This document shows positions 1 through 64,000 of a DNA stretch of 64,000 nucleotides, one piece after another. The stretch covers positions 1,472,001 to 1,536,000 of the forward strand of contig CAVVLO010000002.1 in the NCBI GenBank assembly GCA_963749155.1, written 5' to 3'. The notes under the pieces were generated by a model. The model was not told where the DNA came from and searched no databases. It was given only the letters and a program-made list of their open reading frames with translations. This stretch comes from an uncultured Armatimonadia bacterium (GTDB lineage: Bacteria > Armatimonadota > Zipacnadia > CAVVLO01). Made by a program: the position numbers and the translations under genes. Every line of letters starts with the position of its first letter. The first letter of the stretch is position 1.

Positions 1-187
1 CGGCAGTGTAAGCGGCACAGTTTATGACGACCTCGGGCTTCCAGTCGGCGAAGAAAGCCAGCGTGGCGGGCGCATCGGTGAGGTCGAGCTCGGCGATATC
101 AATACCCAGCACCTCATGGTCAGGCGCCATAAGCTGGACGAGTTCGCTGCCCAGCATCCCTTTTGCGCCTGTAACCAGTAGTCTCAT
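1..187 (-). CDS. rfbD: dTDP-4-dehydrorhamnose reductase, N-terminal part (runs off window)
   Basis: Manual translation MRLLVTGAKGMLGSEL...KPEVVINCAAYTA (GxxGxxG and NCAAYT motifs); ATGA overlap with the rfbC stop. Confidence 0.9.
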   Translation of the reverse strand, partial: MRLLVTGAKGMLGSELVQLMAPDHEVLGIDIAELDLTDAPATLAFFADWKPEVVINCAAYTA

Positions 188-651
188 CCGTGCGGCACCT
201 CCCAACTGTAGGGGATGACCGGCGTGTTAAAGGGCAACCGCTCCTCATCGGGCTGTTCGTAGTTGTAAGCCTCGGTGACGAGATTGACCATTACAGCTTC
301 GATGTCACTGATACACTTCCAGCCGTGATAAACCCCTTTGGGGATGTGGATTAGCAGCGGGTTGTGGATACCGATGCAAAATTCGTTGAGCTTGCCTTTG
401 GTGGGGCTGCCCTCGCGCTGGTCGAACATCGCGAGCCGGATCATCCCGCACACGCAAGCCACATTGTCATCCTGCAGCCTGTGAAGATGCCAGGCCTTTA
501 CGATACCGGGCCGGGTAGTCGTTACATAGACCTGGCCGAACTTCTCATAGACTTCGTCATCGCACCGGACCAGTTCCATCAGGCGACCGCGCTCGTCGGG
601 GATGCAACGCAATTGCTTGAGCTTGACTCCGTCTATCAACGTTCTAGCCAT
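184..651 (-). CDS. rfbC: dTDP-4-dehydrorhamnose 3,5-epimerase family (cupin)
   Basis: DERG, KAWHLH and IPKGVYHG motifs; rfb context. Confidence 0.9.
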   Translation of the reverse strand: MARTLIDGVKLKQLRCIPDERGRLMELVRCDDEVYEKFGQVYVTTTRPGIVKAWHLHRLQDDNVACVCGMIRLAMFDQREGSPTKGKLNEFCIGIHNPLLIHIPKGVYHGWKCISDIEAVMVNLVTEAYNYEQPDEERLPFNTPVIPYSWEVPHG

Positions 652-663
652 CGAAAGGCCTCC

Positions 664-1731
664 TTATGGCAACTCGACTCTACTTTGATCTCCAATAACA
701 AGCCTGCAAGCCCTCGGTCTGCCCGCCGAACGACAGACAGTCGCATCGCGCCCAACCAGGCAGGAATCCAGCCTGGTGTCCGGTCCACCGAGTACCTTGC
801 ACCCATCCAGCAGGATACTGTGCTCAACTTCGGCCTCCTGGATAACTACCCCGGCGCCAATCGCGGTATAGGGCCCGATAAAACTGTCTTCTATACGCGC
901 TTTGGGACCAATTATTATGGGGCCTCGCAAGGTGCTGTCCTTGACAACGGCGCCCTCTGCGATGGAGATGGGTCCTGAGAGAGTGCTGTTTTCGGTTTTA
1001 CCCCTGATGTCGTTCTCAAGCAGGTCGAGTACCAGCCGGTTGGCCTCGAGTAGATCCTCTGGCTTGCCGGTGTCCTTCCACCAGCCCTCGACCTGGTGGG
1101 GCATAACGGCATAACCGTTATCAACCAGCCACTGCAAGGCATCGGTAATCTCAAGCTCTCCCCTGGGGCTTGGCTTGATGGCTTCGACAGCCTCGAAGAC
1201 AGGGTCGGAAAACATATATACGCCGACCAGAGCCAGATTTGAGGGGGGCACTTCGGGCTTCTCGACGAGTCTTACGACCTTGCCCGCGCCGTCCAGTTCG
1301 ACGACACCGAACCGGTTAGGATGCTCAACGCGCGCGAGCAGTATCATCGCGTCAGGCTGGGCTTGCTCGAATTCGTAGGCAAACTGTTTTACGCCGGCGC
1401 GCAGCAGATTGTCGCCCAGATACATCAGGAAAGGTTCTCCCTCGAGCAGGGGACGGGCCAGTTTTACGCAGTGGGCCAGGCCCAAAGGCTTTTCCTGGTA
1501 GACATATTCGACCCGCAGGCCCCAGGCAGAGCCATCGCCGACCGCGGCGCGGACTTCTTCAGCGGTTTCGCCGACGATTATGACGGTCTCCTGGATGCCA
1601 GCTTCAGCCAAAGCTTCAAGCCCATAGAAGAGCACCGGTTTATTGGCGACCGGGATAAGCTGCTTGGCGCTTGTATACGTGAGGGGACGCAGGCGAGTAC
1701 CGCTGCCACCGCTCAGGACGAGCCCCCGCAT
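664..1731 (-). CDS. rfbA: glucose-1-phosphate thymidylyltransferase, long form with C-terminal beta-helix
   Basis: LSGGSGTRLRPLT, KQLIPVANKP, RGELEITDA; start set at MRGLVLSGG. Confidence 0.93.
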   Translation of the reverse strand: MRGLVLSGGSGTRLRPLTYTSAKQLIPVANKPVLFYGLEALAEAGIQETVIIVGETAEEVRAAVGDGSAWGLRVEYVYQEKPLGLAHCVKLARPLLEGEPFLMYLGDNLLRAGVKQFAYEFEQAQPDAMILLARVEHPNRFGVVELDGAGKVVRLVEKPEVPPSNLALVGVYMFSDPVFEAVEAIKPSPRGELEITDALQWLVDNGYAVMPHQVEGWWKDTGKPEDLLEANRLVLDLLENDIRGKTENSTLSGPISIAEGAVVKDSTLRGPIIIGPKARIEDSFIGPYTAIGAGVVIQEAEVEHSILLDGCKVLGGPDTRLDSCLVGRDATVCRSAGRPRACRLVIGDQSRVELP

Positions 1732-1735
1732 CAGA

Positions 1736-2818
1736 TTACCTCCCAACATTATGGCGAGAGAAGACCGCAAGGCCGAGTAACAAAAGCAAGGCGGGCGACC
1801 ACCAGGCCGCAATCGCCGGAGACATCATACCAAGCCCCGCCAGTGCGCGACTCCAGTTGAGCGCTCCGTTGGCAAAGAATACCACAAGCACCGCCACGAG
1901 CAGGCCCGCAAAAGGCCCTCCTCTACAGAAGCGCACGGCAAGCGGAAATACGACTAGCGCAAATATGACACAGGTGACAGGCAAAACCAGCTTGAATTGC
2001 GCTTCGAGCGCCATCTCCTTCGTTTTGCGAGAGACAATTCCTGCTGCTTCCATCACCTTGACTGACTGGGTGAGTTCCATCAGTGACAGTTCGGAAGGGT
2101 CACGAGTGTCGGCCCAATACTCCTGGATGGCTTCCTTTAGCTGCAAGGGGCGTTTCTCGAAGCGAGTGACTTTTGAAAGTTGTCCCTCACTGTCCAGGAG
2201 GAACTCTGCGCCGTTTTCCAGCACCCAGGTTGTGCCTGAGAAATGCGCTTCAGGCGCCACGAGGATGCGCGCCCCCCGCTCGCTTTTTTCGAGCAGCGTG
2301 ATGTCCTTGAGCGCGCGTTCACCAGGGGAAAGCCGGCGCACATAGTAGAATTCGCCACTTGGGCCTTTGAAGAAGAGGTTCTCACTGGGCCATTCACGTC
2401 CGCTCCGGGCCAGCAGTTCGTTCATCACCTGATTGGATTTGGTCGCCGCAAGGGGCGAAAGCCATTGCTCCGAGGCCAGAGTGAGGAAGCCGACAGCAAA
2501 GGCAAAGAGAAGCACCGGAAGAAAAAGTCGCCAGGGCGGTATACGCGCGGCGTTCAGAGTCAGATATTCTGTTTCGCGCGCAAAACGGGTCGCCATCAGG
2601 GCAACGCCCACGGCAACGGCTACCGGCAGAACGTAACCGGCCAGGCTGGGCATCTGGTACAGTATGTATTTGAGGAACAGCAACAGCCCAGCGTTGCTTT
2701 CCAGCAGTTCGGTCGAGTTGAAAGTAGTCTGCAGCATCAGGACTGCCGCGAAGACAAGCCCGCCTGCGATAAAAGGCGGAAGGAGCTCGCGCAAGAGATA
2801 GCGATCAAGTAGCTTCAC
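1736..2818 (-). CDS. LptF/LptG family permease
   Basis: MKLLDRYLLRELL start, 3 TM + periplasmic domain + 3 TM, P.ELS..EL motif. Confidence 0.88.
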   Translation of the reverse strand: MKLLDRYLLRELLPPFIAGGLVFAAVLMLQTTFNSTELLESNAGLLLFLKYILYQMPSLAGYVLPVAVAVGVALMATRFARETEYLTLNAARIPPWRLFLPVLLFAFAVGFLTLASEQWLSPLAATKSNQVMNELLARSGREWPSENLFFKGPSGEFYYVRRLSPGERALKDITLLEKSERGARILVAPEAHFSGTTWVLENGAEFLLDSEGQLSKVTRFEKRPLQLKEAIQEYWADTRDPSELSLMELTQSVKVMEAAGIVSRKTKEMALEAQFKLVLPVTCVIFALVVFPLAVRFCRGGPFAGLLVAVLVVFFANGALNWSRALAGLGMMSPAIAAWWSPALLLLLGLAVFSRHNVGR

Positions 2819-2838
2819 ACTTACTATTGTAGCCTGTT

Positions 2839-3570
2839 ATGCCCCAGGAAGGGGAGAGGAGAGGACGACTATCAACGACCAGCCCCAGGAGAGAGATAAA
2901 GAACGCGGATTTTGGGGAGGAACTCGGCAGCGCGCTGGCCAGGCCTGAGGCCCAGATATTGCTGCTGGTCACGGTCGTGCTGGTCTTCGAATGGCACCAC
3001 CGCAATCTGTGGGGATTGCCGCATCAGTACTGGACCTTTGCGTGGTTCCTCACCAGTCTGGCGTGCTTCTTCCTGGTACCCCTGGTTTTCACGGCGCTTC
3101 ACCCGAAAATAAAAGTAAGCGAGACAGGACTTGGCCTGGGCGACTGGCGCTGGTGGGGCAAGTGGACGGCGCTGCTGTTCGCTGGGATGCTGCCGGTGCT
3201 TTTTGTAGCCGCAAATCGTCAGGAGTTTCGCGATTTTTATCCCTTATGGTCAGGCGCAAGAAACGGAGGACTTGGGCTGCTGGCTTTCGAGGCCAGTTAC
3301 GTGGCGTATTTCTTCGCGTGGGAATATCTGTACCGGGGTTTCCTGCTACAACCACTGGCAAAGAAGCTCGGTCCGGTGGCTATTGTTATCCAGACCTTGC
3401 CCTTTGCGCTGACGCACTTCACCAAACCCGAGCCGGAAGTATGGGGGGCTATCATCGCAGGGCTTGCGCTGGGCGCGTTGGCCTGGCGCGGCAAGAGCTT
3501 CTGGCCCGCCTTCCTCTTGCACGCGGCCTGCGCGGTCACTTTCGACCTGCTTTGCGTCTATCTGCCCTAG
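2839..3570 (+). CDS. CPBP/CAAX family intramembrane metalloprotease
   Basis: WEYLYRG, FALTH and AFLLH motifs; start uncertain. Confidence 0.85.
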   Translation: MPQEGERRGRLSTTSPRREIKNADFGEELGSALARPEAQILLLVTVVLVFEWHHRNLWGLPHQYWTFAWFLTSLACFFLVPLVFTALHPKIKVSETGLGLGDWRWWGKWTALLFAGMLPVLFVAANRQEFRDFYPLWSGARNGGLGLLAFEASYVAYFFAWEYLYRGFLLQPLAKKLGPVAIVIQTLPFALTHFTKPEPEVWGAIIAGLALGALAWRGKSFWPAFLLHAACAVTFDLLCVYLP

Positions 3571-4247
3571 CCTTCAGGATGAGAGAGCAACTCGGCCAGT
3601 TTCTCGGCGAAGGCTTTGGCCTGATCCGGGCCACTCGCGGTCACAAATAAACCTGACTCCACAACCCCTGGCCCCATATAATTGGCGCCAGCCTCGGTCA
3701 GCAGATCACTTCGGCTTTCGGTAATAGTGGCGTCTTCGCCCTTCAGCAGGCCGGCCTTGGCCAGGATACCTGGGGCCAGGCAGATGGCAGCCACAATCTT
3801 GTTTTCCTCGGCAGCCTCTCGCGCAATCGCCAGGGCTTCAGGATCATCGAAATAATCCGATGCGCCCGAGCCTCCGATAAACACGACGGCATCGTAGTCA
3901 GGCACTTTTACTTTGGACAGGGCCAGGTCGGGCATAACTTCGGCGCCCTCCATCCCGGTCGCTGCCGTTTTTTTCTTGCTGGCAACTGTAAGGGTCGCGC
4001 CCTGGTCACCGAGCAGGAGTCGAGGTTCGGTAAATTCGACATCGTTGAAGTCTTTCTGGGCAATCACAAGCAGTACTTTGGTCCCTTCGAGTGCGGCAGG
4101 GGTTTGCGGTTCTGTCGCAGGCGCGGGTTTGGTTATCGGCGCCGGAGTGGGCGGGGCAGGGGGCTTCACGGCCTCGCGCTGACTACAACCGGCAACCAGC
4201 AGGCCTGCGAAAACGACTACTACCAAAAGGAGCAAACCACGATACAC
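3567..4247 (-). CDS. DJ-1/PfpI family lipoprotein
   Basis: Lipobox LVAGC, Pro-rich linker, DVEF, YDAVVFIGG, AAICLAP. Confidence 0.88.
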   Translation of the reverse strand: MYRGLLLLVVVVFAGLLVAGCSQREAVKPPAPPTPAPITKPAPATEPQTPAALEGTKVLLVIAQKDFNDVEFTEPRLLLGDQGATLTVASKKKTAATGMEGAEVMPDLALSKVKVPDYDAVVFIGGSGASDYFDDPEALAIAREAAEENKIVAAICLAPGILAKAGLLKGEDATITESRSDLLTEAGANYMGPGVVESGLFVTASGPDQAKAFAEKLAELLSHPEG

Positions 4248-4320
4248 AAGACTTCACCTCGCGCAGTACGACTGGGACAATTGTACTCTTGAAGTCAAGA
4301 AGTGGGCAGGGGGAGACTTG

Positions 4321-5598
4321 CTATTCGAAGACGCGCTTGGCGCCTACATAAGTGCGCAGGTAGTAGCCCTCGTTCAGGCTGTTTACGGTAACGCCTCGGC
4401 TCGGATTGGCCGCGTGGACGAACTTGCCGCCACCGATATAGACGCCCACGTGGCTGACGCGATCGCCGCGGGTGTTGAAGAAGACCAGATCGCCCTTCAC
4501 GAGGTCTGACTTGGCGACCTTGCGCCCAATGCCCGTATATTGCTGCCCCGCGTGGTGGGGGGCCTTGATGCCAAGTTTGGACAGGCAATAAGCGGTGAGG
4601 CCAGAGCAGTCGAATCCGCGAGAACTCATCCCGCCGTAACGATAACCAGTGCCCTTGTATTGCAAGGCGGTGTTGGCGAGTTTTTCAGCGCTGCTACTCG
4701 GGGTACCGGAGTCGTCGTAGTTTTCGGCGCTCAGGGCCATATCGACTGGAGCGTCAGCCGTCAACAGCTCGGAGAAGACCCATCCCTGTTTGCCATCGCC
4801 GAAGCTGACCTGATACCAACTACCGCTCTGGTCTATCAGATAGACCTTGGCATCGCGAGGAAGCAGGCTTACTTTTTCGGCTTCCAGATCGGGCTTTGTG
4901 CGGATATTGGCAGCGTCGCAGTTGATCCACAAAGGCTTCTGCCCGGGGAAATCTATCAGGTTGGAGTAAATCCAGCCCTTCACGCCCGTAGGCAACTCGA
5001 CCTGGATCCAGTCGCCCTGCACGAGCAGCGGCTTTACGCGGGTATCCTGGTCTACCTGGCAGACAAGCTCGGCCTCGGTGGTGGGCTCTTTCCGGACGTT
5101 TACCGTGTCGTAGCCAATCCACCCGACTTCGGCATCTGCCTTGCGAGGCTTGTTTGGGTCGATTTTGGCGCCTTTGAAAGCGGCGTCATACTTGGCTTTT
5201 ACGTTTAGGGGTGCCTGCGAATAGGGGAAGGTCTCGACTACCCAGCCTGCGACCCAGCCTTCGGTGCCAGTCGGGAAGAGGATATGCCACCATTGGTCTT
5301 TTTTACCAAGGGCTTTGAAGATGCGTCCATGCTCGACCTTGGCCACTGCATCGGCGAGGGTGGAAGGCTTGGCGCGCAGATTTACTAGCTCTTCGGATAT
5401 GTACCCAATGCGAAAATCCGCCTGGTCGGCATATGCCGCGGCGGTGGTTATGAGCCCAGTATCAGGCGCAATCAAAAGCCCCCACGGTTGCAGTACAAGT
5501 GCCAGGAGAAAACTCCAAAAACAAACCTGGCACGCGCTACGAGCAACGCGTGAGACGAGGGCAGTTAGTTGGCTGCTGTGTGTGTGCGATGTTCCCAC
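4321..5598 (-). CDS. SH3-repeat NlpC/P60 cell-wall peptidase
   Basis: Three bacterial SH3-like repeats (N.R..P...GW) and an FDCSG...HVG...HAA catalytic domain. Confidence 0.92.
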   Translation of the reverse strand: MGTSHTHSSQLTALVSRVARSACQVCFWSFLLALVLQPWGLLIAPDTGLITTAAAYADQADFRIGYISEELVNLRAKPSTLADAVAKVEHGRIFKALGKKDQWWHILFPTGTEGWVAGWVVETFPYSQAPLNVKAKYDAAFKGAKIDPNKPRKADAEVGWIGYDTVNVRKEPTTEAELVCQVDQDTRVKPLLVQGDWIQVELPTGVKGWIYSNLIDFPGQKPLWINCDAANIRTKPDLEAEKVSLLPRDAKVYLIDQSGSWYQVSFGDGKQGWVFSELLTADAPVDMALSAENYDDSGTPSSSAEKLANTALQYKGTGYRYGGMSSRGFDCSGLTAYCLSKLGIKAPHHAGQQYTGIGRKVAKSDLVKGDLVFFNTRGDRVSHVGVYIGGGKFVHAANPSRGVTVNSLNEGYYLRTYVGAKRVFE

Positions 5599-5608
5599 GT
5601 CGGTTGTA

Positions 5609-5636
5609 AGTATACCATCCTGCCTGGTTTAGTCAA
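5609..5636 (-). promoter_or_regulatory. putative sigma70-type promoter of the NlpC/P60 gene
   Basis: TTGACT-16-TATACT on the minus strand. Confidence 0.5.
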
Positions 5637-5786
5637 CCCGGACCACTCTCGCGCCCCGTCTGAAGCCAAAGCAACGACTGTAGTACCTTACTATGAACGT
5701 GCACCAATCAGGAAGCCGGACTCATATTCTACCAGCCAGGCCGGCCTCCTGCCGACTAAAAAATGAAATCTGTTAGTGACTGGTAA

Positions 5787-8700
5787 CTAGCCTGAGACCT
5801 TCGTTATCCGTAGCGACAGAAGTCGGAAATTTCTGTCCTCGGGTGGATCCCATTCATCGTTGATGAATTCGACGCGCACTATATGCTTGCCGAGGGCCAG
5901 TTGCGCCTGGGTAACAACGGCCTCGGGGCCAGGGCCGGAATAGGCGAGTTCATCCACCTGCTTGCCATCCACAAAGACGCGTATTATCGGGAAGATACCC
6001 TTGACCGAGGTGCCGCCCCCAACGACGGCCAGTTCATATACTCCTGCGGAAAACGCTTCGACTTCCACCTCTACCGCGCCGTTGCTGCCCAGGTAGAAAC
6101 CGTCAGAGGTGGGATTTGCCCAGGGGGTGTCCCAGGCCAGTTTAAAGGCCTGGCCAGGTATCTCCAACTCCAGATTGCTGCCCTCGGCAGTCACTCCGAG
6201 CCCTGCCAGCAGCCCTGAGAGATAACGATCGGCGTGGCGTTGATAGGAGCCGGCGGCGTCCCAGCGCACCTGATCGAGCAGCAGACGCCCCTTGCCAAGG
6301 CGGAGCTCCGAAAGCACCGCTGGCTGACAAAGAGGAGTGAAGCCCTCCCAGGCCTTGGCTTCCAGCACCTGGACTCGATCGAACATCAGGTTGCGATCCT
6401 GACCGTTTATGACGGCGTCATTGGTGAAGACCACCTGGAGAGTATGCTGGCCCGCCGCAAGAGGGCCAAGTTCGACAAGATAGGTGTCATGCGCATCCGA
6501 GACGATCACCGGATTGTGCAGGACATCATCTACGATAAGATCCACCCGGGGAAACTCGCCCTGGGCGGGGGTGCCCCAGGCGCGGAAGGTAAGCGAGTAA
6601 CTCCCTTCTTTGGGCAAACTGAAGAGAGCCTCGGGGACGGCAGCAGCCGCATAGAGGCCAAAAAACTCCGCGCTGCGAGCGGCCAGGCCTTCCGTTGGCA
6701 AGTTGAAATCGAGGGGTCCCAGTGTGACGATGGCGGACGAATCGCCTTCAGGCACGACTAGCTGGGGGAGCGCCCTAGCTACCGGCACGACCGAGGTCTC
6801 CGTCTCCTCTTGCTGCCAGCCGAGGAAAGGATGCCACCACAGGTCATGCAGATTGAGCCAGGTGGCCAGCTCTCCCTGTTTGGTCAAGACTTCGCGGGGC
6901 GCTTGCCGCCTGATGGCCAGGTGGCCCTCGGTGAGCTGCTCGAGCACCGAAGACGCAGTGGCGTCCAGGTTGTGCATTACGACAGTTGCGCCGCTTTCAA
7001 CCGCCTGGCGCAGCGCTCCTACCTCTGGAAGACCGAGGTTTTGGGCGTTAACCAGGAACAAACCCGCGTTGGACAGGTCGGCTTCCTCGGTGGGCGCTTC
7101 GTAGACCAGTTGCAGCCTGTCGAGGGCTTGTTGCCAAACGCCAGAGGGGTCCAGCACCACAGGGGTTACGGGCGCAGGTTCCGGCTGGGTCGCCTTGTCC
7201 AGCAGCCAGCGCAGCAACTCGGAAGCCAGCGGTTCGGCTTGGAGTGAATTGATGACGTCGAGCTGGCACAGGTAATACGCCCCCGCGCCCAATCGCCATT
7301 TGAAGAGAGGCGAACACTCGAGCCCCTGGCTGGTCGCGCTGGTGAGGAAGGTCTCGGTCGCGCCAGTCGTCGGGCGGCTCCACGAAAAGCGCGCGCAATA
7401 ACCGTCCGGCTGCCAGAAGTCGAGGCCGGCTTCTGTGAACAAGCCCTCCAGCGGGCGCTGCTCGAAGACGCGCGCGCAAGGGGCTTCGGCAAGCGCAAGT
7501 GGTAACACCTCAGGCTGGGAGGCGCGCTGCGGCAGGATAATCGCTCGCCCTCCGGCTGCCACGAAATCCATCAGCCCGTAGGAGCGCTCTTTGCCGACCA
7601 CAAAGCCTTCCTGGGCTTGCCCAAACGCGTCGGCGCCTATGAGTACGATATCAAAGGCCGACAGGTCGCCCTGGAGAGTCTCAATCCTGGTGAAGGGCTG
7701 TTCTTCAAGCAGCTCAGCGGTCGTGCCAGCAGGATCCCAAAGGCCGATGCGCGCGCCTTCGGGCAGCCGCAGAGGACGCCTTGCGAAACTGTAGCAAGTC
7801 TCTTCATAGCCTCGGGCGCCCTCGATGCCGTCCAGCCGCGCTGTCAGCGTGAAGGCTGCAGGCTCACGGCCGGCGGGAGGGGCTTCGAACTCCAGCACGA
7901 GTTTCACCCGGTCTGCCGGGCCGAGTTTTACTGGTGACCGGACTTCGGAAGTGAAGCCTTTCCCATCGGTAGCTGTCAGCACCAGCTCGGTTTCGATCGC
8001 CTGGGTGGAATCGTTCATCACATAACAGGTGCGCGGGTAGCGCTGGCCTGCGAAAAATCGCTTCGAGGGCTCTCTCACCACGATGCTGACGGGCACATAG
8101 TGCTCTTTCAGCGTGCCCCAGAGCAGCCCTTTGGCTTTTGGAGATTCTTCTGTCGGCGTCCAGGGGCAGAAGCCAGTAACGCCCAGGGCTCGATAGGCGT
8201 CCACCTGGTCGGCCCAGACCGCGGCTTTGGCCTTCATATAGACCTGGGGCATCCCAAAAGCCGTCTCGCCGAACAAAGAGGAGAAGGCCTGGACATTTTG
8301 GTTCGGCATCCAGAGGAACTCGCCGATGTAGAGAGGCTTCTCGCGCGTCCACTGCCACTCTCGCGCAGGATAAGTCTGCAGGCTGGTCGGTTTTTCCATC
8401 CACCAGGCTTCCTGGGGGAAGTTAACGCGGTCGGGGTATTCCCAGGGATAGTGCAGATTGATGATATCGGCGCCGCCCGCCGGGTCCTCATCGCCGTCAT
8501 ACATTATCAGGCGCGTGGCATCGAGGCCTCGGACATAGTCGGCCAGGGCCGAAAGCTCCTGGGCGACCGGCTCCTTCCGGGCGCGCGCCGGTCAGCAGCA
8601 ATTCGTTCTCCAGGCTGTACATCACCACGGAGGGATGGTTCACGTCGCGGGCAATCAGGCCCTGCCAGTGGCTCTGCAGGTTCTGCCAATATTCGGGCCG

Positions 8701-9819
8701 GTCGGTTGCAAAATCGGAGCCAAAGCACCAGTTGGCGGATTCCTCTATAAGGTATATGCCAATCTCGTCAGCGTGGCTGTAGAACTCCTCCGGCCAGACA
8801 TTGGCGTGCAGGCGGAAGCAGTTGATGTTGTTGGCCTTGGCGTAATCCAGCATATCGGGCTTCCAGCTTGCGCCTGGATGGCCAGCGCTGCCGCGGAAGA
8901 TGGTCTTCACGCCGTTCACGTACACGTCGGCGCCCTCTCGCCATATCTCCCTGAACCCAAAACGCGTCTTTTCCTCATCCAGAAGGTTGCCAGGGGGGGC
9001 AGTGAGGGCCGTATTTACAAAGTAGAGAGAGGGTGATTCGGGCGACCAGAGCTCCGGGTTGGGCCAGTCGGCCTCGAAGCTGACAGTCTGAGTGCTTCGC
9101 GCAGGCAGGGTCAGCCGCTTTGGCGCCAGTTCAGGCGCTCTCGGTCCTGCCAGGCGGGGGCTCAACTCGACTTCGAGGGGCGCATCGGAGAAGGATTCCA
9201 CGGTTATCGCGAGGTCGATTTGCTTCTTGCGGAAACTGGTGGTCACGACGACGTCCCGGATGCGCGCCTGGTTATAACCGCGCACTTCGACGGGCTGCCA
9301 GATGCCATACTGGGCTGGATGCGAGCCAACAGGCGCCAGCACGGTTTTCGGCTCCCAGGTGAGTTCCCAATCGGCAATCTTGGCGCGCAACTCTTCATCA
9401 AGGGCGCCAGGCACGAGCAGATTGGCGACTTCACCGGCGGCCACGATTACAGTGTTAAGGCCTGGCCGGATATGCGCAGTGAGGTCCACTTCAAAAGGCG
9501 TCCAGCCGCCCCACTGGCCGCCTGCAAGCTGGCCGTTTACGTAGACTTTCGAGACATAATTCACTCCCCCGAACCACAGCTTGAGGGCGCTGAAACGCGC
9601 TTCCTGGGGCAGCTCGAACTGGGTGCGATAGTGGAGCCAGGTCAGTCTCGCATCCATCGGCTGGTCGCCCAGCTCAATCGGCTTCCACGCCAGGTCACTG
9701 GTGGGAGCCTCTGTGGGAGCATAAGCGGCTTCCCAATTGTCCAGATTGACGACCCAGGGCGCCGCGCAAGCCCAGGTTGTGAGGAGAAGCAAGAGGGTCA
9801 GTAAGAGCAGAAGCTGCAC
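5787..9819 (-). CDS. secreted glycoside hydrolase family 2 protein with C-terminal CBM60-like domains; apparent frameshift near 8580
   Basis: Signal peptide, WFGGVNY..VNG, WSPESP.LY, FGFRE, NHPSVVMYSLENE; the second frame continues DATRLIMYDGD; two FxND..DRN modules. Confidence 0.8.
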
Positions 9820-10004
9820 CAGGACCACCTCCAGCGGAGTGGAAGCTACTTCGATGGAGGGGACAGTTTCCCTGCGAGAGGGCCAGTTGTCGTTTATAGG
9901 ACTGGCGGAAAGGTAAACAAAGATAACTTTATATAACGGGGGATAAACAGCAACTAGTAGTAATTGTAACATTTAACATCTTATTGGACACCTGCGGCAG
10001 CTAG

Positions 10005-10049
10005 TTGACAAAATTCAGGGGCGAGGTACGATAGCTAGGGAACGTTCCC
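10005..10049 (+). promoter_or_regulatory. sigma70-type promoter followed by a perfect palindrome (LacI-type operator candidate)
   Basis: TTGACA-16-TACGAT, then GGGAACGTTCCC at 10038-10049. Confidence 0.55.
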
Positions 10050-10112
10050 AAGGCCTCACGGACTCACCTGCTGTTGCTGCCGAGAAGAGAGATTCGCAGT
10101 AGGAGGGTAACT

Positions 10113-10831
10113 ATGGACCTCGCCGAGGTAAACAAAAGCACTCTCCAGCCCATAGCGGGCAGGCGAGTCAGGGCCTTGCTGCTCGGTCTTCCAATTGCCA
10201 TACCACTAATTACGGTCCAGTTCCCGGCCTGGTCCGTCTTCAGTGTGCTGCTGGGCCAATACCAGGCGGCCTGGATTATCAACCTCCTCTTCGGCGCTGG
10301 TTATGCGGTCGCCAACCTGGTCTGCCTAGGCCCGCTAGCTGAGTTTGGACCACAGCAGCTCGAAAGCGCGTTGTTCGCGGTGGGCACCCTGGCTCAGATC
10401 TCACGCTTCGCGGGGCTCGCGGTCATCATCAAGGGAGTGGTGGGCGATGAGCCAGACCAGCCCCTATCAGGCAAGGCAACAACCTCATCCGATCCTGTGC
10501 TATGGGCAGTCGTGCTTGGGCCTACCGGCCTCGGGCAGTTCCTTCAGCACCAATGGCTGAAGGCCTGGTTGTTCTCGATGCCCTTCCTCGCGCTTGTCAG
10601 ACTGATAAGCCTGCAGGGCGTTGGCCCGTTGAAGCGCAATGTGCCCTTCCGTCTACTTGGGGGGAGCGCTTGATGGAACTCCCCTTCTTCCGTTATGGGG
10701 CCGAGTCGCAGTGGTTCCTCTGGTTGCTGCTTGGCATCCTTTGGCTGGCGGCCATCTGGGATGCCTGGGACACTCAGCGGAAGGCAGGGCAGGCGGAGCC
10801 GGCAGGCAGTTCATGTGAGAGGGTGATCTAA
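10113..10831 (+). CDS. hypothetical multi-pass membrane protein (paralogue A); frameshift probably at the G6 run 10659-10664
   Basis: AGGAGG RBS; hydrophobic; the shifted frame ends LWLAAIWDAWDTQRKA, as in the next gene. Confidence 0.6.
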
Positions 10832-11467
10832 ATGGCAACACGTCGACTCATAGCCTTCTTCGTCTGGTGGGTGGCGAGTGGTCCGCTGATGCTCATTGGG
10901 CTGCCAGGGCTCTCCGCGGCTAATCTGCTGCTACACCAATGGCGCACCGCCTGGAAACTAATGATGGGCTCGGTGGGCGTGTATGCCTTTGGAGCCCTCG
11001 TCGTTTCAGTCACAAGCCCAGGAGGGCGACCTGGCCCCGCGTGGACGGACGGACTTGAGGTGCTGGGCTTCAGCGTCACCATCGTGGGCGGTCTGTTCCT
11101 CCTTGCGGTACCGCTAACGAGCGCCTTGTTTGCGCCGGTGGATGAGCCCGTGGAAGAGCCTGACTGCCTCGGCAGATCCCTGCCCGGCTGGGCCTGGGCA
11201 CTCGCGCCCTCTGGATATGTCCAACTGCTTCAGGGAAAGCCAACAATGGCTTGCGCCTTCGGCGCAGCCTTCCACGTAGTTGCCACCAACCTGCTGGTTA
11301 ACTGGCCTGGCACCATCGCTTTCTTCCCCCCAGCAGTGGGTCACCCGGGGCCCTTCGTGCTGGCCCTTGCCGTCCTCTGGCTGGCGGCCATCTGGGATGC
11401 CTGGGACACTCAGCGGAAGGCAAGGCAGGCAGAGCCGGCCCAGGAGGGGTCACCCTCGCCGGCGTGA
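10832..11467 (+). CDS. hypothetical multi-pass membrane protein (paralogue B)
   Basis: Hydrophobic ORF that shares its C-terminal motif with the upstream gene. Confidence 0.7.
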   Translation: MATRRLIAFFVWWVASGPLMLIGLPGLSAANLLLHQWRTAWKLMMGSVGVYAFGALVVSVTSPGGRPGPAWTDGLEVLGFSVTIVGGLFLLAVPLTSALFAPVDEPVEEPDCLGRSLPGWAWALAPSGYVQLLQGKPTMACAFGAAFHVVATNLLVNWPGTIAFFPPAVGHPGPFVLALAVLWLAAIWDAWDTQRKARQAEPAQEGSPSPA

Positions 11468-11517
11468 AGCTGCGGGATAAAAAGACCTTCTGGAAGCCGC
11501 CTTCTCTGGGCGGCTTC

Positions 11518-12129
11518 CTACTTTATGGCTCTCTGCACGTGGAAGCCCTTGTGGCGGGCGAGGGTCTCGGCGGCGCCAAAGAGGCGCGCCAGCTCGGCTT
11601 TGAGGCTGTCGGCCCCCTGGCGCTTGCGGACGACAACGAGCAGCCTGCCGCCAGGGGCGAGGCGCTCGTGGGCCTGGCGAAGGAACTCCCACACCACGGC
11701 TTTGCCCGCGCGGAAGGGCGGGTTGGTCACGATAAGGGTCGGTCCAACCTCTGCGGGCAGGCCCGCGAGGATATCGCTTTCCACCACAGAGGCGTTGGTC
11801 AGGTTGTTGAGAGCGAGGCTGGCGCGGGTAAGCTCCACCGCGCGCTGATTTACATCGGTGAGCCAGACTTCTTTCACGAGGGGAGCCAGCACAACGCCGA
11901 GGAACCCCCAACCGCAGCCCAGATCGCAGAGCACATCCTCAGGACGAGCCTCTTTAAGGGCAGTCCTGGCCAGCAAGAGCGACCCTTCGTCCACTTCGGA
12001 TTTGGAGAAGACGCCCCCGGCGGTCTCGAAGCGCCAGTGCCTGCCTGCGAACTCGATGTCGAGGCGCGAAGTCTCGCCGTCCGAGGTGGGCTGCGCGGTG
12101 AAGTAATGCTCCGAGGCAGGCTTCTTCAT
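11518..12129 (-). CDS. small class I SAM methyltransferase (RsmC/YbxB-like)
   Basis: EHYF, GVFS...D.GS, DLGCGWG, TNPPFRAGK, KRQGA. Confidence 0.88.
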   Translation of the reverse strand: MKKPASEHYFTAQPTSDGETSRLDIEFAGRHWRFETAGGVFSKSEVDEGSLLLARTALKEARPEDVLCDLGCGWGFLGVVLAPLVKEVWLTDVNQRAVELTRASLALNNLTNASVVESDILAGLPAEVGPTLIVTNPPFRAGKAVVWEFLRQAHERLAPGGRLLVVVRKRQGADSLKAELARLFGAAETLARHKGFHVQRAIK

Positions 12130-12136
12130 CGCCGGA

Positions 12137-13066
12137 TCACAAGCGCGAATAGCGCGGCCGGTCGGGATCGAGAGCTTGCTTCAGGCTGGCGCGCTCGCCA
12201 GGCCTGCGCACCGCCCAGTTGCAGCACATCCGTTCGACGAAGTCGCGCTGATAAGCGGTCAGTTCGCCTGCCAGCATAAAGTGGACTTCGGCAGCGCCGG
12301 CGCGGCCATATTCCTGGTTAATCAGCCCAATCATATAATGATAACTGGCTTCTCTGGGGGCCAGCCTGAGCGCGCGGCGCAGGGCCCTGATGGCGGCGCT
12401 GTAGTCTCGCGCCCGCCAGTGGGCAAGCGCCAGGCAGCAGTAGTAGAAATCATCGGTGCGAGCGAGTTTGCAGGCTTCGTCCAGCGCCTGGACGCCGTAG
12501 TCCAGCGCGCCCGAATAGCAGGCTAGCGAGCCCAGGCGGAAGTGATAATAAGAATCCTGCGGTTCGGCCCGGCAGGCTTGCTCGAGGGCGTCCAGCGCCT
12601 GGGGCAGATAGCCCTCTTCAAAGCAGGCCTCGCCCATCCTGAGGAAATAGAACCCCCTGTCGGGATCGAGCTCGGTGGCTTTCTCGTAGGCGGCGATGGC
12701 TTGCACGCGCTTGCCGATGCCGCGCAAGAAATCGCCCAGCGCGAAGTGGCACTCGGGATTGTCGGGAAACTTCTTGATGGCGCGCTTGTATTTGCGATAG
12801 GCCTGGAGGGGCAACCCGCTGTAGAAATAGGCATCCGCCAGGCGCGTGGCAAATTCGGCGTTGCGCTTGTCCATCCCGCAGGCTTCTTCGTAGAGCTGGG
12901 TCGCGCGCCCAAGTTCGCCCGTCTCGGCGAGCAGGTCCGCGGCGTCAACCAGATGCCTGGCCTGCTCGTGCCTGAGGGCCGCCTTGCGCGCCTGTTCGAG
13001 GGCATGCTGGATGCGCCCCTCGAGGTCGCGCGCGTTATCAAAATAGGGTGTAAATTCTTTGTTCAA
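12137..13066 (-). CDS. tetratricopeptide repeat protein
   Basis: Recurrent 34-aa helical repeats (LG...G...A...Y..A...P). Confidence 0.85.
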   Translation of the reverse strand: MNKEFTPYFDNARDLEGRIQHALEQARKAALRHEQARHLVDAADLLAETGELGRATQLYEEACGMDKRNAEFATRLADAYFYSGLPLQAYRKYKRAIKKFPDNPECHFALGDFLRGIGKRVQAIAAYEKATELDPDRGFYFLRMGEACFEEGYLPQALDALEQACRAEPQDSYYHFRLGSLACYSGALDYGVQALDEACKLARTDDFYYCCLALAHWRARDYSAAIRALRRALRLAPREASYHYMIGLINQEYGRAGAAEVHFMLAGELTAYQRDFVERMCCNWAVRRPGERASLKQALDPDRPRYSRL

Positions 13067-13075
13067 GGTTAGTCC

Positions 13076-13525
13076 CTAGAATTGCCCCTCGGAATCAAGA
13101 AGCAGTGTGACTGGGCCATCATTCAACAATTGTACATGCATATGCGCGCCGAAAACGCCCGCCTGGGTGGCAGGATGCTGCGCCTTGACCAACGCAAAGA
13201 ACTCCTCAAAGACTCCCTCGGCCTCGCCAAAGGCCCTGGCGCGGGTGAAGCTTGGGCGCCTGCCCTTGCGGCCGTCCCCGTAGAGGGTAAAGTTTGGAAC
13301 CAGCAAAAGCGCTCCGCCGATGTCGGTGACGCTCAGGTTCAGCTTGCCGGCCTCGTCCTCGAAGAGGCGCAGCTCCGGGAGCTTGCCGGCCATCCACTTC
13401 AGGTCAGCCAGGCCGTCTTCGGCGCGAAAACCGACCAGCGCAAGCAGCCCGCGCTCTATAGAAGCGACGACCTGCCCTTCCACCGAGACGCTGGCGTTAG
13501 TGACACGCTGGAGGACGACTCTCAC
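13076..13525 (-). CDS. dtd: D-aminoacyl-tRNA deacylase
   Basis: MRVVLQRV, NFTLYGD..KGRRPSF, FGAHM.V.L.NDGPVT. Confidence 0.95.
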   Translation of the reverse strand: MRVVLQRVTNASVSVEGQVVASIERGLLALVGFRAEDGLADLKWMAGKLPELRLFEDEAGKLNLSVTDIGGALLLVPNFTLYGDGRKGRRPSFTRARAFGEAEGVFEEFFALVKAQHPATQAGVFGAHMHVQLLNDGPVTLLLDSEGQF

Positions 13526-13526
13526 G

Positions 13527-15767
13527 CTAGCCGCGCCCCTCTCGGCGCGCGACCCCTTCGCGCCTGAGGCCAAGCACGTCGGGCACCTGGTTGATGCGTT
13601 CGGCCAGCCGCTTCAGCTCGCCGGCATCGCTTATTTTGACGGTGAGCTGGATGGTAGCCTGGCCCCCTGCCGTGCGCACGTCGCCCGCCACGATATCGAC
13701 AGCCAGCTCGCTTACTCGCGCGACGATATCTGAAAGCAGACCCACCCGGTCCAGCGCCACTACTTCGAGCGAGGCGACGAACTCATGACCGGCGGGATTA
13801 ACCCACTGCGCGCTCACAGTGCGTTCAGGATACTTCTGGGTCAGGCGCACCATATTGGGACAGCTCTCCCGATGCACCGTTACGCCCCGGCCCCGAGTTA
13901 TATACCCTATTATCGCATCTCCAGGTATCGGCGAGCAGCAGGTGGCCAGGTGGTAATCGAGATCGGTGCGCCCGAGCAAAGCGATGGCCTGTTTCCCCGG
14001 CAAGCCAGGTAGCGGGGGGGTCAGTTCTTCCTGCTGGAAAAGCGCCGCAGCGATGCGCTCTTCTTTGGAGATCGGCTTCTGATAAAGCTGGCCCAGCTTG
14101 CTTGCGACATATTCGGCTGAAAGCTCGCCGTACCCGATTGCGGCAAGCAGGTCTTCGGGAGTGCGATAGTTGAGACTCTCGAAAACCTCGTGGACATCCT
14201 CGAGTTTGACCTCGTGGATGGTGCGGCGCAGCTCTAAAATCTCCCTTTCCAGCGCAGCGCGGCCCCGATGATAGTTCTCATCGAAGCTCTTCCTGCGCAG
14301 GAAAGACCTGATCCGGCTTTGCGCGCGGCGAGTTTTGGCGTAGGTCAGCCAGTCCAGATTAGGGCCAGGGGCCTGTTTGGGGGTCAGAATCTCGACTACG
14401 TCGCCTGTGCGCAGCATATAGTTCAAGGGCACAACCCGGCCGTTGACTTTCGCTCCTCCGCACCTGTGGCCAAGGTCGGTGTGGATGCGGTAGGCGAGGT
14501 CTATGGGCGTAGAGCCGGTTGGCAGCGCGATAACCTCGCGCGCAGGCGTGAAGAGAAAAACTTCCTCTGAGAGCAGGTCGTCGGTGACGGCGGTCAGGTA
14601 TTTCTGATTGTCGGCGAATTCGTGGCCGGCGTCCAGCACCTGACGAAGCCAGGAAAGCCGCTCTCCTACTTCGTCCCTGGCAAGCTCTGGCTCCTTGTAA
14701 CGCCAATGCGCAGCCACACCCTGTTCGGCTTCCCGGTGCATCTCCTGGGTGCGGATCTGCACTTCCATAGGCACATTTTGGGGAGGCACGAGGACTTTGA
14801 GATGGATGGACTGGTAACCGTTGGGCTTGGGTTTGGCGATGTAATCGGTAAACTGGTTAGGCAGGGGAGTCCAAAGCTCGTGTATCAGTCCCAGCACATA
14901 ATAACACTCGGATTTACTCTCTACGATGACGCGCAGAGCCAGTAGATCGAAGACATTTTCGAAGTCGAGGCCCTGGATCTGCATCTTGGTATAGATGCTG
15001 TAGAGATGCTTGTAGCGTCCCGTGATGGTCGCGCGCACTCCCCGGTCCATAAGATGCTGTTGAAGCTGCTCTATGGCCAGGTCGATTAACTGCTGACGCT
15101 CTCCGCGCGTGCGAGCCACCAAGGCGGCAAGCTCGTGATATTTCTCGGGATTTATGAAATGGAAGGCGAGATCTTCGAGTTCACTTTTGATCTGCCACAT
15201 ACCCAGGCGATGGGCCAGGGGCGCGAAAATGTGGAGGGTCTCTCTGGCTACTTGCTGCTGGCGCTCGGGTTTATGGTACTCGAGGGTGCGCATATTATGA
15301 AGCCTGTCGGCCAGCTTGATGAGGATGACTCGTACATCCTTACCGACCGCGAGAAGCATCTTGCGCAGATTTTGAGCCTGGCGCTCTATCTCGTCACCAA
15401 ACTCGACCCCCTTGAGCTTGGTAACACCATCCACCAGTCGGGCAACCGAAAGGCCGAACTGGGCCTCGATGGTCTCCAGAGAAAGGCCAGTGTCCTCAAC
15501 GGCGTCATGCAACAGGCCGGCAACGATGGTGTCGGTGTCGAGATCGAGCTGGGTGAGGATAGAGGCTACTTCCACAGGATGGATGATGTAGGGTTCGCCC
15601 GAGAGGCGCAGTTGGCCTTCATGGCATTGCTGGGCAATACGCAGCGCTTGAGCAATAACGGCGAGTTCTTCAGGCGAGCGGGCGCTACGAGAGGCGCTTG
15701 CTATACGGGCAAGCAACTCCTCCAGTGAGGATACGGCGCCGCCTGATTGGTTGCTAGTCGTCTCCAT
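13527..15767 (-). CDS. relA: bifunctional (p)ppGpp synthetase/hydrolase
   Basis: HD domain (LLHDAVED, KLADRLHNMRT), synthetase (KPNGYQSIH, EVQIRT), TGS, CC and ACT domains. Confidence 0.96.
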   Translation of the reverse strand: METTSNQSGGAVSSLEELLARIASASRSARSPEELAVIAQALRIAQQCHEGQLRLSGEPYIIHPVEVASILTQLDLDTDTIVAGLLHDAVEDTGLSLETIEAQFGLSVARLVDGVTKLKGVEFGDEIERQAQNLRKMLLAVGKDVRVILIKLADRLHNMRTLEYHKPERQQQVARETLHIFAPLAHRLGMWQIKSELEDLAFHFINPEKYHELAALVARTRGERQQLIDLAIEQLQQHLMDRGVRATITGRYKHLYSIYTKMQIQGLDFENVFDLLALRVIVESKSECYYVLGLIHELWTPLPNQFTDYIAKPKPNGYQSIHLKVLVPPQNVPMEVQIRTQEMHREAEQGVAAHWRYKEPELARDEVGERLSWLRQVLDAGHEFADNQKYLTAVTDDLLSEEVFLFTPAREVIALPTGSTPIDLAYRIHTDLGHRCGGAKVNGRVVPLNYMLRTGDVVEILTPKQAPGPNLDWLTYAKTRRAQSRIRSFLRRKSFDENYHRGRAALEREILELRRTIHEVKLEDVHEVFESLNYRTPEDLLAAIGYGELSAEYVASKLGQLYQKPISKEERIAAALFQQEELTPPLPGLPGKQAIALLGRTDLDYHLATCCSPIPGDAIIGYITRGRGVTVHRESCPNMVRLTQKYPERTVSAQWVNPAGHEFVASLEVVALDRVGLLSDIVARVSELAVDIVAGDVRTAGGQATIQLTVKISDAGELKRLAERINQVPDVLGLRREGVARREGRG

Positions 15768-15774
15768 CTGCTTT

Positions 15775-17538
15775 TCAGCCTGGTTGGCCTCCCTCAGCCT
15801 TGGCCGCTAGCGCCAGATCTCTGAGACGCACTTCGATCTCGCACCGGCCACCCTTTCCATTTTCGCCTATCGTGTAGGCGATGTCCAGTTTCGTGCCATA
15901 CTGGATGCGCGGCCCTGCCTGGCCCAGGCCGAAACCTATGGCCCCGATGCAGCCTTCGCCGAGAGAGAGCACCAATTTGAGATGAGCGTTATCGCGCCCG
16001 ACAGTGTAGCAATCCAGCACTTCCATCCCGCGGGTGACCCAGACAGGTTCTTCATTGGCCTCGCCAAAGGGAGCGAGCTGACCGAGTTCCTGGCGGAAGC
16101 AGCAGTTGAATTCATCGGCTGAAAGCTCGGCGTCCACATTCAGCCAGGCCTCTATATGCTCGGGCAGAAGACGCTCCCAGGCCAGGCTAACGAGGCGCGT
16201 CTTCAGTGCTTCGAGATTCTCGACTTTGACGGTCAGCCCAGCCGCGCGCGAATGACCACCGAACTGCTCGAGTAGCTCCTGACAGTCCTGCAGCGCCTCG
16301 AAAAGATTGAAATCGGGAGTGCTGCGCGCCGAACCTCTTGCCAGGCCTGTCTCTTCATCAATAGAAATCAGTATGGCTGGCCTGCGATACTGCTGCACGA
16401 GCTGGGAGGCGACAATGCCGATGATGCCAGGATTCCAGCCGAGGCCCGAGAGGATGAGGATGCGCCTGTCTTCGACATTGACTTCTACATCGGCCTGGCT
16501 CCAGACCTCGCGAAGTATCTCGTTCTGCTTAAGCTTGCGGGTCTCATTGAGTTCGCAAAGTGAATTGGCGAGTTCCTGGGCCCGGTCGGGCTTGCCGGTC
16601 AGCAACAATTGCAGAGCGGTTTCGGCTCTTGCAATGCGGCCGGCCGAATTAAGCCTGGGGGCGAGCAGGAAGGCGACATCCCAGGAACTGATAGCTTTGC
16701 CTTCCAGATCGGCGGCTTTGAGCAGCGCGCGCAGGCCTGCTTTGGAAGTATGCTGCAGAGCCTGCAGTCCAAAATGCGCCAGAATCCGGTTTTCGTCGAG
16801 CAACGGCACAACATCGGCCACAGTGCCGAGTGCCACCAAATCTAGAAAACCTTTGTGGACTTCCTCACAAGACAGCCCTCGCGCCTCTGCCAGCGCGCAC
16901 AGCAGCTTGAAGGCCACCCCCACACCAGCGAGTTGCTCAAAGGGATACTGGGAATCTGCCCTTTTGGGGTCAACCACGGCGATAGCTTCCGGCAGTTCGG
17001 GGCCAGGCTCATGATGGTCGGTTATAATAAGGTCTAGTCCCAGCGCTCGCGCGGCCTGGGCTTCTGCCAGAGCCGAGACCCCACAATCTACTGTCAGGAC
17101 GACCTTGAAACCTGCCTCGGCTGCGCTTTCAAGGGTAGGGAGATTCAGCCCATAACCTTCTTCGAGGCGCTCGGGGATTGTTCCAGTGACTTGCCCGCCC
17201 ATCGCCTTCAGGGCCCGGACCAGCATGGCGGTAGCTGTCAGGCCATCCACATCATAGTCGCCGAAGACCAGGATAGATTCCTTATTATCTAGCGCCTGGC
17301 AAAGGCGAGTGACAGCGGCATCAAGGTCGGGAAGCAAGTAGGGAGAGTGAAGCTGAGCAAGACTGGGATTGAAAAAACTGTCGATTTCGGTCTGATTTGT
17401 GATTCCTCTGCAGGCAAGAGTTCGAGCAATGGGGGGGCATAGATTGGCCTGGGCGGCAAGCGTGGTCACAGTATCGGACTCGCAGGGTTTAAGCCGCCAA
17501 AAGTACTTTTCGCCTTTACCAAGCAGGGGATGAGTCAT
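15775..17538 (-). CDS. recJ: single-stranded DNA exonuclease RecJ
   Basis: GDYDVDG, TVDCG, TDHH, GTVADVVPL, GSARS, GGHSRAAG. Confidence 0.96.
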   Translation of the reverse strand: MTHPLLGKGEKYFWRLKPCESDTVTTLAAQANLCPPIARTLACRGITNQTEIDSFFNPSLAQLHSPYLLPDLDAAVTRLCQALDNKESILVFGDYDVDGLTATAMLVRALKAMGGQVTGTIPERLEEGYGLNLPTLESAAEAGFKVVLTVDCGVSALAEAQAARALGLDLIITDHHEPGPELPEAIAVVDPKRADSQYPFEQLAGVGVAFKLLCALAEARGLSCEEVHKGFLDLVALGTVADVVPLLDENRILAHFGLQALQHTSKAGLRALLKAADLEGKAISSWDVAFLLAPRLNSAGRIARAETALQLLLTGKPDRAQELANSLCELNETRKLKQNEILREVWSQADVEVNVEDRRILILSGLGWNPGIIGIVASQLVQQYRRPAILISIDEETGLARGSARSTPDFNLFEALQDCQELLEQFGGHSRAAGLTVKVENLEALKTRLVSLAWERLLPEHIEAWLNVDAELSADEFNCCFRQELGQLAPFGEANEEPVWVTRGMEVLDCYTVGRDNAHLKLVLSLGEGCIGAIGFGLGQAGPRIQYGTKLDIAYTIGENGKGGRCEIEVRLRDLALAAKAEGGQPG

Positions 17539-17562
17539 ATGCCTCGGAAGAATGTTTTCGAA

Positions 17563-17591
17563 AGTGTAGAGCTACCGGCAGGCCTTGTCAA
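17563..17591 (-). promoter_or_regulatory. putative sigma70-type promoter of the recJ-rel-dtd operon
   Basis: TTGACA-17-TACACT on the minus strand. Confidence 0.65.
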
Positions 17592-17628
17592 ACACCTGGC
17601 GGAAGCCTTACGCTAAGTGGTGTAACTT

Positions 17629-18807
17629 ATGGGGAAAAATAACGTAACAACCGATATCCCTCCCTGGCAGGAGGAAGGCGCTTTGCGCGCTGCCTGGGCC
17701 AGGCTGATGGAACAGGGCCTGGCCGGGCTTCCGGCGCCCACAGGGCCAGAGGTGCTGGTCGCCGCCAGTGGAGGGGCCGATAGCTCGGCAGTCGCCGCGC
17801 TGCTAGTAGCGCTAGGGCTGCGCGTCAGCCTGGTGATGCTGGATTTCCATGAGGAAGGCGCTTGTGGAGCCCAGGTGCCACCTGAAACGTCCCGGATCCA
17901 GTTAGCCCTGATTGCAGAGCGACTGGGGCTGGAGACGCAGCTTCTGGATGCGCGCGCTCGTTTCAAGTCTCAGGTGGTAGAACCTTTTGTGGCTGCCTAT
18001 CTGGCTGGCCTTACGCCCAATCCCTGCGTGATGTGCAACCCCAGGGTCAAAATCGCGGCGCTACTGGCGGAGGCTGACAGGCGGGGCGTCGAGCTGGTCG
18101 CAACAGGTCATTATGCGCGGCTGGAAAACGATGAGGGGCGAATCCGGCTGTTGCAGGGGCGCGACTCGTCGAAAGACCAGTCCTATGTATTACACAGGCT
18201 GGGGCAGAAAGAGCTTTCGCGCCTGGTGCTGCCAGCAGGAATCTTCCGCAAGGCCGACCTGGTCACTCTGGCCGTGCGGCTGGGCCTGGTGCCGAAGAAC
18301 CAACCCGAGAGTATGGAAGTCTGTTTTCTCGGCGAGGGAGATTATCGCAGTCTGCTCGAACAGCGCGCCAGACCTCGCAGGGGGCCTTTGGTCCATATCA
18401 GCGGCCGCATACTGGGCGCCCATACCGGTTATTGGCGTTTTACGGTGGGGCAGCGCAAGGGGTTGAACCTGGCCTGGCCAGAGCCTCTCTACGTCGTCTC
18501 GGTCGACCCGGTAGCCAACTCGGTGGTCGTTGCCGAACGCTCACAGGCGGTAAAGAACGTCTTCTATTGCGAAGACCTAATCTGGACAAGCGGTGAGGCG
18601 CCTTCAGAACCTTTTGGCGCCGAGGTGGCTATTCGGTATCGAGCGCGCCTGGTCGGGGCAGAAGTGGCTCCTTTCAGTGCAGGGCAAGTTTGTGTTACCT
18701 TGAAGGAGCCGTTGCTGGGAGTTGCGCCCGGGCAGTCCGCGGTTTTCTACGTGGGGCAGGAAGTCCTGGGTGGAGGGCTAATCAGCACAGGCAAGGTTGT
18801 AGTCTAA
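17629..18807 (+). CDS. mnmA: tRNA 2-thiouridylase MnmA
   Basis: SGGADS PP-loop, TPNPCVMCN, ATGHYA, KDQSY, ESMEVCF, TVGQRKG, APGQSAVFY. Confidence 0.93.
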   Translation: MGKNNVTTDIPPWQEEGALRAAWARLMEQGLAGLPAPTGPEVLVAASGGADSSAVAALLVALGLRVSLVMLDFHEEGACGAQVPPETSRIQLALIAERLGLETQLLDARARFKSQVVEPFVAAYLAGLTPNPCVMCNPRVKIAALLAEADRRGVELVATGHYARLENDEGRIRLLQGRDSSKDQSYVLHRLGQKELSRLVLPAGIFRKADLVTLAVRLGLVPKNQPESMEVCFLGEGDYRSLLEQRARPRRGPLVHISGRILGAHTGYWRFTVGQRKGLNLAWPEPLYVVSVDPVANSVVVAERSQAVKNVFYCEDLIWTSGEAPSEPFGAEVAIRYRARLVGAEVAPFSAGQVCVTLKEPLLGVAPGQSAVFYVGQEVLGGGLISTGKVVV

Positions 18808-18812
18808 CAACT

Positions 18813-19871
18813 ATGAGAGCAACTACAGAACAATTAAATGAGCGCCAGCGGCATATCTTGTCGGCTTTGGTCAGGCAGCATCTGCAGTCGGCCGAAGCGG
18901 TAGGTTCGGCCGAGCTCAAAGAGCATGAGCACTTCGAGCTCAGCGCCGCAACGCTGAGAAGCGAGATGAAGCGCCTCGAAGACCTGGGATTGCTCGCTCA
19001 GCCGCACACCTCGGCGGGGCGGGTGCCAACGGCGCTTGGCTATCGGGCTTATGTGGATCAGTGCATCGAAACGCTGGGCCTTGAGCCGTCTATGCGCGAC
19101 CATCTGGACGCCGCTTTACTGGGCGCCTCGCTCGAGCCTTCAGGTTATGTCAGGGCGGTCAGCGCGACCCTGTCGCGTTTTGGCCAGCTTCCCTCCTGTG
19201 CTCTTCCCCCGCGCGCTATGGGAGCCCAGCTTGATCATATGGAACTTGCTCCGCTATCGAGCCGGCGGTTCGTCGCGTTGATGATTACAAGCACGGGCGA
19301 AGTACTGCACAGGGTTGTCGAGACCAGTCGAGCCGCGGGAGGCGCCGAGGTAGAGCGCATCGCCCTGGCACTCAACCGACGCCTGCAAGGCAAGACTCTG
19401 GCCGAGCTTGGCAGGCTTACCTCTGCCGAACTGCTGCTTGGGACGGGCCTTGCTTCCGCGGCAGCCATCGAACTGGCCAGCGCTTTACTCGAGGCAGCCA
19501 GGGAAGCGAGCAGCGGACCTGAGACAGTCATCGTAGAAGGCACTCTTAAGATTCTTGGACAGCCCGAATTCCGTGATATGGCGCTTACCCGGGGCGTGCT
19601 TTCAGTACTCGAAGACCGCCAGCGCCTGGCCGGATTATTAAGTCGGGTGGTAGATCCAGAAGCTGCCGTGCAAGTAGCCATTGGAGAGGAGCTTGGACTG
19701 GACGAAATGCGTTGTTGCAGCCTGGTGTCGGCTGTCTACCACGTGCAGGGCGCGCCAGTCGGAATCATAAGCCTTATCGGTCCTATGCGGATGCCCTACA
19801 GTTTCGTAATGCAACTTGCAAGTTATATGGCATCACGTCTTTCCAGTCGACTGGACCAGCAAACAGGCTAG
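18813..19871 (+). CDS. hrcA: heat-inducible transcription repressor HrcA
   Basis: SAATLRSEM..LE..G.L.QPHTSAGRVPT..GYR.YVD, QPEF, IGPMRMPY. Confidence 0.94.
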   Translation: MRATTEQLNERQRHILSALVRQHLQSAEAVGSAELKEHEHFELSAATLRSEMKRLEDLGLLAQPHTSAGRVPTALGYRAYVDQCIETLGLEPSMRDHLDAALLGASLEPSGYVRAVSATLSRFGQLPSCALPPRAMGAQLDHMELAPLSSRRFVALMITSTGEVLHRVVETSRAAGGAEVERIALALNRRLQGKTLAELGRLTSAELLLGTGLASAAAIELASALLEAAREASSGPETVIVEGTLKILGQPEFRDMALTRGVLSVLEDRQRLAGLLSRVVDPEAAVQVAIGEELGLDEMRCCSLVSAVYHVQGAPVGIISLIGPMRMPYSFVMQLASYMASRLSSRLDQQTG

Positions 19872-20120
19872 CCAGGCGACTAAAAGTCGCCAAAACGTTG
19901 CCGGTTATTGGGTTTGCGCGTGGTTGCGAGTGATTTTTTGTGTTATCATACTTGCAGTCGAGGATTGCTCCAGTCGACGTCGGACCGCAGCGTGGGGAAG
20001 AAAAATCTGCGCTGTGGCAGGAGATTGCTTCCAGAGTCCGAAAGGAGTGCTTACCGTCCTGACCGCCGCAGGCGGAAGGCGTAGCAAAGCTACACTAGCC
20101 CTCAGAGGAGGCGAGTCGGC

Positions 20121-20831
20121 TTGAAGAAACGCGGCTTTACCCTGATCGAGCTGATGGTCGTGGTCGCGATCATCGCAATCTTGGCAGCCATCTTGTTCCC
20201 AGTGTTCAACAATGCCCGCAGAAAGGCACGCGCTACTCAGTGTCTCAGCAACATCAATCAGCTTGGAAAGGCATGTTTGATGTATGCTGACGATTTCGAC
20301 GGGCGCTTGTTCGACAATCCCTGGCCTGGACCGACAGTGGGTCACGTACAGACCTATTGGGCACTGGCCGTGCTGCCGTATGTCCAGAATATGGACATCT
20401 TCTCCTGCCCCGCCTGGGATTACAGCATCCGCCCCGGTAGTTACATAGATGCGCCCTTCAAGGTGGGATATGGCCTAAGCGACGTCATCGCCAACGGCGC
20501 TCCTGACAGGCCCTCTCCGATGCCACTGCAGATAATGCGCAGGCCAGCCGAAACCGCGCTGATTGGTGACGCGCCGTGGCTGTGGGGTTCGGGTTCCTAT
20601 TGGGAAGATCGCGACAGCGATGGCTACCGCGAAGCCTACTGGTGCCAGTCAGCAATCAACAGCGCCAGCTGGTGGTATGGGCGTCCCAGGCATATGGATG
20701 GCATCAATGTCTTCTTCTGTGACGGGCATGCCAAATTCAGTGGGCCTCCCAGCCTGACCGGCACTGGCAACGAGTGGGACTACAAAGCCTACTTCCAGGT
20801 CAAGCTCTGGCCAGCACCACCGCAGGAGTAA
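20121..20831 (+). CDS. DUF1559 / prepilin-type N-terminal methylation protein with an H-X9-DG motif
   Basis: KKRG|FTLIELMVVVAIIAILAAILFPVF, CLSN..QLG, FSCP, RHMDGINVFFCDGHAK. Confidence 0.92.
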   Translation: MKKRGFTLIELMVVVAIIAILAAILFPVFNNARRKARATQCLSNINQLGKACLMYADDFDGRLFDNPWPGPTVGHVQTYWALAVLPYVQNMDIFSCPAWDYSIRPGSYIDAPFKVGYGLSDVIANGAPDRPSPMPLQIMRRPAETALIGDAPWLWGSGSYWEDRDSDGYREAYWCQSAINSASWWYGRPRHMDGINVFFCDGHAKFSGPPSLTGTGNEWDYKAYFQVKLWPAPPQE

Positions 20832-20927
20832 TAATACTGAGACTCGCCACGCTCCGACTGGGGGAAGGCTGGGCTGCCGCCTGAACTACCCTAGCGGCGG
20901 AAGGTTGCGGTCTGTCACAAGCCATAA

Positions 20928-20963
20928 GCAAGGGCCACGGCTGCTTAGCCGTGGCCCTTTTGC
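20928..20963. terminator. intrinsic terminator hairpin between convergent genes
   Basis: aagggccacggct-gctt-agccgtggccctt followed by T residues. Confidence 0.8.
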
Positions 20964-20982
20964 GCTAGCTTGATTAGTCCGA

Positions 20983-22044
20983 TTATTTAACTGTCGGGAC
21001 TTTCACCGCGAGTTCTTTCTTCTGCTCGGACGAGGTGTAGATCCCATCGAGGATGGTCTGCACCACGAGGGCCTGCTCGCCGGGCGAGGGATTCGGCTTG
21101 CCGGTGCGGACCGATTCGCAGAAAGCCTTCGTCTGCTCGAAGAAGTTATCCACCTGGGGCAGTGAGTCGGGCTTGAGGGTGGTGGTGGACATAAACTTAG
21201 TGCCAAGCACCTCGCAGGGATTCCACCGGGCGCCGCCCTTGGTGCCGTAAAGCTCGGAGTTCATCTGCTCGTTGCCCAGGTTGGCCGCCCAGCTCGCGCG
21301 CAGCACCAGGCTTGCGCCGTTGTCGAACCGCACGAGCGCCGCAGCATAATCTTCAACATCGTACTTCTTGGGATCCCAGCCGCCCCAACCGGGCACGTCG
21401 GGCTTCTTGGTGCCAATTTCGGCATAGGTGACGCCGGAGACGGTGACAGGCTTCGGGAAACCCATAAAATGCAGGGTCAGGTCGAGCATATGCACGCCGA
21501 TATCGATGATGGGGCCGCCGCCGGACTCGGCTTTGATGTAGAAAACGCCCCAGCCGGGGATGCCGCGCCTGCGCAGCGCCAGCACATTGGCGTGGTAGAT
21601 ATCGCCAAGCAGCCCTTCATCCACGGCCTGCTTTATGAACTGCGAGGCCGCCGCATACCGGTTTACCATTCCGACCATAAGCTGCTTGTCGTTCTTCTTT
21701 GCGGCTTTGACCATTGCGGTAGCTTCGTCCACGTTCATCGCGATGGGCTTCTCGCAGAGCACGTTGATGCCGGCGTTCAGCGCGGCGATGGTGACGGGCG
21801 CATGATACCGATTCTGGGTGCAGACGCTGACGCCGTCCAGTTCCTCTGACTTGAACATCTCGTTGTAATCAGAGTAGACCTTCGGGACGCAGAACTTTTC
21901 GGCGACTTCTTTGGCGCGAGCTTCGTTCACATCGCAGACGGCGGTCATCTTGACGCCCTCTACTTTGGCGTAAGCGGGCATATGGGCGCCAGAGCCGATG
22001 CCCCCAGTGCCAACAATTCCGATCTTGAGTGTCTTCTTGGCCAA
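20983..22044 (-). CDS. Gfo/Idh/MocA family oxidoreductase
   Basis: IGIVGTGGIG, VLCEKP, GGGPIIDIGVHMLD. Confidence 0.93.
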   Translation of the reverse strand: MAKKTLKIGIVGTGGIGSGAHMPAYAKVEGVKMTAVCDVNEARAKEVAEKFCVPKVYSDYNEMFKSEELDGVSVCTQNRYHAPVTIAALNAGINVLCEKPIAMNVDEATAMVKAAKKNDKQLMVGMVNRYAAASQFIKQAVDEGLLGDIYHANVLALRRRGIPGWGVFYIKAESGGGPIIDIGVHMLDLTLHFMGFPKPVTVSGVTYAEIGTKKPDVPGWGGWDPKKYDVEDYAAALVRFDNGASLVLRASWAANLGNEQMNSELYGTKGGARWNPCEVLGTKFMSTTTLKPDSLPQVDNFFEQTKAFCESVRTGKPNPSPGEQALVVQTILDGIYTSSEQKKELAVKVPTVK

Positions 22045-22258
22045 ACCTCTCACCTCTTGGTGTATTAGGATCGCTTTCCCGTTTGTACACTCTTCTGGCA
22101 GGATGTCAACCCCAACTAGAAGTGAGGCGGGGAAGGAGAGTTATTGTTTATGGCGTATCTAGCCCAGGCCTTCTCTCTTGCTTTGGGAAGACGGCAGGCT
22201 CATTCTCAACAGATACCCGGCTAGTCCGCCGGGAGCCACCTACCAGGAGGACGTCAGA

Positions 22259-23032
22259 ATGAAGATTGGTGTAGCAGGCTGGAGTATCCATCGCAGGTTT
22301 TTCAACAAGGAAGTCGCGCTGCTCGATTATCCGGCGCTGTGCAAGGAAGAATTTGGAGTAAGCGGTGTAGAACTCAACTCGCCCTTCTTCGAGAGTACCG
22401 AGGACGATTATCTGGATCAGCTTATGGCCAATGCAGACAAGGCCGGCGTAAAACTCATACATATCTCGGTGGATGCGCCAGGCAACCTGGCCTCGCTCGA
22501 TGAGGAAGAGCGCCAGGCCACCGTGGCCGAGCATCTCAAGTGGGGACGCATCGCAGGCAAACTCGGTTGCATCAGTTACCGCGCCAACACCGGAGGTTCG
22601 GCTGAAGCGCCTGACGATGAGATGGCCGCCTGCATCAAGAGCTGGACCGAACTGTGCGCTGATGCCGCTCCGCGCGGGGTAAAAGTCATTATCGAGAACC
22701 ATGGCGGCATCGCCAAATATCCCGATCCCATAATCCGCCTGATCGAAGCCGCGGGCCGCGACAGGGCCGGCGCCTGCCCCGACTTCGGCAACTGGACCGA
22801 GGATGTGCGGTACGAAGCGACCGCCAAGATGGCCCCGTATGCAGTTGTGATGCACGCCAAGTTCCACGATTTCGACGAGCAGGGCAACCATCCGGCCTGG
22901 GATATCGCCAGGTGCGTCCAGCTTTGCAAGGACGGCGGCTTCGATGGCTGGTATCTGATCGAGTTCGAGGGGCAGAAGGACGACCACGAGGGCGTTCTCA
23001 GGGCAATCGAGCTGCTCAAGGCGCTTGCCTGA
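22259..23032 (+). CDS. sugar phosphate isomerase/epimerase (xylose isomerase-like TIM barrel)
   Basis: GVEL, IENHGG, CPDFGNW, HAK, IEFEG; AGGAGG RBS. Confidence 0.88.
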   Translation: MKIGVAGWSIHRRFFNKEVALLDYPALCKEEFGVSGVELNSPFFESTEDDYLDQLMANADKAGVKLIHISVDAPGNLASLDEEERQATVAEHLKWGRIAGKLGCISYRANTGGSAEAPDDEMAACIKSWTELCADAAPRGVKVIIENHGGIAKYPDPIIRLIEAAGRDRAGACPDFGNWTEDVRYEATAKMAPYAVVMHAKFHDFDEQGNHPAWDIARCVQLCKDGGFDGWYLIEFEGQKDDHEGVLRAIELLKALA

Positions 23033-23044
23033 TAGTCAATATAA

Positions 23045-23072
23045 AGGGGCGCTCCTGTCCTGGGGCGCCCCT
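23045..23072 (+). terminator. GC-rich hairpin after the TIM-barrel gene
   Basis: aggggcgctcc-tgtcct-ggggcgcccct; no U-tract. Confidence 0.4.
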
Positions 23073-23136
23073 GAAAGCTTGAGTCGCGCCTCATCGCCCC
23101 CTATACTGGGAGGTGACACTCTCAGGGAGCCAGCCA

Positions 23137-25615
23137 ATGAGCTTCAGTTTCGACAGTTTCCTCGCGTACATCACCAATTCGGACTTCTACAAGGGCCAAC
23201 TGGTCCATGTAGAGGAGTCACCTGCGCGGCGCGCGAGATACGGCAAGCTGGGGGTTGCCTTGCCCGAGGCGCTCGAAAAAGCCCTCGAGTCGGCAGGTAT
23301 CAAGAAGCTCTACCTCCATCAGACCGAGGCCATCGAAGCCCTCGCGGCAGGACAGAATGTCACCATCGTTACCGGCACAGCCAGCGGTAAGACTCTCTGT
23401 TACAACATCCCGGTGCTTTCCAGCCTGATAGAAGACTTCACCTCCCGCGCGCTATATCTCTATCCGACGAAAGCGCTGGCTCAGGATCAGCTAAAAGGCT
23501 TGCAGCGACTGCTGGACCTGCTGCCCGGGGTGAACGCTCTGGCCGGCACTTATGATGGAGATACCCCGCAGGACGCCCGCCAGAAGCTGCGCGACAGCGG
23601 AAGCCTGGTGCTGACCAATCCTGATATGCTGCACTCGGGCATACTGCCCAACCACGCGCGCTGGGCGAGATTCTTCGGCAAGCTCAAATACATCGTGATT
23701 GATGAGATCCACAGCTACCGGGGAGTCTTCGGCAGCAACGTGGCCGAGGTTTTCAGGCGGCTCAACCGGATTTGCGAGCGTTATGGCACCAATCCCCAAT
23801 ATGTGTGCTGTTCGGCGACCATCCGCAATCCAGGCGAACTGGCCGAGCAGCTTACCGAACGGGCTATGACCGTTGTGGACGAGGATGGCGCGCCGAAAGG
23901 GCCGCGCAAGTTCGTCTTCTGGAATCCACCTTTCGTCGAGACCGAGCCAGGCCTGCAGGCGCAGTCCCAACACCGAAGCCCAGTTTCTGATGGTCGAACT
24001 CATCAAGCAGCGGATCCCGACCATCTGTTTCGTCCCAACGCGGTCGGGTACCGAACTGGTTTTCCGTTATGTGCAGGATGAGCTGCAAAAAGAATCGCCG
24101 CGACTTGCCAAAATGGTCTGTACCTATCGCGGAGGCTATCTGCCCTCCGAACGCAGGGAGCTGGAACGCAAACTATTTGCGGGCGAGATGCTCGGGGTCG
24201 TCAGCACCAATGCGCTGGAGCTTGGGATAGACATCGGCGCGCTGCAAGCCTGTATCATCGCGGGCTTCCCAGGCACCATCAACTCGACCTTGCAGCAGGC
24301 AGGGCGGGCTGGACGCGGCAAAGACGAGGCATTGGTGGCTCTGATAGCGCGCAACACGCCTATAGATCAATATATAATGCATCATCCTGAATATTTCCTC
24401 GGCCGCACCCCCGAGAGCGCCATCATAGACCCCGAAAATCCATATATCCTCTCCGGTCATCTGCCCTGCGCCGCTCGAGAACTGCCCCTGACCGAGGGAG
24501 AAGCTCAGAGTCGGTTTGGCAAGTATGCGCCGGGCGTGCTGGATTTGCTGGCGGAAGGGAATCAGCTGCGCTTCCTCAGCGGGCAGTGGTATTACGGCAA
24601 GGGAGGCTTTCCCGCCGCCAAGGTTAGCTTGCGCAATATCACCGCGGGCAACTACACCATCGTCGACACGAGCAGTGGTCGCAACTTCGTCATCGGCGAG
24701 CAGGATGAGATCTCGGCTTTCTATCAGTTGCACACCGAGGCGGTTTATCTCCACCTCGGCGAGACCTATTTCGTGAAGAAACTTGATTTGGAGAAGCGCC
24801 AGTCCTTCGTCGTGAAGGAGGATGTCGACTACTACACCCAGGCGGTGGACGACACCTCGATAGTGGTCAGGGAGACCGAACTCACCAAACCTCTGCAGGC
24901 AGGCAAAAGTTAGACTTCGGCCCCGTTGACGTTACGACTACGGTGTTTATGTTCCGCAAGATAAAGTTTGGCAGCTTCGACAGCATCGGATTTCGGCAAC
25001 CTGGATCTGCCACCGCGCACACTCGGCACGATGGCGATGTGGCTGGTGCCGCCAAGAGAAACCCTCACACGCGTGCAATCGTATAACCGGGTGCCTGGAG
25101 ATGGCCTGCTGGGCATCAGCAACGTGCTGGGAGCAGTGCTGCCCATCTTCACAATGTGCGACCCGCGCGATGTCGGCACCACGGTGGATGTGACCAACAC
25201 GCCACTGCCCGCCATCTACGTTTATGACAAGGTGGAAGGGGGCGTCGGCTACGCGGAGCGAGGCTATGAGGTCGTCGAAGACATTTTGCAAGCGGCGCTC
25301 GTGCTGGTGAACGATTGCCCCTGCTCCCGAGGGTGTCCCTCCTGCGTCGGCGCGCCCATCCCGCCCTGGGCCTTCGATGAGCGAGGCATAAGCTCGCGCG
25401 GGTTCCTGCCCGACAAGGAGGCCGCCAAGGTCATCCTGCATGACCTCTTGGGGCTGGAGCCTTATGTCCCACCTCCGCTTACTCAGGAGGAGGAGGACAT
25501 CCGCCAGGGCCGCGTAATCGAAGAGACCGACGACAAGCAACGCGCGACCGACCGGATGCTGCCGGAGGGCGTGGAGAAGCGGCTTCGCGACCGCTTGAGG
25601 AAGCACAAGAGCTAG
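23137..25615 (+). CDS. DEAD/DEAH-box helicase with DUF1998 (MrfA/SftH/Hrq1-like); apparent frameshifts near 23955, 24905 and 24990
   Basis: TASGKT, YPTKALAQDQ, TNPDMLH, DEIH, SAT, ALELGIDIG, QQAGRAGR, YD...GG.G, CPCSRGCPSC across successive frames. Confidence 0.88.
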
Positions 25616-25630
25616 GGGGAGAGCAGCCCG

Positions 25631-26161
25631 ATGCCTTACGACAACTATGAAGGTCCCACCAACGAAGTCGGTCTGCGCCGAAGTGTAATGATTTTGGGCA
25701 AGCTGGCCCCTGTAGTTGGGCTGGCCGGTTATGCCGCAGTCATAATCATAATGCGGGTATCAGGCGCAAGCGTAATCGGGATGGAAGGCCTGAAAAGCTT
25801 TCCCTGGTTATTCCACGCCGGGGCAGGCGCGGTGGTACTGGCCGCACTCGTAGGCACGGTTATTCGGCGTATGCTTATCGCGAAAGCAGTAAATGCCCTG
25901 GTAGAGCCTGGAGGGTCCAGACGGTGTTTCTCCCTCCTGCAGGGAGCCTTGCTGGTAGAGCTTTTCGCAGTGGACTTCTGTGGCCTTATCGGCCTGCTGC
26001 TGTTCTTCCTGGCTGGGCTTGTGAAGGAGCCCCTTTACCTGATGGCAGGCGCGGGTGGGCTTTGGGTTTACTTCATAATGCAGCACCCCGAATATGAGGT
26101 TATCGCAAAACAGGCCCAGCAGATGGCCGACCTCGAGGAGAGCAATCGAGATGACAAGTAG
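25631..26161 (+). CDS. hypothetical membrane protein (about 4 TM)
   Basis: Hydrophobic ORF with RBS, in operon. Confidence 0.7.
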   Translation: MPYDNYEGPTNEVGLRRSVMILGKLAPVVGLAGYAAVIIIMRVSGASVIGMEGLKSFPWLFHAGAGAVVLAALVGTVIRRMLIAKAVNALVEPGGSRRCFSLLQGALLVELFAVDFCGLIGLLLFFLAGLVKEPLYLMAGAGGLWVYFIMQHPEYEVIAKQAQQMADLEESNRDDK

Positions 26162-27144
26162 AGAACGCGTAAAGCGCGCCATCGCCTTTGAAGGGCCAGA
26201 CCGGGTGCCGGTTGTTTTCCACTGCTTTGGCGAGAGCGACATCGAGGGTATGGGGCCAGGCGGAGAGGCAAGTCCCAAACACGCCGGAGAAGGCCTCGAC
26301 GAGTTCGGTTGCCGGTGGGACAAAGTGGATGAAGACAAGACTGGTATCCGCAATATGGGCCAGGTCAAAGGCCATCCCATAAAGACGCGCGATGATTTGT
26401 TGAATTATGAATGGCCTGACTACACACGGCCCGAGCGGATGGCGCATATACCCGAGCAGCTTGCAGCCTTTGAGGCGCAGGAGAAATATGTCTTCTTTGG
26501 CCTGGGCAACACCTTGCTCGAACGCGCCTGGATGATGCGCGGCATGGAAGAGCTGTTTCTGGATATGATTGAAGACCCAACCTGGGCGCACGAGCTGCTT
26601 GGGGGCATCTTCAAGTCGCGCTGGGACGCTCTAAATCAGCTTGCTCCTTATGCGGGGCGCATCGACGCCATCTACTGGGGCGATGACTGGGGCACGCAGA
26701 ACGCGTTGCTCATCTCGCTGCCAATGTTCAGAGAGTTCTACAAGCCACTTTATGCCAAACTCTTCGCCCGGGCGCAGGAATTTGGGATGGCCAATGTGCT
26801 GCACTCTTGCGGGCAGATCACCGAGGCTATTGATGACTTCCTCGAGATAGGCCTTCACGTGGTGGATATGGAGCAACCGAAGGCCACCGGGCATAGATAT
26901 GCTCTCGAATCGCTTCCAGGGGCGCATCTGCTTCTTCTGTCCGGTTGATATCCAGCGCACCTTGCCTTATGGCACAAAGGAAGAGATAGAGGCCGAGGCG
27001 AGGGAGCTTATCGAGAAACTCGGTACGCCGAAGGGCGGTTTTATCGCCTCTGATTATGCAAATCATCCCGCAATTGGGGTGCCGGACGAGAAAGTTTTCT
27101 GGTCTTATGAAGCCTTTAAACGCTATGGAGTGTATAAAGCTTAG
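26151..27144 (+). CDS. uroporphyrinogen decarboxylase/MtaA-CmuA family protein; frameshift near 26890
   Basis: MTSRERV..A..F..PDRVP, DEFGC.W, RGME, GDDWG.Q, HSCG, VDIQ..LP.GT, GGFI. Confidence 0.85.
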
Positions 27145-27237
27145 GGTAAAGAGGGCTTGTTTCCTTGACAAAGGGCTTCCGGGGCGCGAAAATGGGAAGG
27201 TGCCCCTTGAGGGCGTGAGCGCCAGTACTCACAAAGG

Positions 27238-27483
27238 GTGATTAATGTGGCTAACATCGACGTGCAAGACAACCAGGAAAAAGGCGGCTGTGGCGGCTTC
27301 ATCAAAACGATGGCAGTTGGTTGCCTGGGCTGGATTCTGGTCTTCTTCATCCTCGGACTGGTAGGCGCCGGTGTGGCTTACGTTCAGGACAAGAAGTTCC
27401 AGGCCGAACTCGAGCGCGAACAGAAAGAACTCGAAGCGCAACGCGCCGCTGAAGAGACAAGCGAAGAAAAGCCGGAAGGCTAA
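27238..27483 (+). CDS. small single-pass membrane protein with coiled-coil tail
   Basis: One TM segment and an acidic tail; TTGACA-17-GAAAAT upstream. Confidence 0.6.
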   Translation: MINVANIDVQDNQEKGGCGGFIKTMAVGCLGWILVFFILGLVGAGVAYVQDKKFQAELEREQKELEAQRAAEETSEEKPEG

Positions 27484-27504
27484 CGAGCTTCGTACTGCTC
27501 CAAA

Positions 27505-28287
27505 TTAACCTGAGGGGCTGACTCCGGTCGGTCCCTCTTTGCTTGCCTGGGCGGGATAGGCTCCACGAGAGGCCCAGACTCTGATCTTGATGAGGTCGCG
27601 AAGCATCCGCAGCACGTCCAGCACCGGCCTGACCTTGCCCCCTGGCTCGTAGAACCAGTCCACGCGCACCTCGGCCAGGTTATACCCGAGGCGCCTTGCG
27701 ACATAGAGGATCTCGACTTCCGAGGCATAGCCTCTGATGCGCTGGGCCGCGTATACCTGCAGAGCCACCTCCTTGCGGAAGAGCTTGAAGCCGGTCTGGG
27801 TATCGTGGACGCCAGGCAGCAGCAGGGCTCTTACCAGCAGATTGAATATCCGGCCTCTGAACCGGCGGAAGGCCGGCTCTCCCAGGCGCCTTCTCCAGCC
27901 CAGCACCACAGGCGCGCCTTGCTGGGCCGGCCCCATCAGCTTGGGAAGCTCCGAAAGGGGCATCGAGAGGTCCGCATCACAGAGGAAAACATACTGGCCC
28001 TGGGCCGCTTCGATTCCGCCCTTTAGGGCGCTGCCCTTACCCCCGTGCGGCAGAGCCAGCACGCGCAGCGAAGGGATGCGGTCTTTGAACGCCTCGGCCG
28101 CCTGGCGAGTGGCATCGGTAGAGCCATCATCGGCAACGACGACTTCAGTGGCACATTCAAGCCCTGGCAGGCCCTCGGCCAGCTTGGCAAGGGTCGCCGG
28201 CAGGCGCTGCTCCTCGTTGTAGCAGGGGATAACCAGACTCAGCAGGGGAGAGGTTTCCACTTTAGCTGGAGACCTGCCCTTCGGCAT
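27505..28287 (-). CDS. GT2 polyprenol-phosphate glycosyltransferase (DPG synthase-like)
   Basis: VIPCYNEE, DDGSTD, GKG.A, DADLS, DTQTGFKLF. Confidence 0.9.
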   Translation of the reverse strand: MPKGRSPAKVETSPLLSLVIPCYNEEQRLPATLAKLAEGLPGLECATEVVVADDGSTDATRQAAEAFKDRIPSLRVLALPHGGKGSALKGGIEAAQGQYVFLCDADLSMPLSELPKLMGPAQQGAPVVLGWRRRLGEPAFRRFRGRIFNLLVRALLLPGVHDTQTGFKLFRKEVALQVYAAQRIRGYASEVEILYVARRLGYNLAEVRVDWFYEPGGKVRPVLDVLRMLRDLIKIRVWASRGAYPAQASKEGPTGVSPSG

Positions 28288-30544
28288 ACTTAATCATCAG
28301 CGCGGCAGCCTCTTTGCCGGCTCCCATCGCGCTGATGACTGTCGCGGCGCCGGAAACGATATCTCCCCCGGCGAAAACTCCCGGCACCGAGGTCATCATA
28401 GTGACCTCGTCCACCCAAAGACCACCCCAGTCGTTCAGCTTCAGCCCCTCGGTCACGTCAGCAAGCAAAGGACTTGGCACCTGGCCGATGGCAACGACAA
28501 CGTTGTCCACCTCCTGGCGGAACTCCGAGCCTGGCAGTGGCACAGGCCGGCGGCGGCCGGAAGCGTCAGGCTCACCCAGCTCCATCCGCTGGATGAGAGC
28601 CGCCTTTACATGGCCTTTGTCGTCCACTTCATAGGAGAGGGGCGCCTGCAGCAGTTGAAAGATAATACCTTCTTCCTCGGCGCGCTGGATTTCTTCAATC
28701 CTGGCGGGCATCTCATTGCGAGTCCGCCTGTAGATGATGCTGACCTGTTTTGCCCCAGCGCGCACCGAAGCTCGAGCGGCGTCCATCGCCACATTGCCCG
28801 CGCCTATGACTACGACCTTGTCTCCTAGCTCGACAGGGGTTGCGTAGAGGGGGAAAAGATAGGCTTTCATCAGGTTTATGCGCGTCAGCAGCTCGTTGGC
28901 GGAGTATATGCCATTGGCGTTTTCGCCCGGGATGTTCATAAAACTGGGCAGGCCCGCGCCCGCGCCAATGAAGGCCGCCTGGTAGCCTTGCTCGAAGAGT
29001 TGCGGCAGGGTAAGCGTGCGGCCAATAAGCACGTCAGTAGCGAGGGTTACGCCCAGGGCTTCGATGAAATGCGCCTCGTATTCGACAAGGCTCTTGGGCA
29101 GGCGGAACTCCGGGATGCCATACATCAGTACGCCCCCAGGTTTGTGGAGGCTCTCGAAGAGGGTTACCTCGCAGCCCACGCGCGCAAGTTCGCCCGCACA
29201 GGTAAGGCCCGCTGGTCCGGAGCCGATAATCGCCATCTTCAGCCCGCGCGGTTTCACATCGCGCAGAATCTCGGCGGCGACTTCTTCCTGGGTAAGATTT
29301 TCGCGTTCCCAGTCGGCAAGGAAGCGCTCCAGATAACCGATGCCTATAACATCGTCCATCCGGCCCCGGGTGCAGTGCTTCTGACATTGGTCTTCCTGGG
29401 GGCAGACACGCCCGCAGATGGCAGGCAGAGTGGTGGCTTGCTTGAGTATGCGCAGCCCCTCGCGGAAATCGCCCTCGACCATCGGCTTGATGAAGCCAGG
29501 TATGTCGATATGAACAGGACAATCTGCGATACAGGGCGCGTTTTTGCATTGAAGGCACCGAGCGGCCTCGACCCTGGCTTGTTCGGCAGAATAACCAAGT
29601 GGAACTTCGGAAAAATTATGGATGCGCTCTGCGACTGGTTGCTCGCGCATCGGCTGGCGGGTCTTGAGAGTTAGATCGACCTCTGCTGCGCCGGAGGTCA
29701 GGTTGCAGGCGTACTCGACAGGTTGCTCGGCTTCCGTAGGCGCTGTCTCGAGGTCGCGGTACATCCGCTGACGGGTGGAGAGTTCGTCCCAGTCCACCTC
29801 GTGAGCGTCGAAATCCGGCCCGTCCTTACAAGTGAAACGCGTCTTGCCAGCCACGGTCACCCGACAGGCGCCGCACATCCCGGTGCCGTCCACCATAATG
29901 GGATTGAGACTGGCGACGGTCTTGATACCGCGTTCGGCGGTTACTCTGGACAGCGCGCGCATCATCGGGGTCGGGCCGATTACAAAGACAAAATCTATTG
30001 CGCGCCCTTCGTCCAGCAGCTTGATCAGCGCATCGGAAACAAAGCCTTTCATCCCGCGAGAACCATCGTCCGTGCAGATAACCAGTTCCTGGCAAGCCTG
30101 GGCCATCCGTTCTTCATAGATAAGCAGATCGGCCGTGCGGGCGCCAATGATGCCTATAACGTGGTTGCCGGCGGCTCGCATCGCGTTGGCAACGGGCAGC
30201 GCCGCGCCAATGCCGACGCCGCCACCGATGACCGCCACAGTGCCGAATTGCTTCACTTCGGTGGGATGTCCAAGTGGCCCAAGCACATTGGCAACCTGAT
30301 CGCCAGTTTTGAGGGTCGCCAGCTGGTTGGTCGTGCGACCCGCCGCAAGGAAGACCAACTCTACCAGGCCAGTCTCAGGATAGGTCTCGACGATGGTGAG
30401 AGGTATACGTTCGCCGACTTCATCCACCCGAAGCACGACGAACTGCCCGGCCTTCCCGCTTTGGGCGATCAGGGGGGCATCAACCATCAAGACATAATTG
30501 CGTTCGCCAATCTGAGTTTTCTCGATGATATCGTACAAAGCCAT
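28262..30544 (-). CDS. nfnAB: fused NfnA-NfnB (SudB-SudA type) NADH-dependent reduced ferredoxin:NADP oxidoreductase
   Basis: N-terminal GQFV..R..ERIPLT, MVDGTGMCGACR, DGPDF; C-terminal RCLQC..PC..CP, CGRVCPQE.QC, YGIPEFRLPK, AGGDIVSGAATVI. Confidence 0.9.
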   Translation of the reverse strand: MALYDIIEKTQIGERNYVLMVDAPLIAQSGKAGQFVVLRVDEVGERIPLTIVETYPETGLVELVFLAAGRTTNQLATLKTGDQVANVLGPLGHPTEVKQFGTVAVIGGGVGIGAALPVANAMRAAGNHVIGIIGARTADLLIYEERMAQACQELVICTDDGSRGMKGFVSDALIKLLDEGRAIDFVFVIGPTPMMRALSRVTAERGIKTVASLNPIMVDGTGMCGACRVTVAGKTRFTCKDGPDFDAHEVDWDELSTRQRMYRDLETAPTEAEQPVEYACNLTSGAAEVDLTLKTRQPMREQPVAERIHNFSEVPLGYSAEQARVEAARCLQCKNAPCIADCPVHIDIPGFIKPMVEGDFREGLRILKQATTLPAICGRVCPQEDQCQKHCTRGRMDDVIGIGYLERFLADWERENLTQEEVAAEILRDVKPRGLKMAIIGSGPAGLTCAGELARVGCEVTLFESLHKPGGVLMYGIPEFRLPKSLVEYEAHFIEALGVTLATDVLIGRTLTLPQLFEQGYQAAFIGAGAGLPSFMNIPGENANGIYSANELLTRINLMKAYLFPLYATPVELGDKVVVIGAGNVAMDAARASVRAGAKQVSIIYRRTRNEMPARIEEIQRAEEEGIIFQLLQAPLSYEVDDKGHVKAALIQRMELGEPDASGRRRPVPLPGSEFRQEVDNVVVAIGQVPSPLLADVTEGLKLNDWGGLWVDEVTMMTSVPGVFAGGDIVSGAATVISAMGAGKEAAALMIKYAEGQVSS

Positions 30545-30643
30545 CCACTTCCCATTTCAGTGCTTAAGGCCAAGGGTACAGAAGAAGAGGGGCCTAGTAC
30601 AAGTAAACTTGTCCTGCCCGCTATGCGCGCCTATACTGAGGGC

Positions 30644-31963
30644 GTGTATAAGACCACTTCGCTGATTCTCGTTTTCGTCCTGCTTCTAGCCTGGCTGGAA
30701 GGCGCTCTGGCCGCGCCCAGAGTGGTGGCAGTAAGGCGCCCCGACGCCACTTGGTTGCAGCTTGTGCTGTCCGAAGCGCCCGGTCCAGAGACTCGTTATC
30801 GCTATGCCGGGGCTGACTGGATGCCCGCGCCCACCTCGCGTCCGGCTTCCGAGGTACCCTTGCAGGTGCTGGTGGCAGTGGATAGCACCGGCACTATGGA
30901 CGCTCGCTGGGAAGAACTGGTGCGAGGACTGGAAGGCTTTTTTGCCCTGCTGGACCAGACTGGCCGCCGGTATGAAACACGCGGAGTAATGTTTTCCGAT
31001 TCAGTTGGGCCTGCCTTTGGCGATGAGGGAGGTAGCTCCAAAGCGGTGCTGGCAGGGCTTGCTGGTTATCTTGCGGGGGGCGGCTTTGATGAGCCCGAGT
31101 CCAGCCTGGATGCGGCCTTGTGGCTCGCTGCCGAGCCGGCTTCGACTGGCGCAAGGCGGATGCTTTTGCTTTTCACCGATGCGCCCTTCCACTTCAGGGG
31201 CGATGGAACTCTGTTCAGCCAGACCACGTTGACCACGAGTCAGGCCCTCCTCCAGGCTGAAGGGGTGTCGGTTTTCTGCTGGGCGCCCGCGGGCAAGGGT
31301 TATGAGCAGCTTGCCAAGGCGACGGGTGGCGCCTGGTTCGACTGCGAGAAGTCCTATTTTGGCCCGTTGCTCGAGCAAGTTGCAGGCAGGCTGGCAAGAG
31401 AATACCTGCTTGAGCTTCAAGCGCCAACCGAGGCGGTTTTTGCGCCATCGATACGCGTCAGGCTGGACCTGGCTCCAGGCGACGAGGCTCTGGATGCGCC
31501 CTGGTGGCCTCAGGTGGGATTACTGCCAGAGGAAGTCGTGTTGACTTGCGCGGCGCCCGCAGGCGAAAGCGAGGCTCTCGCCTCTGCAAGAGCGCGCGGG
31601 TTGCTCTTTCAGGGCCTGGGGCGGGTGCTCTGGGCGGGAGGCAAGCCACTTGCTCACTGGGCTGGCGAGTTTCCCCAGTCGACTTTCGCGTTGAAGCAGG
31701 CGCTGGAGGCCAGGATGGAAGTGGACCCTGATGCTTCCAGGCAAGGCCTGACCTTTAGTGCAAGAATCAATAAGCAGGAGGCGGCCAGCCTGATGCTGGC
31801 CTGGCTCGAGCGCCACCTGCTGGTGGCGCCGCGGGCCGTCGAGTGGGGCTTCTCCGCCTTGCCGCAAGGGCAAGGCCTGACTAAAATAGGAGAAACCGAA
31901 TTAGCTATTAGCGCCCCGCAAGCACTGGGGGCTTCTGATATAGAGGGGCAAACTGATGAATAA
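30644..31963 (+). CDS. secreted von Willebrand factor A domain protein
   Basis: Signal peptide, MIDAS-like DSTGTM, GG.DEPE, LLFTDAPFH, LA.ATGG. Confidence 0.75.
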   Translation: MYKTTSLILVFVLLLAWLEGALAAPRVVAVRRPDATWLQLVLSEAPGPETRYRYAGADWMPAPTSRPASEVPLQVLVAVDSTGTMDARWEELVRGLEGFFALLDQTGRRYETRGVMFSDSVGPAFGDEGGSSKAVLAGLAGYLAGGGFDEPESSLDAALWLAAEPASTGARRMLLLFTDAPFHFRGDGTLFSQTTLTTSQALLQAEGVSVFCWAPAGKGYEQLAKATGGAWFDCEKSYFGPLLEQVAGRLAREYLLELQAPTEAVFAPSIRVRLDLAPGDEALDAPWWPQVGLLPEEVVLTCAAPAGESEALASARARGLLFQGLGRVLWAGGKPLAHWAGEFPQSTFALKQALEARMEVDPDASRQGLTFSARINKQEAASLMLAWLERHLLVAPRAVEWGFSALPQGQGLTKIGETELAISAPQALGASDIEGQTDE

Positions 31964-32525
31964 CGATGACGAATTGCAGGCTGAAGAACCTCTTCAGCCA
32001 GAAGAGATGGAAGAACAGGACGGCGAGACCGAACAAGGGGCCGAGGCGATTGTCGCCGAGTTGAATACTGCTGTGCAAGAACTCGAAAGCAAGTATCTGC
32101 GCGCGCTGGCGGACCTCGAAAACTTGAAACGGCGTTCTCGCGACCGGCAGGAAGAGTCCGTGGCCCAGGCCAAAGCCGACCTGCTGCGCCGACTGCTGCC
32201 GGTGCTGGACAATTTTGAGCGCGCTTTGGAATTCAAAGAAGCAAGCAGCGACCAGGAAGCTTTCACGCGAGGGATGGAACTAATCCACCAGCAACTCTGT
32301 GAGGCAGTCTCATGCGCCGGCTGCCAGGCAATGGACACGATGGGGCAGGATTTTGATCCTGAACTCCATGAGGCAGTTGCGGCTGCGCCAGTGCATGAAG
32401 TGCCTGAGGGACGCATTATCTCTGAGGCTCGCAAAGGCTATCTGCTTGAAGGTAAAGTGCTGAGGCCCGCAGCCGTGGTGGTCGCGCGGCGTCCGGACAA
32501 GGCTGGGCAGGAAGACTCTGAATAA
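31956..32525 (+). CDS. grpE: nucleotide exchange factor GrpE
   Basis: LRALADLENLKRR, LLPVLDNFERAL, FDPELHEA, KGY...VLRPAAVVV. Confidence 0.95.
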   Translation: MNNDDELQAEEPLQPEEMEEQDGETEQGAEAIVAELNTAVQELESKYLRALADLENLKRRSRDRQEESVAQAKADLLRRLLPVLDNFERALEFKEASSDQEAFTRGMELIHQQLCEAVSCAGCQAMDTMGQDFDPELHEAVAAAPVHEVPEGRIISEARKGYLLEGKVLRPAAVVVARRPDKAGQEDSE

Positions 32526-32547
32526 CTAGTGAACTTTTTGTTACGAA

Positions 32548-32606
32548 GCAGGAAGCCGGTAAGGGGTAACGAAGCCTTTGACCGATACCCGTCACCTCAG
32601 TATACT
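32548..32606 (+). promoter_or_regulatory. tandem putative promoters of ftsZ (SigH-like and sigma70-like)
   Basis: GCAGGA-17-GAAG at 32548-32574 and TTGACC-17-TATACT at 32578-32606. Confidence 0.55.
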
Positions 32607-32685
32607 TAGCATCCTTGACTGAGTGGGCCCTAACAATCAGGCGGGGCGCGCTGCAAGGCCGGATCAGCAGGAAGGGGGAGCTGCA

Positions 32686-33775
32686 ATGCCGAGTAAAGAC
32701 ACTCGCATAAAAGTTGTTGGGGTTGGCGGGGGCGGCAATAACGCAGTCGCGCGGATGATGGAAGAAGGCGTCCGTGGCGTTGAGTTCATTGCTATCAATA
32801 CAGACGTCCAGGTCCTTGAAGAAAATCCCGCTGACAAGCGCATCCAGATCGGCGAAGAGCTGACCTCTGGACGCGGTTCAGGTGGCAATCCCGAGATAGG
32901 TCGCGCTGCCGCCGAAGAAAGCAAATCCGACATCAAGAACTCGCTCGAAGGCGCCGAGATGATCTTCGTGACCGCCGGTATGGGGGGCGGCACAGGTACT
33001 GGCAGCGCTCCGATGGTGGCCGAAGTTGCCAAAGCTCTGGGCGCGCTGACTGTGGCAGTCGTCACAAGGCCTTTCAGTTTTGAGGGCCCCAGGCGCAAGC
33101 AGCTCTCGGATGAAGGCATCGCAGGAGCTACGCAGTCGCGTTGACACGCTCATTGTGATCCCGAATGACCGGTTGCTGGAGACCGTCGAACGCCGCGCCA
33201 GCCTTATGGACGCCTTCAAGCTGGCTGACAAGATACTGTGGCAGGGCGTTCAGGGTATCTCCGATATCATCCAGACCACCGGCCTCATCAACGTGGACTT
33301 CTCCGACGTGAAGACTGTTCTCACCGATGCAGGTACCGCGCTGATGGGAATCGGCCTGGCCAGTGGCGATAGTCGGGCTACCCAGGCTGCGGAGATGGCC
33401 GCGCAGAGTCCCTTGCTCGAGTCGTCCCTTGCGGGCGCAACCAACCTGCTTATCAACATCGTTGGCCCTGCCGACCTGGCACTGTCCGAAGTGGACGATG
33501 CCGTGGAGATAATCAGGCAGGCCTGTGGCACCGAGCCCAATATTATGCTGGGCGCCGCTATCGATCCCAAGCTGGACGATTCCATCAGGCTGACGATTCT
33601 TGCGACAGGATATGGCGCAAGTGGCGCTCCGACGCCGGGCCTGGGCAGAGGCGCGCGCAGAGAAGAACCTCAGCGCGAGCCGGAGCGGAAGAAGAGCCTC
33701 GTCGAGCAGTTGCTGGCGGAGGACACCCAGGAGGAAGAGGACAACCTCGACCTGCCGCCTTTCCTCAGGCAATAA
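32686..33775 (+). CDS. ftsZ: cell division protein FtsZ; apparent frameshift near 33122
   Basis: [32 protein letters not shown] and C-terminal core LDLPPFLR. Confidence 0.95.
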
Positions 33776-33796
33776 CTGACTGACCCTGAAATCTTG

Positions 33797-33828
33797 AAGC
33801 CGCCGGCGCCTAAAGCCCGGCGGCTTTT
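33797..33828 (+). terminator. intrinsic terminator after ftsZ
   Basis: aagccgccgg...ccggcggctt hairpin followed by T residues. Confidence 0.65.
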
Positions 33829-34765
33829 AGTTGGTCGAGGAATCCGAGCAGCAGTTGAGTGTTCGCAAGCGCGAAGTCCGGTCCAACATAAGGCGCGCCG
33901 GCAAGGAAATGCTTGATGGAGGCGTCCAGAAAATCCGGCCCCCAGACCTCTTCCTGCTGCCGGGCGAGTATGGCCCGGAAGACGCCAGAGGTGTCACTGC
34001 GCCCCTGATATTCCCATACCAGCCCATCAAAGCCGAACTGGCGCCTGGGTTTACTTTCGACGGTCGCCAGCTCGAAGCTAACCGCGCAAGCCGGCTGGCA
34101 GGGACATACCCAGTCAAAATCCAGACGCAGTCTGGGAGGCTCGCCTTTCAGGCGCAGGCTGCCCTCGGCAACCTCTCCCCCAGGGGCCAGCGCCTGCAAC
34201 AGGGCAAGCTGATGGGGGCCAAGGTCAATCCACACTGCGGCGAAATCATCAGGGGCGCGAGAAGGCTTTACCGATTCGAAGAGGAACTCGAACCGCTGCA
34301 TCTCGGGCGCCTTGCCCATCCGGTCACGATAGAGGTCCAGCAGCCAGTCGGCGGCAGCTACATATTGCAGGCTGAGCCCAAAGACAGAATCAGCTTCGCG
34401 CGCGCGGCTCATACTTGTTTCGGCTTCGGCGACAAGTTGGGCTGAGGAAGTGCCTTCCCTGAAGTGCAGCGGTTTCTCGCACCAGACATCCAGCCCGCGC
34501 TCGAGCGCCAAATCTACATAGCCAAGATGATATTGGGGCGGACAGGTGATGGCCAGGTGTCGGGCTTCGCTTCCGCAAGCAAGGTATCCAGGTCGTGATA
34601 GGCTTTGCCGCAAAAAGGAAATAACCCTCCAAGCGCTTCTGCGGCGGCCTGGGCCGTGTCAGGGCAGGTGCCCAGGCAAGCGACGACCTCGGCTCCCGAG
34701 TGATGAAACCACTTGGCGTGATGCTTGCCGATGCCTCGCGCGCCCAGGAGGGCTACTCTGGCCAT
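33810..34765 (-). CDS. Gfo/Idh/MocA family oxidoreductase; frameshift near 34558
   Basis: VALLGARGIG.HH in one frame; P...H, VWCEKP and DLGPH in the next. Confidence 0.8.
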
Positions 34766-34779
34766 CGCTCTCCCTCCCT

Positions 34780-35859
34780 CTAGTCAGGCAGGATTACGAC
34801 CTTGAAGGCGCCTGTCTCGTGCTTGCGCAGCGCGCAGTCGAAGGCCTTGTCGACCTCTGACAGCGGGAACCGGTGGGTTATCATAGGCTCCACGACCACC
34901 TCGCCACACTGCATAAGCTGCAGCCCGGTGTAGAAGTCCTCATACTGGAAGTTGGCGCATGAAGTGATGGTCTTCTCGGCGAAGAAGTTATCTGGCCGCA
35001 GTTCCAGCGGGCCGAACAATCCCGCTACCAGCCCGACTGTGCCGCCTCGTCTGGTCATCTCGACCGCCTGACGCGGGCCCTCAACAGTCGCGGTGGTCTC
35101 GAAGACCACATCAGCGCCCTTCCCCTCGGTCCTCGCCATCGTGTGAGCGACCACATCGTCTTCGCGGGCATCGAGCCGGTAGTCAATGCCGACCTCTTCG
35201 GCAATCTCAAGCGCCTTGTCATACACGTCGGCGCAGGCGACGGCGCGCGCGCCACTGGCGATGGCTACCTGGGCAATCAACAGCCCAATCGGGCCAGCGC
35301 CCAGCACTACAACATAGTCTCCCTGCCTGACCTTCGAGTGTTTGACCGCGTGCACGGCGACGCCCAGGCCATCGAGAAAGACGCCTTGCTCCGCGGTGAT
35401 CTCCTCCGGCAGTTCGTAAGCGAACTCCTGCCAGATGCGACAGAAATCGGCCATCCCGCCAGGATTGTATTCGCCACCCTCATCCCAGCCTGCGCTGTGA
35501 CCGGTGTGCCGGGTAAAAGCGCACAGATGCTCTTTGCCTGTGCGGCAGTCGTAGCAACGCCCGCAGCCTTTGAAGGGCAGCATTGCAATCAGTTTGCCTT
35601 CCAGTGCGGGATCGGCTTCAGGCGAAAGCTCTACTACTTTGCCCGTTACCTCATGTCCCAGCACCATATTGGCAGGATTGGGCTTGTCGTAGCCCATCGT
35701 ATGGTGGGACCAGGGGTTCTCTCCGACATAATAACGCAGGTCAGAGCCACATACCCCGCACGCGGAGACCTCTACAAGCACCTCTCCAGCCCAGGGTTCG
35801 GGTTTTTCGATGGTCTTTACTTCCAGCTTGCGAGGGCCTGTCAGCACGGCAGCTTTCAT
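34780..35859 (-). CDS. zinc-dependent medium-chain (sugar alcohol-type) dehydrogenase
   Basis: CGVCGSD, GHE, CGRCYDC...C, GAGPIG, ITHRFPL. Confidence 0.92.
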   Translation of the reverse strand: MKAAVLTGPRKLEVKTIEKPEPWAGEVLVEVSACGVCGSDLRYYVGENPWSHHTMGYDKPNPANMVLGHEVTGKVVELSPEADPALEGKLIAMLPFKGCGRCYDCRTGKEHLCAFTRHTGHSAGWDEGGEYNPGGMADFCRIWQEFAYELPEEITAEQGVFLDGLGVAVHAVKHSKVRQGDYVVVLGAGPIGLLIAQVAIASGARAVACADVYDKALEIAEEVGIDYRLDAREDDVVAHTMARTEGKGADVVFETTATVEGPRQAVEMTRRGGTVGLVAGLFGPLELRPDNFFAEKTITSCANFQYEDFYTGLQLMQCGEVVVEPMITHRFPLSEVDKAFDCALRKHETGAFKVVILPD

Positions 35860-37322
35860 CAACGGATCACCTTGGGGTCAAATTCGGCGCGCGAGAGACG
35901 AATGACCGCGGCTTCGAGTCGTCGCCGTCCTCCGCTAACGCCTGCGCTTTCGGTCTTGAGCGAAATATCTACGGTGTGAAGAAAAAGCAGCGCCAGCGCG
36001 GTCTGCTCGAGGCTGAAGCGCTGGGCCTGGTTCAGAGTTTTGTAAACGACGAAATCGTGCTGTTTGAGCAGGTTGAGTTTGACATCGGAAGGCAAGGCTT
36101 CGGCATAACGCTTGAGCTCGGGTAGCAAACCAGAACGAAAACGCGGATATGGCGTGCCCTGGGGCAGCTTTTTGCCAGCCTCTTTAAGCAGAAGTCGCGC
36201 CTGAAGCAGCAGCCGGAACTGGCGCACGATGAGCGAGAAGATCATCATCGGCTCCAACTCGGCATCGAACATCCGCTCGAGCAGCCCCAGCGCCTTGTGA
36301 GTGTCGCGTTCGCCCAGGGCGTCGGTTAGCTCGAAGACGGTAACCTCGGCCGACTCGGGCACGACCTGGCGCACATCGTCGGCAGTGATGGCTTTACGAT
36401 CGCCCACATAAAGCGAAAGCAGGCTGACCGCCTGTTGAAGCTGGGCGGCGTTGCTGCCACAGCGTAGCTGCAGTTCGGCCTGGGCCTCATCGGCCAGCAA
36501 CTTGCCCTGACGACGCAGCATCGAGCCGATAAACTCCCACAGGTCTTCCTTGTCGGTAAGCTGGGTGAAGCCGAGGATGACCCCACCGCCTTCTTTGGCG
36601 GCTTTGGTCAGCGAGTTGTTCGCGGCAAGTTGGCCCTCGACCACGACAAGCAAGGTCTTGCCCTCGACAGGGGATTTACAGAAAACTTCCAGGGGATTCT
36701 CATGCGAATCATCGCCCGGTGAGAAGCTCTGAAGTAGCTCCGGCGTCACCGCAAGGGCAGCGAAATCTCCAAGTTCGCGGTCAGAGACTTCGACCTCCTC
36801 ACTCTGGGCGGCGTCCAGGGCTTCAGAGGGCAGTTCAGGTTGGCGACCAGTCTCGTGGAACTCCTTCACGGCGGCTGCAAAGGCTTTGGCAAAAGCAGGT
36901 GAGGTAGAGCGGGCCCGGGCAATCTCGGAGCGCAGACTCCGGTTATCGGGCGCCTCGAGAGCGTTCTTCACGGCTCTGACAAAGGCTTCAGCATCGGTGC
37001 GACGGGCCGAGGTCGGCGGATTTTTTACGATAATCAGGTCGCTCTGGGTGTCGAAAAAACCAAGCGTAGCGCTTTGCAGCGCCTCCCTCAGGCGATCTTC
37101 GTTATAGGAATCCGGATCTTCGCCATCGAAGTTGGTAATAGCCGTGGCCCGCTGTTCTTCGGGCACCAGCAGGCGGGTGAGTTGCTCCCTGGCGGCGCGC
37201 AGAAACTGGGGCTCATCGCCCCAAAGCAGGTAGACAGGAGCGCGCTCGCCGGCCTTGGCGGCCACGAGTACTTTTTTAAGAGCTTCGCGCTGTGCAATGT
37301 ATTGAGATCCCGAGCCAGGCAA
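35859..37322 (-). CDS. holA: DNA polymerase III subunit delta with an internal insertion
   Basis: PVYLLWGDE, L.LY......I...DV..VV, VFELTDAL..R....AL..L, D..LKT. Confidence 0.8.
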   Translation of the reverse strand: MPGSGSQYIAQREALKKVLVAAKAGERAPVYLLWGDEPQFLRAAREQLTRLLVPEEQRATAITNFDGEDPDSYNEDRLREALQSATLGFFDTQSDLIIVKNPPTSARRTDAEAFVRAVKNALEAPDNRSLRSEIARARSTSPAFAKAFAAAVKEFHETGRQPELPSEALDAAQSEEVEVSDRELGDFAALAVTPELLQSFSPGDDSHENPLEVFCKSPVEGKTLLVVVEGQLAANNSLTKAAKEGGGVILGFTQLTDKEDLWEFIGSMLRRQGKLLADEAQAELQLRCGSNAAQLQQAVSLLSLYVGDRKAITADDVRQVVPESAEVTVFELTDALGERDTHKALGLLERMFDAELEPMMIFSLIVRQFRLLLQARLLLKEAGKKLPQGTPYPRFRSGLLPELKRYAEALPSDVKLNLLKQHDFVVYKTLNQAQRFSLEQTALALLFLHTVDISLKTESAGVSGGRRRLEAAVIRLSRAEFDPKVIR

Positions 37323-37459
37323 GCCAGGCCTCCAGAGGCGCGATTGTGTCCCCTAATGCTATAGCTGGAAGTGAGACGCGTCAACTGGCCGGGAGAGCCT
37401 ATTCCCACTTGGTGATATGTTATACTTGCCCCAGGGTCGGACTGCCTGACCTGCCAAAG

Positions 37460-38770
37460 ATGAGCGATACATACTTACGCGTAGCTTTAATTGCTGCTTT
37501 GATTGTCTGCTCGGCGACTTTTACCGCCGCCGAGATGGGCCTGGTTGCCGTTGGCAGGCTGAAACTGCGCAAGCTGGCTGCTGATGGTTCAGGTCGAGCT
37601 GACTCCGCCCTGCGCTTGCTGGACAATCCCACCCTGGTCTTCTCGACGGTGCTAATCACCATCACGACGGCCAATTTCGTGGCGGAATCTCTGGCGGCCA
37701 ATCTCTTCCACGATGCCTTTGGTGAACACGGCTATCTGCTTTCCTTCATCACGATGACCGTTGTGGTGCTTGTTTTCGCCGAGCTTACTCCTGTGCTATA
37801 CGCGGTCAGTCATCCCTCGCGTGTGGCACTTGGCGCCTCAGGCCTGGTGAGAGGGACAACCTGGCTGCTTTATCCCCTCTCCTGGACGCTGACAGGACTT
37901 GCGCGTGTCGTGCTTTGGCTGATGGGGATTCGCGATTTCACGGGCTTCCCTGCCGGGGTCAGCCGAGGCGCTCTGGAAGCCTCGGTCGAATCAGGCGCCA
38001 TCCGGGAAGAAGAAAAAGAACTGCTCTCCAATGTCTTCGAGTTCAAGGACACCCTGGCGCGCGAGATAATGCGTCCCCGCGTAGACATCATCGCCCTGCC
38101 CGCTTATGAGCTGGTCGTCGACGCCCTCGAAAAAGTGTTGAAATCGGGTCACTCGCGCCTGCCGGTATACGAAGGGGACATAGACAATATCGTTGGCATC
38201 CTCTTCGGGAAGGATCTTATCCCCTACACGCGCACTCACGAGGAGGAACTGGGGCGCAAGCAGATTACCGAGCTGATGAGGCCGGCTTTCTTCGTGCCCG
38301 AGACAGAGCATATTGGCCAGTTGCTGCGCGATATGCGAACGCGCAGGCAACTCCTGGCAATTGTTGTGGACGAATTCGGCGGCACAGCGGGCGTCGTCAC
38401 CATCGAGGATGTACTCGAAGAGATAGTCGGCGATATCCAGGATGAGTTCGACGAGCAGGAAGTCGCCCAGCTTAAAGAGATAGCCCCTGGCGTCTGGACG
38501 GCTGATGGCTTGCTTCCACTTCACGAGCTGCGTCGCCAGACGGACATCACGCTACCTGAAACTTCGGTTGAGACAGTTGGTGGTTTTGTTGCTGACCAGC
38601 TTCAACGGGTGCCCGAGCAGGGAGATGTGGTCGAATATCGCAGTTACAGGTTCGAAGTACTGCTGATGGACGGCCGACGAGTCGCGCGCGTGCAACTTGT
38701 GTTGCTGCCAGAGGAAGACGACAAGACCGGGCCGGAGTCGGACGACCTGGACGAGTTGGGCTTCGACTAG
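37460..38770 (+). CDS. hemolysin-family CNNM/CBS/CorC transporter-associated protein
   Basis: AAEMGL, FAELTP, AREIMRPRVDI, HSRLPVY, VDEFGGTAGVVTIEDVLEEIVGDIQDEFD. Confidence 0.93.
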   Translation: MSDTYLRVALIAALIVCSATFTAAEMGLVAVGRLKLRKLAADGSGRADSALRLLDNPTLVFSTVLITITTANFVAESLAANLFHDAFGEHGYLLSFITMTVVVLVFAELTPVLYAVSHPSRVALGASGLVRGTTWLLYPLSWTLTGLARVVLWLMGIRDFTGFPAGVSRGALEASVESGAIREEEKELLSNVFEFKDTLAREIMRPRVDIIALPAYELVVDALEKVLKSGHSRLPVYEGDIDNIVGILFGKDLIPYTRTHEEELGRKQITELMRPAFFVPETEHIGQLLRDMRTRRQLLAIVVDEFGGTAGVVTIEDVLEEIVGDIQDEFDEQEVAQLKEIAPGVWTADGLLPLHELRRQTDITLPETSVETVGGFVADQLQRVPEQGDVVEYRSYRFEVLLMDGRRVARVQLVLLPEEDDKTGPESDDLDELGFD

Positions 38771-38773
38771 CGC

Positions 38774-39922
38774 CTAACGAGCGACCAGCTCGATTGCCCC
38801 CATCGGGCAGAGTTCGACGCACAGGCCGCAACCAGCGCACCGCTCGGGATTTATAAAAGAGGCTTTCTCCCCAAGCACTGGCGCAAAGTAGATGCACACC
38901 CGCTCGCACTTGCCGCACCGGATGCACTTTGCCGAATCCACCTGGGCTCTGTAATGCCACTCGCGGTCAACCTGGTCGCCGGTTACAAGCCGGGGTATGA
39001 CCTTGCCGCGGAAGTCAGCCAGACAAGAGTAGTGCTTCTGCTGCATAAATTCGGTCAGCTCTCGCTTTATGCGGCCAATGACCTGATAACCCTCCACCAC
39101 AATTGCGGTGCAGAGCTGGACGGTGGTCGCGCCAGCAAGGATAAGCTTCGCCACGTCCTTGCCGTCCACTACGCCCCCGCTTGCGCTGATTGGGATAGCA
39201 AGCTGGGGAGCCGCTTCGGTCAGCCAGCGCAGCACGAACTGCAGCGCCCACGGCCCGCCGTGACCCGCATAGCCCCCGTGCATTATCGGGCGTTCGGTTT
39301 CGAGGTCGATCTCCAGGCCCGTAAACCTGTTGAACAACACCACACCTGCTGCGCCTGCCTGCTGGACCTTGAGGGCGCTCGCGGGGGGGTAGGCGTCCTG
39401 GCCTGAAAGTTTGGCCGTAACGGGAATCGAGACCGCACTCTTCACCAGCGAGGTGATCCGGGCAACTTCCGAGCCGATGTCAGCGCCAGCCATCGCGAAG
39501 AAGCCATGCGGGCAGGAGGCGTTGAGTTCGATAGCATCCGCGCCGGCCTGCTCTACCTGCTTCGCGTAGCTGATCCAGCCCTCATCCGTATAGCAGTTGA
39601 TGCTGGCAAAAATCGGCAGTCCAGTCGCTTGCTTGATGGCCGCAAGCTCGGCGCAATATTCCTCGGGACCAAATTCGGAGGCCTGCTCGTAACTATAGAG
39701 GGTGGTCGAAACGAAAGCGCCCGCGCCGCGCCGGATGACTTTGAAATGGGGGGTAGGGGCCTTGCGGGAGAACTCCTGCTCAAAGAGACTCTTCAGCACC
39801 AGCGCGCCGATGCCTTGTTCTGCGCACTTAAGACAGCGCTCCCGCGTGCCAGTCGTGCCAGCGGGAGCGGCGATAAGCGGATTAGCGAGTCTCAGCCCGC
39901 CATACTCACAGGAAAGGTCCAT
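38774..39922 (-). CDS. dihydroorotate/dihydropyrimidine dehydrogenase-like flavoprotein with a 2x[4Fe-4S] domain (PreA-like)
   Basis: NPLIAA, ELNASCPH, NRF, SGGV, C-terminal CIRCGKC..C and CAGCGLCVELCP. Confidence 0.85.
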   Translation of the reverse strand: MDLSCEYGGLRLANPLIAAPAGTTGTRERCLKCAEQGIGALVLKSLFEQEFSRKAPTPHFKVIRRGAGAFVSTTLYSYEQASEFGPEEYCAELAAIKQATGLPIFASINCYTDEGWISYAKQVEQAGADAIELNASCPHGFFAMAGADIGSEVARITSLVKSAVSIPVTAKLSGQDAYPPASALKVQQAGAAGVVLFNRFTGLEIDLETERPIMHGGYAGHGGPWALQFVLRWLTEAAPQLAIPISASGGVVDGKDVAKLILAGATTVQLCTAIVVEGYQVIGRIKRELTEFMQQKHYSCLADFRGKVIPRLVTGDQVDREWHYRAQVDSAKCIRCGKCERVCIYFAPVLGEKASFINPERCAGCGLCVELCPMGAIELVAR

Positions 39923-39943
39923 CCGGGGCCTCCCTCGGCTGGT

Positions 39944-40700
39944 TTACTCCGACTGCAACTCCTGCATCAACTCGTCGGGGATGTCAAAGTTGGCGTAGAC
40001 ATTGCTGACATCCTCCAAATCTTCAAGTAATTCCATAAGATTCAGAGTCTTGCGAGCGCGCTCCAGGTCGAGGGGCACGACATTCTTGGGGATCATGGTG
40101 AGCGAGGCGTCCTGAATCTTGTAGCCGGCTTCCTCAAGGGCTGTTCTCACCAGGTAGAGTTGCTGCGGGTCAGTCTGGATCTCGATGGTGTCGCCGTCTT
40201 CCGTGACGTCTTCGGCGCCGCATTCGATTGCCGCGAGCATTACTTCCTCAGTGTCGGCTGAACCCGGCTCGAGCAGGATGATGCCCTTTTGCTCGAACAT
40301 CCAGGCAACGCAGCCGGCCTCGCCGAGGTTGCCCCCGTGTTTGGTGAGAGTGCTGCGCACCTCGCCTGCGGTGCGGTTGCGGTTGTCGGTCATCGTCTCG
40401 ATAATCAGCGCAACGCCGCCAGGGCCATACCCCTCGTAAACGACCTCTACAAGCTGGTTGCCGCCGTCGAGTTCGCCACTGCCCTTCTTTACTGCGCGAT
40501 CGATGTTGGCGACGGGCATACTGACTTCTTTGGCTTTCTCGATGGCGGTTTTGAGGCGCACGTTCATCGAAGAATCGCTGCCGCCCTGGCTGGCCGCGAC
40601 CATTATCTCTCGCGACAGCTTCGCGAATAACTTGCCTCGCTTGGCGTCCTGAGCGCCTTTGCGGATTTTTATGTTATGCCATTTTGAATGACCTGGACAT
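39944..40700 (-). CDS. yebC: YebC/PmpR family protein; one extra base just after the ATG
   Basis: GHSKWHNIK, YEGYGPGG, TDNRNRT, DVSNVYANF; ATG at 40700 is one base out of frame. Confidence 0.93.
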
Positions 40701-40822
40701 ACGAGCCTCCCGAGCTGTGGATTCGCCCTGATTATAACATAAGCGGGCTGCTTGCCACCGAGGGCAGGTATTGAGCGCCTGGCCGTGGAAGTTCTACCTA
40801 ACGACTGGACGAGGTGAGCTAA

Positions 40823-42804
40823 ATGCGTGGTTCGAACCTGCTGCTTGTGGTGATGTTGATGATGGTAACGATTACAGGGCTTGGCTGTGCGGCCCAGGTT
40901 ACTCTGACTGGCACTGTAACCTCTGCCGCGACGGGAGAACCGCTGCACAAGGTCGAAGTCTGCGCGCTGCAGCTCGAAGGCGCAAGCGGCTTGCTGCTTC
41001 AGCCTTCCGCTACGGCTCGCACGGACAGCCAGGGGCATTTCACACTCAAGCTTGACGTTGCAGAACCTGCCCCAGGCAGTGTGGCGGTCTGGACGCGCAG
41101 CCTGCTCTACGCTAATGAGCTGTCCACTGGTACCAGGCTGGCCGCGAATATCGGCCCCACCCTTAACGAGGCCAGGCAAGCCGCGATCGACCTCGCCAAT
41201 CCTCCGAGCGAACTGACCTTTGCATTGGAGACTCGCTTCGGAGAAGAACATATCGTGATGCTGCCGATGGCTGACGGCACGAAGCTGGCCACCGATTACA
41301 TAACTCCGAAGGGAGAAGGCCCCTTCCCCAGCATCTTGCAGCGCACTCCGTACGGGCGCAGCCTCGAGGATGGTCTCTCGACCGGCCTGCTGGAGCAGGG
41401 CTATGCCATCATCTGCCAGGATCATCGCGGCCGGTTCGACAGCGAGGGCATCGGCCTGGCTTTCAAGGCCTGCGGTTGGGGCGAACACCAGGATGGCTAC
41501 GATACGGTGGAATGGATTGCCGCACAGCCCTGGTCCAATGGCAAAGTCGGCACTTTCGGCGCCTCGGCGGGTGGGATTACGCAAAACCTGATGGCAGGCG
41601 CGGCGCCGCCCCATCTCACCTGTCAGGTAGTCCTCGTCGCTTCGGCCAATTTCTATGAGGATACGGCTTATCCGGGCGGCGCTTTCCGCAAGCAGATGGT
41701 CGAAGGCTGGCTCGCGGGCAACAATTTCCCCCCGAGACGCTGCAGGAGATGCTGGATCATCCTAACGAAGACGAGTATTGGGACGCCTACAACGTCGAGA
41801 AGCGCGCCCCCGAGATCACCGTGCCAAGCCTGCAACTTGGAGGCTGGTTCGATTGCTTCGAAAGCGGGCCAATCCGCAGCTTCCTCAGCCGACAGACGAA
41901 GGGTGGAGAAGGCGCCAGGGGCAACCAGCTCCTCATAATGGGTCCCTGGACTCACGGGGGGATGTTCGCCGCCAAGCAGGGCGAGTTGGAGTTCCCAGCT
42001 GCCGCCGTGGCCAGAGTCGACCTGATGCAACGCCTCAAGGACTTCTTCGCCTTCTGGCTGAAGGGCGAGCAGAACGACGTTATGGAAGCCTCCGTAACCT
42101 ATTACCAGATGGGCGCTTGTGGCGAGCCGGGCGCGCCCGGCCACGTGTGGCAGACCTCGCCCACCTGGCCTCCTCCCGCGCGCAGTCAGCGGTTCTTCCT
42201 CACGCCCGCGGGCGGATTAAGCAAAGAAGCGCCGACGGCGGAGGAGGCGCAGCTTTCGTATGTCTGTGACCCTGGCAACCCGGTGCCCAACCACGGGGGC
42301 CACAACCTGATACTGCCGGCAGGCTCTTTCGACCAGCGCGAGATCGAAGCGAGGGACGATGTCCTCTCCTTCACCACCGAGCCGCTGACCGAGCCGCTCA
42401 ACCTGACCGGGCAAGCGATCGCGAGGCTGTACGTGGCCTCGACCGCGGTGGATACTGACTTCGTGGTCAAGCTGTGCGATGTCTATCCCGACGGGCGTTC
42501 TATGCTCATCAGCGAGGGCGTGCTGCGGGCGCGCTACCGGGGCAGTTTCCAGTCGCCAGAGCTGCTGACTCCAGGGCAGGTCTATGAGCTGGAAGTGCCA
42601 CTCTGGGACACGAGCCTCGTCTTCAACACGGGGCACCGGATCAGGCTGGACGTGCAGAGCAGCGACTATCCGCGCTACGACGCCAACACTCAGACGGGCC
42701 TCCCCTATGGTCAGCCTGCGGAGCCGGTCGTCGCGACCAATACGGTCTTCTTCAACGCCGAACAGGCCTCGTGTCTGGACCTACCGGTGATGCTGGAGGA
42801 GTAA
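40823..42804 (+). CDS. secreted CocE/NonD family hydrolase with N-terminal beta-sandwich; frameshift near 41735
   Basis: MADGTKLATD, RTPY, QDHRGRFDSEG, QPWSNGKVGTFGASAGG, GGWFD, GPWTH, GHRIRLDVQSSDYPR. Confidence 0.88.
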
Positions 42805-42838
42805 GGACGCCTCAACGCCTCACATACAGGTGAGTGCA

Positions 42839-43820
42839 GTGAGCGAAAAAGACCAAGAGACCTCCTCGCCGCCGCTGGAGCGACCTCTCGCCCTGGGTGA
42901 GAGTGCCGGTTGGGTATGGGGCGGGGCTAGGGACGATCGCGCTGCTCTTCCTGCTGGCGGTGGCGATCGCCCGAACGCTGCCGATCCAACAAGGTCCAGT
43001 GCCAGGTGCATATCCGACGATGCGCGACACATACCTGGCCCAGTTGGCTCAGTTCATCGCGGTGCTGGGCCTGACGATCGGGTGCTTCAGCGGCGCCACC
43101 ATCGTGATGGCGCTTACGCACGAGCGCCGGTCGTTGCCCACGTTGCTGTTCGGAGCGCTCTTCCTGACGGTGGGCTTCGCGTACGCGGTCACCAGGCCCC
43201 AGCAACCCTATGGGCACCCCCTCGGCGTGCTGTGGACGGTGGAGCTGACCGCCCTGACGGCTTGGGTGCTGTTCGGCGTGGGCTCGAAGGTCTGGGCCGA
43301 ACGCCAAGAGGCCCGGCTACAGGCTCCTCCACGTTGGCGCTGGTTGCCGGGCTGGATGCGCATGGTCCTCGGCTACTTGGTCGGCTTGGCGCTGATAATA
43401 CCCGCGATCTACCTTGATGCCCTTCTGGCGTTGGGGCCAGGTCACGCCCTGTCAACCGCAGGATTCGGGCTGGTGAAGGCGGACCAGCCTGCTGGGTACC
43501 TGCTGGTCGGGTTAGGCCTAATTCTGCCACGGCTGCTGGTGGCGCCCCTCCTGGCCGCGATCGTCGCGCTGATCGCCGGTGGGCGGGGCGCGCTGCACGG
43601 CTTGCTGTTCGGGCTGATCCCCGCGAGCAATGCATACCCGGGCCTGGTCGGTTACGGCGTAGTTCGCTCCATCGGATCGGCCAAACTGCTGGGGCTCATC
43701 CTGGCCGCCCAGCCGCTAGTTCTGCTGCTCGCCTGCTGGGCCGGCGGCGCGCTGGCGGCGTGGCTTTTTACGAAGCGGAAGGCCAAGGCCGTTCCTGTTG
43801 AAGGTGACACTGATGACTGA
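42839..43820 (+). CDS. hypothetical multi-pass membrane protein (tandem paralogue 1); extra base near 42860
   Basis: Extensive DNA and protein identity with the next gene; about 8 TM. Confidence 0.7.
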
Positions 43821-44754
43821 AACGCAACAAGAGCCTCCTCGCCGCCGTTGGAGCGACCTCTCGCCCTGGGTGAGGGTGCCGGTGGGGTATGGGGCGGCGC
43901 TAGGGACGATCGCGCTACTCTTCCTGCTGGCCGTGGCGATCGCCCGGGCGTTGCAGAGCAATAAGGGTGCAATGCCAGGGGCCTACCTGACGTCTCACGA
44001 CGTCTGGCAAGTGGCCCAGTTCGTGCTGGCGCTCGGACTAGCGGCAGGCTGCTTCGCCGGCGCCGCCGTGGTGCTGAGCCTCGCGGGGGGGCGCTGGTGG
44101 GTGCCCACGCTGGTGTTTGGGGCGGTATTCCTGATAGTGGGCTTTGTGTACGCAGTCACCAGGCCCTCTGAGGTCTACGTGGCCACACAGGTCGGAGGCT
44201 CCACGCGGCTCGCTTGGGACCCCCTCGCCGTGTTATGGGCGGTGGAACTGACCGCTCTGTCCGCCTGGCTGCTGTTCGGCGTGGCCGCGAAGACCTGGGC
44301 GGGGCGAGGCGCCGCGCGGCCACAGACTCCTCCGCGTTGGCGCTGGCTACCCGGCTGGGCACGGGTGGCGTTGGGCTACCTGGTGGGACTGGCGCTGATA
44401 ACACCCGCGATCGGCCCGGTGGCGCTGCTGGTTGCGGGGCTCGGGGACGCGCTGGTTGAGGTAGGTGCGATTCTGCCCAACCTGCTGGTGGCGTCTCTCC
44501 TGGCCGCGATCGTCGCCTGGGTCGCAGGTACAAACGGCGCGGTGCACGGACTGCTCTTCGGCCTGCTCCCGGCGAGCGCCGTGGGGCGGGGGCTGGCAGG
44601 CTACGAGGTAGGCTTCCCCCTGGGGTGGTCGGTCAGCGCCCTGGGACTGATCTTTGCCGCGGAACCGCTGCTCGTGCTGCTGGCCTGCTGGGCCGGCGGC
44701 GCGCTGGCGGCGTGGCTGGCAGGGCGTAAGCAGCTAAAGCCTGCTTCAGGCTAG
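43813..44754 (+). CDS. hypothetical multi-pass membrane protein (tandem paralogue 2)
   Basis: Intact hydrophobic ORF translationally coupled to paralogue 1. Confidence 0.75.
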   Translation: MTETQQEPPRRRWSDLSPWVRVPVGYGAALGTIALLFLLAVAIARALQSNKGAMPGAYLTSHDVWQVAQFVLALGLAAGCFAGAAVVLSLAGGRWWVPTLVFGAVFLIVGFVYAVTRPSEVYVATQVGGSTRLAWDPLAVLWAVELTALSAWLLFGVAAKTWAGRGAARPQTPPRWRWLPGWARVALGYLVGLALITPAIGPVALLVAGLGDALVEVGAILPNLLVASLLAAIVAWVAGTNGAVHGLLFGLLPASAVGRGLAGYEVGFPLGWSVSALGLIFAAEPLLVLLACWAGGALAAWLAGRKQLKPASG

Positions 44755-44822
44755 TAGTGGCCCTTCGAGGTGGCTTAATATACTGTTGCTCATTATTAAT
44801 AATATTTAACCTTGCAAAGCTA

Positions 44823-44896
44823 GTGACAAAGCTGGGGCGGGGGGGATAGACTGTTAAGTGAAGCAAAGTTCTGGCAGTGTTGGAGGTCGCACGATG
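44823..44896 (+). promoter_or_regulatory. cassette 1 promoter/leader with G7 tract in the spacer
   Basis: GTGACA-18-TAGACT then gttaagtgaagcaaagtt...ttggaggtcgcacgATG, homologous to 49309-49382. Confidence 0.6.
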
Positions 44897-45522
44897 ACCC
44901 AAGCCCAGAGTCTTTGGAAAGAACGCCTCCCCCTGTGGCGATTCAGCCTGCTGCTCGCTCTGCTTATTGTTTCTCTCATCGTATTCGCGCGCGTCTCCAA
45001 GGCCACTCCAGTGAACCCCCTGTTCAAGCTTAAGCAATTCGTGCTGGAGCAGCAGCAGCAGCACCAGCAGAAGCTGGACCTCGAGCGCGACCCCCTTCCT
45101 GGCCAGCCAAGGCCCGAAGGCCTGACCCAGTGGCTCGCGCAGCAGGGGCTCGCGGGCAAGCCGCTGGCGCTGCTGATGACAGGCTCCTGCAGCGAGTGCG
45201 CCACAAGCTATCTCAAGGCCTGGAGCGACTTCGCAGCGCTGCCCGGGCGCCGGCTGTGGTGGTCTTCGCGGCCAGTGAAGAAGCCCAGGTCGAGGTTTTC
45301 CTCGCAAAACACCCTGAGATCAACCTGAAGCTGAAGGCGGCGCCATATCCGGGGCTGGAGAAGGAGCTCAACGCCCTCTTCCGGCCCCGCGCCTACTACT
45401 ACGGGGCAGATGGCGCGCTGGGGTGGCTTCAGGGCGACCACACCGACCCCTGGGCGACGCTGGCAGAACTGAAGGAACGGCTCGGACTGGCCGGGGAGGG
45501 CAAGACTAATGCGCAGAATTAG
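44894..45522 (+). CDS. membrane-anchored thioredoxin-fold (TlpA/redoxin-like) CxxC protein, cassette 1; frameshift near 45250
   Basis: N-terminal TM, GKPLALLMTGSCSEC, cis-Pro-like FRPRAYYY..DG; the paralogue at 49380 is intact. Confidence 0.7.
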
Positions 45523-46215
45523 AGGTTTCACCCTTATCGAATTGTTAATCGTGATGGCCATCCTGACCCTGCTGGCGGGCATCCTGTTCACCGTCTTCGC
45601 CGGCGCGAAGGAGAAAGCCCGTCAGACCCACTGTATGAATAACCTCAAGCAGCTCGGGGCCGCGATACTGCTATATAGGCAGGATTATGATGGGGGCTGG
45701 CCGGACGATGCGAAGGCCGTCTACCCGGCCATGTTTCAAGCAAAGAGGTCTTCGCGTGCCCCGACGATGGGGCAACTCGCAGTTTGCGACAGACAGCGGA
45801 GACTATTGGGGGGGTGTATTCGTCCTACGGCAGGTGTGGGGGAGACTTTCTGGGAATACTCTCGGGACGAAGCTTGCGAGTCGCTGCCACACCAGCTCTA
45901 GACTGTGTTGCTCGCGCCTGTTTCCTCGCAGAGAGGCATTTTGCTGACAGGTACCCGTTACTGCGCTGCTACAACCACCTCTTCCCGGGGAGTGATTGCG
46001 GCTCGAGGGAATTCGACAGGTTACGTGAAGCAACCGAACCGAGTGGGATTGTGCCCACTCTCCTACAAGATGGCAGTGTAAAGTTTGAGATAGCACCCTC
46101 ACCCTACGGATCCAATCCCCTGGCGGGACACGTGGCAGCCCACATTACATCAAAAGAGTGGCTCGATGTACTGGACTATTACAAGCAGCAGCTTGGGTGT
46201 GAAGAGGAGGATTGA
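45509..46215 (+). CDS. type IV pilin-like (class III signal) protein 1; frameshift near 45730
   Basis: RIRG|FTLIELL, AKEKARQTHCMNNLKQ, CPDD, CYNHLFPG, LQDGSV, KQQLGCEEED. Confidence 0.8.
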
Positions 46216-47114
46216 GATGGCAAAGCGAGGTTTCACCCTTATTGAGCTGCTGATAGTGATGGCCATCTTGACCCTGCTGGCGGGCATACTGTTCACTGTC
46301 TTCGCCGGCGCGAAGGAGAAAGCCCGCCAGACCCACTGTATGAACAACCTCAAGCAGCTTGGGGCAGCCATCCTGCTGTATAAGCAGGATTACGACGGGG
46401 GGTGGCCGGAGATCGCATGGCAGACCTATCCTCAGTATGTTAGCGACAAAGCGCTCTTTGTCTGCCCAGATGACGGCACAGCATCCAGCATCCGGAAGTC
46501 CTTCGAAACTCGGTATGGCGCCTATGAATCGTATGCAAGAGGTGGCGGTGATTTCCTCTACATACTCTCCGGAAGGGGTCTCCGGTCAGCGGCCATCCCA
46601 GGAACGAGCTGCTCATCACAGGCCATATTCTTGGCCGAGTGGCATTTTCGTGACAGATACCCGGTGCTCAGGTGTTTGAGTCATCTCTTCCCGGGTAGTG
46701 ACTGTGACTCGCGTGCGTTCGACAAGCTGATGGACGCAGCGGAAGTACGGGGCGTGATACCGACGCTTGCGCAGGATGGGAGCGTTGCATTGGAAGTCGT
46801 GCCGTCTGGCTATGGGCCGAACCCGCTGGCAGGGCATGCAGCCGCGCACCTGATGACCAAGGAATGGGCGGATGTGCTGAGAAGCTACAAGAAGCAGCTT
46901 GGGTGTGAAGAGGAGGATTGAGATGGCAAAGCGAGGTTTCACCCTTATCGAGTTGCTGATTGTGATGGCCATCTTGACCCTGCTGGCGGGCATCTCTGTT
47001 CACTGTCTTCGCTGGCGCGAAGGAGAAAGCCCGCCAGACCCACTGTATGAATAACCTGAAACAGCTCGGCGCGGCGATATTGCTATATAAGCAGGACTAC
47101 GATGGGGGGTGGCC
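46181..47114 (+). repeat. about 230-bp near-identical direct repeat (46181-46407 and 46887-47114) spanning pilin gene junctions
   Basis: Both copies contain gcagcttgggtgtgaagaggaggattgagatggcaaagcgaggtttcacccttat...; differences are mostly synonymous. Confidence 0.9.
46217..46921 (+). CDS. type IV pilin-like protein 2
   Basis: MAKRG|FTLIELL, intact ORF, same motifs as protein 1. Confidence 0.88.
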   Translation: MAKRGFTLIELLIVMAILTLLAGILFTVFAGAKEKARQTHCMNNLKQLGAAILLYKQDYDGGWPEIAWQTYPQYVSDKALFVCPDDGTASSIRKSFETRYGAYESYARGGGDFLYILSGRGLRSAAIPGTSCSSQAIFLAEWHFRDRYPVLRCLSHLFPGSDCDSRAFDKLMDAAEVRGVIPTLAQDGSVALEVVPSGYGPNPLAGHAAAHLMTKEWADVLRSYKKQLGCEEED

Positions 47115-47631
47115 TAAGGATCTGGCCCGGATATACCCGCATTATGTGAACAGCTCTGCAGTGTTCGTATGCCCTGACGCGGTTGCGACTGCTGAGGAGC
47201 GAGAAGCTGCCCACCGCAGGAAGGGACTCTTCGTGTCGTATGAGCGCCTTGGGGGCTCCGCCTTGGGTGCGCTGTCCGGCGAGCAACTTGACCGGGTTCT
47301 TCGAACTCCTCAGTCGAGCTGTCTGGACAAGGTCGTCGCCTATGTGACGAACGATGTCGCCAGCAGGCTCCCGGTCCTGTGGTGCGTGGATCACCTGCTC
47401 CCTGGCGAGAACTGCATGCGCACAGGCTTCAGGGAGCGCGTGCTCGAGAACAACATGCGGGGGGTGATGCCGACACTTGAGCAGGATGGGAGCGTGATAG
47501 TAGTGGCAGTGCCGACGCGGTACGATCCCAACCCCTTCGCGTTCAACGCGATGGCTAGAATGACAGGGCACGAGTGGCAGCGCTTAGTCGACTCGTGGAA
47601 AAAGCAGCTTGGTTGTGAGGACGAGCAGTAA
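46923..47631 (+). CDS. type IV pilin-like protein 3; extra base near 46995
   Basis: Same N-terminus as protein 2; CVDHLLPG, EQDGSV, KKQLGCEDEQ. Confidence 0.82.
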
Positions 47632-47655
47632 GCTTGCGAATTGGAGGTGAGACAA

Positions 47656-47994
47656 GTGAGAAGACTGTCTGTTGCAATAATGCTGTGGTTAGTCCTTCTG
47701 GCGCTGGTGTTGGGCGTGCTCGCGCAGCTTGTGCTTGCGGACGACTGCAGCGGCGAGCATCAGTACTGCGGATCCTGGTACGACACGTGCTGCGCGAGGG
47801 GCTGCACGGACGTGACACTGGGAGCATGGCAGTGGGACTATTGTTACGAGCTATACATCCAGGTCGGCCCGATGTGGTATCCAGGCGCCTGCACCAGGTA
47901 CAAGAAAACCGCGGAATACTACAACTGCCCGGACGGTGAGCCGCCCTGCACTCTCACAAAGTGGGAGTTCGAGATCTGGGGAGAGTGCGACTGA
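47656..47994 (+). CDS. small secreted Cys/Trp/Tyr-rich protein (10 Cys in an 84-aa mature part)
   Basis: GGAGGTG RBS, GTG start, Sec signal ending VLA|DDC. Confidence 0.78.
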   Translation: MRRLSVAIMLWLVLLALVLGVLAQLVLADDCSGEHQYCGSWYDTCCARGCTDVTLGAWQWDYCYELYIQVGPMWYPGACTRYKKTAEYYNCPDGEPPCTLTKWEFEIWGECD

Positions 47995-48008
47995 GCCTCA
48001 AAACAAGA

Positions 48009-48035
48009 GCAGGGGCAAGTTGCCCCTGCACCCCC
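48009..48035. repeat. REP-like palindrome / possible bidirectional terminator
   Basis: gcaggggcaa-g-ttgcccctgc-acccc; similar element at 57160-57181. Confidence 0.5.
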
Positions 48036-48062
48036 GGAAGGTCGAACTGACTCAGCTTGGTA

Positions 48063-49124
48063 CTAAGTCTCCCCGAACTGTTTGAGGCCCGCGTAGCGCT
48101 TCTTGATATGTCCAAGGCGCTCGCGGATGGGCAGGTTGTAGGGGCATTTCTCCTCGCACTGGCCGCAGTCGGAGCAGTCCTCGGCTTTCTTCTCCAGCGC
48201 CCCGTATTCGCTCAGGAAGTAGGGCCACTCGTAGCCGTAGGCCCGGATGCGGTCGTAGAGCTGCATAATCGCGGCCACGTCCAGCCCCTCGGGGCAGTCA
48301 CGGCAATAGCCGCAGTTGCGGCAGATGGTCTCGCCCATCCAGGTGGCGCGGTCGAGGGCTTCTTTCAGCTCTTCCTCGGTGAGCTTGCGGAAGGTGTTGG
48401 AGGCCTCGAGGGCCTGATCGATGTCACGTTTGCAGTTGGCGCCCGCGAGCGCCACGTTGATATTCTTGTTGGCCAGCACAAACCACCAGGCATGCAGAGG
48501 ACTGACCGCGTGGTCCGCATCGCGGAAGAACATCCCGCCTGAGAGCGGCTTCATCGCGATGAAGGCCATATCGCGCTTGCGCGCCTCGGGGATAACTTCC
48601 AGCTCCGCGTCGTGGATGGCGAGGTTGTAGGTCGCCAGCACCGAGGAGAACTCTTCCAGCCGGATGCACTTGAGGAGGGTGGCGTTATCGTGGCCCGTCA
48701 CGCCCAGGTGCCGCACGACGCCCTGGTCCTTCATCCGCCTGAAAGCCGCCATCGCGCCGTTTGCGGCGGTGACCATCGAGAAGCGCTCGGGCGTCGAGAT
48801 ATCATGAAGCTGCCAGACGTCTAGATAATCGGTATTGAGGGCCGTAAGGCTCTCCTGCAGCTCGCGCATCGCCCCGTCATAGTCGCGGGCCATCGTTTTA
48901 GTGGCCAGCACGACTCGGCCCCTGCGACCTTCGATGGCAGCGCCGATCTTGGCCTCGCTGTCCCCGTAGGCGCGCGCGGTGTCGAGATACTCGATTCCCT
49001 TGTCCAGGGCGTAACTGACCACCTCGACGGCCTCATCGAAGCCCATCTGGATGATCGGGATGCCCCCGAAGCCAATCTCCGCCAGGTATTTGCCGGTCGG
49101 TTCGTGAACACGTTGCTTGAGCAA
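48063..49124 (-). CDS. aldo/keto reductase with C-terminal 4Fe-4S dicluster
   Basis: GFGGIPI, DTARAYGDSE, LATK, D..QLH, AMKPLSGG, CRNCGYC.DCP, CSDCGQCEEKCP. Confidence 0.93.
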   Translation of the reverse strand: MLKQRVHEPTGKYLAEIGFGGIPIIQMGFDEAVEVVSYALDKGIEYLDTARAYGDSEAKIGAAIEGRRGRVVLATKTMARDYDGAMRELQESLTALNTDYLDVWQLHDISTPERFSMVTAANGAMAAFRRMKDQGVVRHLGVTGHDNATLLKCIRLEEFSSVLATYNLAIHDAELEVIPEARKRDMAFIAMKPLSGGMFFRDADHAVSPLHAWWFVLANKNINVALAGANCKRDIDQALEASNTFRKLTEEELKEALDRATWMGETICRNCGYCRDCPEGLDVAAIMQLYDRIRAYGYEWPYFLSEYGALEKKAEDCSDCGQCEEKCPYNLPIRERLGHIKKRYAGLKQFGET

Positions 49125-49308
49125 GGTCGCTCCCCCCCAGAGGCTGCGCGAATCTTCCAGGTCACATCTTCTGCCTGGGAAGAGGGCTTCCTGCTAGTGA
49201 AATAGAGGACCTTGTCGGCAGTGGGAAGGGGCTTTCGATGGCCAGGTATTGGTTCGAGTGTTAATATGGATTTAGCGGGTATTGATGCCACTCAACCTCC
49301 TTAAGGGC

Positions 49309-49382
49309 TTGACAAAGTTGGGAGGGGGGGGGCTATATTGTTAAGTGAAGCAAAGTTTCTCAGCTTTGGAGGTCGCACGATG
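49309..49382 (+). promoter_or_regulatory. cassette 2 promoter/leader with G9 tract in the spacer
   Basis: TTGACA-19-TATATT, then the same leader as cassette 1. Confidence 0.62.
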
Positions 49383-50093
49383 ACCAGGTTCCAGGGCCTT
49401 TGGAAGCCAAGCATCCCCGTCTGGCGATTCAGCCTGCTGCTCGTGCTGTTCCTGCTCTCCTTCATCATTTTTACGAACGTTTCGCAAGCTAACCCCACCA
49501 ACCCCGTCGCGAAGCTCAAGCTGCTGCTGGGCGACAGGTACGAGCAAAACCGGATAGAAGCCCGACTCGCGGAGGATCCCAAGACCGGCCAAAAAGCGCC
49601 GCTGCAGCTCACCAAGTGGCTGGAAAAGCAGGGACTGGCGGGTAAGCCCGTGGCTGTGCTGATGATCGGCGCTTGCAGCGAGTGCGCCGCAAGTTACCTC
49701 AAGGCCTGGAGCGACTTCGCCGCGAAGCCGGGCGCGCCGGCGGTGGTAGTGTTCACACTTGGGGAGGAAGCCCAGGTGAAGGCCTTCCGCGCCAGGCATC
49801 CGGAAGTGAAGCTGACGCTGGCCCCCGAGCCTGAGGGCTATGTCCCTGACCCCAGTGCTGCGTTTGCTGCGCGCTTGGGGGCCAAGCCTTTCACCTGGAA
49901 ACCGCGCATCCAGCCCTATCAGGGAATCGGCAAGGACCTAAACGCGGTGTTCAGGCCACGCCTCTATTATTATGAGACAGACCGGGCGCTCGAGTGGCTT
50001 CAGCCGCGACAGGAAGCCCCCCAAGTGACGCTTGAGGGCTTCGAGCAGCACCTTGGGCTGGGTAAGGAGGGAGCGGCAGATGCGCAAGATTAG
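49380..50093 (+). CDS. membrane-anchored thioredoxin-fold CxxC protein, cassette 2
   Basis: TM anchor, GKPVAVLMIGACSECAASYLKAWSDF, FRPRLYYY. Confidence 0.75.
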   Translation: MTRFQGLWKPSIPVWRFSLLLVLFLLSFIIFTNVSQANPTNPVAKLKLLLGDRYEQNRIEARLAEDPKTGQKAPLQLTKWLEKQGLAGKPVAVLMIGACSECAASYLKAWSDFAAKPGAPAVVVFTLGEEAQVKAFRARHPEVKLTLAPEPEGYVPDPSAAFAARLGAKPFTWKPRIQPYQGIGKDLNAVFRPRLYYYETDRALEWLQPRQEAPQVTLEGFEQHLGLGKEGAADAQD

Positions 50094-50799
50094 AGGATTC
50101 ACCTTGGTTGAGTTGCTTATCGTGATAGGCATCCTCGCGTTGCTGGCGGGCATCCTGTTCAGCGTCTTTGGCGGGGCCAAGGAGAAAGCCCGTCAGGCCC
50201 AGTGCCTCAGCAACCTCAAGCAGATCGGTATGGCGGCGTTGCTCTACAAGCAGGATTTCGACGGCGAGTTCCCCCTCCGGATGGAGGCGCTCTTCCCCTC
50301 CTATGTCTCGTCCGCGGCGGTCTTCGTCTGCCCTGACGATGCCTCGTCGGGGGAGTGGCGCGAGAAGCTGGCCAAGGTACGCGGGGTTTACACCTCCTAT
50401 ACCCAGTTCGTGGACCCGCTGTATCAGATGAGCGGCCAAATCAGGCTGCGGCCAGAGGCGACCTGCAGCGAGCTCGCCTTCCAGTCGGCCCTCCGCAAGC
50501 TGTGGCCGAAGCTGCCGATCGCCACCTGCTGGGGCCACCTGCTGCCTGGGCGCTATTACGACGCCTATGGACCCGGGATGTTCGAGTTCCAGCAGGCTCT
50601 GCTGTTAAACGACACACCGTCGGTAATGCCCAGAGTTGAGCAGGATGGCAGTTGCAGGTTTATGAAGGTGCCGCAGGAGTGCGCCTATATTGATGTCATC
50701 ACCCCGTACGGCATCGCAGGGGTCACCTTTCACGACTTTAGGGTGCTGGTGCGGGAAGAGACTGCGGCGTTATGTGACGGCGAAAGCGATGGCGGTTAA
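50080..50799 (+). CDS. type IV pilin-like protein 4
   Basis: MRKIRG|FTLVELL, CLSNLKQIG, VCPDD, CWGHLLPG, EQDGSC. Confidence 0.88.
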   Translation: MRKIRGFTLVELLIVIGILALLAGILFSVFGGAKEKARQAQCLSNLKQIGMAALLYKQDFDGEFPLRMEALFPSYVSSAAVFVCPDDASSGEWREKLAKVRGVYTSYTQFVDPLYQMSGQIRLRPEATCSELAFQSALRKLWPKLPIATCWGHLLPGRYYDAYGPGMFEFQQALLLNDTPSVMPRVEQDGSCRFMKVPQECAYIDVITPYGIAGVTFHDFRVLVREETAALCDGESDGG

Positions 50800-51550
50800 A
50801 GGCGGACGGACCGGCCTGGCCCTGGTCGAGTGGCTGTTAGTGGTTGCCCTTCTCGTGCTGCTGGTCGGCACAGTCTACAGCCTGGCTGGTGGCGCCAGGG
50901 AGAAGCGCGCGCCAGTCGCAGTGCCTCGGCAACCTGGGGCAGATCGGCGCCGCGGCGCTGCTCTACAAAGCGGACTGGGATGGCCATCTGCCAGCTCAAC
51001 TGGAGGCACTCTTTCCGCAGTATGTCGCCTCGGAGTCAGTGTTCGTCTGCCCCAGCGATGTCGCGCCAGAGGGCTGGCGAACCGAGCTCCGGGAAGTGCG
51101 AGGCGTCTACACTTCCTATACCCAGTTTTCAGATGAGCGTTTCTGTCTAGGGGAGGGTGTGCGCATCTCACCAAGCATGCCCTATCAGCAGCTTGCCCAG
51201 GATTATGCTGTACAAGAGATCATGCCCAGGCTACCCATCGCCACCTGTTGGAGCCACCTGCTGCCGGGGCGCTATTACAACCCCTACGACCTAAAGCTGC
51301 AGACCTTCCAGAGAACACTATGGCGCTGCCGAACCCCTTCGGTTATGCCACGAGTGGATCAGGACGGGAGTTGCCGGTCTGATGAGGGTCCCCGAGGAAT
51401 GCCAGTATACCGCTGTCGTTGCGCTCTATGGCTGGGCGGAGATGGACCACCTGGCGTTTGACGCCTTGGTGAGGGAGAAGGTCAAGAACAGGGTCAAGTC
51501 TGGCGCGCGGACCGAGTCGGACCACAAGGGAGGTGATAACTTAAATGAGA
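50789..51550 (+). CDS. type IV pilin-like protein 5 (minor-pilin-like G|LALVE); frameshifts near 50905 and 51378; 3' end uncertain
   Basis: RTG|LALVEWL, ARQSQCLGNLGQIG, VCPSD, CWSHLLPG, DQDGSC. Confidence 0.65.
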
Positions 51551-51847
51551 CTAGTGAACAGGAAGAGATACCTGTCGCTGTGCCTTGCGCTGGCAGTTGT
51601 CGCGGTTGTGGCATTGGGGCTACTAGGCGTCGCAGCCATAGTTTGGGCGGACGTTTGTCCACCGTTCGAGAGCGACTGTGCGGAGCGAGACTGCACGGTG
51701 CTACTCAACCCGCCGCCACTACTCTGGGAAACGTTCTGTGAGGATCAGGTTAGGTCTCTCTGCACTCGCCTTCGCTCGACGTGTATACACAGCCTTGGGA
51801 GATATGTATGCGAAGTAAGGCCGACTTGGCCCTGGTCGAGTGGCTAG
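51545..51847 (+). CDS. small secreted Cys-rich protein, cassette 2
   Basis: GGAGGTGA RBS, signal peptide ending VWA|DVC, 7 Cys in the mature part. Confidence 0.7.
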   Translation: MRLVNRKRYLSLCLALAVVAVVALGLLGVAAIVWADVCPPFESDCAERDCTVLLNPPPLLWETFCEDQVRSLCTRLRSTCIHSLGRYVCEVRPTWPWSSG

Positions 51848-52544
51848 TTGTCATTGCCATCCTCGTGCTACTGGCCGGCACGGTCTACAGCCTGGCCGGG
51901 GGCGCGAGGGAGAAGCGCGCGCCAGTCGCAGTGCCTCGGCAACCTGGGGCAGATCGGCGCTGCGGCGCTGCTCTACAAGGCGGACTGGGACGGCCATCTG
52001 CCGGTCCAACTGGAGGCGCTCTTTCCCCAGTATGTCGCCTCGGAGTCGGTCTTCCTCTGCCCCAGCGATGCCGCGCCAGAGGGCTGGCGAACCGAGCTCC
52101 AGGGACGTGCGAGGCGTCTACACTTCCTATACCCAGTTTTCAGATGAGCGTTTCTGTCTAGGGGAGGGTGTGGTGGTCCCACCGAGCTATCCGTATGAGC
52201 AGCTTGCTCTGGATTATGCCGTACAAGAGATCTCTCCGAGACTCCCGATCGCGACCTGTTGGTGCCACCTGCTGCCGGGGCGCTACTACAACCCGTATGA
52301 CCTGAAGCTCAGAGCTTTCCAGAGGGCGCTTTGCGTTGCGATACCTCCTCGGTGATGCCGCGAGTGGATCAGGACGGCAGTTGCCGGCTGATGCGGATCA
52401 GCGAGGAGCGCGAGTTCACTGCTGTCGTTGCGCTCTATGGCTGGGCGGGGATGGACTTGGTCGAGTTTAACGCGCTGAGTGCGAGAGAAGGCCAAGATCA
52501 CGGTCAAGCTTGACCGGAAGAACGATAAAGGCAAGACGCCGTAA
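51808..52544 (+). CDS. type IV pilin-like protein 6, a recent duplicate of protein 5; several frameshifts (possible pseudogene)
   Basis: Near-identical DNA to about 50818-51485, offset 1010 bp; AD|LALVE lacks the -1 Gly. Confidence 0.6.
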
Positions 52545-52634
52545 GGACTTGCGGCCCGCTGGCCTTTGCCCGGGAAGAGGGCTTCCTGCCCGAGTGGCTT
52601 GCGCTTCTCGTGATTGCAGCTTAGACTGCCTGTT

Positions 52635-53450
52635 ATGGAAGCAGCCCAGGAGCAACCTCGCGCGCAGACTACTGGCAGCCAGTGGGCGATACTGGCGACA
52701 GTTGGATACGGAGTTTACAGCCTGCTGGCGGGTCAGCTCGCGCCGGCGCCGGTCGTCGGCGGATTGCTCTACAATCCCGCAGCCTCGATTGTCACCCTGA
52801 TGCTGGTGCTGATTGGCTTCTCCTTCTGGCGGACGTCGTGGGGACTTGAGATCGGCCTCACCCTGGCGGCGACTGCGCTGGTGGTGCTTGCGTCGGTTAA
52901 AGGAGCGCCTCCAGCCGGCGATGCGGCACTGGTGGTAGCCGCGGCCAGTTTCGGCAAGCTGCTCGCGCGGCTCTTCCGCGAACCCAACATCATACTGCCG
53001 GCCGTGATGGTTGCGGCGACAGTTGACCTCCTCAGCGTCTACTTCGGCCCGACCGGGCATATCGTGAGGCATATGCCCGGCCTGCTTGCGGCAGGCACGA
53101 CGATGGCAGGGCAGGCAGGGGCCACAATTGGCTCCGGGGCGGGGAAGATCGTCCTCTCGCCGGTCAATGTTGGCGCGGGCGACCTCGTGTTTATGGGGAT
53201 GTTCCTGGGGGTTGCGATACGCCTGTCACTCGACGTCCCAGCGACGGTGCTGGCCTTGTTCCTGGCCGCCTCGACAGGTATAATCCTGGCGGCGGTGCAG
53301 CCAATCCCGATACCTGGACTGGTGCTCATCGGCAGCGCGGCGCTCATCGCCAATCGCAGTTTTATCAAGCTCTCTGGAGAAGAGAAGCGTTCCGTGATGG
53401 TGCTTGGGATTGTGCTCGCACTCCTTCTAGCCTGGGCCCTGCTGCGCTAA
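52635..53450 (+). CDS. multi-pass membrane protein with presenilin/SPP-like GxGD aspartic protease motifs
   Basis: TM-embedded VDLLSVY, VGAGDLVF and IPGL (PAL-like) in the canonical order. Confidence 0.6.
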   Translation: MEAAQEQPRAQTTGSQWAILATVGYGVYSLLAGQLAPAPVVGGLLYNPAASIVTLMLVLIGFSFWRTSWGLEIGLTLAATALVVLASVKGAPPAGDAALVVAAASFGKLLARLFREPNIILPAVMVAATVDLLSVYFGPTGHIVRHMPGLLAAGTTMAGQAGATIGSGAGKIVLSPVNVGAGDLVFMGMFLGVAIRLSLDVPATVLALFLAASTGIILAAVQPIPIPGLVLIGSAALIANRSFIKLSGEEKRSVMVLGIVLALLLAWALLR

Positions 53451-53518
53451 AGGCGCCAGGGCTCCGCCTCAGGCTGAATCAGTTTTTCCCGGTGGGTTTT
53501 TCGTTGGAGGGATAGCTC

Positions 53519-56009
53519 GTGGATGACCGGTATGAGCCGCAAATTATAGAACCCAAATGGCAGCAGCGCTGGCAAGAGTGGGGCCTGTTCCGCGTGGGCG
53601 AGGAAGTGCCCGTCGAGAGCAAGTTCTACTACCTGGATATGTTCCCCTATCCCAGCGGCAAGATGCATATGGGCCATGTGCGCAACTACATCATCGGCGA
53701 TGTGGTCGCGCGTTATCATCGGATGAAGGGCCAAAATGTGCTGCATCCGATGGGCTGGGATGCCTTCGGATTGCCCGCGGAGAACGCGGCTATCAAGCAC
53801 AATACTCATCCCTCGGACTGGACGCGCCAGTGCATCACCGAGATGCGCGCGCAGTTCAACCGGCTGGGCATCAGCTTCGACTGGGAGCGCGAGGTAACGA
53901 CCTGCGAGCCGGACTACTACAAGTGGACGGAGTGGATGTTCGTCCAGTTTTTCAAGGCTGGCCTGGCTTACAAGAAAGAAGCGCCGGTCAACTGGTGTCC
54001 CGACTGCCAGACCGTGCTCGCCAACGAGCAGGTCGTGGGCGGGGCTTGCGAGCGGTGCGATGCCGTCGTCGAGAAGAAGAACCTTTCGCAGTGGTTCTTC
54101 AAGATAACCGATTACGCCGACAGGCTGCTGGCCGACCTGGCCAAACTTGCCGACTGGCCCGAGCGCGTGAAAGTGATGCAAGAGGCCTGGATTGGGCGCA
54201 GCACGGGCGTCGAGATCCTTTTCCGCCTCGCCGAGACAGGCGAGGAGCTGCCTGTCTTCACCACCCGGGTGGATACCATCTTCGGCGCCACCTATGTGGT
54301 GCTGGCAGTAGAACATCCCTGGGCTGACCGACTGGTTACGGCGGACCGCAAGTCAGAGGCGGAAGCCTTTACCAACGACGTGAAAGCCCAGACCGACTTC
54401 GAGCGCGTCGCAAGCGACAAGGACAAGCGCGGCTTCTTCACCGGCAGCTATGCCATCAATCCGGTGAACGGCGAAGAGATACCGATCTACCTGGCCGATT
54501 ATGTGTTGATGGAATATGGCACCGGCGCAATTATGGCGGTGCCCACCCACGATGAGCGAGACTTCGTCTTTGCGCGCAAGTATGGGCTGCCGCTGCGAGT
54601 GGTCATCCAGCCTGAGTGCGAAGTGCTGGATCCCTCCTCGATGGAAGGCGCTTACACCGGCGAGGGGCTGCAGATCAACTCCGGTCAGTTCGATGGGCTC
54701 TCCAACGAACAGGGCAAGGTCCAAATCGCCGACTGGATGGAAGCCGAAGGCATCGGGCGACGCAAAGTAAACTATCGCCTGCGCGACTGGTGTATCTCTC
54801 GCCAGCGCTATTGGGGCGCGCCAATCCCCATTATCTACTGTGACAAATGTGGCACTGTGCCAGTGCCGGAGGAGCAGCTTCCTGTTGTGCTGCCGCGCGA
54901 TGTGGCCTTCACCGGGGAAGGAGGCTCGCCTCTTGCGAAAGTGGAGAGCTTCGTAAACACCACCTGCCCGACCTGTGGCGGCCCGGCGAAGCGCGAGACC
55001 GACACGATGGACACCTTCGTGTGCAGCTCGTGGTACTTCCTGCGTTATGCCGACCCCAAAAACACCGAAGCGGCTTTCGATCGCGCCAAAGTGGATTACT
55101 GGCTGCCCGTAGACCAGTACGTCGGCGGCATCGAGCATGCGACGATGCACCTGCTTGTATGCGCGTTTCTTCACGAAGGTGCTGCACGATTTGGGGTATC
55201 TCGGTTTCGATGAGCCTTTCACCCGGCTGTATACCCAGGGGATGATCTACAAGGACGGCGCCAAGATGTCCAAGTCGAAGGGCAACGTGGTGACGCCCGA
55301 GGTCATCCAGGACAGATATGGCGCTGATACGGGCCGGATGTATATCCTGTTCGTGGGGCCGGCCGACCAGGACGCCGAGTGGAACGACAAGGGCGTAGAA
55401 GGCATCGCCCGGTTCCTCAGGCGGCTGTGGCGCACCTATAGTCTGCATGTGGGCAAGTTCGACAAAGACTGGTCAGGCAAACTGGCAGGGGCTGAAGTCT
55501 CCGAAGGCGCGCTGGCGGTCAGGCGCAAGCTGCATCAGACGCTGGCCAAAGTGAACGATGACATCCAGAGCTTCCACTTCAACACCTCGGTGGCGGCGCA
55601 GATGGAATTGTTGAATGTGCTTCAGCCCTGGGCCGATGGACTCACCGAGCCGACTGAAGTTGACCTGGCGGTGCTTTCCGAGGCGCTTGAGCAGTTCGCA
55701 CGGTTGCTGTCGGTGTTCGTGCCGCACCTGGCGGACGAGTTGTGGGAGACTCTTGGCTTCGAAGGCAGCCTGCTCGAGCAGGCCTTCCCGATGGCTGATC
55801 CGGCCCTTCTGGTACTGGACACGGTCGAGGTGCCAGTTCAGATAAATGGCAAGGTGCGCGGCGTGGTAACCGTGCCTGCTGGCGCCAGCGCCGAGGAGAT
55901 GCAGGCCATCGCTCTGGCGGACGAGAAACTGAAGGACCGGTTCGAAGGCGTGACCATCGTCAAGGCCTTCGCGAAGCCCGGCCAGATGGTGAGTTTCGTT
56001 GTGAAGTAA
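53519..56009 (+). CDS. leuS: leucine--tRNA ligase; apparent frameshift near 55157
   Basis: [58 protein letters not shown]. Confidence 0.97.
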
Positions 56010-56096
56010 GGTCACAGATTGATTTCTGGAGCTTCCAGGCCTCTTCCGGCGACCCGGGGGAGGCTTGTTTTTTCGGGCAGTGGTACACTGGATATT

Positions 56097-57053
56097 ATGA
56101 GCGACCATCATCATCAGGAGTCTGCTGAAACTGCAACCTGGGACGCGATCAGCCTGGACCGCCGACTGGTCTTCAGCATATTGCTCAACGCGCTCATCGT
56201 CGTCGTCCAGTTGATTGGCGGTATGCTTTCGGGCAGCCTGGCGCTGCTGTCAGATGCCGTCCACAACGCGAGCGATGTCGCGGCGCTGACTGCTGCTCTC
56301 ATAGCGCGCAGGCTGTCGCGCAGACCTCCCACTCCAAGCCATACTTACGGGCTGCGCCGGATTGAGCTTGTCGTTGCGCTTGCCAATGGGGCGACACTGC
56401 TCGTGGCCAGCACCCTGATAGTGCGCGAGGCGGTTCGGCGTTTCGCCGCGCCCGAGCCGGTGCGGGCAGATATGATGCTTTTTGTCGCGGCGATCGGCCT
56501 GGTGGCAAATCTGGTCTCCGTGCTGCTGCTGCGCGGCCACGGGCACAGCGACCTAAATATGCGGGCTGCTTTCCTCCACCTGCTTCAGGATACGGGTAGT
56601 TCGCTGGTAGTCGTGCTGGCAGCGGTACTGGTGCTGTCAGGCTGGGAAGGCGCGTTGCTGGCTGACCCGATCGCCTCCCTTGTGGTCGCAGTCGCGGTGT
56701 TGTTTAGTGGCTGGCAGCTGTTGAAGGCTACTCTCAACGTGCTGCTCGAAGCGACTCCACCTGGGATGGACCTCGAGGAGCTGCAGCGTCAGTTCGAGGC
56801 GGCCTTCCCCGATATGACCTTGCATCATCTGCATGTCTGGCAGGTCGTACCAGGACGGATTTATCTCACAAGCCATGTGCGCCTCTCTGACAGGTCGCTT
56901 GCCGAGGCTGAGACGGCTTGTCAGGCAGCCGCTGAATGGCTCGAACACGAGTGGGGAATCGCCCATGCTACCCTCCAGCCCGAGGTCGAGGTTTGTGAGG
57001 ATGACTCGCTAATCAGAGGCAGTGACAAACCCAAACCTTCCCCTCCTGATTAA
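56097..57053 (+). CDS. czcD: cation diffusion facilitator (Co/Zn/Cd efflux)
   Basis: SLALLSDAVHNASD, TYG..R.E, LNMRAAFLHLLQD, HHLHVW, HATLQPE. Confidence 0.9.
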   Translation: MSDHHHQESAETATWDAISLDRRLVFSILLNALIVVVQLIGGMLSGSLALLSDAVHNASDVAALTAALIARRLSRRPPTPSHTYGLRRIELVVALANGATLLVASTLIVREAVRRFAAPEPVRADMMLFVAAIGLVANLVSVLLLRGHGHSDLNMRAAFLHLLQDTGSSLVVVLAAVLVLSGWEGALLADPIASLVVAVAVLFSGWQLLKATLNVLLEATPPGMDLEELQRQFEAAFPDMTLHHLHVWQVVPGRIYLTSHVRLSDRSLAEAETACQAAAEWLEHEWGIAHATLQPEVEVCEDDSLIRGSDKPKPSPPD

Positions 57054-57565
57054 GCCCGCAAGGTCGTTCTGCCATCTTCCACCCTCCAGCGTTATTCGGG
57101 AATCTCCTTCTCAAGACCAGCTCGGCGCCAGAATCAACCCTCACCTTCCCAAACTGGCAGGGGTGTGGGGGCACTGCCCCCTCGCAGTTCCTGGGCTTGA
57201 GCGTTTCTGAACCGTAAATTCTTGGTAAATAGTCAGGTAATTCTGCTCCAGCTTGCTCCAAACTCGCCACTTTGGCACGTTTCTTGCCTTATGGAAACCC
57301 CGGGTGGGAGGGGGTTTGGGATGGGATTTGGGGGGTTTTGGAAAAGCGAGACTCTCCAGACCAACTTCGGTAACCTGGGATTTACAACGCTTGGCTAGCA
57401 CCAGATTTACTTCCAGGCCCTCGGGGAAGAAGAGCCAAAAGGCCAGTGTCAGGAATCTCAAAGCCACTTGGGATTTCTGGATTGTAAGCCAGGGCTTGAC
57501 AGGAGAAACCTGCCGGAGGCCGAATAGAGCAGGCGTTCGCCAATATGCCTCTGGAGGCGCCCGAA

Positions 57566-59323
57566 ATGGCCGAGAGATTCCGCCTGGAGCGTTTTGCCCG
57601 TCGCAATGCCAACTACCTCGAACAGATGGTCGATTCTCACGGCCTGCCCTACTTCAACACCTTCTGGACCGACCCAGCCGAGTGTGTCCATGACTGGCCC
57701 GACTACGGCGACGTCAACAGCCGCCAACTCGAAGCCGCCGTTATGTCGCGTTATATGACAGGCGTGCCTGTTCGGAGCGAGCCGACAATGCGCGCGACCG
57801 CCAGGCAGTATCTCAAGCTGGGCGGTGATGGGCTGCTTTGGCGGCCGGAGACCCCCTATACGCGCCTGGGCGCCGACCTCGGCGACAACACGATGACCCT
57901 CGGCGCCTTCACAGCCCTCACACAAGATGAGCCCGGCAGCGAGTGGCGCGGCATCGGGCAGGCCTTGGTCGATCGTCTCTGGGAGCTGGCCACCAAACGC
58001 GACGATTATGCCTTCTTCTCCGGTAACTACTGGTCGCCCGAAGGCTGGACCAGCCACGGCGATCAGCCTGGCGGCTACTGGGAGTTCTTCTTCGTGCAGC
58101 CGCTGCTCAACTGGGCCGAGGCGACAGGGAGCGAAGTGGCGATTGACCTGGGCCGGCGTCTCGCAATCGCGAGCCTTGAGCATACCACCAGCTTCTCGCC
58201 TGAGGGCCGCTTCGTCGGTCATGTGCACGGTCATCTGCGCGGACTGGCGGGGTTCGCTCATCTGGGACTGCTGGACAACCGGCCCGAGTTGCTGCAGATT
58301 GCGGCCAACGGGATAGACTTCATAAACCGCCAGAGCACCAATTTCGGCTTCGTACCGGAGCTTTCGGAGCGCAAAGACGACCTTATCGGCTGCGAGACCT
58401 GCATCCTGATGGATTATCTCGACACGATGATAATCCTCGGGCTGAACGGTTATCCCCAGTACTTCGAACTGGTCGAACGCACGGTGCGTAACCATCTGGC
58501 CGAGAGCCAGGCCACCGACTTGTCCTGGCTGGTAGAGGATAACAACCGCGAGGATACCGACCAGATAACCTGGCGCAATCTGCGGAGCCGGCTTTCCGGT
58601 TGTTACGCGGGTTGGAGCTCGCCCAACCATATCCTCGCCTATCGCGAAGATTTGCCCTTCACCTGGACGAAGCATATCGACCAGCATCCAATCTACATCG
58701 GCAAGACGCGCGCTTTCCAGCACTGCTGCGGCGGGTCGGGCACCAAGGCCTTCTACGAGGCGTGGCTTGCAATCGCTACCTTCGAGGAGGGGCTGCTCTC
58801 GGTCAACCTGCATTTCGATCGTGAGACGCCCGAGGCCAGCATCCGGTGTGACAAGCCTTACAAGGGCGAGACCCGGGTGACGCTGAAGCAGGCCTGTTCA
58901 GTAAGGTTGCGCCTGCCCGAGTGCGCAAGCGAAGTCAGCCTGACTGTCGAGGGCGAGCCTGCCAACTGGCATCGAGAAGGCCTCTGGGCGGTGCTCGAAG
59001 GCCAACTACCCGCCGGGGCGCGTATCGTGATGAGCCATCCTCTGCCCGCAAAGACCGAAACCATCTTCATCGGCAATGAAGGCTTCAAGCAATATGAATA
59101 CGAAGTGACCTGGAAGGGCGATACGGTGGTGGCCTGCCTCGGCAAGACCGAGCACAAGCGCGGCTACACCGCCCTGATGGACGCCGAGGTCGAGCTTTTT
59201 TATGGAGAGGACGGCCCAGGGCCACTCTACCAGCGGCAGGAAGTCGTCGAGACTTCCGAAGCACCGGCTTCCGACCCGCTGCCTTTTGTCGAGACCAGCC
59301 CTGTCAAGCTTTACTGGAGGTAA
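57566..59323 (+). CDS. GH127-like (beta-L-arabinofuranosidase-related) alpha/alpha-barrel protein
   Basis: GHVH, GCETC, ERTVRNHL, HCCGGSG, VNLHF, LRLP; family assignment from motifs only. Confidence 0.65.
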   Translation: MAERFRLERFARRNANYLEQMVDSHGLPYFNTFWTDPAECVHDWPDYGDVNSRQLEAAVMSRYMTGVPVRSEPTMRATARQYLKLGGDGLLWRPETPYTRLGADLGDNTMTLGAFTALTQDEPGSEWRGIGQALVDRLWELATKRDDYAFFSGNYWSPEGWTSHGDQPGGYWEFFFVQPLLNWAEATGSEVAIDLGRRLAIASLEHTTSFSPEGRFVGHVHGHLRGLAGFAHLGLLDNRPELLQIAANGIDFINRQSTNFGFVPELSERKDDLIGCETCILMDYLDTMIILGLNGYPQYFELVERTVRNHLAESQATDLSWLVEDNNREDTDQITWRNLRSRLSGCYAGWSSPNHILAYREDLPFTWTKHIDQHPIYIGKTRAFQHCCGGSGTKAFYEAWLAIATFEEGLLSVNLHFDRETPEASIRCDKPYKGETRVTLKQACSVRLRLPECASEVSLTVEGEPANWHREGLWAVLEGQLPAGARIVMSHPLPAKTETIFIGNEGFKQYEYEVTWKGDTVVACLGKTEHKRGYTALMDAEVELFYGEDGPGPLYQRQEVVETSEAPASDPLPFVETSPVKLYWR

Positions 59324-59327
59324 CAAG

Positions 59328-60128
59328 ATGACTGACAAGCAAGTTACCAGAGAAAGTTTCCTCAAGAACGGCCTGCTGGCCGTATTCGGGCTGGTGGCGG
59401 GCGCACAGCTTGTGGCTTCGGCCGCTGAAGAGCCGGCAGCCAATCCGCAGGACTATCCCAAGCCGGAGGACCTGGTGCCCTTCCGTTTTGTGCAGGGCGC
59501 ACCTGATATTCCGCCGCTGGATACACCAATCATCTGGGCGCGCGAGCAGCTTAATCCCCAGTTCTGCACCCATGAGCTGCTGTCACTGGTGATGGAAGAG
59601 CGCCATGAAAACAGTTTTCCCTGGGTGCAGTATAACCAGCTCACCACCAGCCACACTGGCGGTGATGCGGTGGTGTTCTATTCGCGCCTCCACAAAGAAG
59701 GGCCTGGCTGGTCCTGCGGCAACCACAGCGAGGTGTTCTCCACCAACTGGGGCGTCGGCATCGGGGTGAACATCGAGGTCAGCAACAATTACGAGGGCGA
59801 CGAGGGCTTTAATGGTATCTATGGCGCAGTCATCCAGGGCTTCGGCAAGCGCCAGCCCAAGTCGGGAGTGCTGATTACTGGCGAGCTTGGGTTCGTCAAC
59901 GGCATCGAGCTGGACGCAAAGCATGGCACTGGTATCAACCTGGACTGCGAGACTGACGTCGGCATCAATCTGCATGACAACCGGCTGCGTCTGAATGAAG
60001 GCGCCTGGCTGGACCTCGACGCCGAAGGGCAGGTCCGGCTGCGCTATTTCGAGGGCAATCTCGAGTTCTGGAACGGCGAAGCTCGCGTCGCGCATCTGCC
60101 AATGGCCGGCGAAGATCACGCCCTGTAG
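59328..60128 (+). CDS. hypothetical exported protein with Tat-like signal and beta-rich body
   Basis: GGAGG RBS; MTDKQVTRESFLK + hydrophobic stretch + ASA. Confidence 0.7.
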   Translation: MTDKQVTRESFLKNGLLAVFGLVAGAQLVASAAEEPAANPQDYPKPEDLVPFRFVQGAPDIPPLDTPIIWAREQLNPQFCTHELLSLVMEERHENSFPWVQYNQLTTSHTGGDAVVFYSRLHKEGPGWSCGNHSEVFSTNWGVGIGVNIEVSNNYEGDEGFNGIYGAVIQGFGKRQPKSGVLITGELGFVNGIELDAKHGTGINLDCETDVGINLHDNRLRLNEGAWLDLDAEGQVRLRYFEGNLEFWNGEARVAHLPMAGEDHAL

Positions 60129-60138
60129 GAGGCCCCTT

Positions 60139-60357
60139 ATGGAAGAAAAACAGCTTTCAGCAGCCCAGATCGACTTCTTGCGCAAGCTCTACTCGGAGTT
60201 CTCGGCGGCTCAGAAAGCCCTCAACGAGTTCACCCGGTATCTGCTTGAGGAACATGGCCTGACTGGTGAACAAGCCAGATGGCAACTGGCCCCGAGTCTC
60301 GACCGGTTTGTGATGCTGCCCGACCAGTCAGCCGAGGAGGATCCAACACCTTTCTAA
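60139..60357 (+). CDS. small hypothetical helical protein
   Basis: AGGAGG RBS, 72 aa, in operon. Confidence 0.65.
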   Translation: MEEKQLSAAQIDFLRKLYSEFSAAQKALNEFTRYLLEEHGLTGEQARWQLAPSLDRFVMLPDQSAEEDPTPF

Positions 60358-60378
60358 TAGTCTCCTGGAGGTCCAAAG

Positions 60379-62905
60379 ATGAAACTCATCCTGCTGCTTG
60401 CCGTGACGCTCTGGCTCACGGCTTCTCTTGCTCACGCTGATAATCTGCCTAGTAAAGGGAGACTTTTCTGCTGCAGGGCAAGAAGGTGGCTTGCCCGACG
60501 CCTGGCAGTTCACGATTGGCAACCAGGCTGATGCCACAGCGACCCTCACTACTGATCCCGCAAGGCCTGAGCTTGGTTGTGTCAAGCTGACGAACACCAC
60601 AGCTTTTGCGCCTCACACTTATGGCACTTTCTACTCAGCCGAGACCCCTGTGAAACCTGACACCGACTACTGCCTGTCGCTGTGGGCCAGGGGTGAGGCC
60701 ACCAGCGCGTGCTGGTTTGGCGGCGGGTATGAATGGCTGTGCAGGAAGGGCATGCCAACGGGTGACTTCGGCTGGGAGCGATATTCTGTCTTCTATCATA
60801 CGCGGCCCGACGAGACGATTTTTACCTTCCGCATCAACGTGGATGGGCCGACGAAGGCCCTCTACATCGCCCAGGCTCAGCTTGTTGAAGGCCTGGCGCA
60901 TGAGCCGCCGACCAATCCCGATTTGCTGGAAGCTCTAGCCGAGGCGGCTCTCGAGCGCGGCAACCTGCTGGCTAATGGGGGTTTCGAGCAGAAGCAGGGC
61001 CAGACCGAGCTACCTGCGAGCTGGAACTTCTGGCCAGGTGGCGAAGCCCAGGCTGAGGCGATACTGGAAGGGGGAGAGGCTTTCACCGGATTTCGCTGTG
61101 TCAGGCTCACCAACGCCTCGGAATACTACCCCAACCGGTTCGGCGGTTTTTCGGCCAAAAACGTCCCCGTTAAGCCTGACACTGATTATTGTCTTTCACT
61201 GGTCGCCAAGGGTCAGAAGACAAGCGCCTGCTGGTTTGGCGGAGGCGAAGGCTGGAGCTGCCGGTATGCGCTCCCAGAGGGCGATTTCGACTGGCAGCAA
61301 TTTACGATTACCTACCACACGGGGCCGGATGAGAAGACCTTCGGCTTTCGAGTGAATGTAGATGGCCCAACCGGGGCACTTTGGGTGGATGAGGCCCAGC
61401 TTGTCGAGGGAACGCAATCACTGCCTGGGGTCTATTCTCCTTCTCCGGGAGCGGTGGAAGTGCCGACCAGCCTCTTGCTGCGTAAAGAACCTCTAATTGT
61501 GACCGCTCTTGTTGGGGCCGAGGCTGCGCGCGAGCAGATTTTATCCTGGCAACTCCTGGACGCTGAAGGCAGGCCGAGTTACCACGGGCAGATCCCTGTC
61601 ACCTTTGAGGCAGAGGGCATAACAGTGAAGCAGGTAGAACTCGGACTTTTCGAGCCCGGCTATTATCTCGTGAAGGCGCAACTGGCAGAGGGAGTGGAAT
61701 ATTCGGCCAGCCTGGTCATCGTCCCGCGCGAGCAGCTTGCCCCCACGCTGGATGAAGCCTCACCTTTCGGCGTCAATCCGCATGGCTTTGGCAACGAAGC
61801 ATATGCCAGGCCTATGCAGTATCTGGGCGCAGGCGTGGTGCGCGGCGATTATCTGGAATGGCGCGGGGTGGAGCCTGAGCAAGGCAAGTTCGACTGGAGT
61901 TCTCCAGAGCGCGAGCTTCAACTCGCGAATCGGGCCGGCGCTCATCTGCTGGGGCTGCTTACCTATGTGCCAGTCTGGGCCAGCAGCAAGCCGGATAGTG
62001 AAGATCCAACTCACGAGGTGCCCCGCGATGTGACCGAATGGGCCGACTTCGTGCGGGCAGCGGTTTCCGCCTTTGACGGCCGGATGCCCTGGTTCGAGTT
62101 ATACAACGAACCTAATATCGGCTTCTTCAAAGGCACCGTCGATCAATTCTGGCCCCTGCTGAGGGAAGGTTATACAGCCGCCAAGCAGGTCGCGCCCGAT
62201 ACCCCAGTCGTCTTCCCAGGCGCCGCAGGGGTGCCACTGGACTGGATAGAGGCGCTCTACAAGCTGGGCGCGGCGGACTACTTCGATATTATGAACGTCC
62301 ACCCCTATCGTCACCCGAGCGCGCCTGAAGCTACCCCTTCCTTGCCAGAGGTTATCGCTAATCTGCGAGCCTTGATGGAGCGTTATGGCGACGGCGACAA
62401 GCCCATCTGGATGACCGAAGTCGGCTACTACAAGCAGGCAGCGGAAGAAGTCCACACCATTCCGGCAACCCCTGAGGCGCTTGATGCTTGTTATCTGGTG
62501 CGCACCTATGTGCTGGCGCTTTCTGCAGGGGTCAGTAAAGTGTTCTGGTACGAGTACCGGGGCGATTCCTTCGGCCTTATGAGGTCGGATGGATCACCCA
62601 GGCCTGCCTTCGGAGCTTACGCGACAATGACCTGGCTGCTCGAAGGCAAGTCCTATGTCGGAAAACTGGCATCACCAGAAGGGCTCGAACTTCGCGTCTT
62701 TGCGAGCGGGGAGGAAGCGATTGTCGTAGCCTGGGCGCCGAAGGAAGCGGTGGACTATCTGTTGGACTTCACTCCTGTCGAGGCGTGGACTCTTTATGGG
62801 GCGGCGCTGGCCTTGCCAGCCCAGGGAGAACCAATACAACTGGACGGGGCGCCAGTCTATCTCAAGTGCAAACTGGCCGATGTGACAAGCCTTCTGCTGA
62901 AGTAA
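60379..62905 (+). CDS. secreted clan GH-A (GH39-like) glycoside hydrolase with two CBM4/9-like domains; frameshift near 60448
   Basis: Signal peptide MKLILLLAV..AHA; duplicated domain (PVKPDTDYCLSL..ACWFGGG..FR.NVDGPT); ELYNEPN, NVHPY, IWMTEVG. Confidence 0.8.
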
Positions 62906-62933
62906 GAAGCTTGCCAAATCCCTCGAAAGAGAA

Positions 62934-62967
62934 CGGCGCGGTCCGAAGACCGCGCCGCTTCTACTTT
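62934..62967. terminator. intrinsic terminator hairpin between convergent genes
   Basis: cggcgcggtc-cgaa-gaccgcgccg followed by cttctacttt. Confidence 0.7.
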
Positions 62968-62989
62968 GGAGAGTCCAGGGGGTGAGTAT

Positions 62990-64000
62990 TTAGGTGCCAG
63001 CCAGCGTCTTGCCGCCAGCGTGACCCCATTGGGCTATATGTCCCTTGTCAATTGTCTCGGTAGCGCCCTTGGGCACGGCGATAAAGATGTAGTTGCCTGT
63101 ACCCCTTGTGAAGGTAAGCGTGGCAAAGGAAGGCATATTGTACATTGCCATTGCTCCGACCACCGCTGCCTGCGCGCCGGTATCCGCGTTGAGCGCATAG
63201 ATCTTGCAGGTGGTGCTGTAGAAATACGGCAACGGTTGGGCCAGGGTATAACTCACGCTGGCGCCCATCGAGGTCCAGGTTGGCGTCATCGAAGAGGGAT
63301 ACGACACCCCATAGTTCCAACAATGGAAGTTCTTCTCTTTACCTATCCACCTGAGTTCTATCTGGAAAGCATAGAAGCCCTTGGCTAACTGCCCGGCTGT
63401 GCCATAGTTTCCATCGAAGGTGTAGGTGTAAGTGCCATCTCCCTCAGTCGACATCCATAAGCCAATCTCGTCAGAAGTGTAGCCGGGAGACGTAAAGGGC
63501 GGCGGATATGCGGTGACGGGATAAGCCCACAGTGCGACATAAGCGCCATCAACGATGCTGGAAGGCAGGTCGGGCCCGTCGATTGTTACACTGAAATCGA
63601 CCGAGTCGTTGTTGGGGTCGGCTGGATCAAAATAGAAGAACGACGGCCACTGCTGGGCGACGGTCTTCGCGTCAGTGATAATGGGATCACAGCCGATATA
63701 GTCTTCATAGTAGGTGAAGTTTTGTGGCAGCCACGGCCCCATATCCTGCAGAGTATAGGTAAACGTGAAGCGCCAGGGGCCTCTGTGATAATCACTGGAG
63801 GGGAACGAATACGTGCGCCGGACGTGACGATCGTTCATCGCGACCCAGGGCGCTGTAGTGTAGCTGATATTCTGACCAGTGTGATTGGCAATCTCTTTGC
63901 AGTTGAGCACGCAGTTGGACATTGCCATCTGTGGCCAGGCGCCCCAGTCGACGTCAACCCGGACATAAGGGTCGAAGCAGGACTTGTTGTCCAGAGGATC
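62990..64000 (-). CDS. C-terminal part of a hypothetical Tyr/Thr-rich, probably extracellular protein (5' end outside the window)
   Basis: Frame stays open from 64000 (DPLDNKSCFDPY...) to the stop at 62990. Confidence 0.65.
   Translation of the reverse strand, partial: DPLDNKSCFDPYVRVDVDWGAWPQMAMSNCVLNCKEIANHTGQNISYTTAPWVAMNDRHVRRTYSFPSSDYHRGPWRFTFTYTLQDMGPWLPQNFTYYEDYIGCDPIITDAKTVAQQWPSFFYFDPADPNNDSVDFSVTIDGPDLPSSIVDGAYVALWAYPVTAYPPPFTSPGYTSDEIGLWMSTEGDGTYTYTFDGNYGTAGQLAKGFYAFQIELRWIGKEKNFHCWNYGVSYPSSMTPTWTSMGASVSYTLAQPLPYFYSTTCKIYALNADTGAQAAVVGAMAMYNMPSFATLTFTRGTGNYIFIAVPKGATETIDKGHIAQWGHAGGKTLAGT

Follow-up and report, generated by a model that had tools for sequence, protein, structure and literature searches.

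Type IV pilins and pseudopilins are known to depend on disulfide chemistry and to work with small secreted partners in a few described systems. The stability or display of the pseudopilin ComGC depends on an oxidoreductase, BdbDC in Bacillus subtilis and DsbA in Staphylococcus aureus (PMC7212644; PMC13712780). In the CofB-CofJ pair of ETEC and the TcpB-TcpF pair of Vibrio cholerae, a type IVb minor pilin binds a secreted protein, and CofJ and TcpF are described as small, Sec-exported, encoded among the pilin genes and released by the pilus machine (PMC6048534, PMC9565799, PMC10120004). In the TMcin bacteriocin clusters of Gram-positive bacteria, the secreted product is disulfide-bonded and inserts into the membrane, and the cluster supplies both a CxxC oxidoreductase of its own, TmcD, and a membrane escort for that product (PMC13712780).

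The window, that is, the whole 64,000-nt stretch of DNA analysed here, contains two cassettes (44823-47994 and 49309-52544), each with a promoter of its own, a redoxin that carries a membrane anchor and a CSEC motif (R), three pilin-like genes (P) and one small Cys-rich secreted ORF (C), as listed in Table 1. The original prediction of one module present twice, with an unrelated aldo/keto reductase in between, was borne out, as was the overlap of the membrane-anchored CSEC gene with the first of three pilin-like genes, the R stop lying 14 nt past the ATG of the first P gene in both cassettes. The shared layout holds for gene content and not for gene order, which is R-P-P-P-C in cassette 1 and R-P-P-C-P in cassette 2. 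Because the two copies are only about 71% identical at the DNA level, the duplication is not an artefact of misassembly. Alignment also confirmed a homologous region upstream of both copies, with -35 and -10 elements on either side of a G-tract spacer, then a conserved 5' leader and GGAGG ahead of the ATG (at 44894 in cassette 1); the cassette 1 site aligns with those of cassette 2 and the copies on contig C1, with spacers of 18, 16 and 19 nt by alignment count (18 nt in cassette 1 and 19 nt in cassette 2). The coordinates of the cassette 2 site were derived from the repeat match between copies. Its 19-nt spacer falls outside the 16-18 nt allowed in the promoter scan, which therefore did not list it. 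A third, larger locus on C1 contains two redoxins, seven pilin-like genes and three cys1-like genes or remnants, with parts that are 95.5% identical to cassette 1; it terminates in a cys remnant, followed by the same 3' end as behind cys1 and by a hairpin (L001).

Table 1. Coordinates of the features of the two cassettes and the gene between them, numbered from the first letter of the window
Feature	Coordinates	Strand	Description
Promoter-like site, cassette 1	44823..44852	+	GTGACA / 18-nt spacer with G7 tract / TAGACT; 9/12 consensus matches
redox1 (R)	44894..45522	+	Membrane-anchored CSEC redoxin; 1-nt deletion at 45246
pil1 (P)	45509..46215	+	Start overlaps redox1 end by 14 nt; frameshift near 45730 (frame 2 to 1)
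pil2 (P)	46217..46921	+	Intact; 6 Cys in mature part
pil3 (P)	46923..47631	+	1-nt insertion near 46995
cys1 (C)	47641..47994	+	Signal peptide and 84-aa mature part with 10 Cys
Terminator-like hairpin	48009..48029		G+C-rich palindrome between cys1 and convergent reductase gene
Aldo/keto reductase	48063..49124	-	With 4Fe-4S dicluster domain (Pfam); spacer gene outside module
Promoter-like site, cassette 2	49309..49339	+	TTGACA / 19-nt spacer with G9 tract / TATATT
redox2 (R)	49380..50093	+	Intact CSEC redoxin; 28-aa insertion relative to other copies
pil4 (P)	50080..50799	+	Intact; start overlaps redox2 end by 14 nt
pil5 (P)	50792..51741	+	Three frames (two frameshifts); leader G|LALVEW; 3' end uncertain
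cys2	51545..51847	+	Signal-like N-terminus, then 7 Cys; doubtful or damaged C member
pil6 (P)	51808..52513	+	Tandem copy of pil5; three frameshifts; Asp at -1

P belongs to the type IV pilins or pseudopilins and has only the first 30 residues of DUF1559. It carries a canonical class III leader (Gly at -1, Glu at +5), and both Pfam N_methyl and TIGR02532 matches lie above the cut-off; for pil1 the N_methyl match has an E-value of 3.4e-9. Leaders of this kind had been claimed for all of the pilin-like genes, which is correct for the P proteins with N_methyl matches but not for pil5 and pil6, where the leader is degenerate and no Pfam N_methyl match was obtained. The AlphaFold2 model of pil2 (pLDDT 94.1) has a helix over residues 9-59, and in a VIA search of PDB representatives its best 19 matches were all pilins or pseudopilins, with modest Z scores to pilins that are all below 8 (5.8 for PilA4; 5.3 for EpsG, with an rmsd of 2.8 over 92 residues). 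A Foldseek search with the P model gave no match at E <= 0.001. All 28 P sequences compared share C42 and C84-P85. P shares its class III leader and the following signature, with its Cys, with the DUF1559 (PF07596)/prepilin-type H-X9-DG paralogous families of Planctomycetota, Verrucomicrobiota and Armatimonadota; the first 36-40% of pil2 is matched by thousands of DUF1559-type proteins, and this genome alone has 34 DUF1559 matches. P differs from these families in that only profile positions 3-31 of 268 match it (the extent of the match in pil1) and in having a lineage-specific globular part, for which there are about a dozen full-length clusters. The machinery that such proteins would use had been expected elsewhere, and genes for a prepilin peptidase, PilB/GspE, PilC/GspF and secretins were indeed found elsewhere in the genome (profile matches: Peptidase_A24, 1; T2SSE, 7; T2SSF, 6 in three frames; secretin, 6).

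The window's own R proteins have no direct match to any Pfam, NCBIfam or PDB family, and the structure model of a window protein is poor (pLDDT 52). A profile of 50 remote R homologues (A3), when compared with solved structures, matched thioredoxin-like 2m72 (1.4e-8), StoA (1.3e-5), ResA (7e-4) and, within this range, YkuV; Pfam AhpC-TSA matches occur in 35 of the 50 homologues and Redoxin matches in 28. The thioredoxin fold predicted for the CxxC protein is thus reached transitively, through remote homologues and not through the window proteins themselves, and R is on these sequence grounds a probable TlpA/ResA/StoA-like protein. It resembles TlpA/ResA/StoA/CcmG-type oxidoreductases in its N-terminal membrane anchor and in a CxxC placed after the first strand; Pro165 is nearly invariant and Arg166 invariant, and in alignments with the solved 2m72 and StoA chains the conserved Pro falls on their cis-Pro loop. 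R departs from this type in that the window's copies fall below every family threshold (Pfam Redoxin, AhpC-TSA), in that its gene precedes a pilin-like gene, with no cytochrome maturation, copper or sporulation context, and in that the full CxxC is kept in only 58 of 66 R loci. The remaining eight proteins are without the first or both catalytic Cys, and since five of these still sit in R-P or R-P-C chains, redox chemistry is not always needed. Pro is absent from all CxxC motifs seen (CSEC, CTDC, CEGC, CASC and others).

A small Cys-rich protein with a Sec signal had been proposed for each copy, which is well founded for cys1 and doubtful for cys2. Relatives of cys1, whose start is placed at 47641 here and at 47656 in the gene call of the collection, form only four clusters among 5.8 billion proteins, and no Pfam or NCBIfam family matched it. 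The odd Cys count of cys2 (seven) is accompanied by no detectable similarity to cys1 and by near-zero depth over 51564-51827 (0 in runs X1-X3, 0.22 in X4). Among the C proteins collected, 50 of 53 have an even number of Cys after the hydrophobic segment, mostly 10-16. The term polymorphic, used in the original prediction, fits because the miniproteins split into 25 sequence clusters among 57; profile-profile comparison yielded no link between these clusters.

Conservation was assessed with a profile of remote metagenomic R homologues (A4), which detects the R family in 49 of 401 Armatimonadota genomes (this genome among them) and 25 of 208 genera. Across all 73 A4 matches in 48 other genomes of the phylum, which are related and hence do not provide independent loci, P comes directly behind R in the same orientation at 58, with a Cys-rich, signal-bearing ORF next in line at 46, so the components do co-occur in other genomes. 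The latter count reflects a C-detection rule that was loosened after inspection of misses, the stricter rule giving 28 chains with C after P. Some chains are of the type R-P-C-P-C, one is R-(P-C)x4, and a membrane-anchored fourth gene (D) is next in 38 loci. As controls, the first 31 loci (234,761 nt) contain 36 prepilin-leader motifs, of which 26 fall in the short stretch behind R; 53 of the 70 ORFs that pass the Cys-rich rule in 944,506 strand-bases lie in chains; and no pilin gene neighbours any of the 13 weak TlpA-like matches in the class to which the window belongs. When each of 29 P-C pairs was compared with the other loci, its closest P and its closest C there were partners of one another in 23 cases. 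The distribution is patchy, since none of the other 78 genomes in the window's class yielded the module. No description of it was found in print, and R-P-C is apparently an undescribed, co-inherited three-gene module that is widespread in one phylum.

BdbDC and DsbA of the ComGC systems also serve other substrates. They resemble R-P in pairing a pseudopilin with a thiol-disulfide oxidoreductase, but these enzymes are DsbA-like, their genes are not beside the pilin gene and there is no Cys-rich secreted partner. The CofB-CofJ and TcpB-TcpF systems share with the module a gene, among pilin genes, for a small protein that is Sec-exported there and predicted to be so here; P differs in its short leader and DUF1559-type N-terminus, the machinery lies outside the cluster, the candidate cargo is Cys-rich and hypervariable, a dedicated redoxin is present, and the module reaches up to four or more copies per genome. 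TMcin clusters likewise encode a CxxC oxidoreductase, but they have an S2P-type leader protease, a DsbA-like CPHC enzyme, a single disulfide and no pilin-type leader, and they occur in different phyla.

From the conserved gene order, the families assigned and the even numbers of Cys, we propose that each cassette is an operon encoding a self-contained module that is accessory to type IV filaments or type II secretion, a reading in which our confidence is about evenly balanced. The 14-nt R/P overlaps and the shared promoter and leader are operon features. R would be held by its anchor in the cytoplasmic membrane and expose the CxxC domain on the outer side, where it would form or shuffle the disulfides of the P and C proteins encoded behind it, its chemistry being perhaps oxidative, reductive or isomerising. 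P would be a short-leader pseudopilin-like protein with 3-8 Cys, presumably cleaved by the prepilin peptidase of the genome before entering a filament built by machinery encoded elsewhere. C would be a Sec-exported miniprotein with 5-8 disulfides, possibly a fast-evolving cognate partner or cargo that P binds and presents on the surface or pushes out. In this genome, an ancestral R-P-C unit may have been amplified to three loci with tandem P paralogues; the orders R-P-P-P-C and R-P-P-C-P count against strict P-C pairing here.

It is also conceivable, though rather unlikely, that R serves P alone, as a dedicated chaperone or thiol-disulfide enzyme comparable to BdbD or DsbA with ComGC, and that C is an unrelated periplasmic or surface protein in the operon only through its own disulfide need. 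R-P is the most conserved pair (58 against 46 of 73 loci with C), C42 and C84 of P are invariant, and pseudopilins dependent on a thiol-disulfide oxidoreductase provide a precedent (PMC7212644; PMC13712780). Such independence of C is at odds with the several loci where one R is followed by alternating P-C pairs and with the co-inheritance of P and C, and C, with its 5-8 disulfides, is the more demanding substrate. The hypervariability of C would instead suit a peptide rich in disulfides, either bacteriocin-like or a signal, that is matured by R and diversified by selection, with P (and elsewhere D) acting as a membrane escort or immunity factor and not as a filament subunit. This follows the logic of TMcin clusters, whose biosynthesis has a cluster-encoded dedicated oxidoreductase and membrane escort (PMC13712780), and the frequent membrane-anchored fourth gene agrees with it. 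We regard it as unlikely to a somewhat greater degree, as P retains its canonical leader and pilin-like fold and no conserved transporter or protease lies beside the module in the seven neighbourhoods scanned. A role in metal handling, in which a TlpA-like reductase would keep the thiols of Cys-rich periplasmic proteins reduced for binding copper or another metal, is very improbable. TlpA-type proteins reduce copper chaperones and CoxB, and the genome has a CcdA/DsbD_TM match and no DsbA, DsbB, VKOR or Thioredoxin_4 match; against this, the even Cys numbers in C point to paired disulfides, the C sequences cannot be aligned and have no conserved metal motif in common, and no metal transporter lies beside the module in the same seven neighbourhoods.

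The accessory-module reading must also be weighed against decay, in which the cassettes here would be pseudogene repeats left from an ancestral module and without present function, and which we consider improbable. Frameshifts affect five to six of the eight R and P genes (redox1, pil1, pil3, pil5 with two breaks and pil6 with three), leaving only redox2, pil2 and pil4 intact, and at least eight fall in about 6.4 kb compared with at least three in the remaining 56 kb or so of the window. The Asp at -1 in pil6, a break at the same place in pil5 and pil6, and the cys remnant at the end of the C1 locus also favour decay. The essential leuS, however, is likewise split, and so are the genes for an S15 peptidase and a DEAD helicase in the window. 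Contigs assembled from short reads of other samples (runs X1-X4) mend four break points exactly: C is inserted behind 45246 (X2 and X4), T is inserted behind 45730 (a near-identical X1 contig), one base is deleted at 51916 and C is inserted at 52330, with one correcting contig differing at two positions over 541 nt. Because leuS is also broken and at least four sites are corrected in this way, most breaks look like assembly errors; because these are only four of at least eight break sites, some copies may be true pseudogenes. The frameshifts in the cassette genes had been missed in the original prediction. At the tandem repeat of pil5 and pil6 (84-90% DNA identity, 1010-nt period), contigs of X1, X2 and X4 join across about 1030-1110 nt. 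The pil3 protein is 99% identical to an intact copy on C1 (L001 8572-9387), and intact versions of both broken redoxin types, of 209 aa and 196 aa, are present in other assemblies, the 209-aa form being represented by the redox1 relatives P0002 and P0003.

Translation of positions 42000-55000 in six frames, with the open reading frames scanned against Pfam and NCBIfam, delineated two cassettes that each encode a membrane-anchored CxxC redoxin (R), pilin-like proteins (P) and a small Cys-rich secreted protein (C). The original prediction had described one module occurring twice with an unrelated reductase in between, and both copies and the intervening aldo/keto reductase are present. It had also given each copy a homologous promoter and leader, followed by an anchored CSEC redoxin overlapping the first pilin-like gene; the upstream regions of the two cassettes do align, starting at the -35 element and continuing across a conserved leader to GGAGG and the ATG, and in both the redoxin stop codon lies 14 nt beyond the ATG of the first pilin gene. 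As the cassettes are only ~71% identical in DNA, the duplication is old and real, and misassembly, named in advance as a possible source of the duplication, is ruled out. The pil5/pil6 pair is a younger tandem copy with 84-90% identity and a period of 1010 nt.

Features of the two cassettes and the gene between them (window positions)
Feature	Position	Strand	Description
cassette 1	44823-47994	+	promoter-like site, redox1, pil1, pil2, pil3, cys1
redox1	44894-45522	+	redoxin ORF, N-terminal hydrophobic anchor, CSEC
pil1	45509-46215	+	pilin-like gene
pil2	46217-46921	+	pilin-like gene
pil3	46923-47631	+	pilin-like gene
cys1	47641-47994	+	small ORF, signal peptide and 10 Cys
aldo/keto reductase	48063-49124	-	with 4Fe-4S domain, between the two cassettes
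cassette 2	49309-52544	+	same promoter kind, redox2, pil4, pil5, cys2, pil6
redox2	49380-50093	+	redoxin of cassette 2
pil4	50080-50799	+	first pilin gene of cassette 2
cys2	51545-51847	+	second small Cys-containing ORF, between pil5 and pil6

Searching the genome by tblastn with the intact proteins revealed a third locus, on contig C1 (L001), which contains two redoxins, one with CTDC and one with CSEC, together with seven pilin-like genes and two cys1-like genes; of a third cys1-like gene only a 3' remnant is left. Over 940 nt and 880 nt of cassette 1 the identity to this locus is 95.5%, and the loci therefore swap sequence or were recently copied. Just upstream of its CTDC redoxin, L001 4648-5367 encodes a pilin-like paralogue in which an ordinary N-terminal membrane helix replaces the class III leader while the DUF1559-type signature and the head are retained. 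Within cassette 1, the last codons of pil1 and pil2 (46196-46219 and 46902-46925) encode Gly-Cys-Glu-Glu-Glu-Asp and spell GAGGAGGA, a ribosome-binding site a few bases 5' of the ATG of the next pilin gene; constraint on the DNA itself may act on this conserved acidic tail. Directly upstream of cassette 1 are two paralogous multi-pass membrane proteins in tandem (42897-43820 and 43798-44754), and a third membrane protein (52614-53450) lies directly downstream of cassette 2; none of the three matches a Pfam or NCBIfam family or is found beside the C1 locus.

To place these cassettes in a wider context, an R profile built from remote metagenomic homologues rather than from the window was searched against 401 genomes of the phylum. 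The family was found in 49 of the 401, including the present genome, and in 25 of 208 genera, with no more than four matches per genome; named relatives are Armatimonadota MAGs and Candidatus Fervidibacter canadensis. All 73 matches from the other 48 genomes were then annotated with profiles for R and P and, for C, with a rule that required a hydrophobic 14-mer without charged residues and, after it, 45-190 residues that include 8 or more Cys and are at least 6% Cys. The original expectation that the components would co-occur elsewhere was borne out in these 48 genomes, with P directly after R at 58 of the 73 loci and C after P at 46, counts that are not independent as the genomes are related. 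The chain R-P-C accounts for 42 loci, R-P for 12 and R alone for 13; R-P-C-P-C and R-C occur twice each, and R-P-C-P and an R followed by four P-C pairs once each. Five of the R-P loci have less than 950 nt beyond the pilin and two carry a Cys-rich ORF under an earlier rule, while two of the R-only loci are too short to show neighbors and four have another order, C-P-R or P-R. The C rule was loosened after inspection of misses, because ORFs plain by eye escaped the stricter versions; a stricter rule gives 28 chains with C after P. As controls, 26 of 36 leader motifs in the 234,761 nt of the first 31 loci lie directly behind R, 53 of 70 ORFs satisfying the final C rule on both strands (944,506 strand-bases) fall within chains, and a pilin neighbor is absent from all 13 weak TlpA-like matches in the window's own class. 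The data support a conserved R-P-C operon, with gene order, family assignments and the parity of the Cys counts as what is directly observed.

A fourth gene (D) follows the module in 38 of the 73 loci and encodes a membrane-anchored protein of ~200-240 aa (e.g., L055 3066-3725 on the minus strand, L059 6566-7252 and L101 3096-3800). A profile search for D found no match in the present genome, and five D proteins matched no Pfam family at E ≤ 0.1. The wider neighborhoods vary: seven neighborhoods of 10 kb have nothing in common beyond the module, and neither they nor the two cassettes contain pilus machinery beside it. A gene for an ECF-like protein with sigma-70 region 4, which may be a dedicated regulator, lies immediately upstream of R in one genome (L051 4117-4782) and immediately after the module in another (L060 7727-8329).

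The redoxin had been predicted to have a thioredoxin fold, and this is supported for the wider family, while the window's own R gives no direct match. Searched alone, the latter matched no Pfam or NCBIfam family at E ≤ 0.01 and no relevant one at E ≤ 10; a close-relative profile found nothing relevant among the solved structures of the PDB, and the ESM Atlas returned weak leads (thioredoxin-like clusters at ranks 12-30, score 0.92). An AlphaFold2 model from nine sequences only reached a pLDDT of 52, with the first strand-helix-strand-helix half alone visible. A word-indexed search recovered only four clusters among 5.8 billion proteins, and a profile search without the word index recovered 149 representatives at E ≤ 0.001, all of ~200-220 aa and the same layout. 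A metagenome scan with P0130 yielded no relative. In an alignment of 50 remote homologues, C102 (the second Cys of the CxxC) and Arg166 are invariant, and C99 (the first Cys), Pro165 and several further positions are at least 90% conserved; at E ≤ 0.01, Pfam AhpC-TSA is found in 35 of them and Redoxin in 28. The profile of these 50 matches the solved thioredoxin-like structure 2m72 (1.4e-8), StoA (1.3e-5), YkuV, ResA and Mpt53, with the CxxC and the Pro loop in register with 2m72 and StoA. Because it is this wider profile, and not the window's own proteins, that matches solved thioredoxin-like folds, R is by transitive homology probably a very divergent, membrane-anchored protein of the TlpA/ResA/StoA kind.

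All four R copies of this genome have CSEC or CTDC. Among 66 R proteins the CxxC is retained in 58, six have the second Cys alone and two have neither; R-P or R-P-C chains nonetheless begin with five of these eight. The genome is complete by marker genes and has one CcdA/DsbD_TM match, with none for DSBA, DsbB, VKOR or Thioredoxin_4. As to enzymatic direction, R could be either an oxidase working without a DsbA system or an isomerase/reductase fed by CcdA.

Three class III-signal pilin-like genes had been predicted per copy. With the signal defined as a short basic leader ending in Gly, a hydrophobic residue at +1, Glu at +5 and ~20 hydrophobic residues, the prediction holds for pil1-pil4, which match Pfam N_methyl (3.4e-9 to 8.4e-8) and TIGR02532, both above cut-offs, but less well for the tandem copies, as pil5 (leader G|LALVE) has no Pfam match and in pil6, as assembled, position -1 is Asp. 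The same four proteins score 27-29.6 bits against PF07596 (DUF1559; cut-off 23.3) over profile positions 3-31 or 3-34, and the DUF1559 N-terminal signature (Ala-Arg, a conserved Cys and Asn-Leu-Lys-Gln) is present after the leader; of the 268 profile positions, none beyond position 35 is matched. The C-terminal H-X9-DG family TIGR04294 is not among the NCBIfam matches of the pilin-like proteins, and a Gln-Asp-Gly-Ser stretch near the P C-terminus bears a resemblance to H-X9-DG only. Over its first 36-40%, pil2 has matches to thousands of DUF1559 proteins, those named by organism all being from Armatimonadota, and about a dozen clusters match it over the full length.

An AlphaFold2 model of pil2 (28-sequence alignment; pLDDT 94.1, pTM 0.86) predicts a helix at residues 9-59 and a largely helical head with one hairpin. 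Foldseek found nothing for it in the PDB at E ≤ 0.001. Aligned exhaustively with 48,161 representative chains, it had type IV pilins or pseudopilins as all of its 19 top matches, at modest Z of 5.8 to 2.9 (PilA4, 5.8; EpsG, 5.3, rmsd 2.8 over 92 residues; PulG, 4.3). C42 in the helix and C84, with Pro directly after it, are invariant in 28 of 28 P sequences. The filament machinery is encoded elsewhere in the genome, as anticipated: prepilin peptidase, assembly ATPases, platform proteins and secretins are represented outside the window and above cut-offs (PF01478, one match; PF00437, seven; PF00482, six in three frames; PF00263, six). The genome has 34 DUF1559 matches in total, about ten of them within the three redoxin loci, and another of the 34 is a pilin-like gene in the window at 20121-20831 with no redoxin neighbor. 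Genomes of Planctomycetota, Verrucomicrobiota and Armatimonadota carry tens to hundreds of DUF1559-type pseudopilins each, and we know of no function for them; judged by titles, none of the papers found to name DUF1559 is a study of the family's function.

The miniproteins are diverse, with 25 sequence clusters among 57. Profile-profile comparison detected no link between the cys1 family and five of the clusters, nor among these clusters (all probabilities <16%), and a motif-level likeness of cys1 to the group of C proteins at loci L057 and L067 is unsupported by that comparison. Ten C proteins of other genomes matched no Pfam family at E ≤ 0.1, relatives of cys1 are confined to its own lineage, and cys1 had no usable match in the ESM Atlas. 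The number of Cys after the hydrophobic segment is even in 50 of 53 C proteins, mostly 10, 12, 14 or 16, as would be expected if all Cys were paired. These miniproteins constitute a pool of scaffolds of ~100 aa, with 5-8 predicted disulfides and no known family.

Gene calls from this assembly need care. Frame changes occur in redox1, pil1, pil3, pil5 (two breaks) and pil6 (three breaks), and comparison with the near-identical C1 copies located indels of one base at 45246 and ~46995; a separate break is present in the C1 redoxin itself. We read most of these breaks as assembly errors, because genes outside the cassettes are likewise split: leuS (53519-56009) across two frames, 53519-55213 and 55137-56009, and an S15 X-Pro dipeptidyl-peptidase (40823-42804) and a DEAD/HRQ1-type helicase (23113-24913) each into two overlapping frames. 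With indel errors breaking even leuS, the calls are fragmented. When contigs of four public sequencing runs were aligned to the window, at least four indel differences fell at break points: a C inserted behind 45246 (two runs), a T inserted behind 45730, one base deleted at 51916 (two runs) and a C inserted behind 52330. Apart from its 45730 insertion, the contig concerned shows just two differences over 541 nt, and intact versions of both broken redoxin types, of 209 and 196 aa, are present in other assemblies. Some decay is also possible, because break density in the cassettes is more than ten times that of the remaining window, pil5 and pil6 have one break in common, and the -1 residue of pil6 is Asp. 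Contigs of three runs bridge ~1030-1110 nt in the pil5/pil6 region, either as a single-copy form in other strains or as a collapsed repeat, and depth over 51564-51827 in the cys2 region is none in runs X1-X3 and 0.22 in run X4. That the cassettes of this genome are no more than remnants of an ancestral module is very unlikely.

The explanation we favor, at about an even chance, is that R would fold both P and the disulfide-rich C on the outer side of the membrane, and that P would be the cognate pseudopilin linking C to filament or secretion machinery whose genes lie at other loci; the direction of R's chemistry, like cleavage, binding and export, is what we infer. Of the P-C pairs, 29 have a credible relative of their C at another locus, and for 23 of these the pair of that relative also supplies the nearest P, so P and C appear to be kept together as pairs, which may simply be orthology of whole modules; at one four-pair locus the four pairs have different nearest pairs, which lie in different genomes. 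A folding-only arrangement, with no cargo relation between P and C, would suit R-P being the most conserved pair, and would suit less well the P-C pairs that alternate behind a single R and the joint inheritance of P and C; we regard it as unlikely. A bacteriocin-like weapon with a membrane escort, for which the diversity of C and the membrane-anchored D might speak and the pilin signal of P would not, is distinctly unlikely, and metal handling, against which the even Cys counts speak, is barely credible.

Known systems offer partial parallels to the favored coupling of C through P. The nearest analogues are BdbDC or DsbA with ComGC and, in the parts of the respective accounts available to us, the minor pilins with secreted partners CofB-CofJ and TcpB-TcpF as well as the TMcin clusters. 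Like CofB-CofJ and TcpB-TcpF, a secreted-protein gene adjoins a pilin gene here, cys1 following pil3 and C following P at 46 of 73 loci; unlike the type IVb minor pilins, with their long leader, large minor pilin and complete operon, the leader here is 5-7 residues and the proteins are ~235 aa. We found no description of the R-P-C gene set in literature on pilins and thioredoxins of Armatimonadota, on H-X9-DG, or on pseudopilins with a thiol-disulfide oxidoreductase. Here one branch of the DUF1559 type goes with two constant partners, a dedicated redoxin and a secreted protein rich in disulfides, and this yields a concrete, bench-testable hypothesis. Extending it, R-P-C modules could be phylum-wide cargo cassettes, each hypervariable miniprotein with its many disulfides having its own adaptor pseudopilin and sharing one dedicated redoxin, with which a single generic machine, a type IV filament or a T2SS, would be loaded with exchangeable effectors, adhesins or signals; we hold this tentatively and think it doubtful as a whole. 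If true, these would be the first cargo-specific pseudopilin adaptors, and one branch of the DUF1559-type pseudopilins, whose families are very large, would gain its first function. Substrate recognition by the T2SS and secreting pili is described as poorly understood in the PMC10120004 abstract, and if cargo and pseudopilin are encoded and inherited as pairs, the cassettes would be a natural experiment on it.

Finally, the spacers between the -35 and -10 elements of the three redoxin promoters (44829-44846, 49315-49333 and L001 ~6118-6133) hold G-tracts of 7, 9 and 6, with resulting spacer lengths of 18, 19 and 16 nt. The tract of cassette 1 is one base shorter in the contigs of two other runs. 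Slipped-strand phase variation at these tracts is possible, and might add a phase-variable choice among cassettes; homopolymer error in assembly is an equally good reading of the lengths. Runs of G or C of at least 9 are rare in this genome, with 17 seen against 106 expected from composition. Outside the window, runs of 13-18 adjoin a repeated sequence of ~40 nt at C2:250798, C2:304813 and C3:309791, and other long runs (12-18) lie in AT-rich, promoter-like contexts; these long runs may be mobile element ends or further contingency loci.
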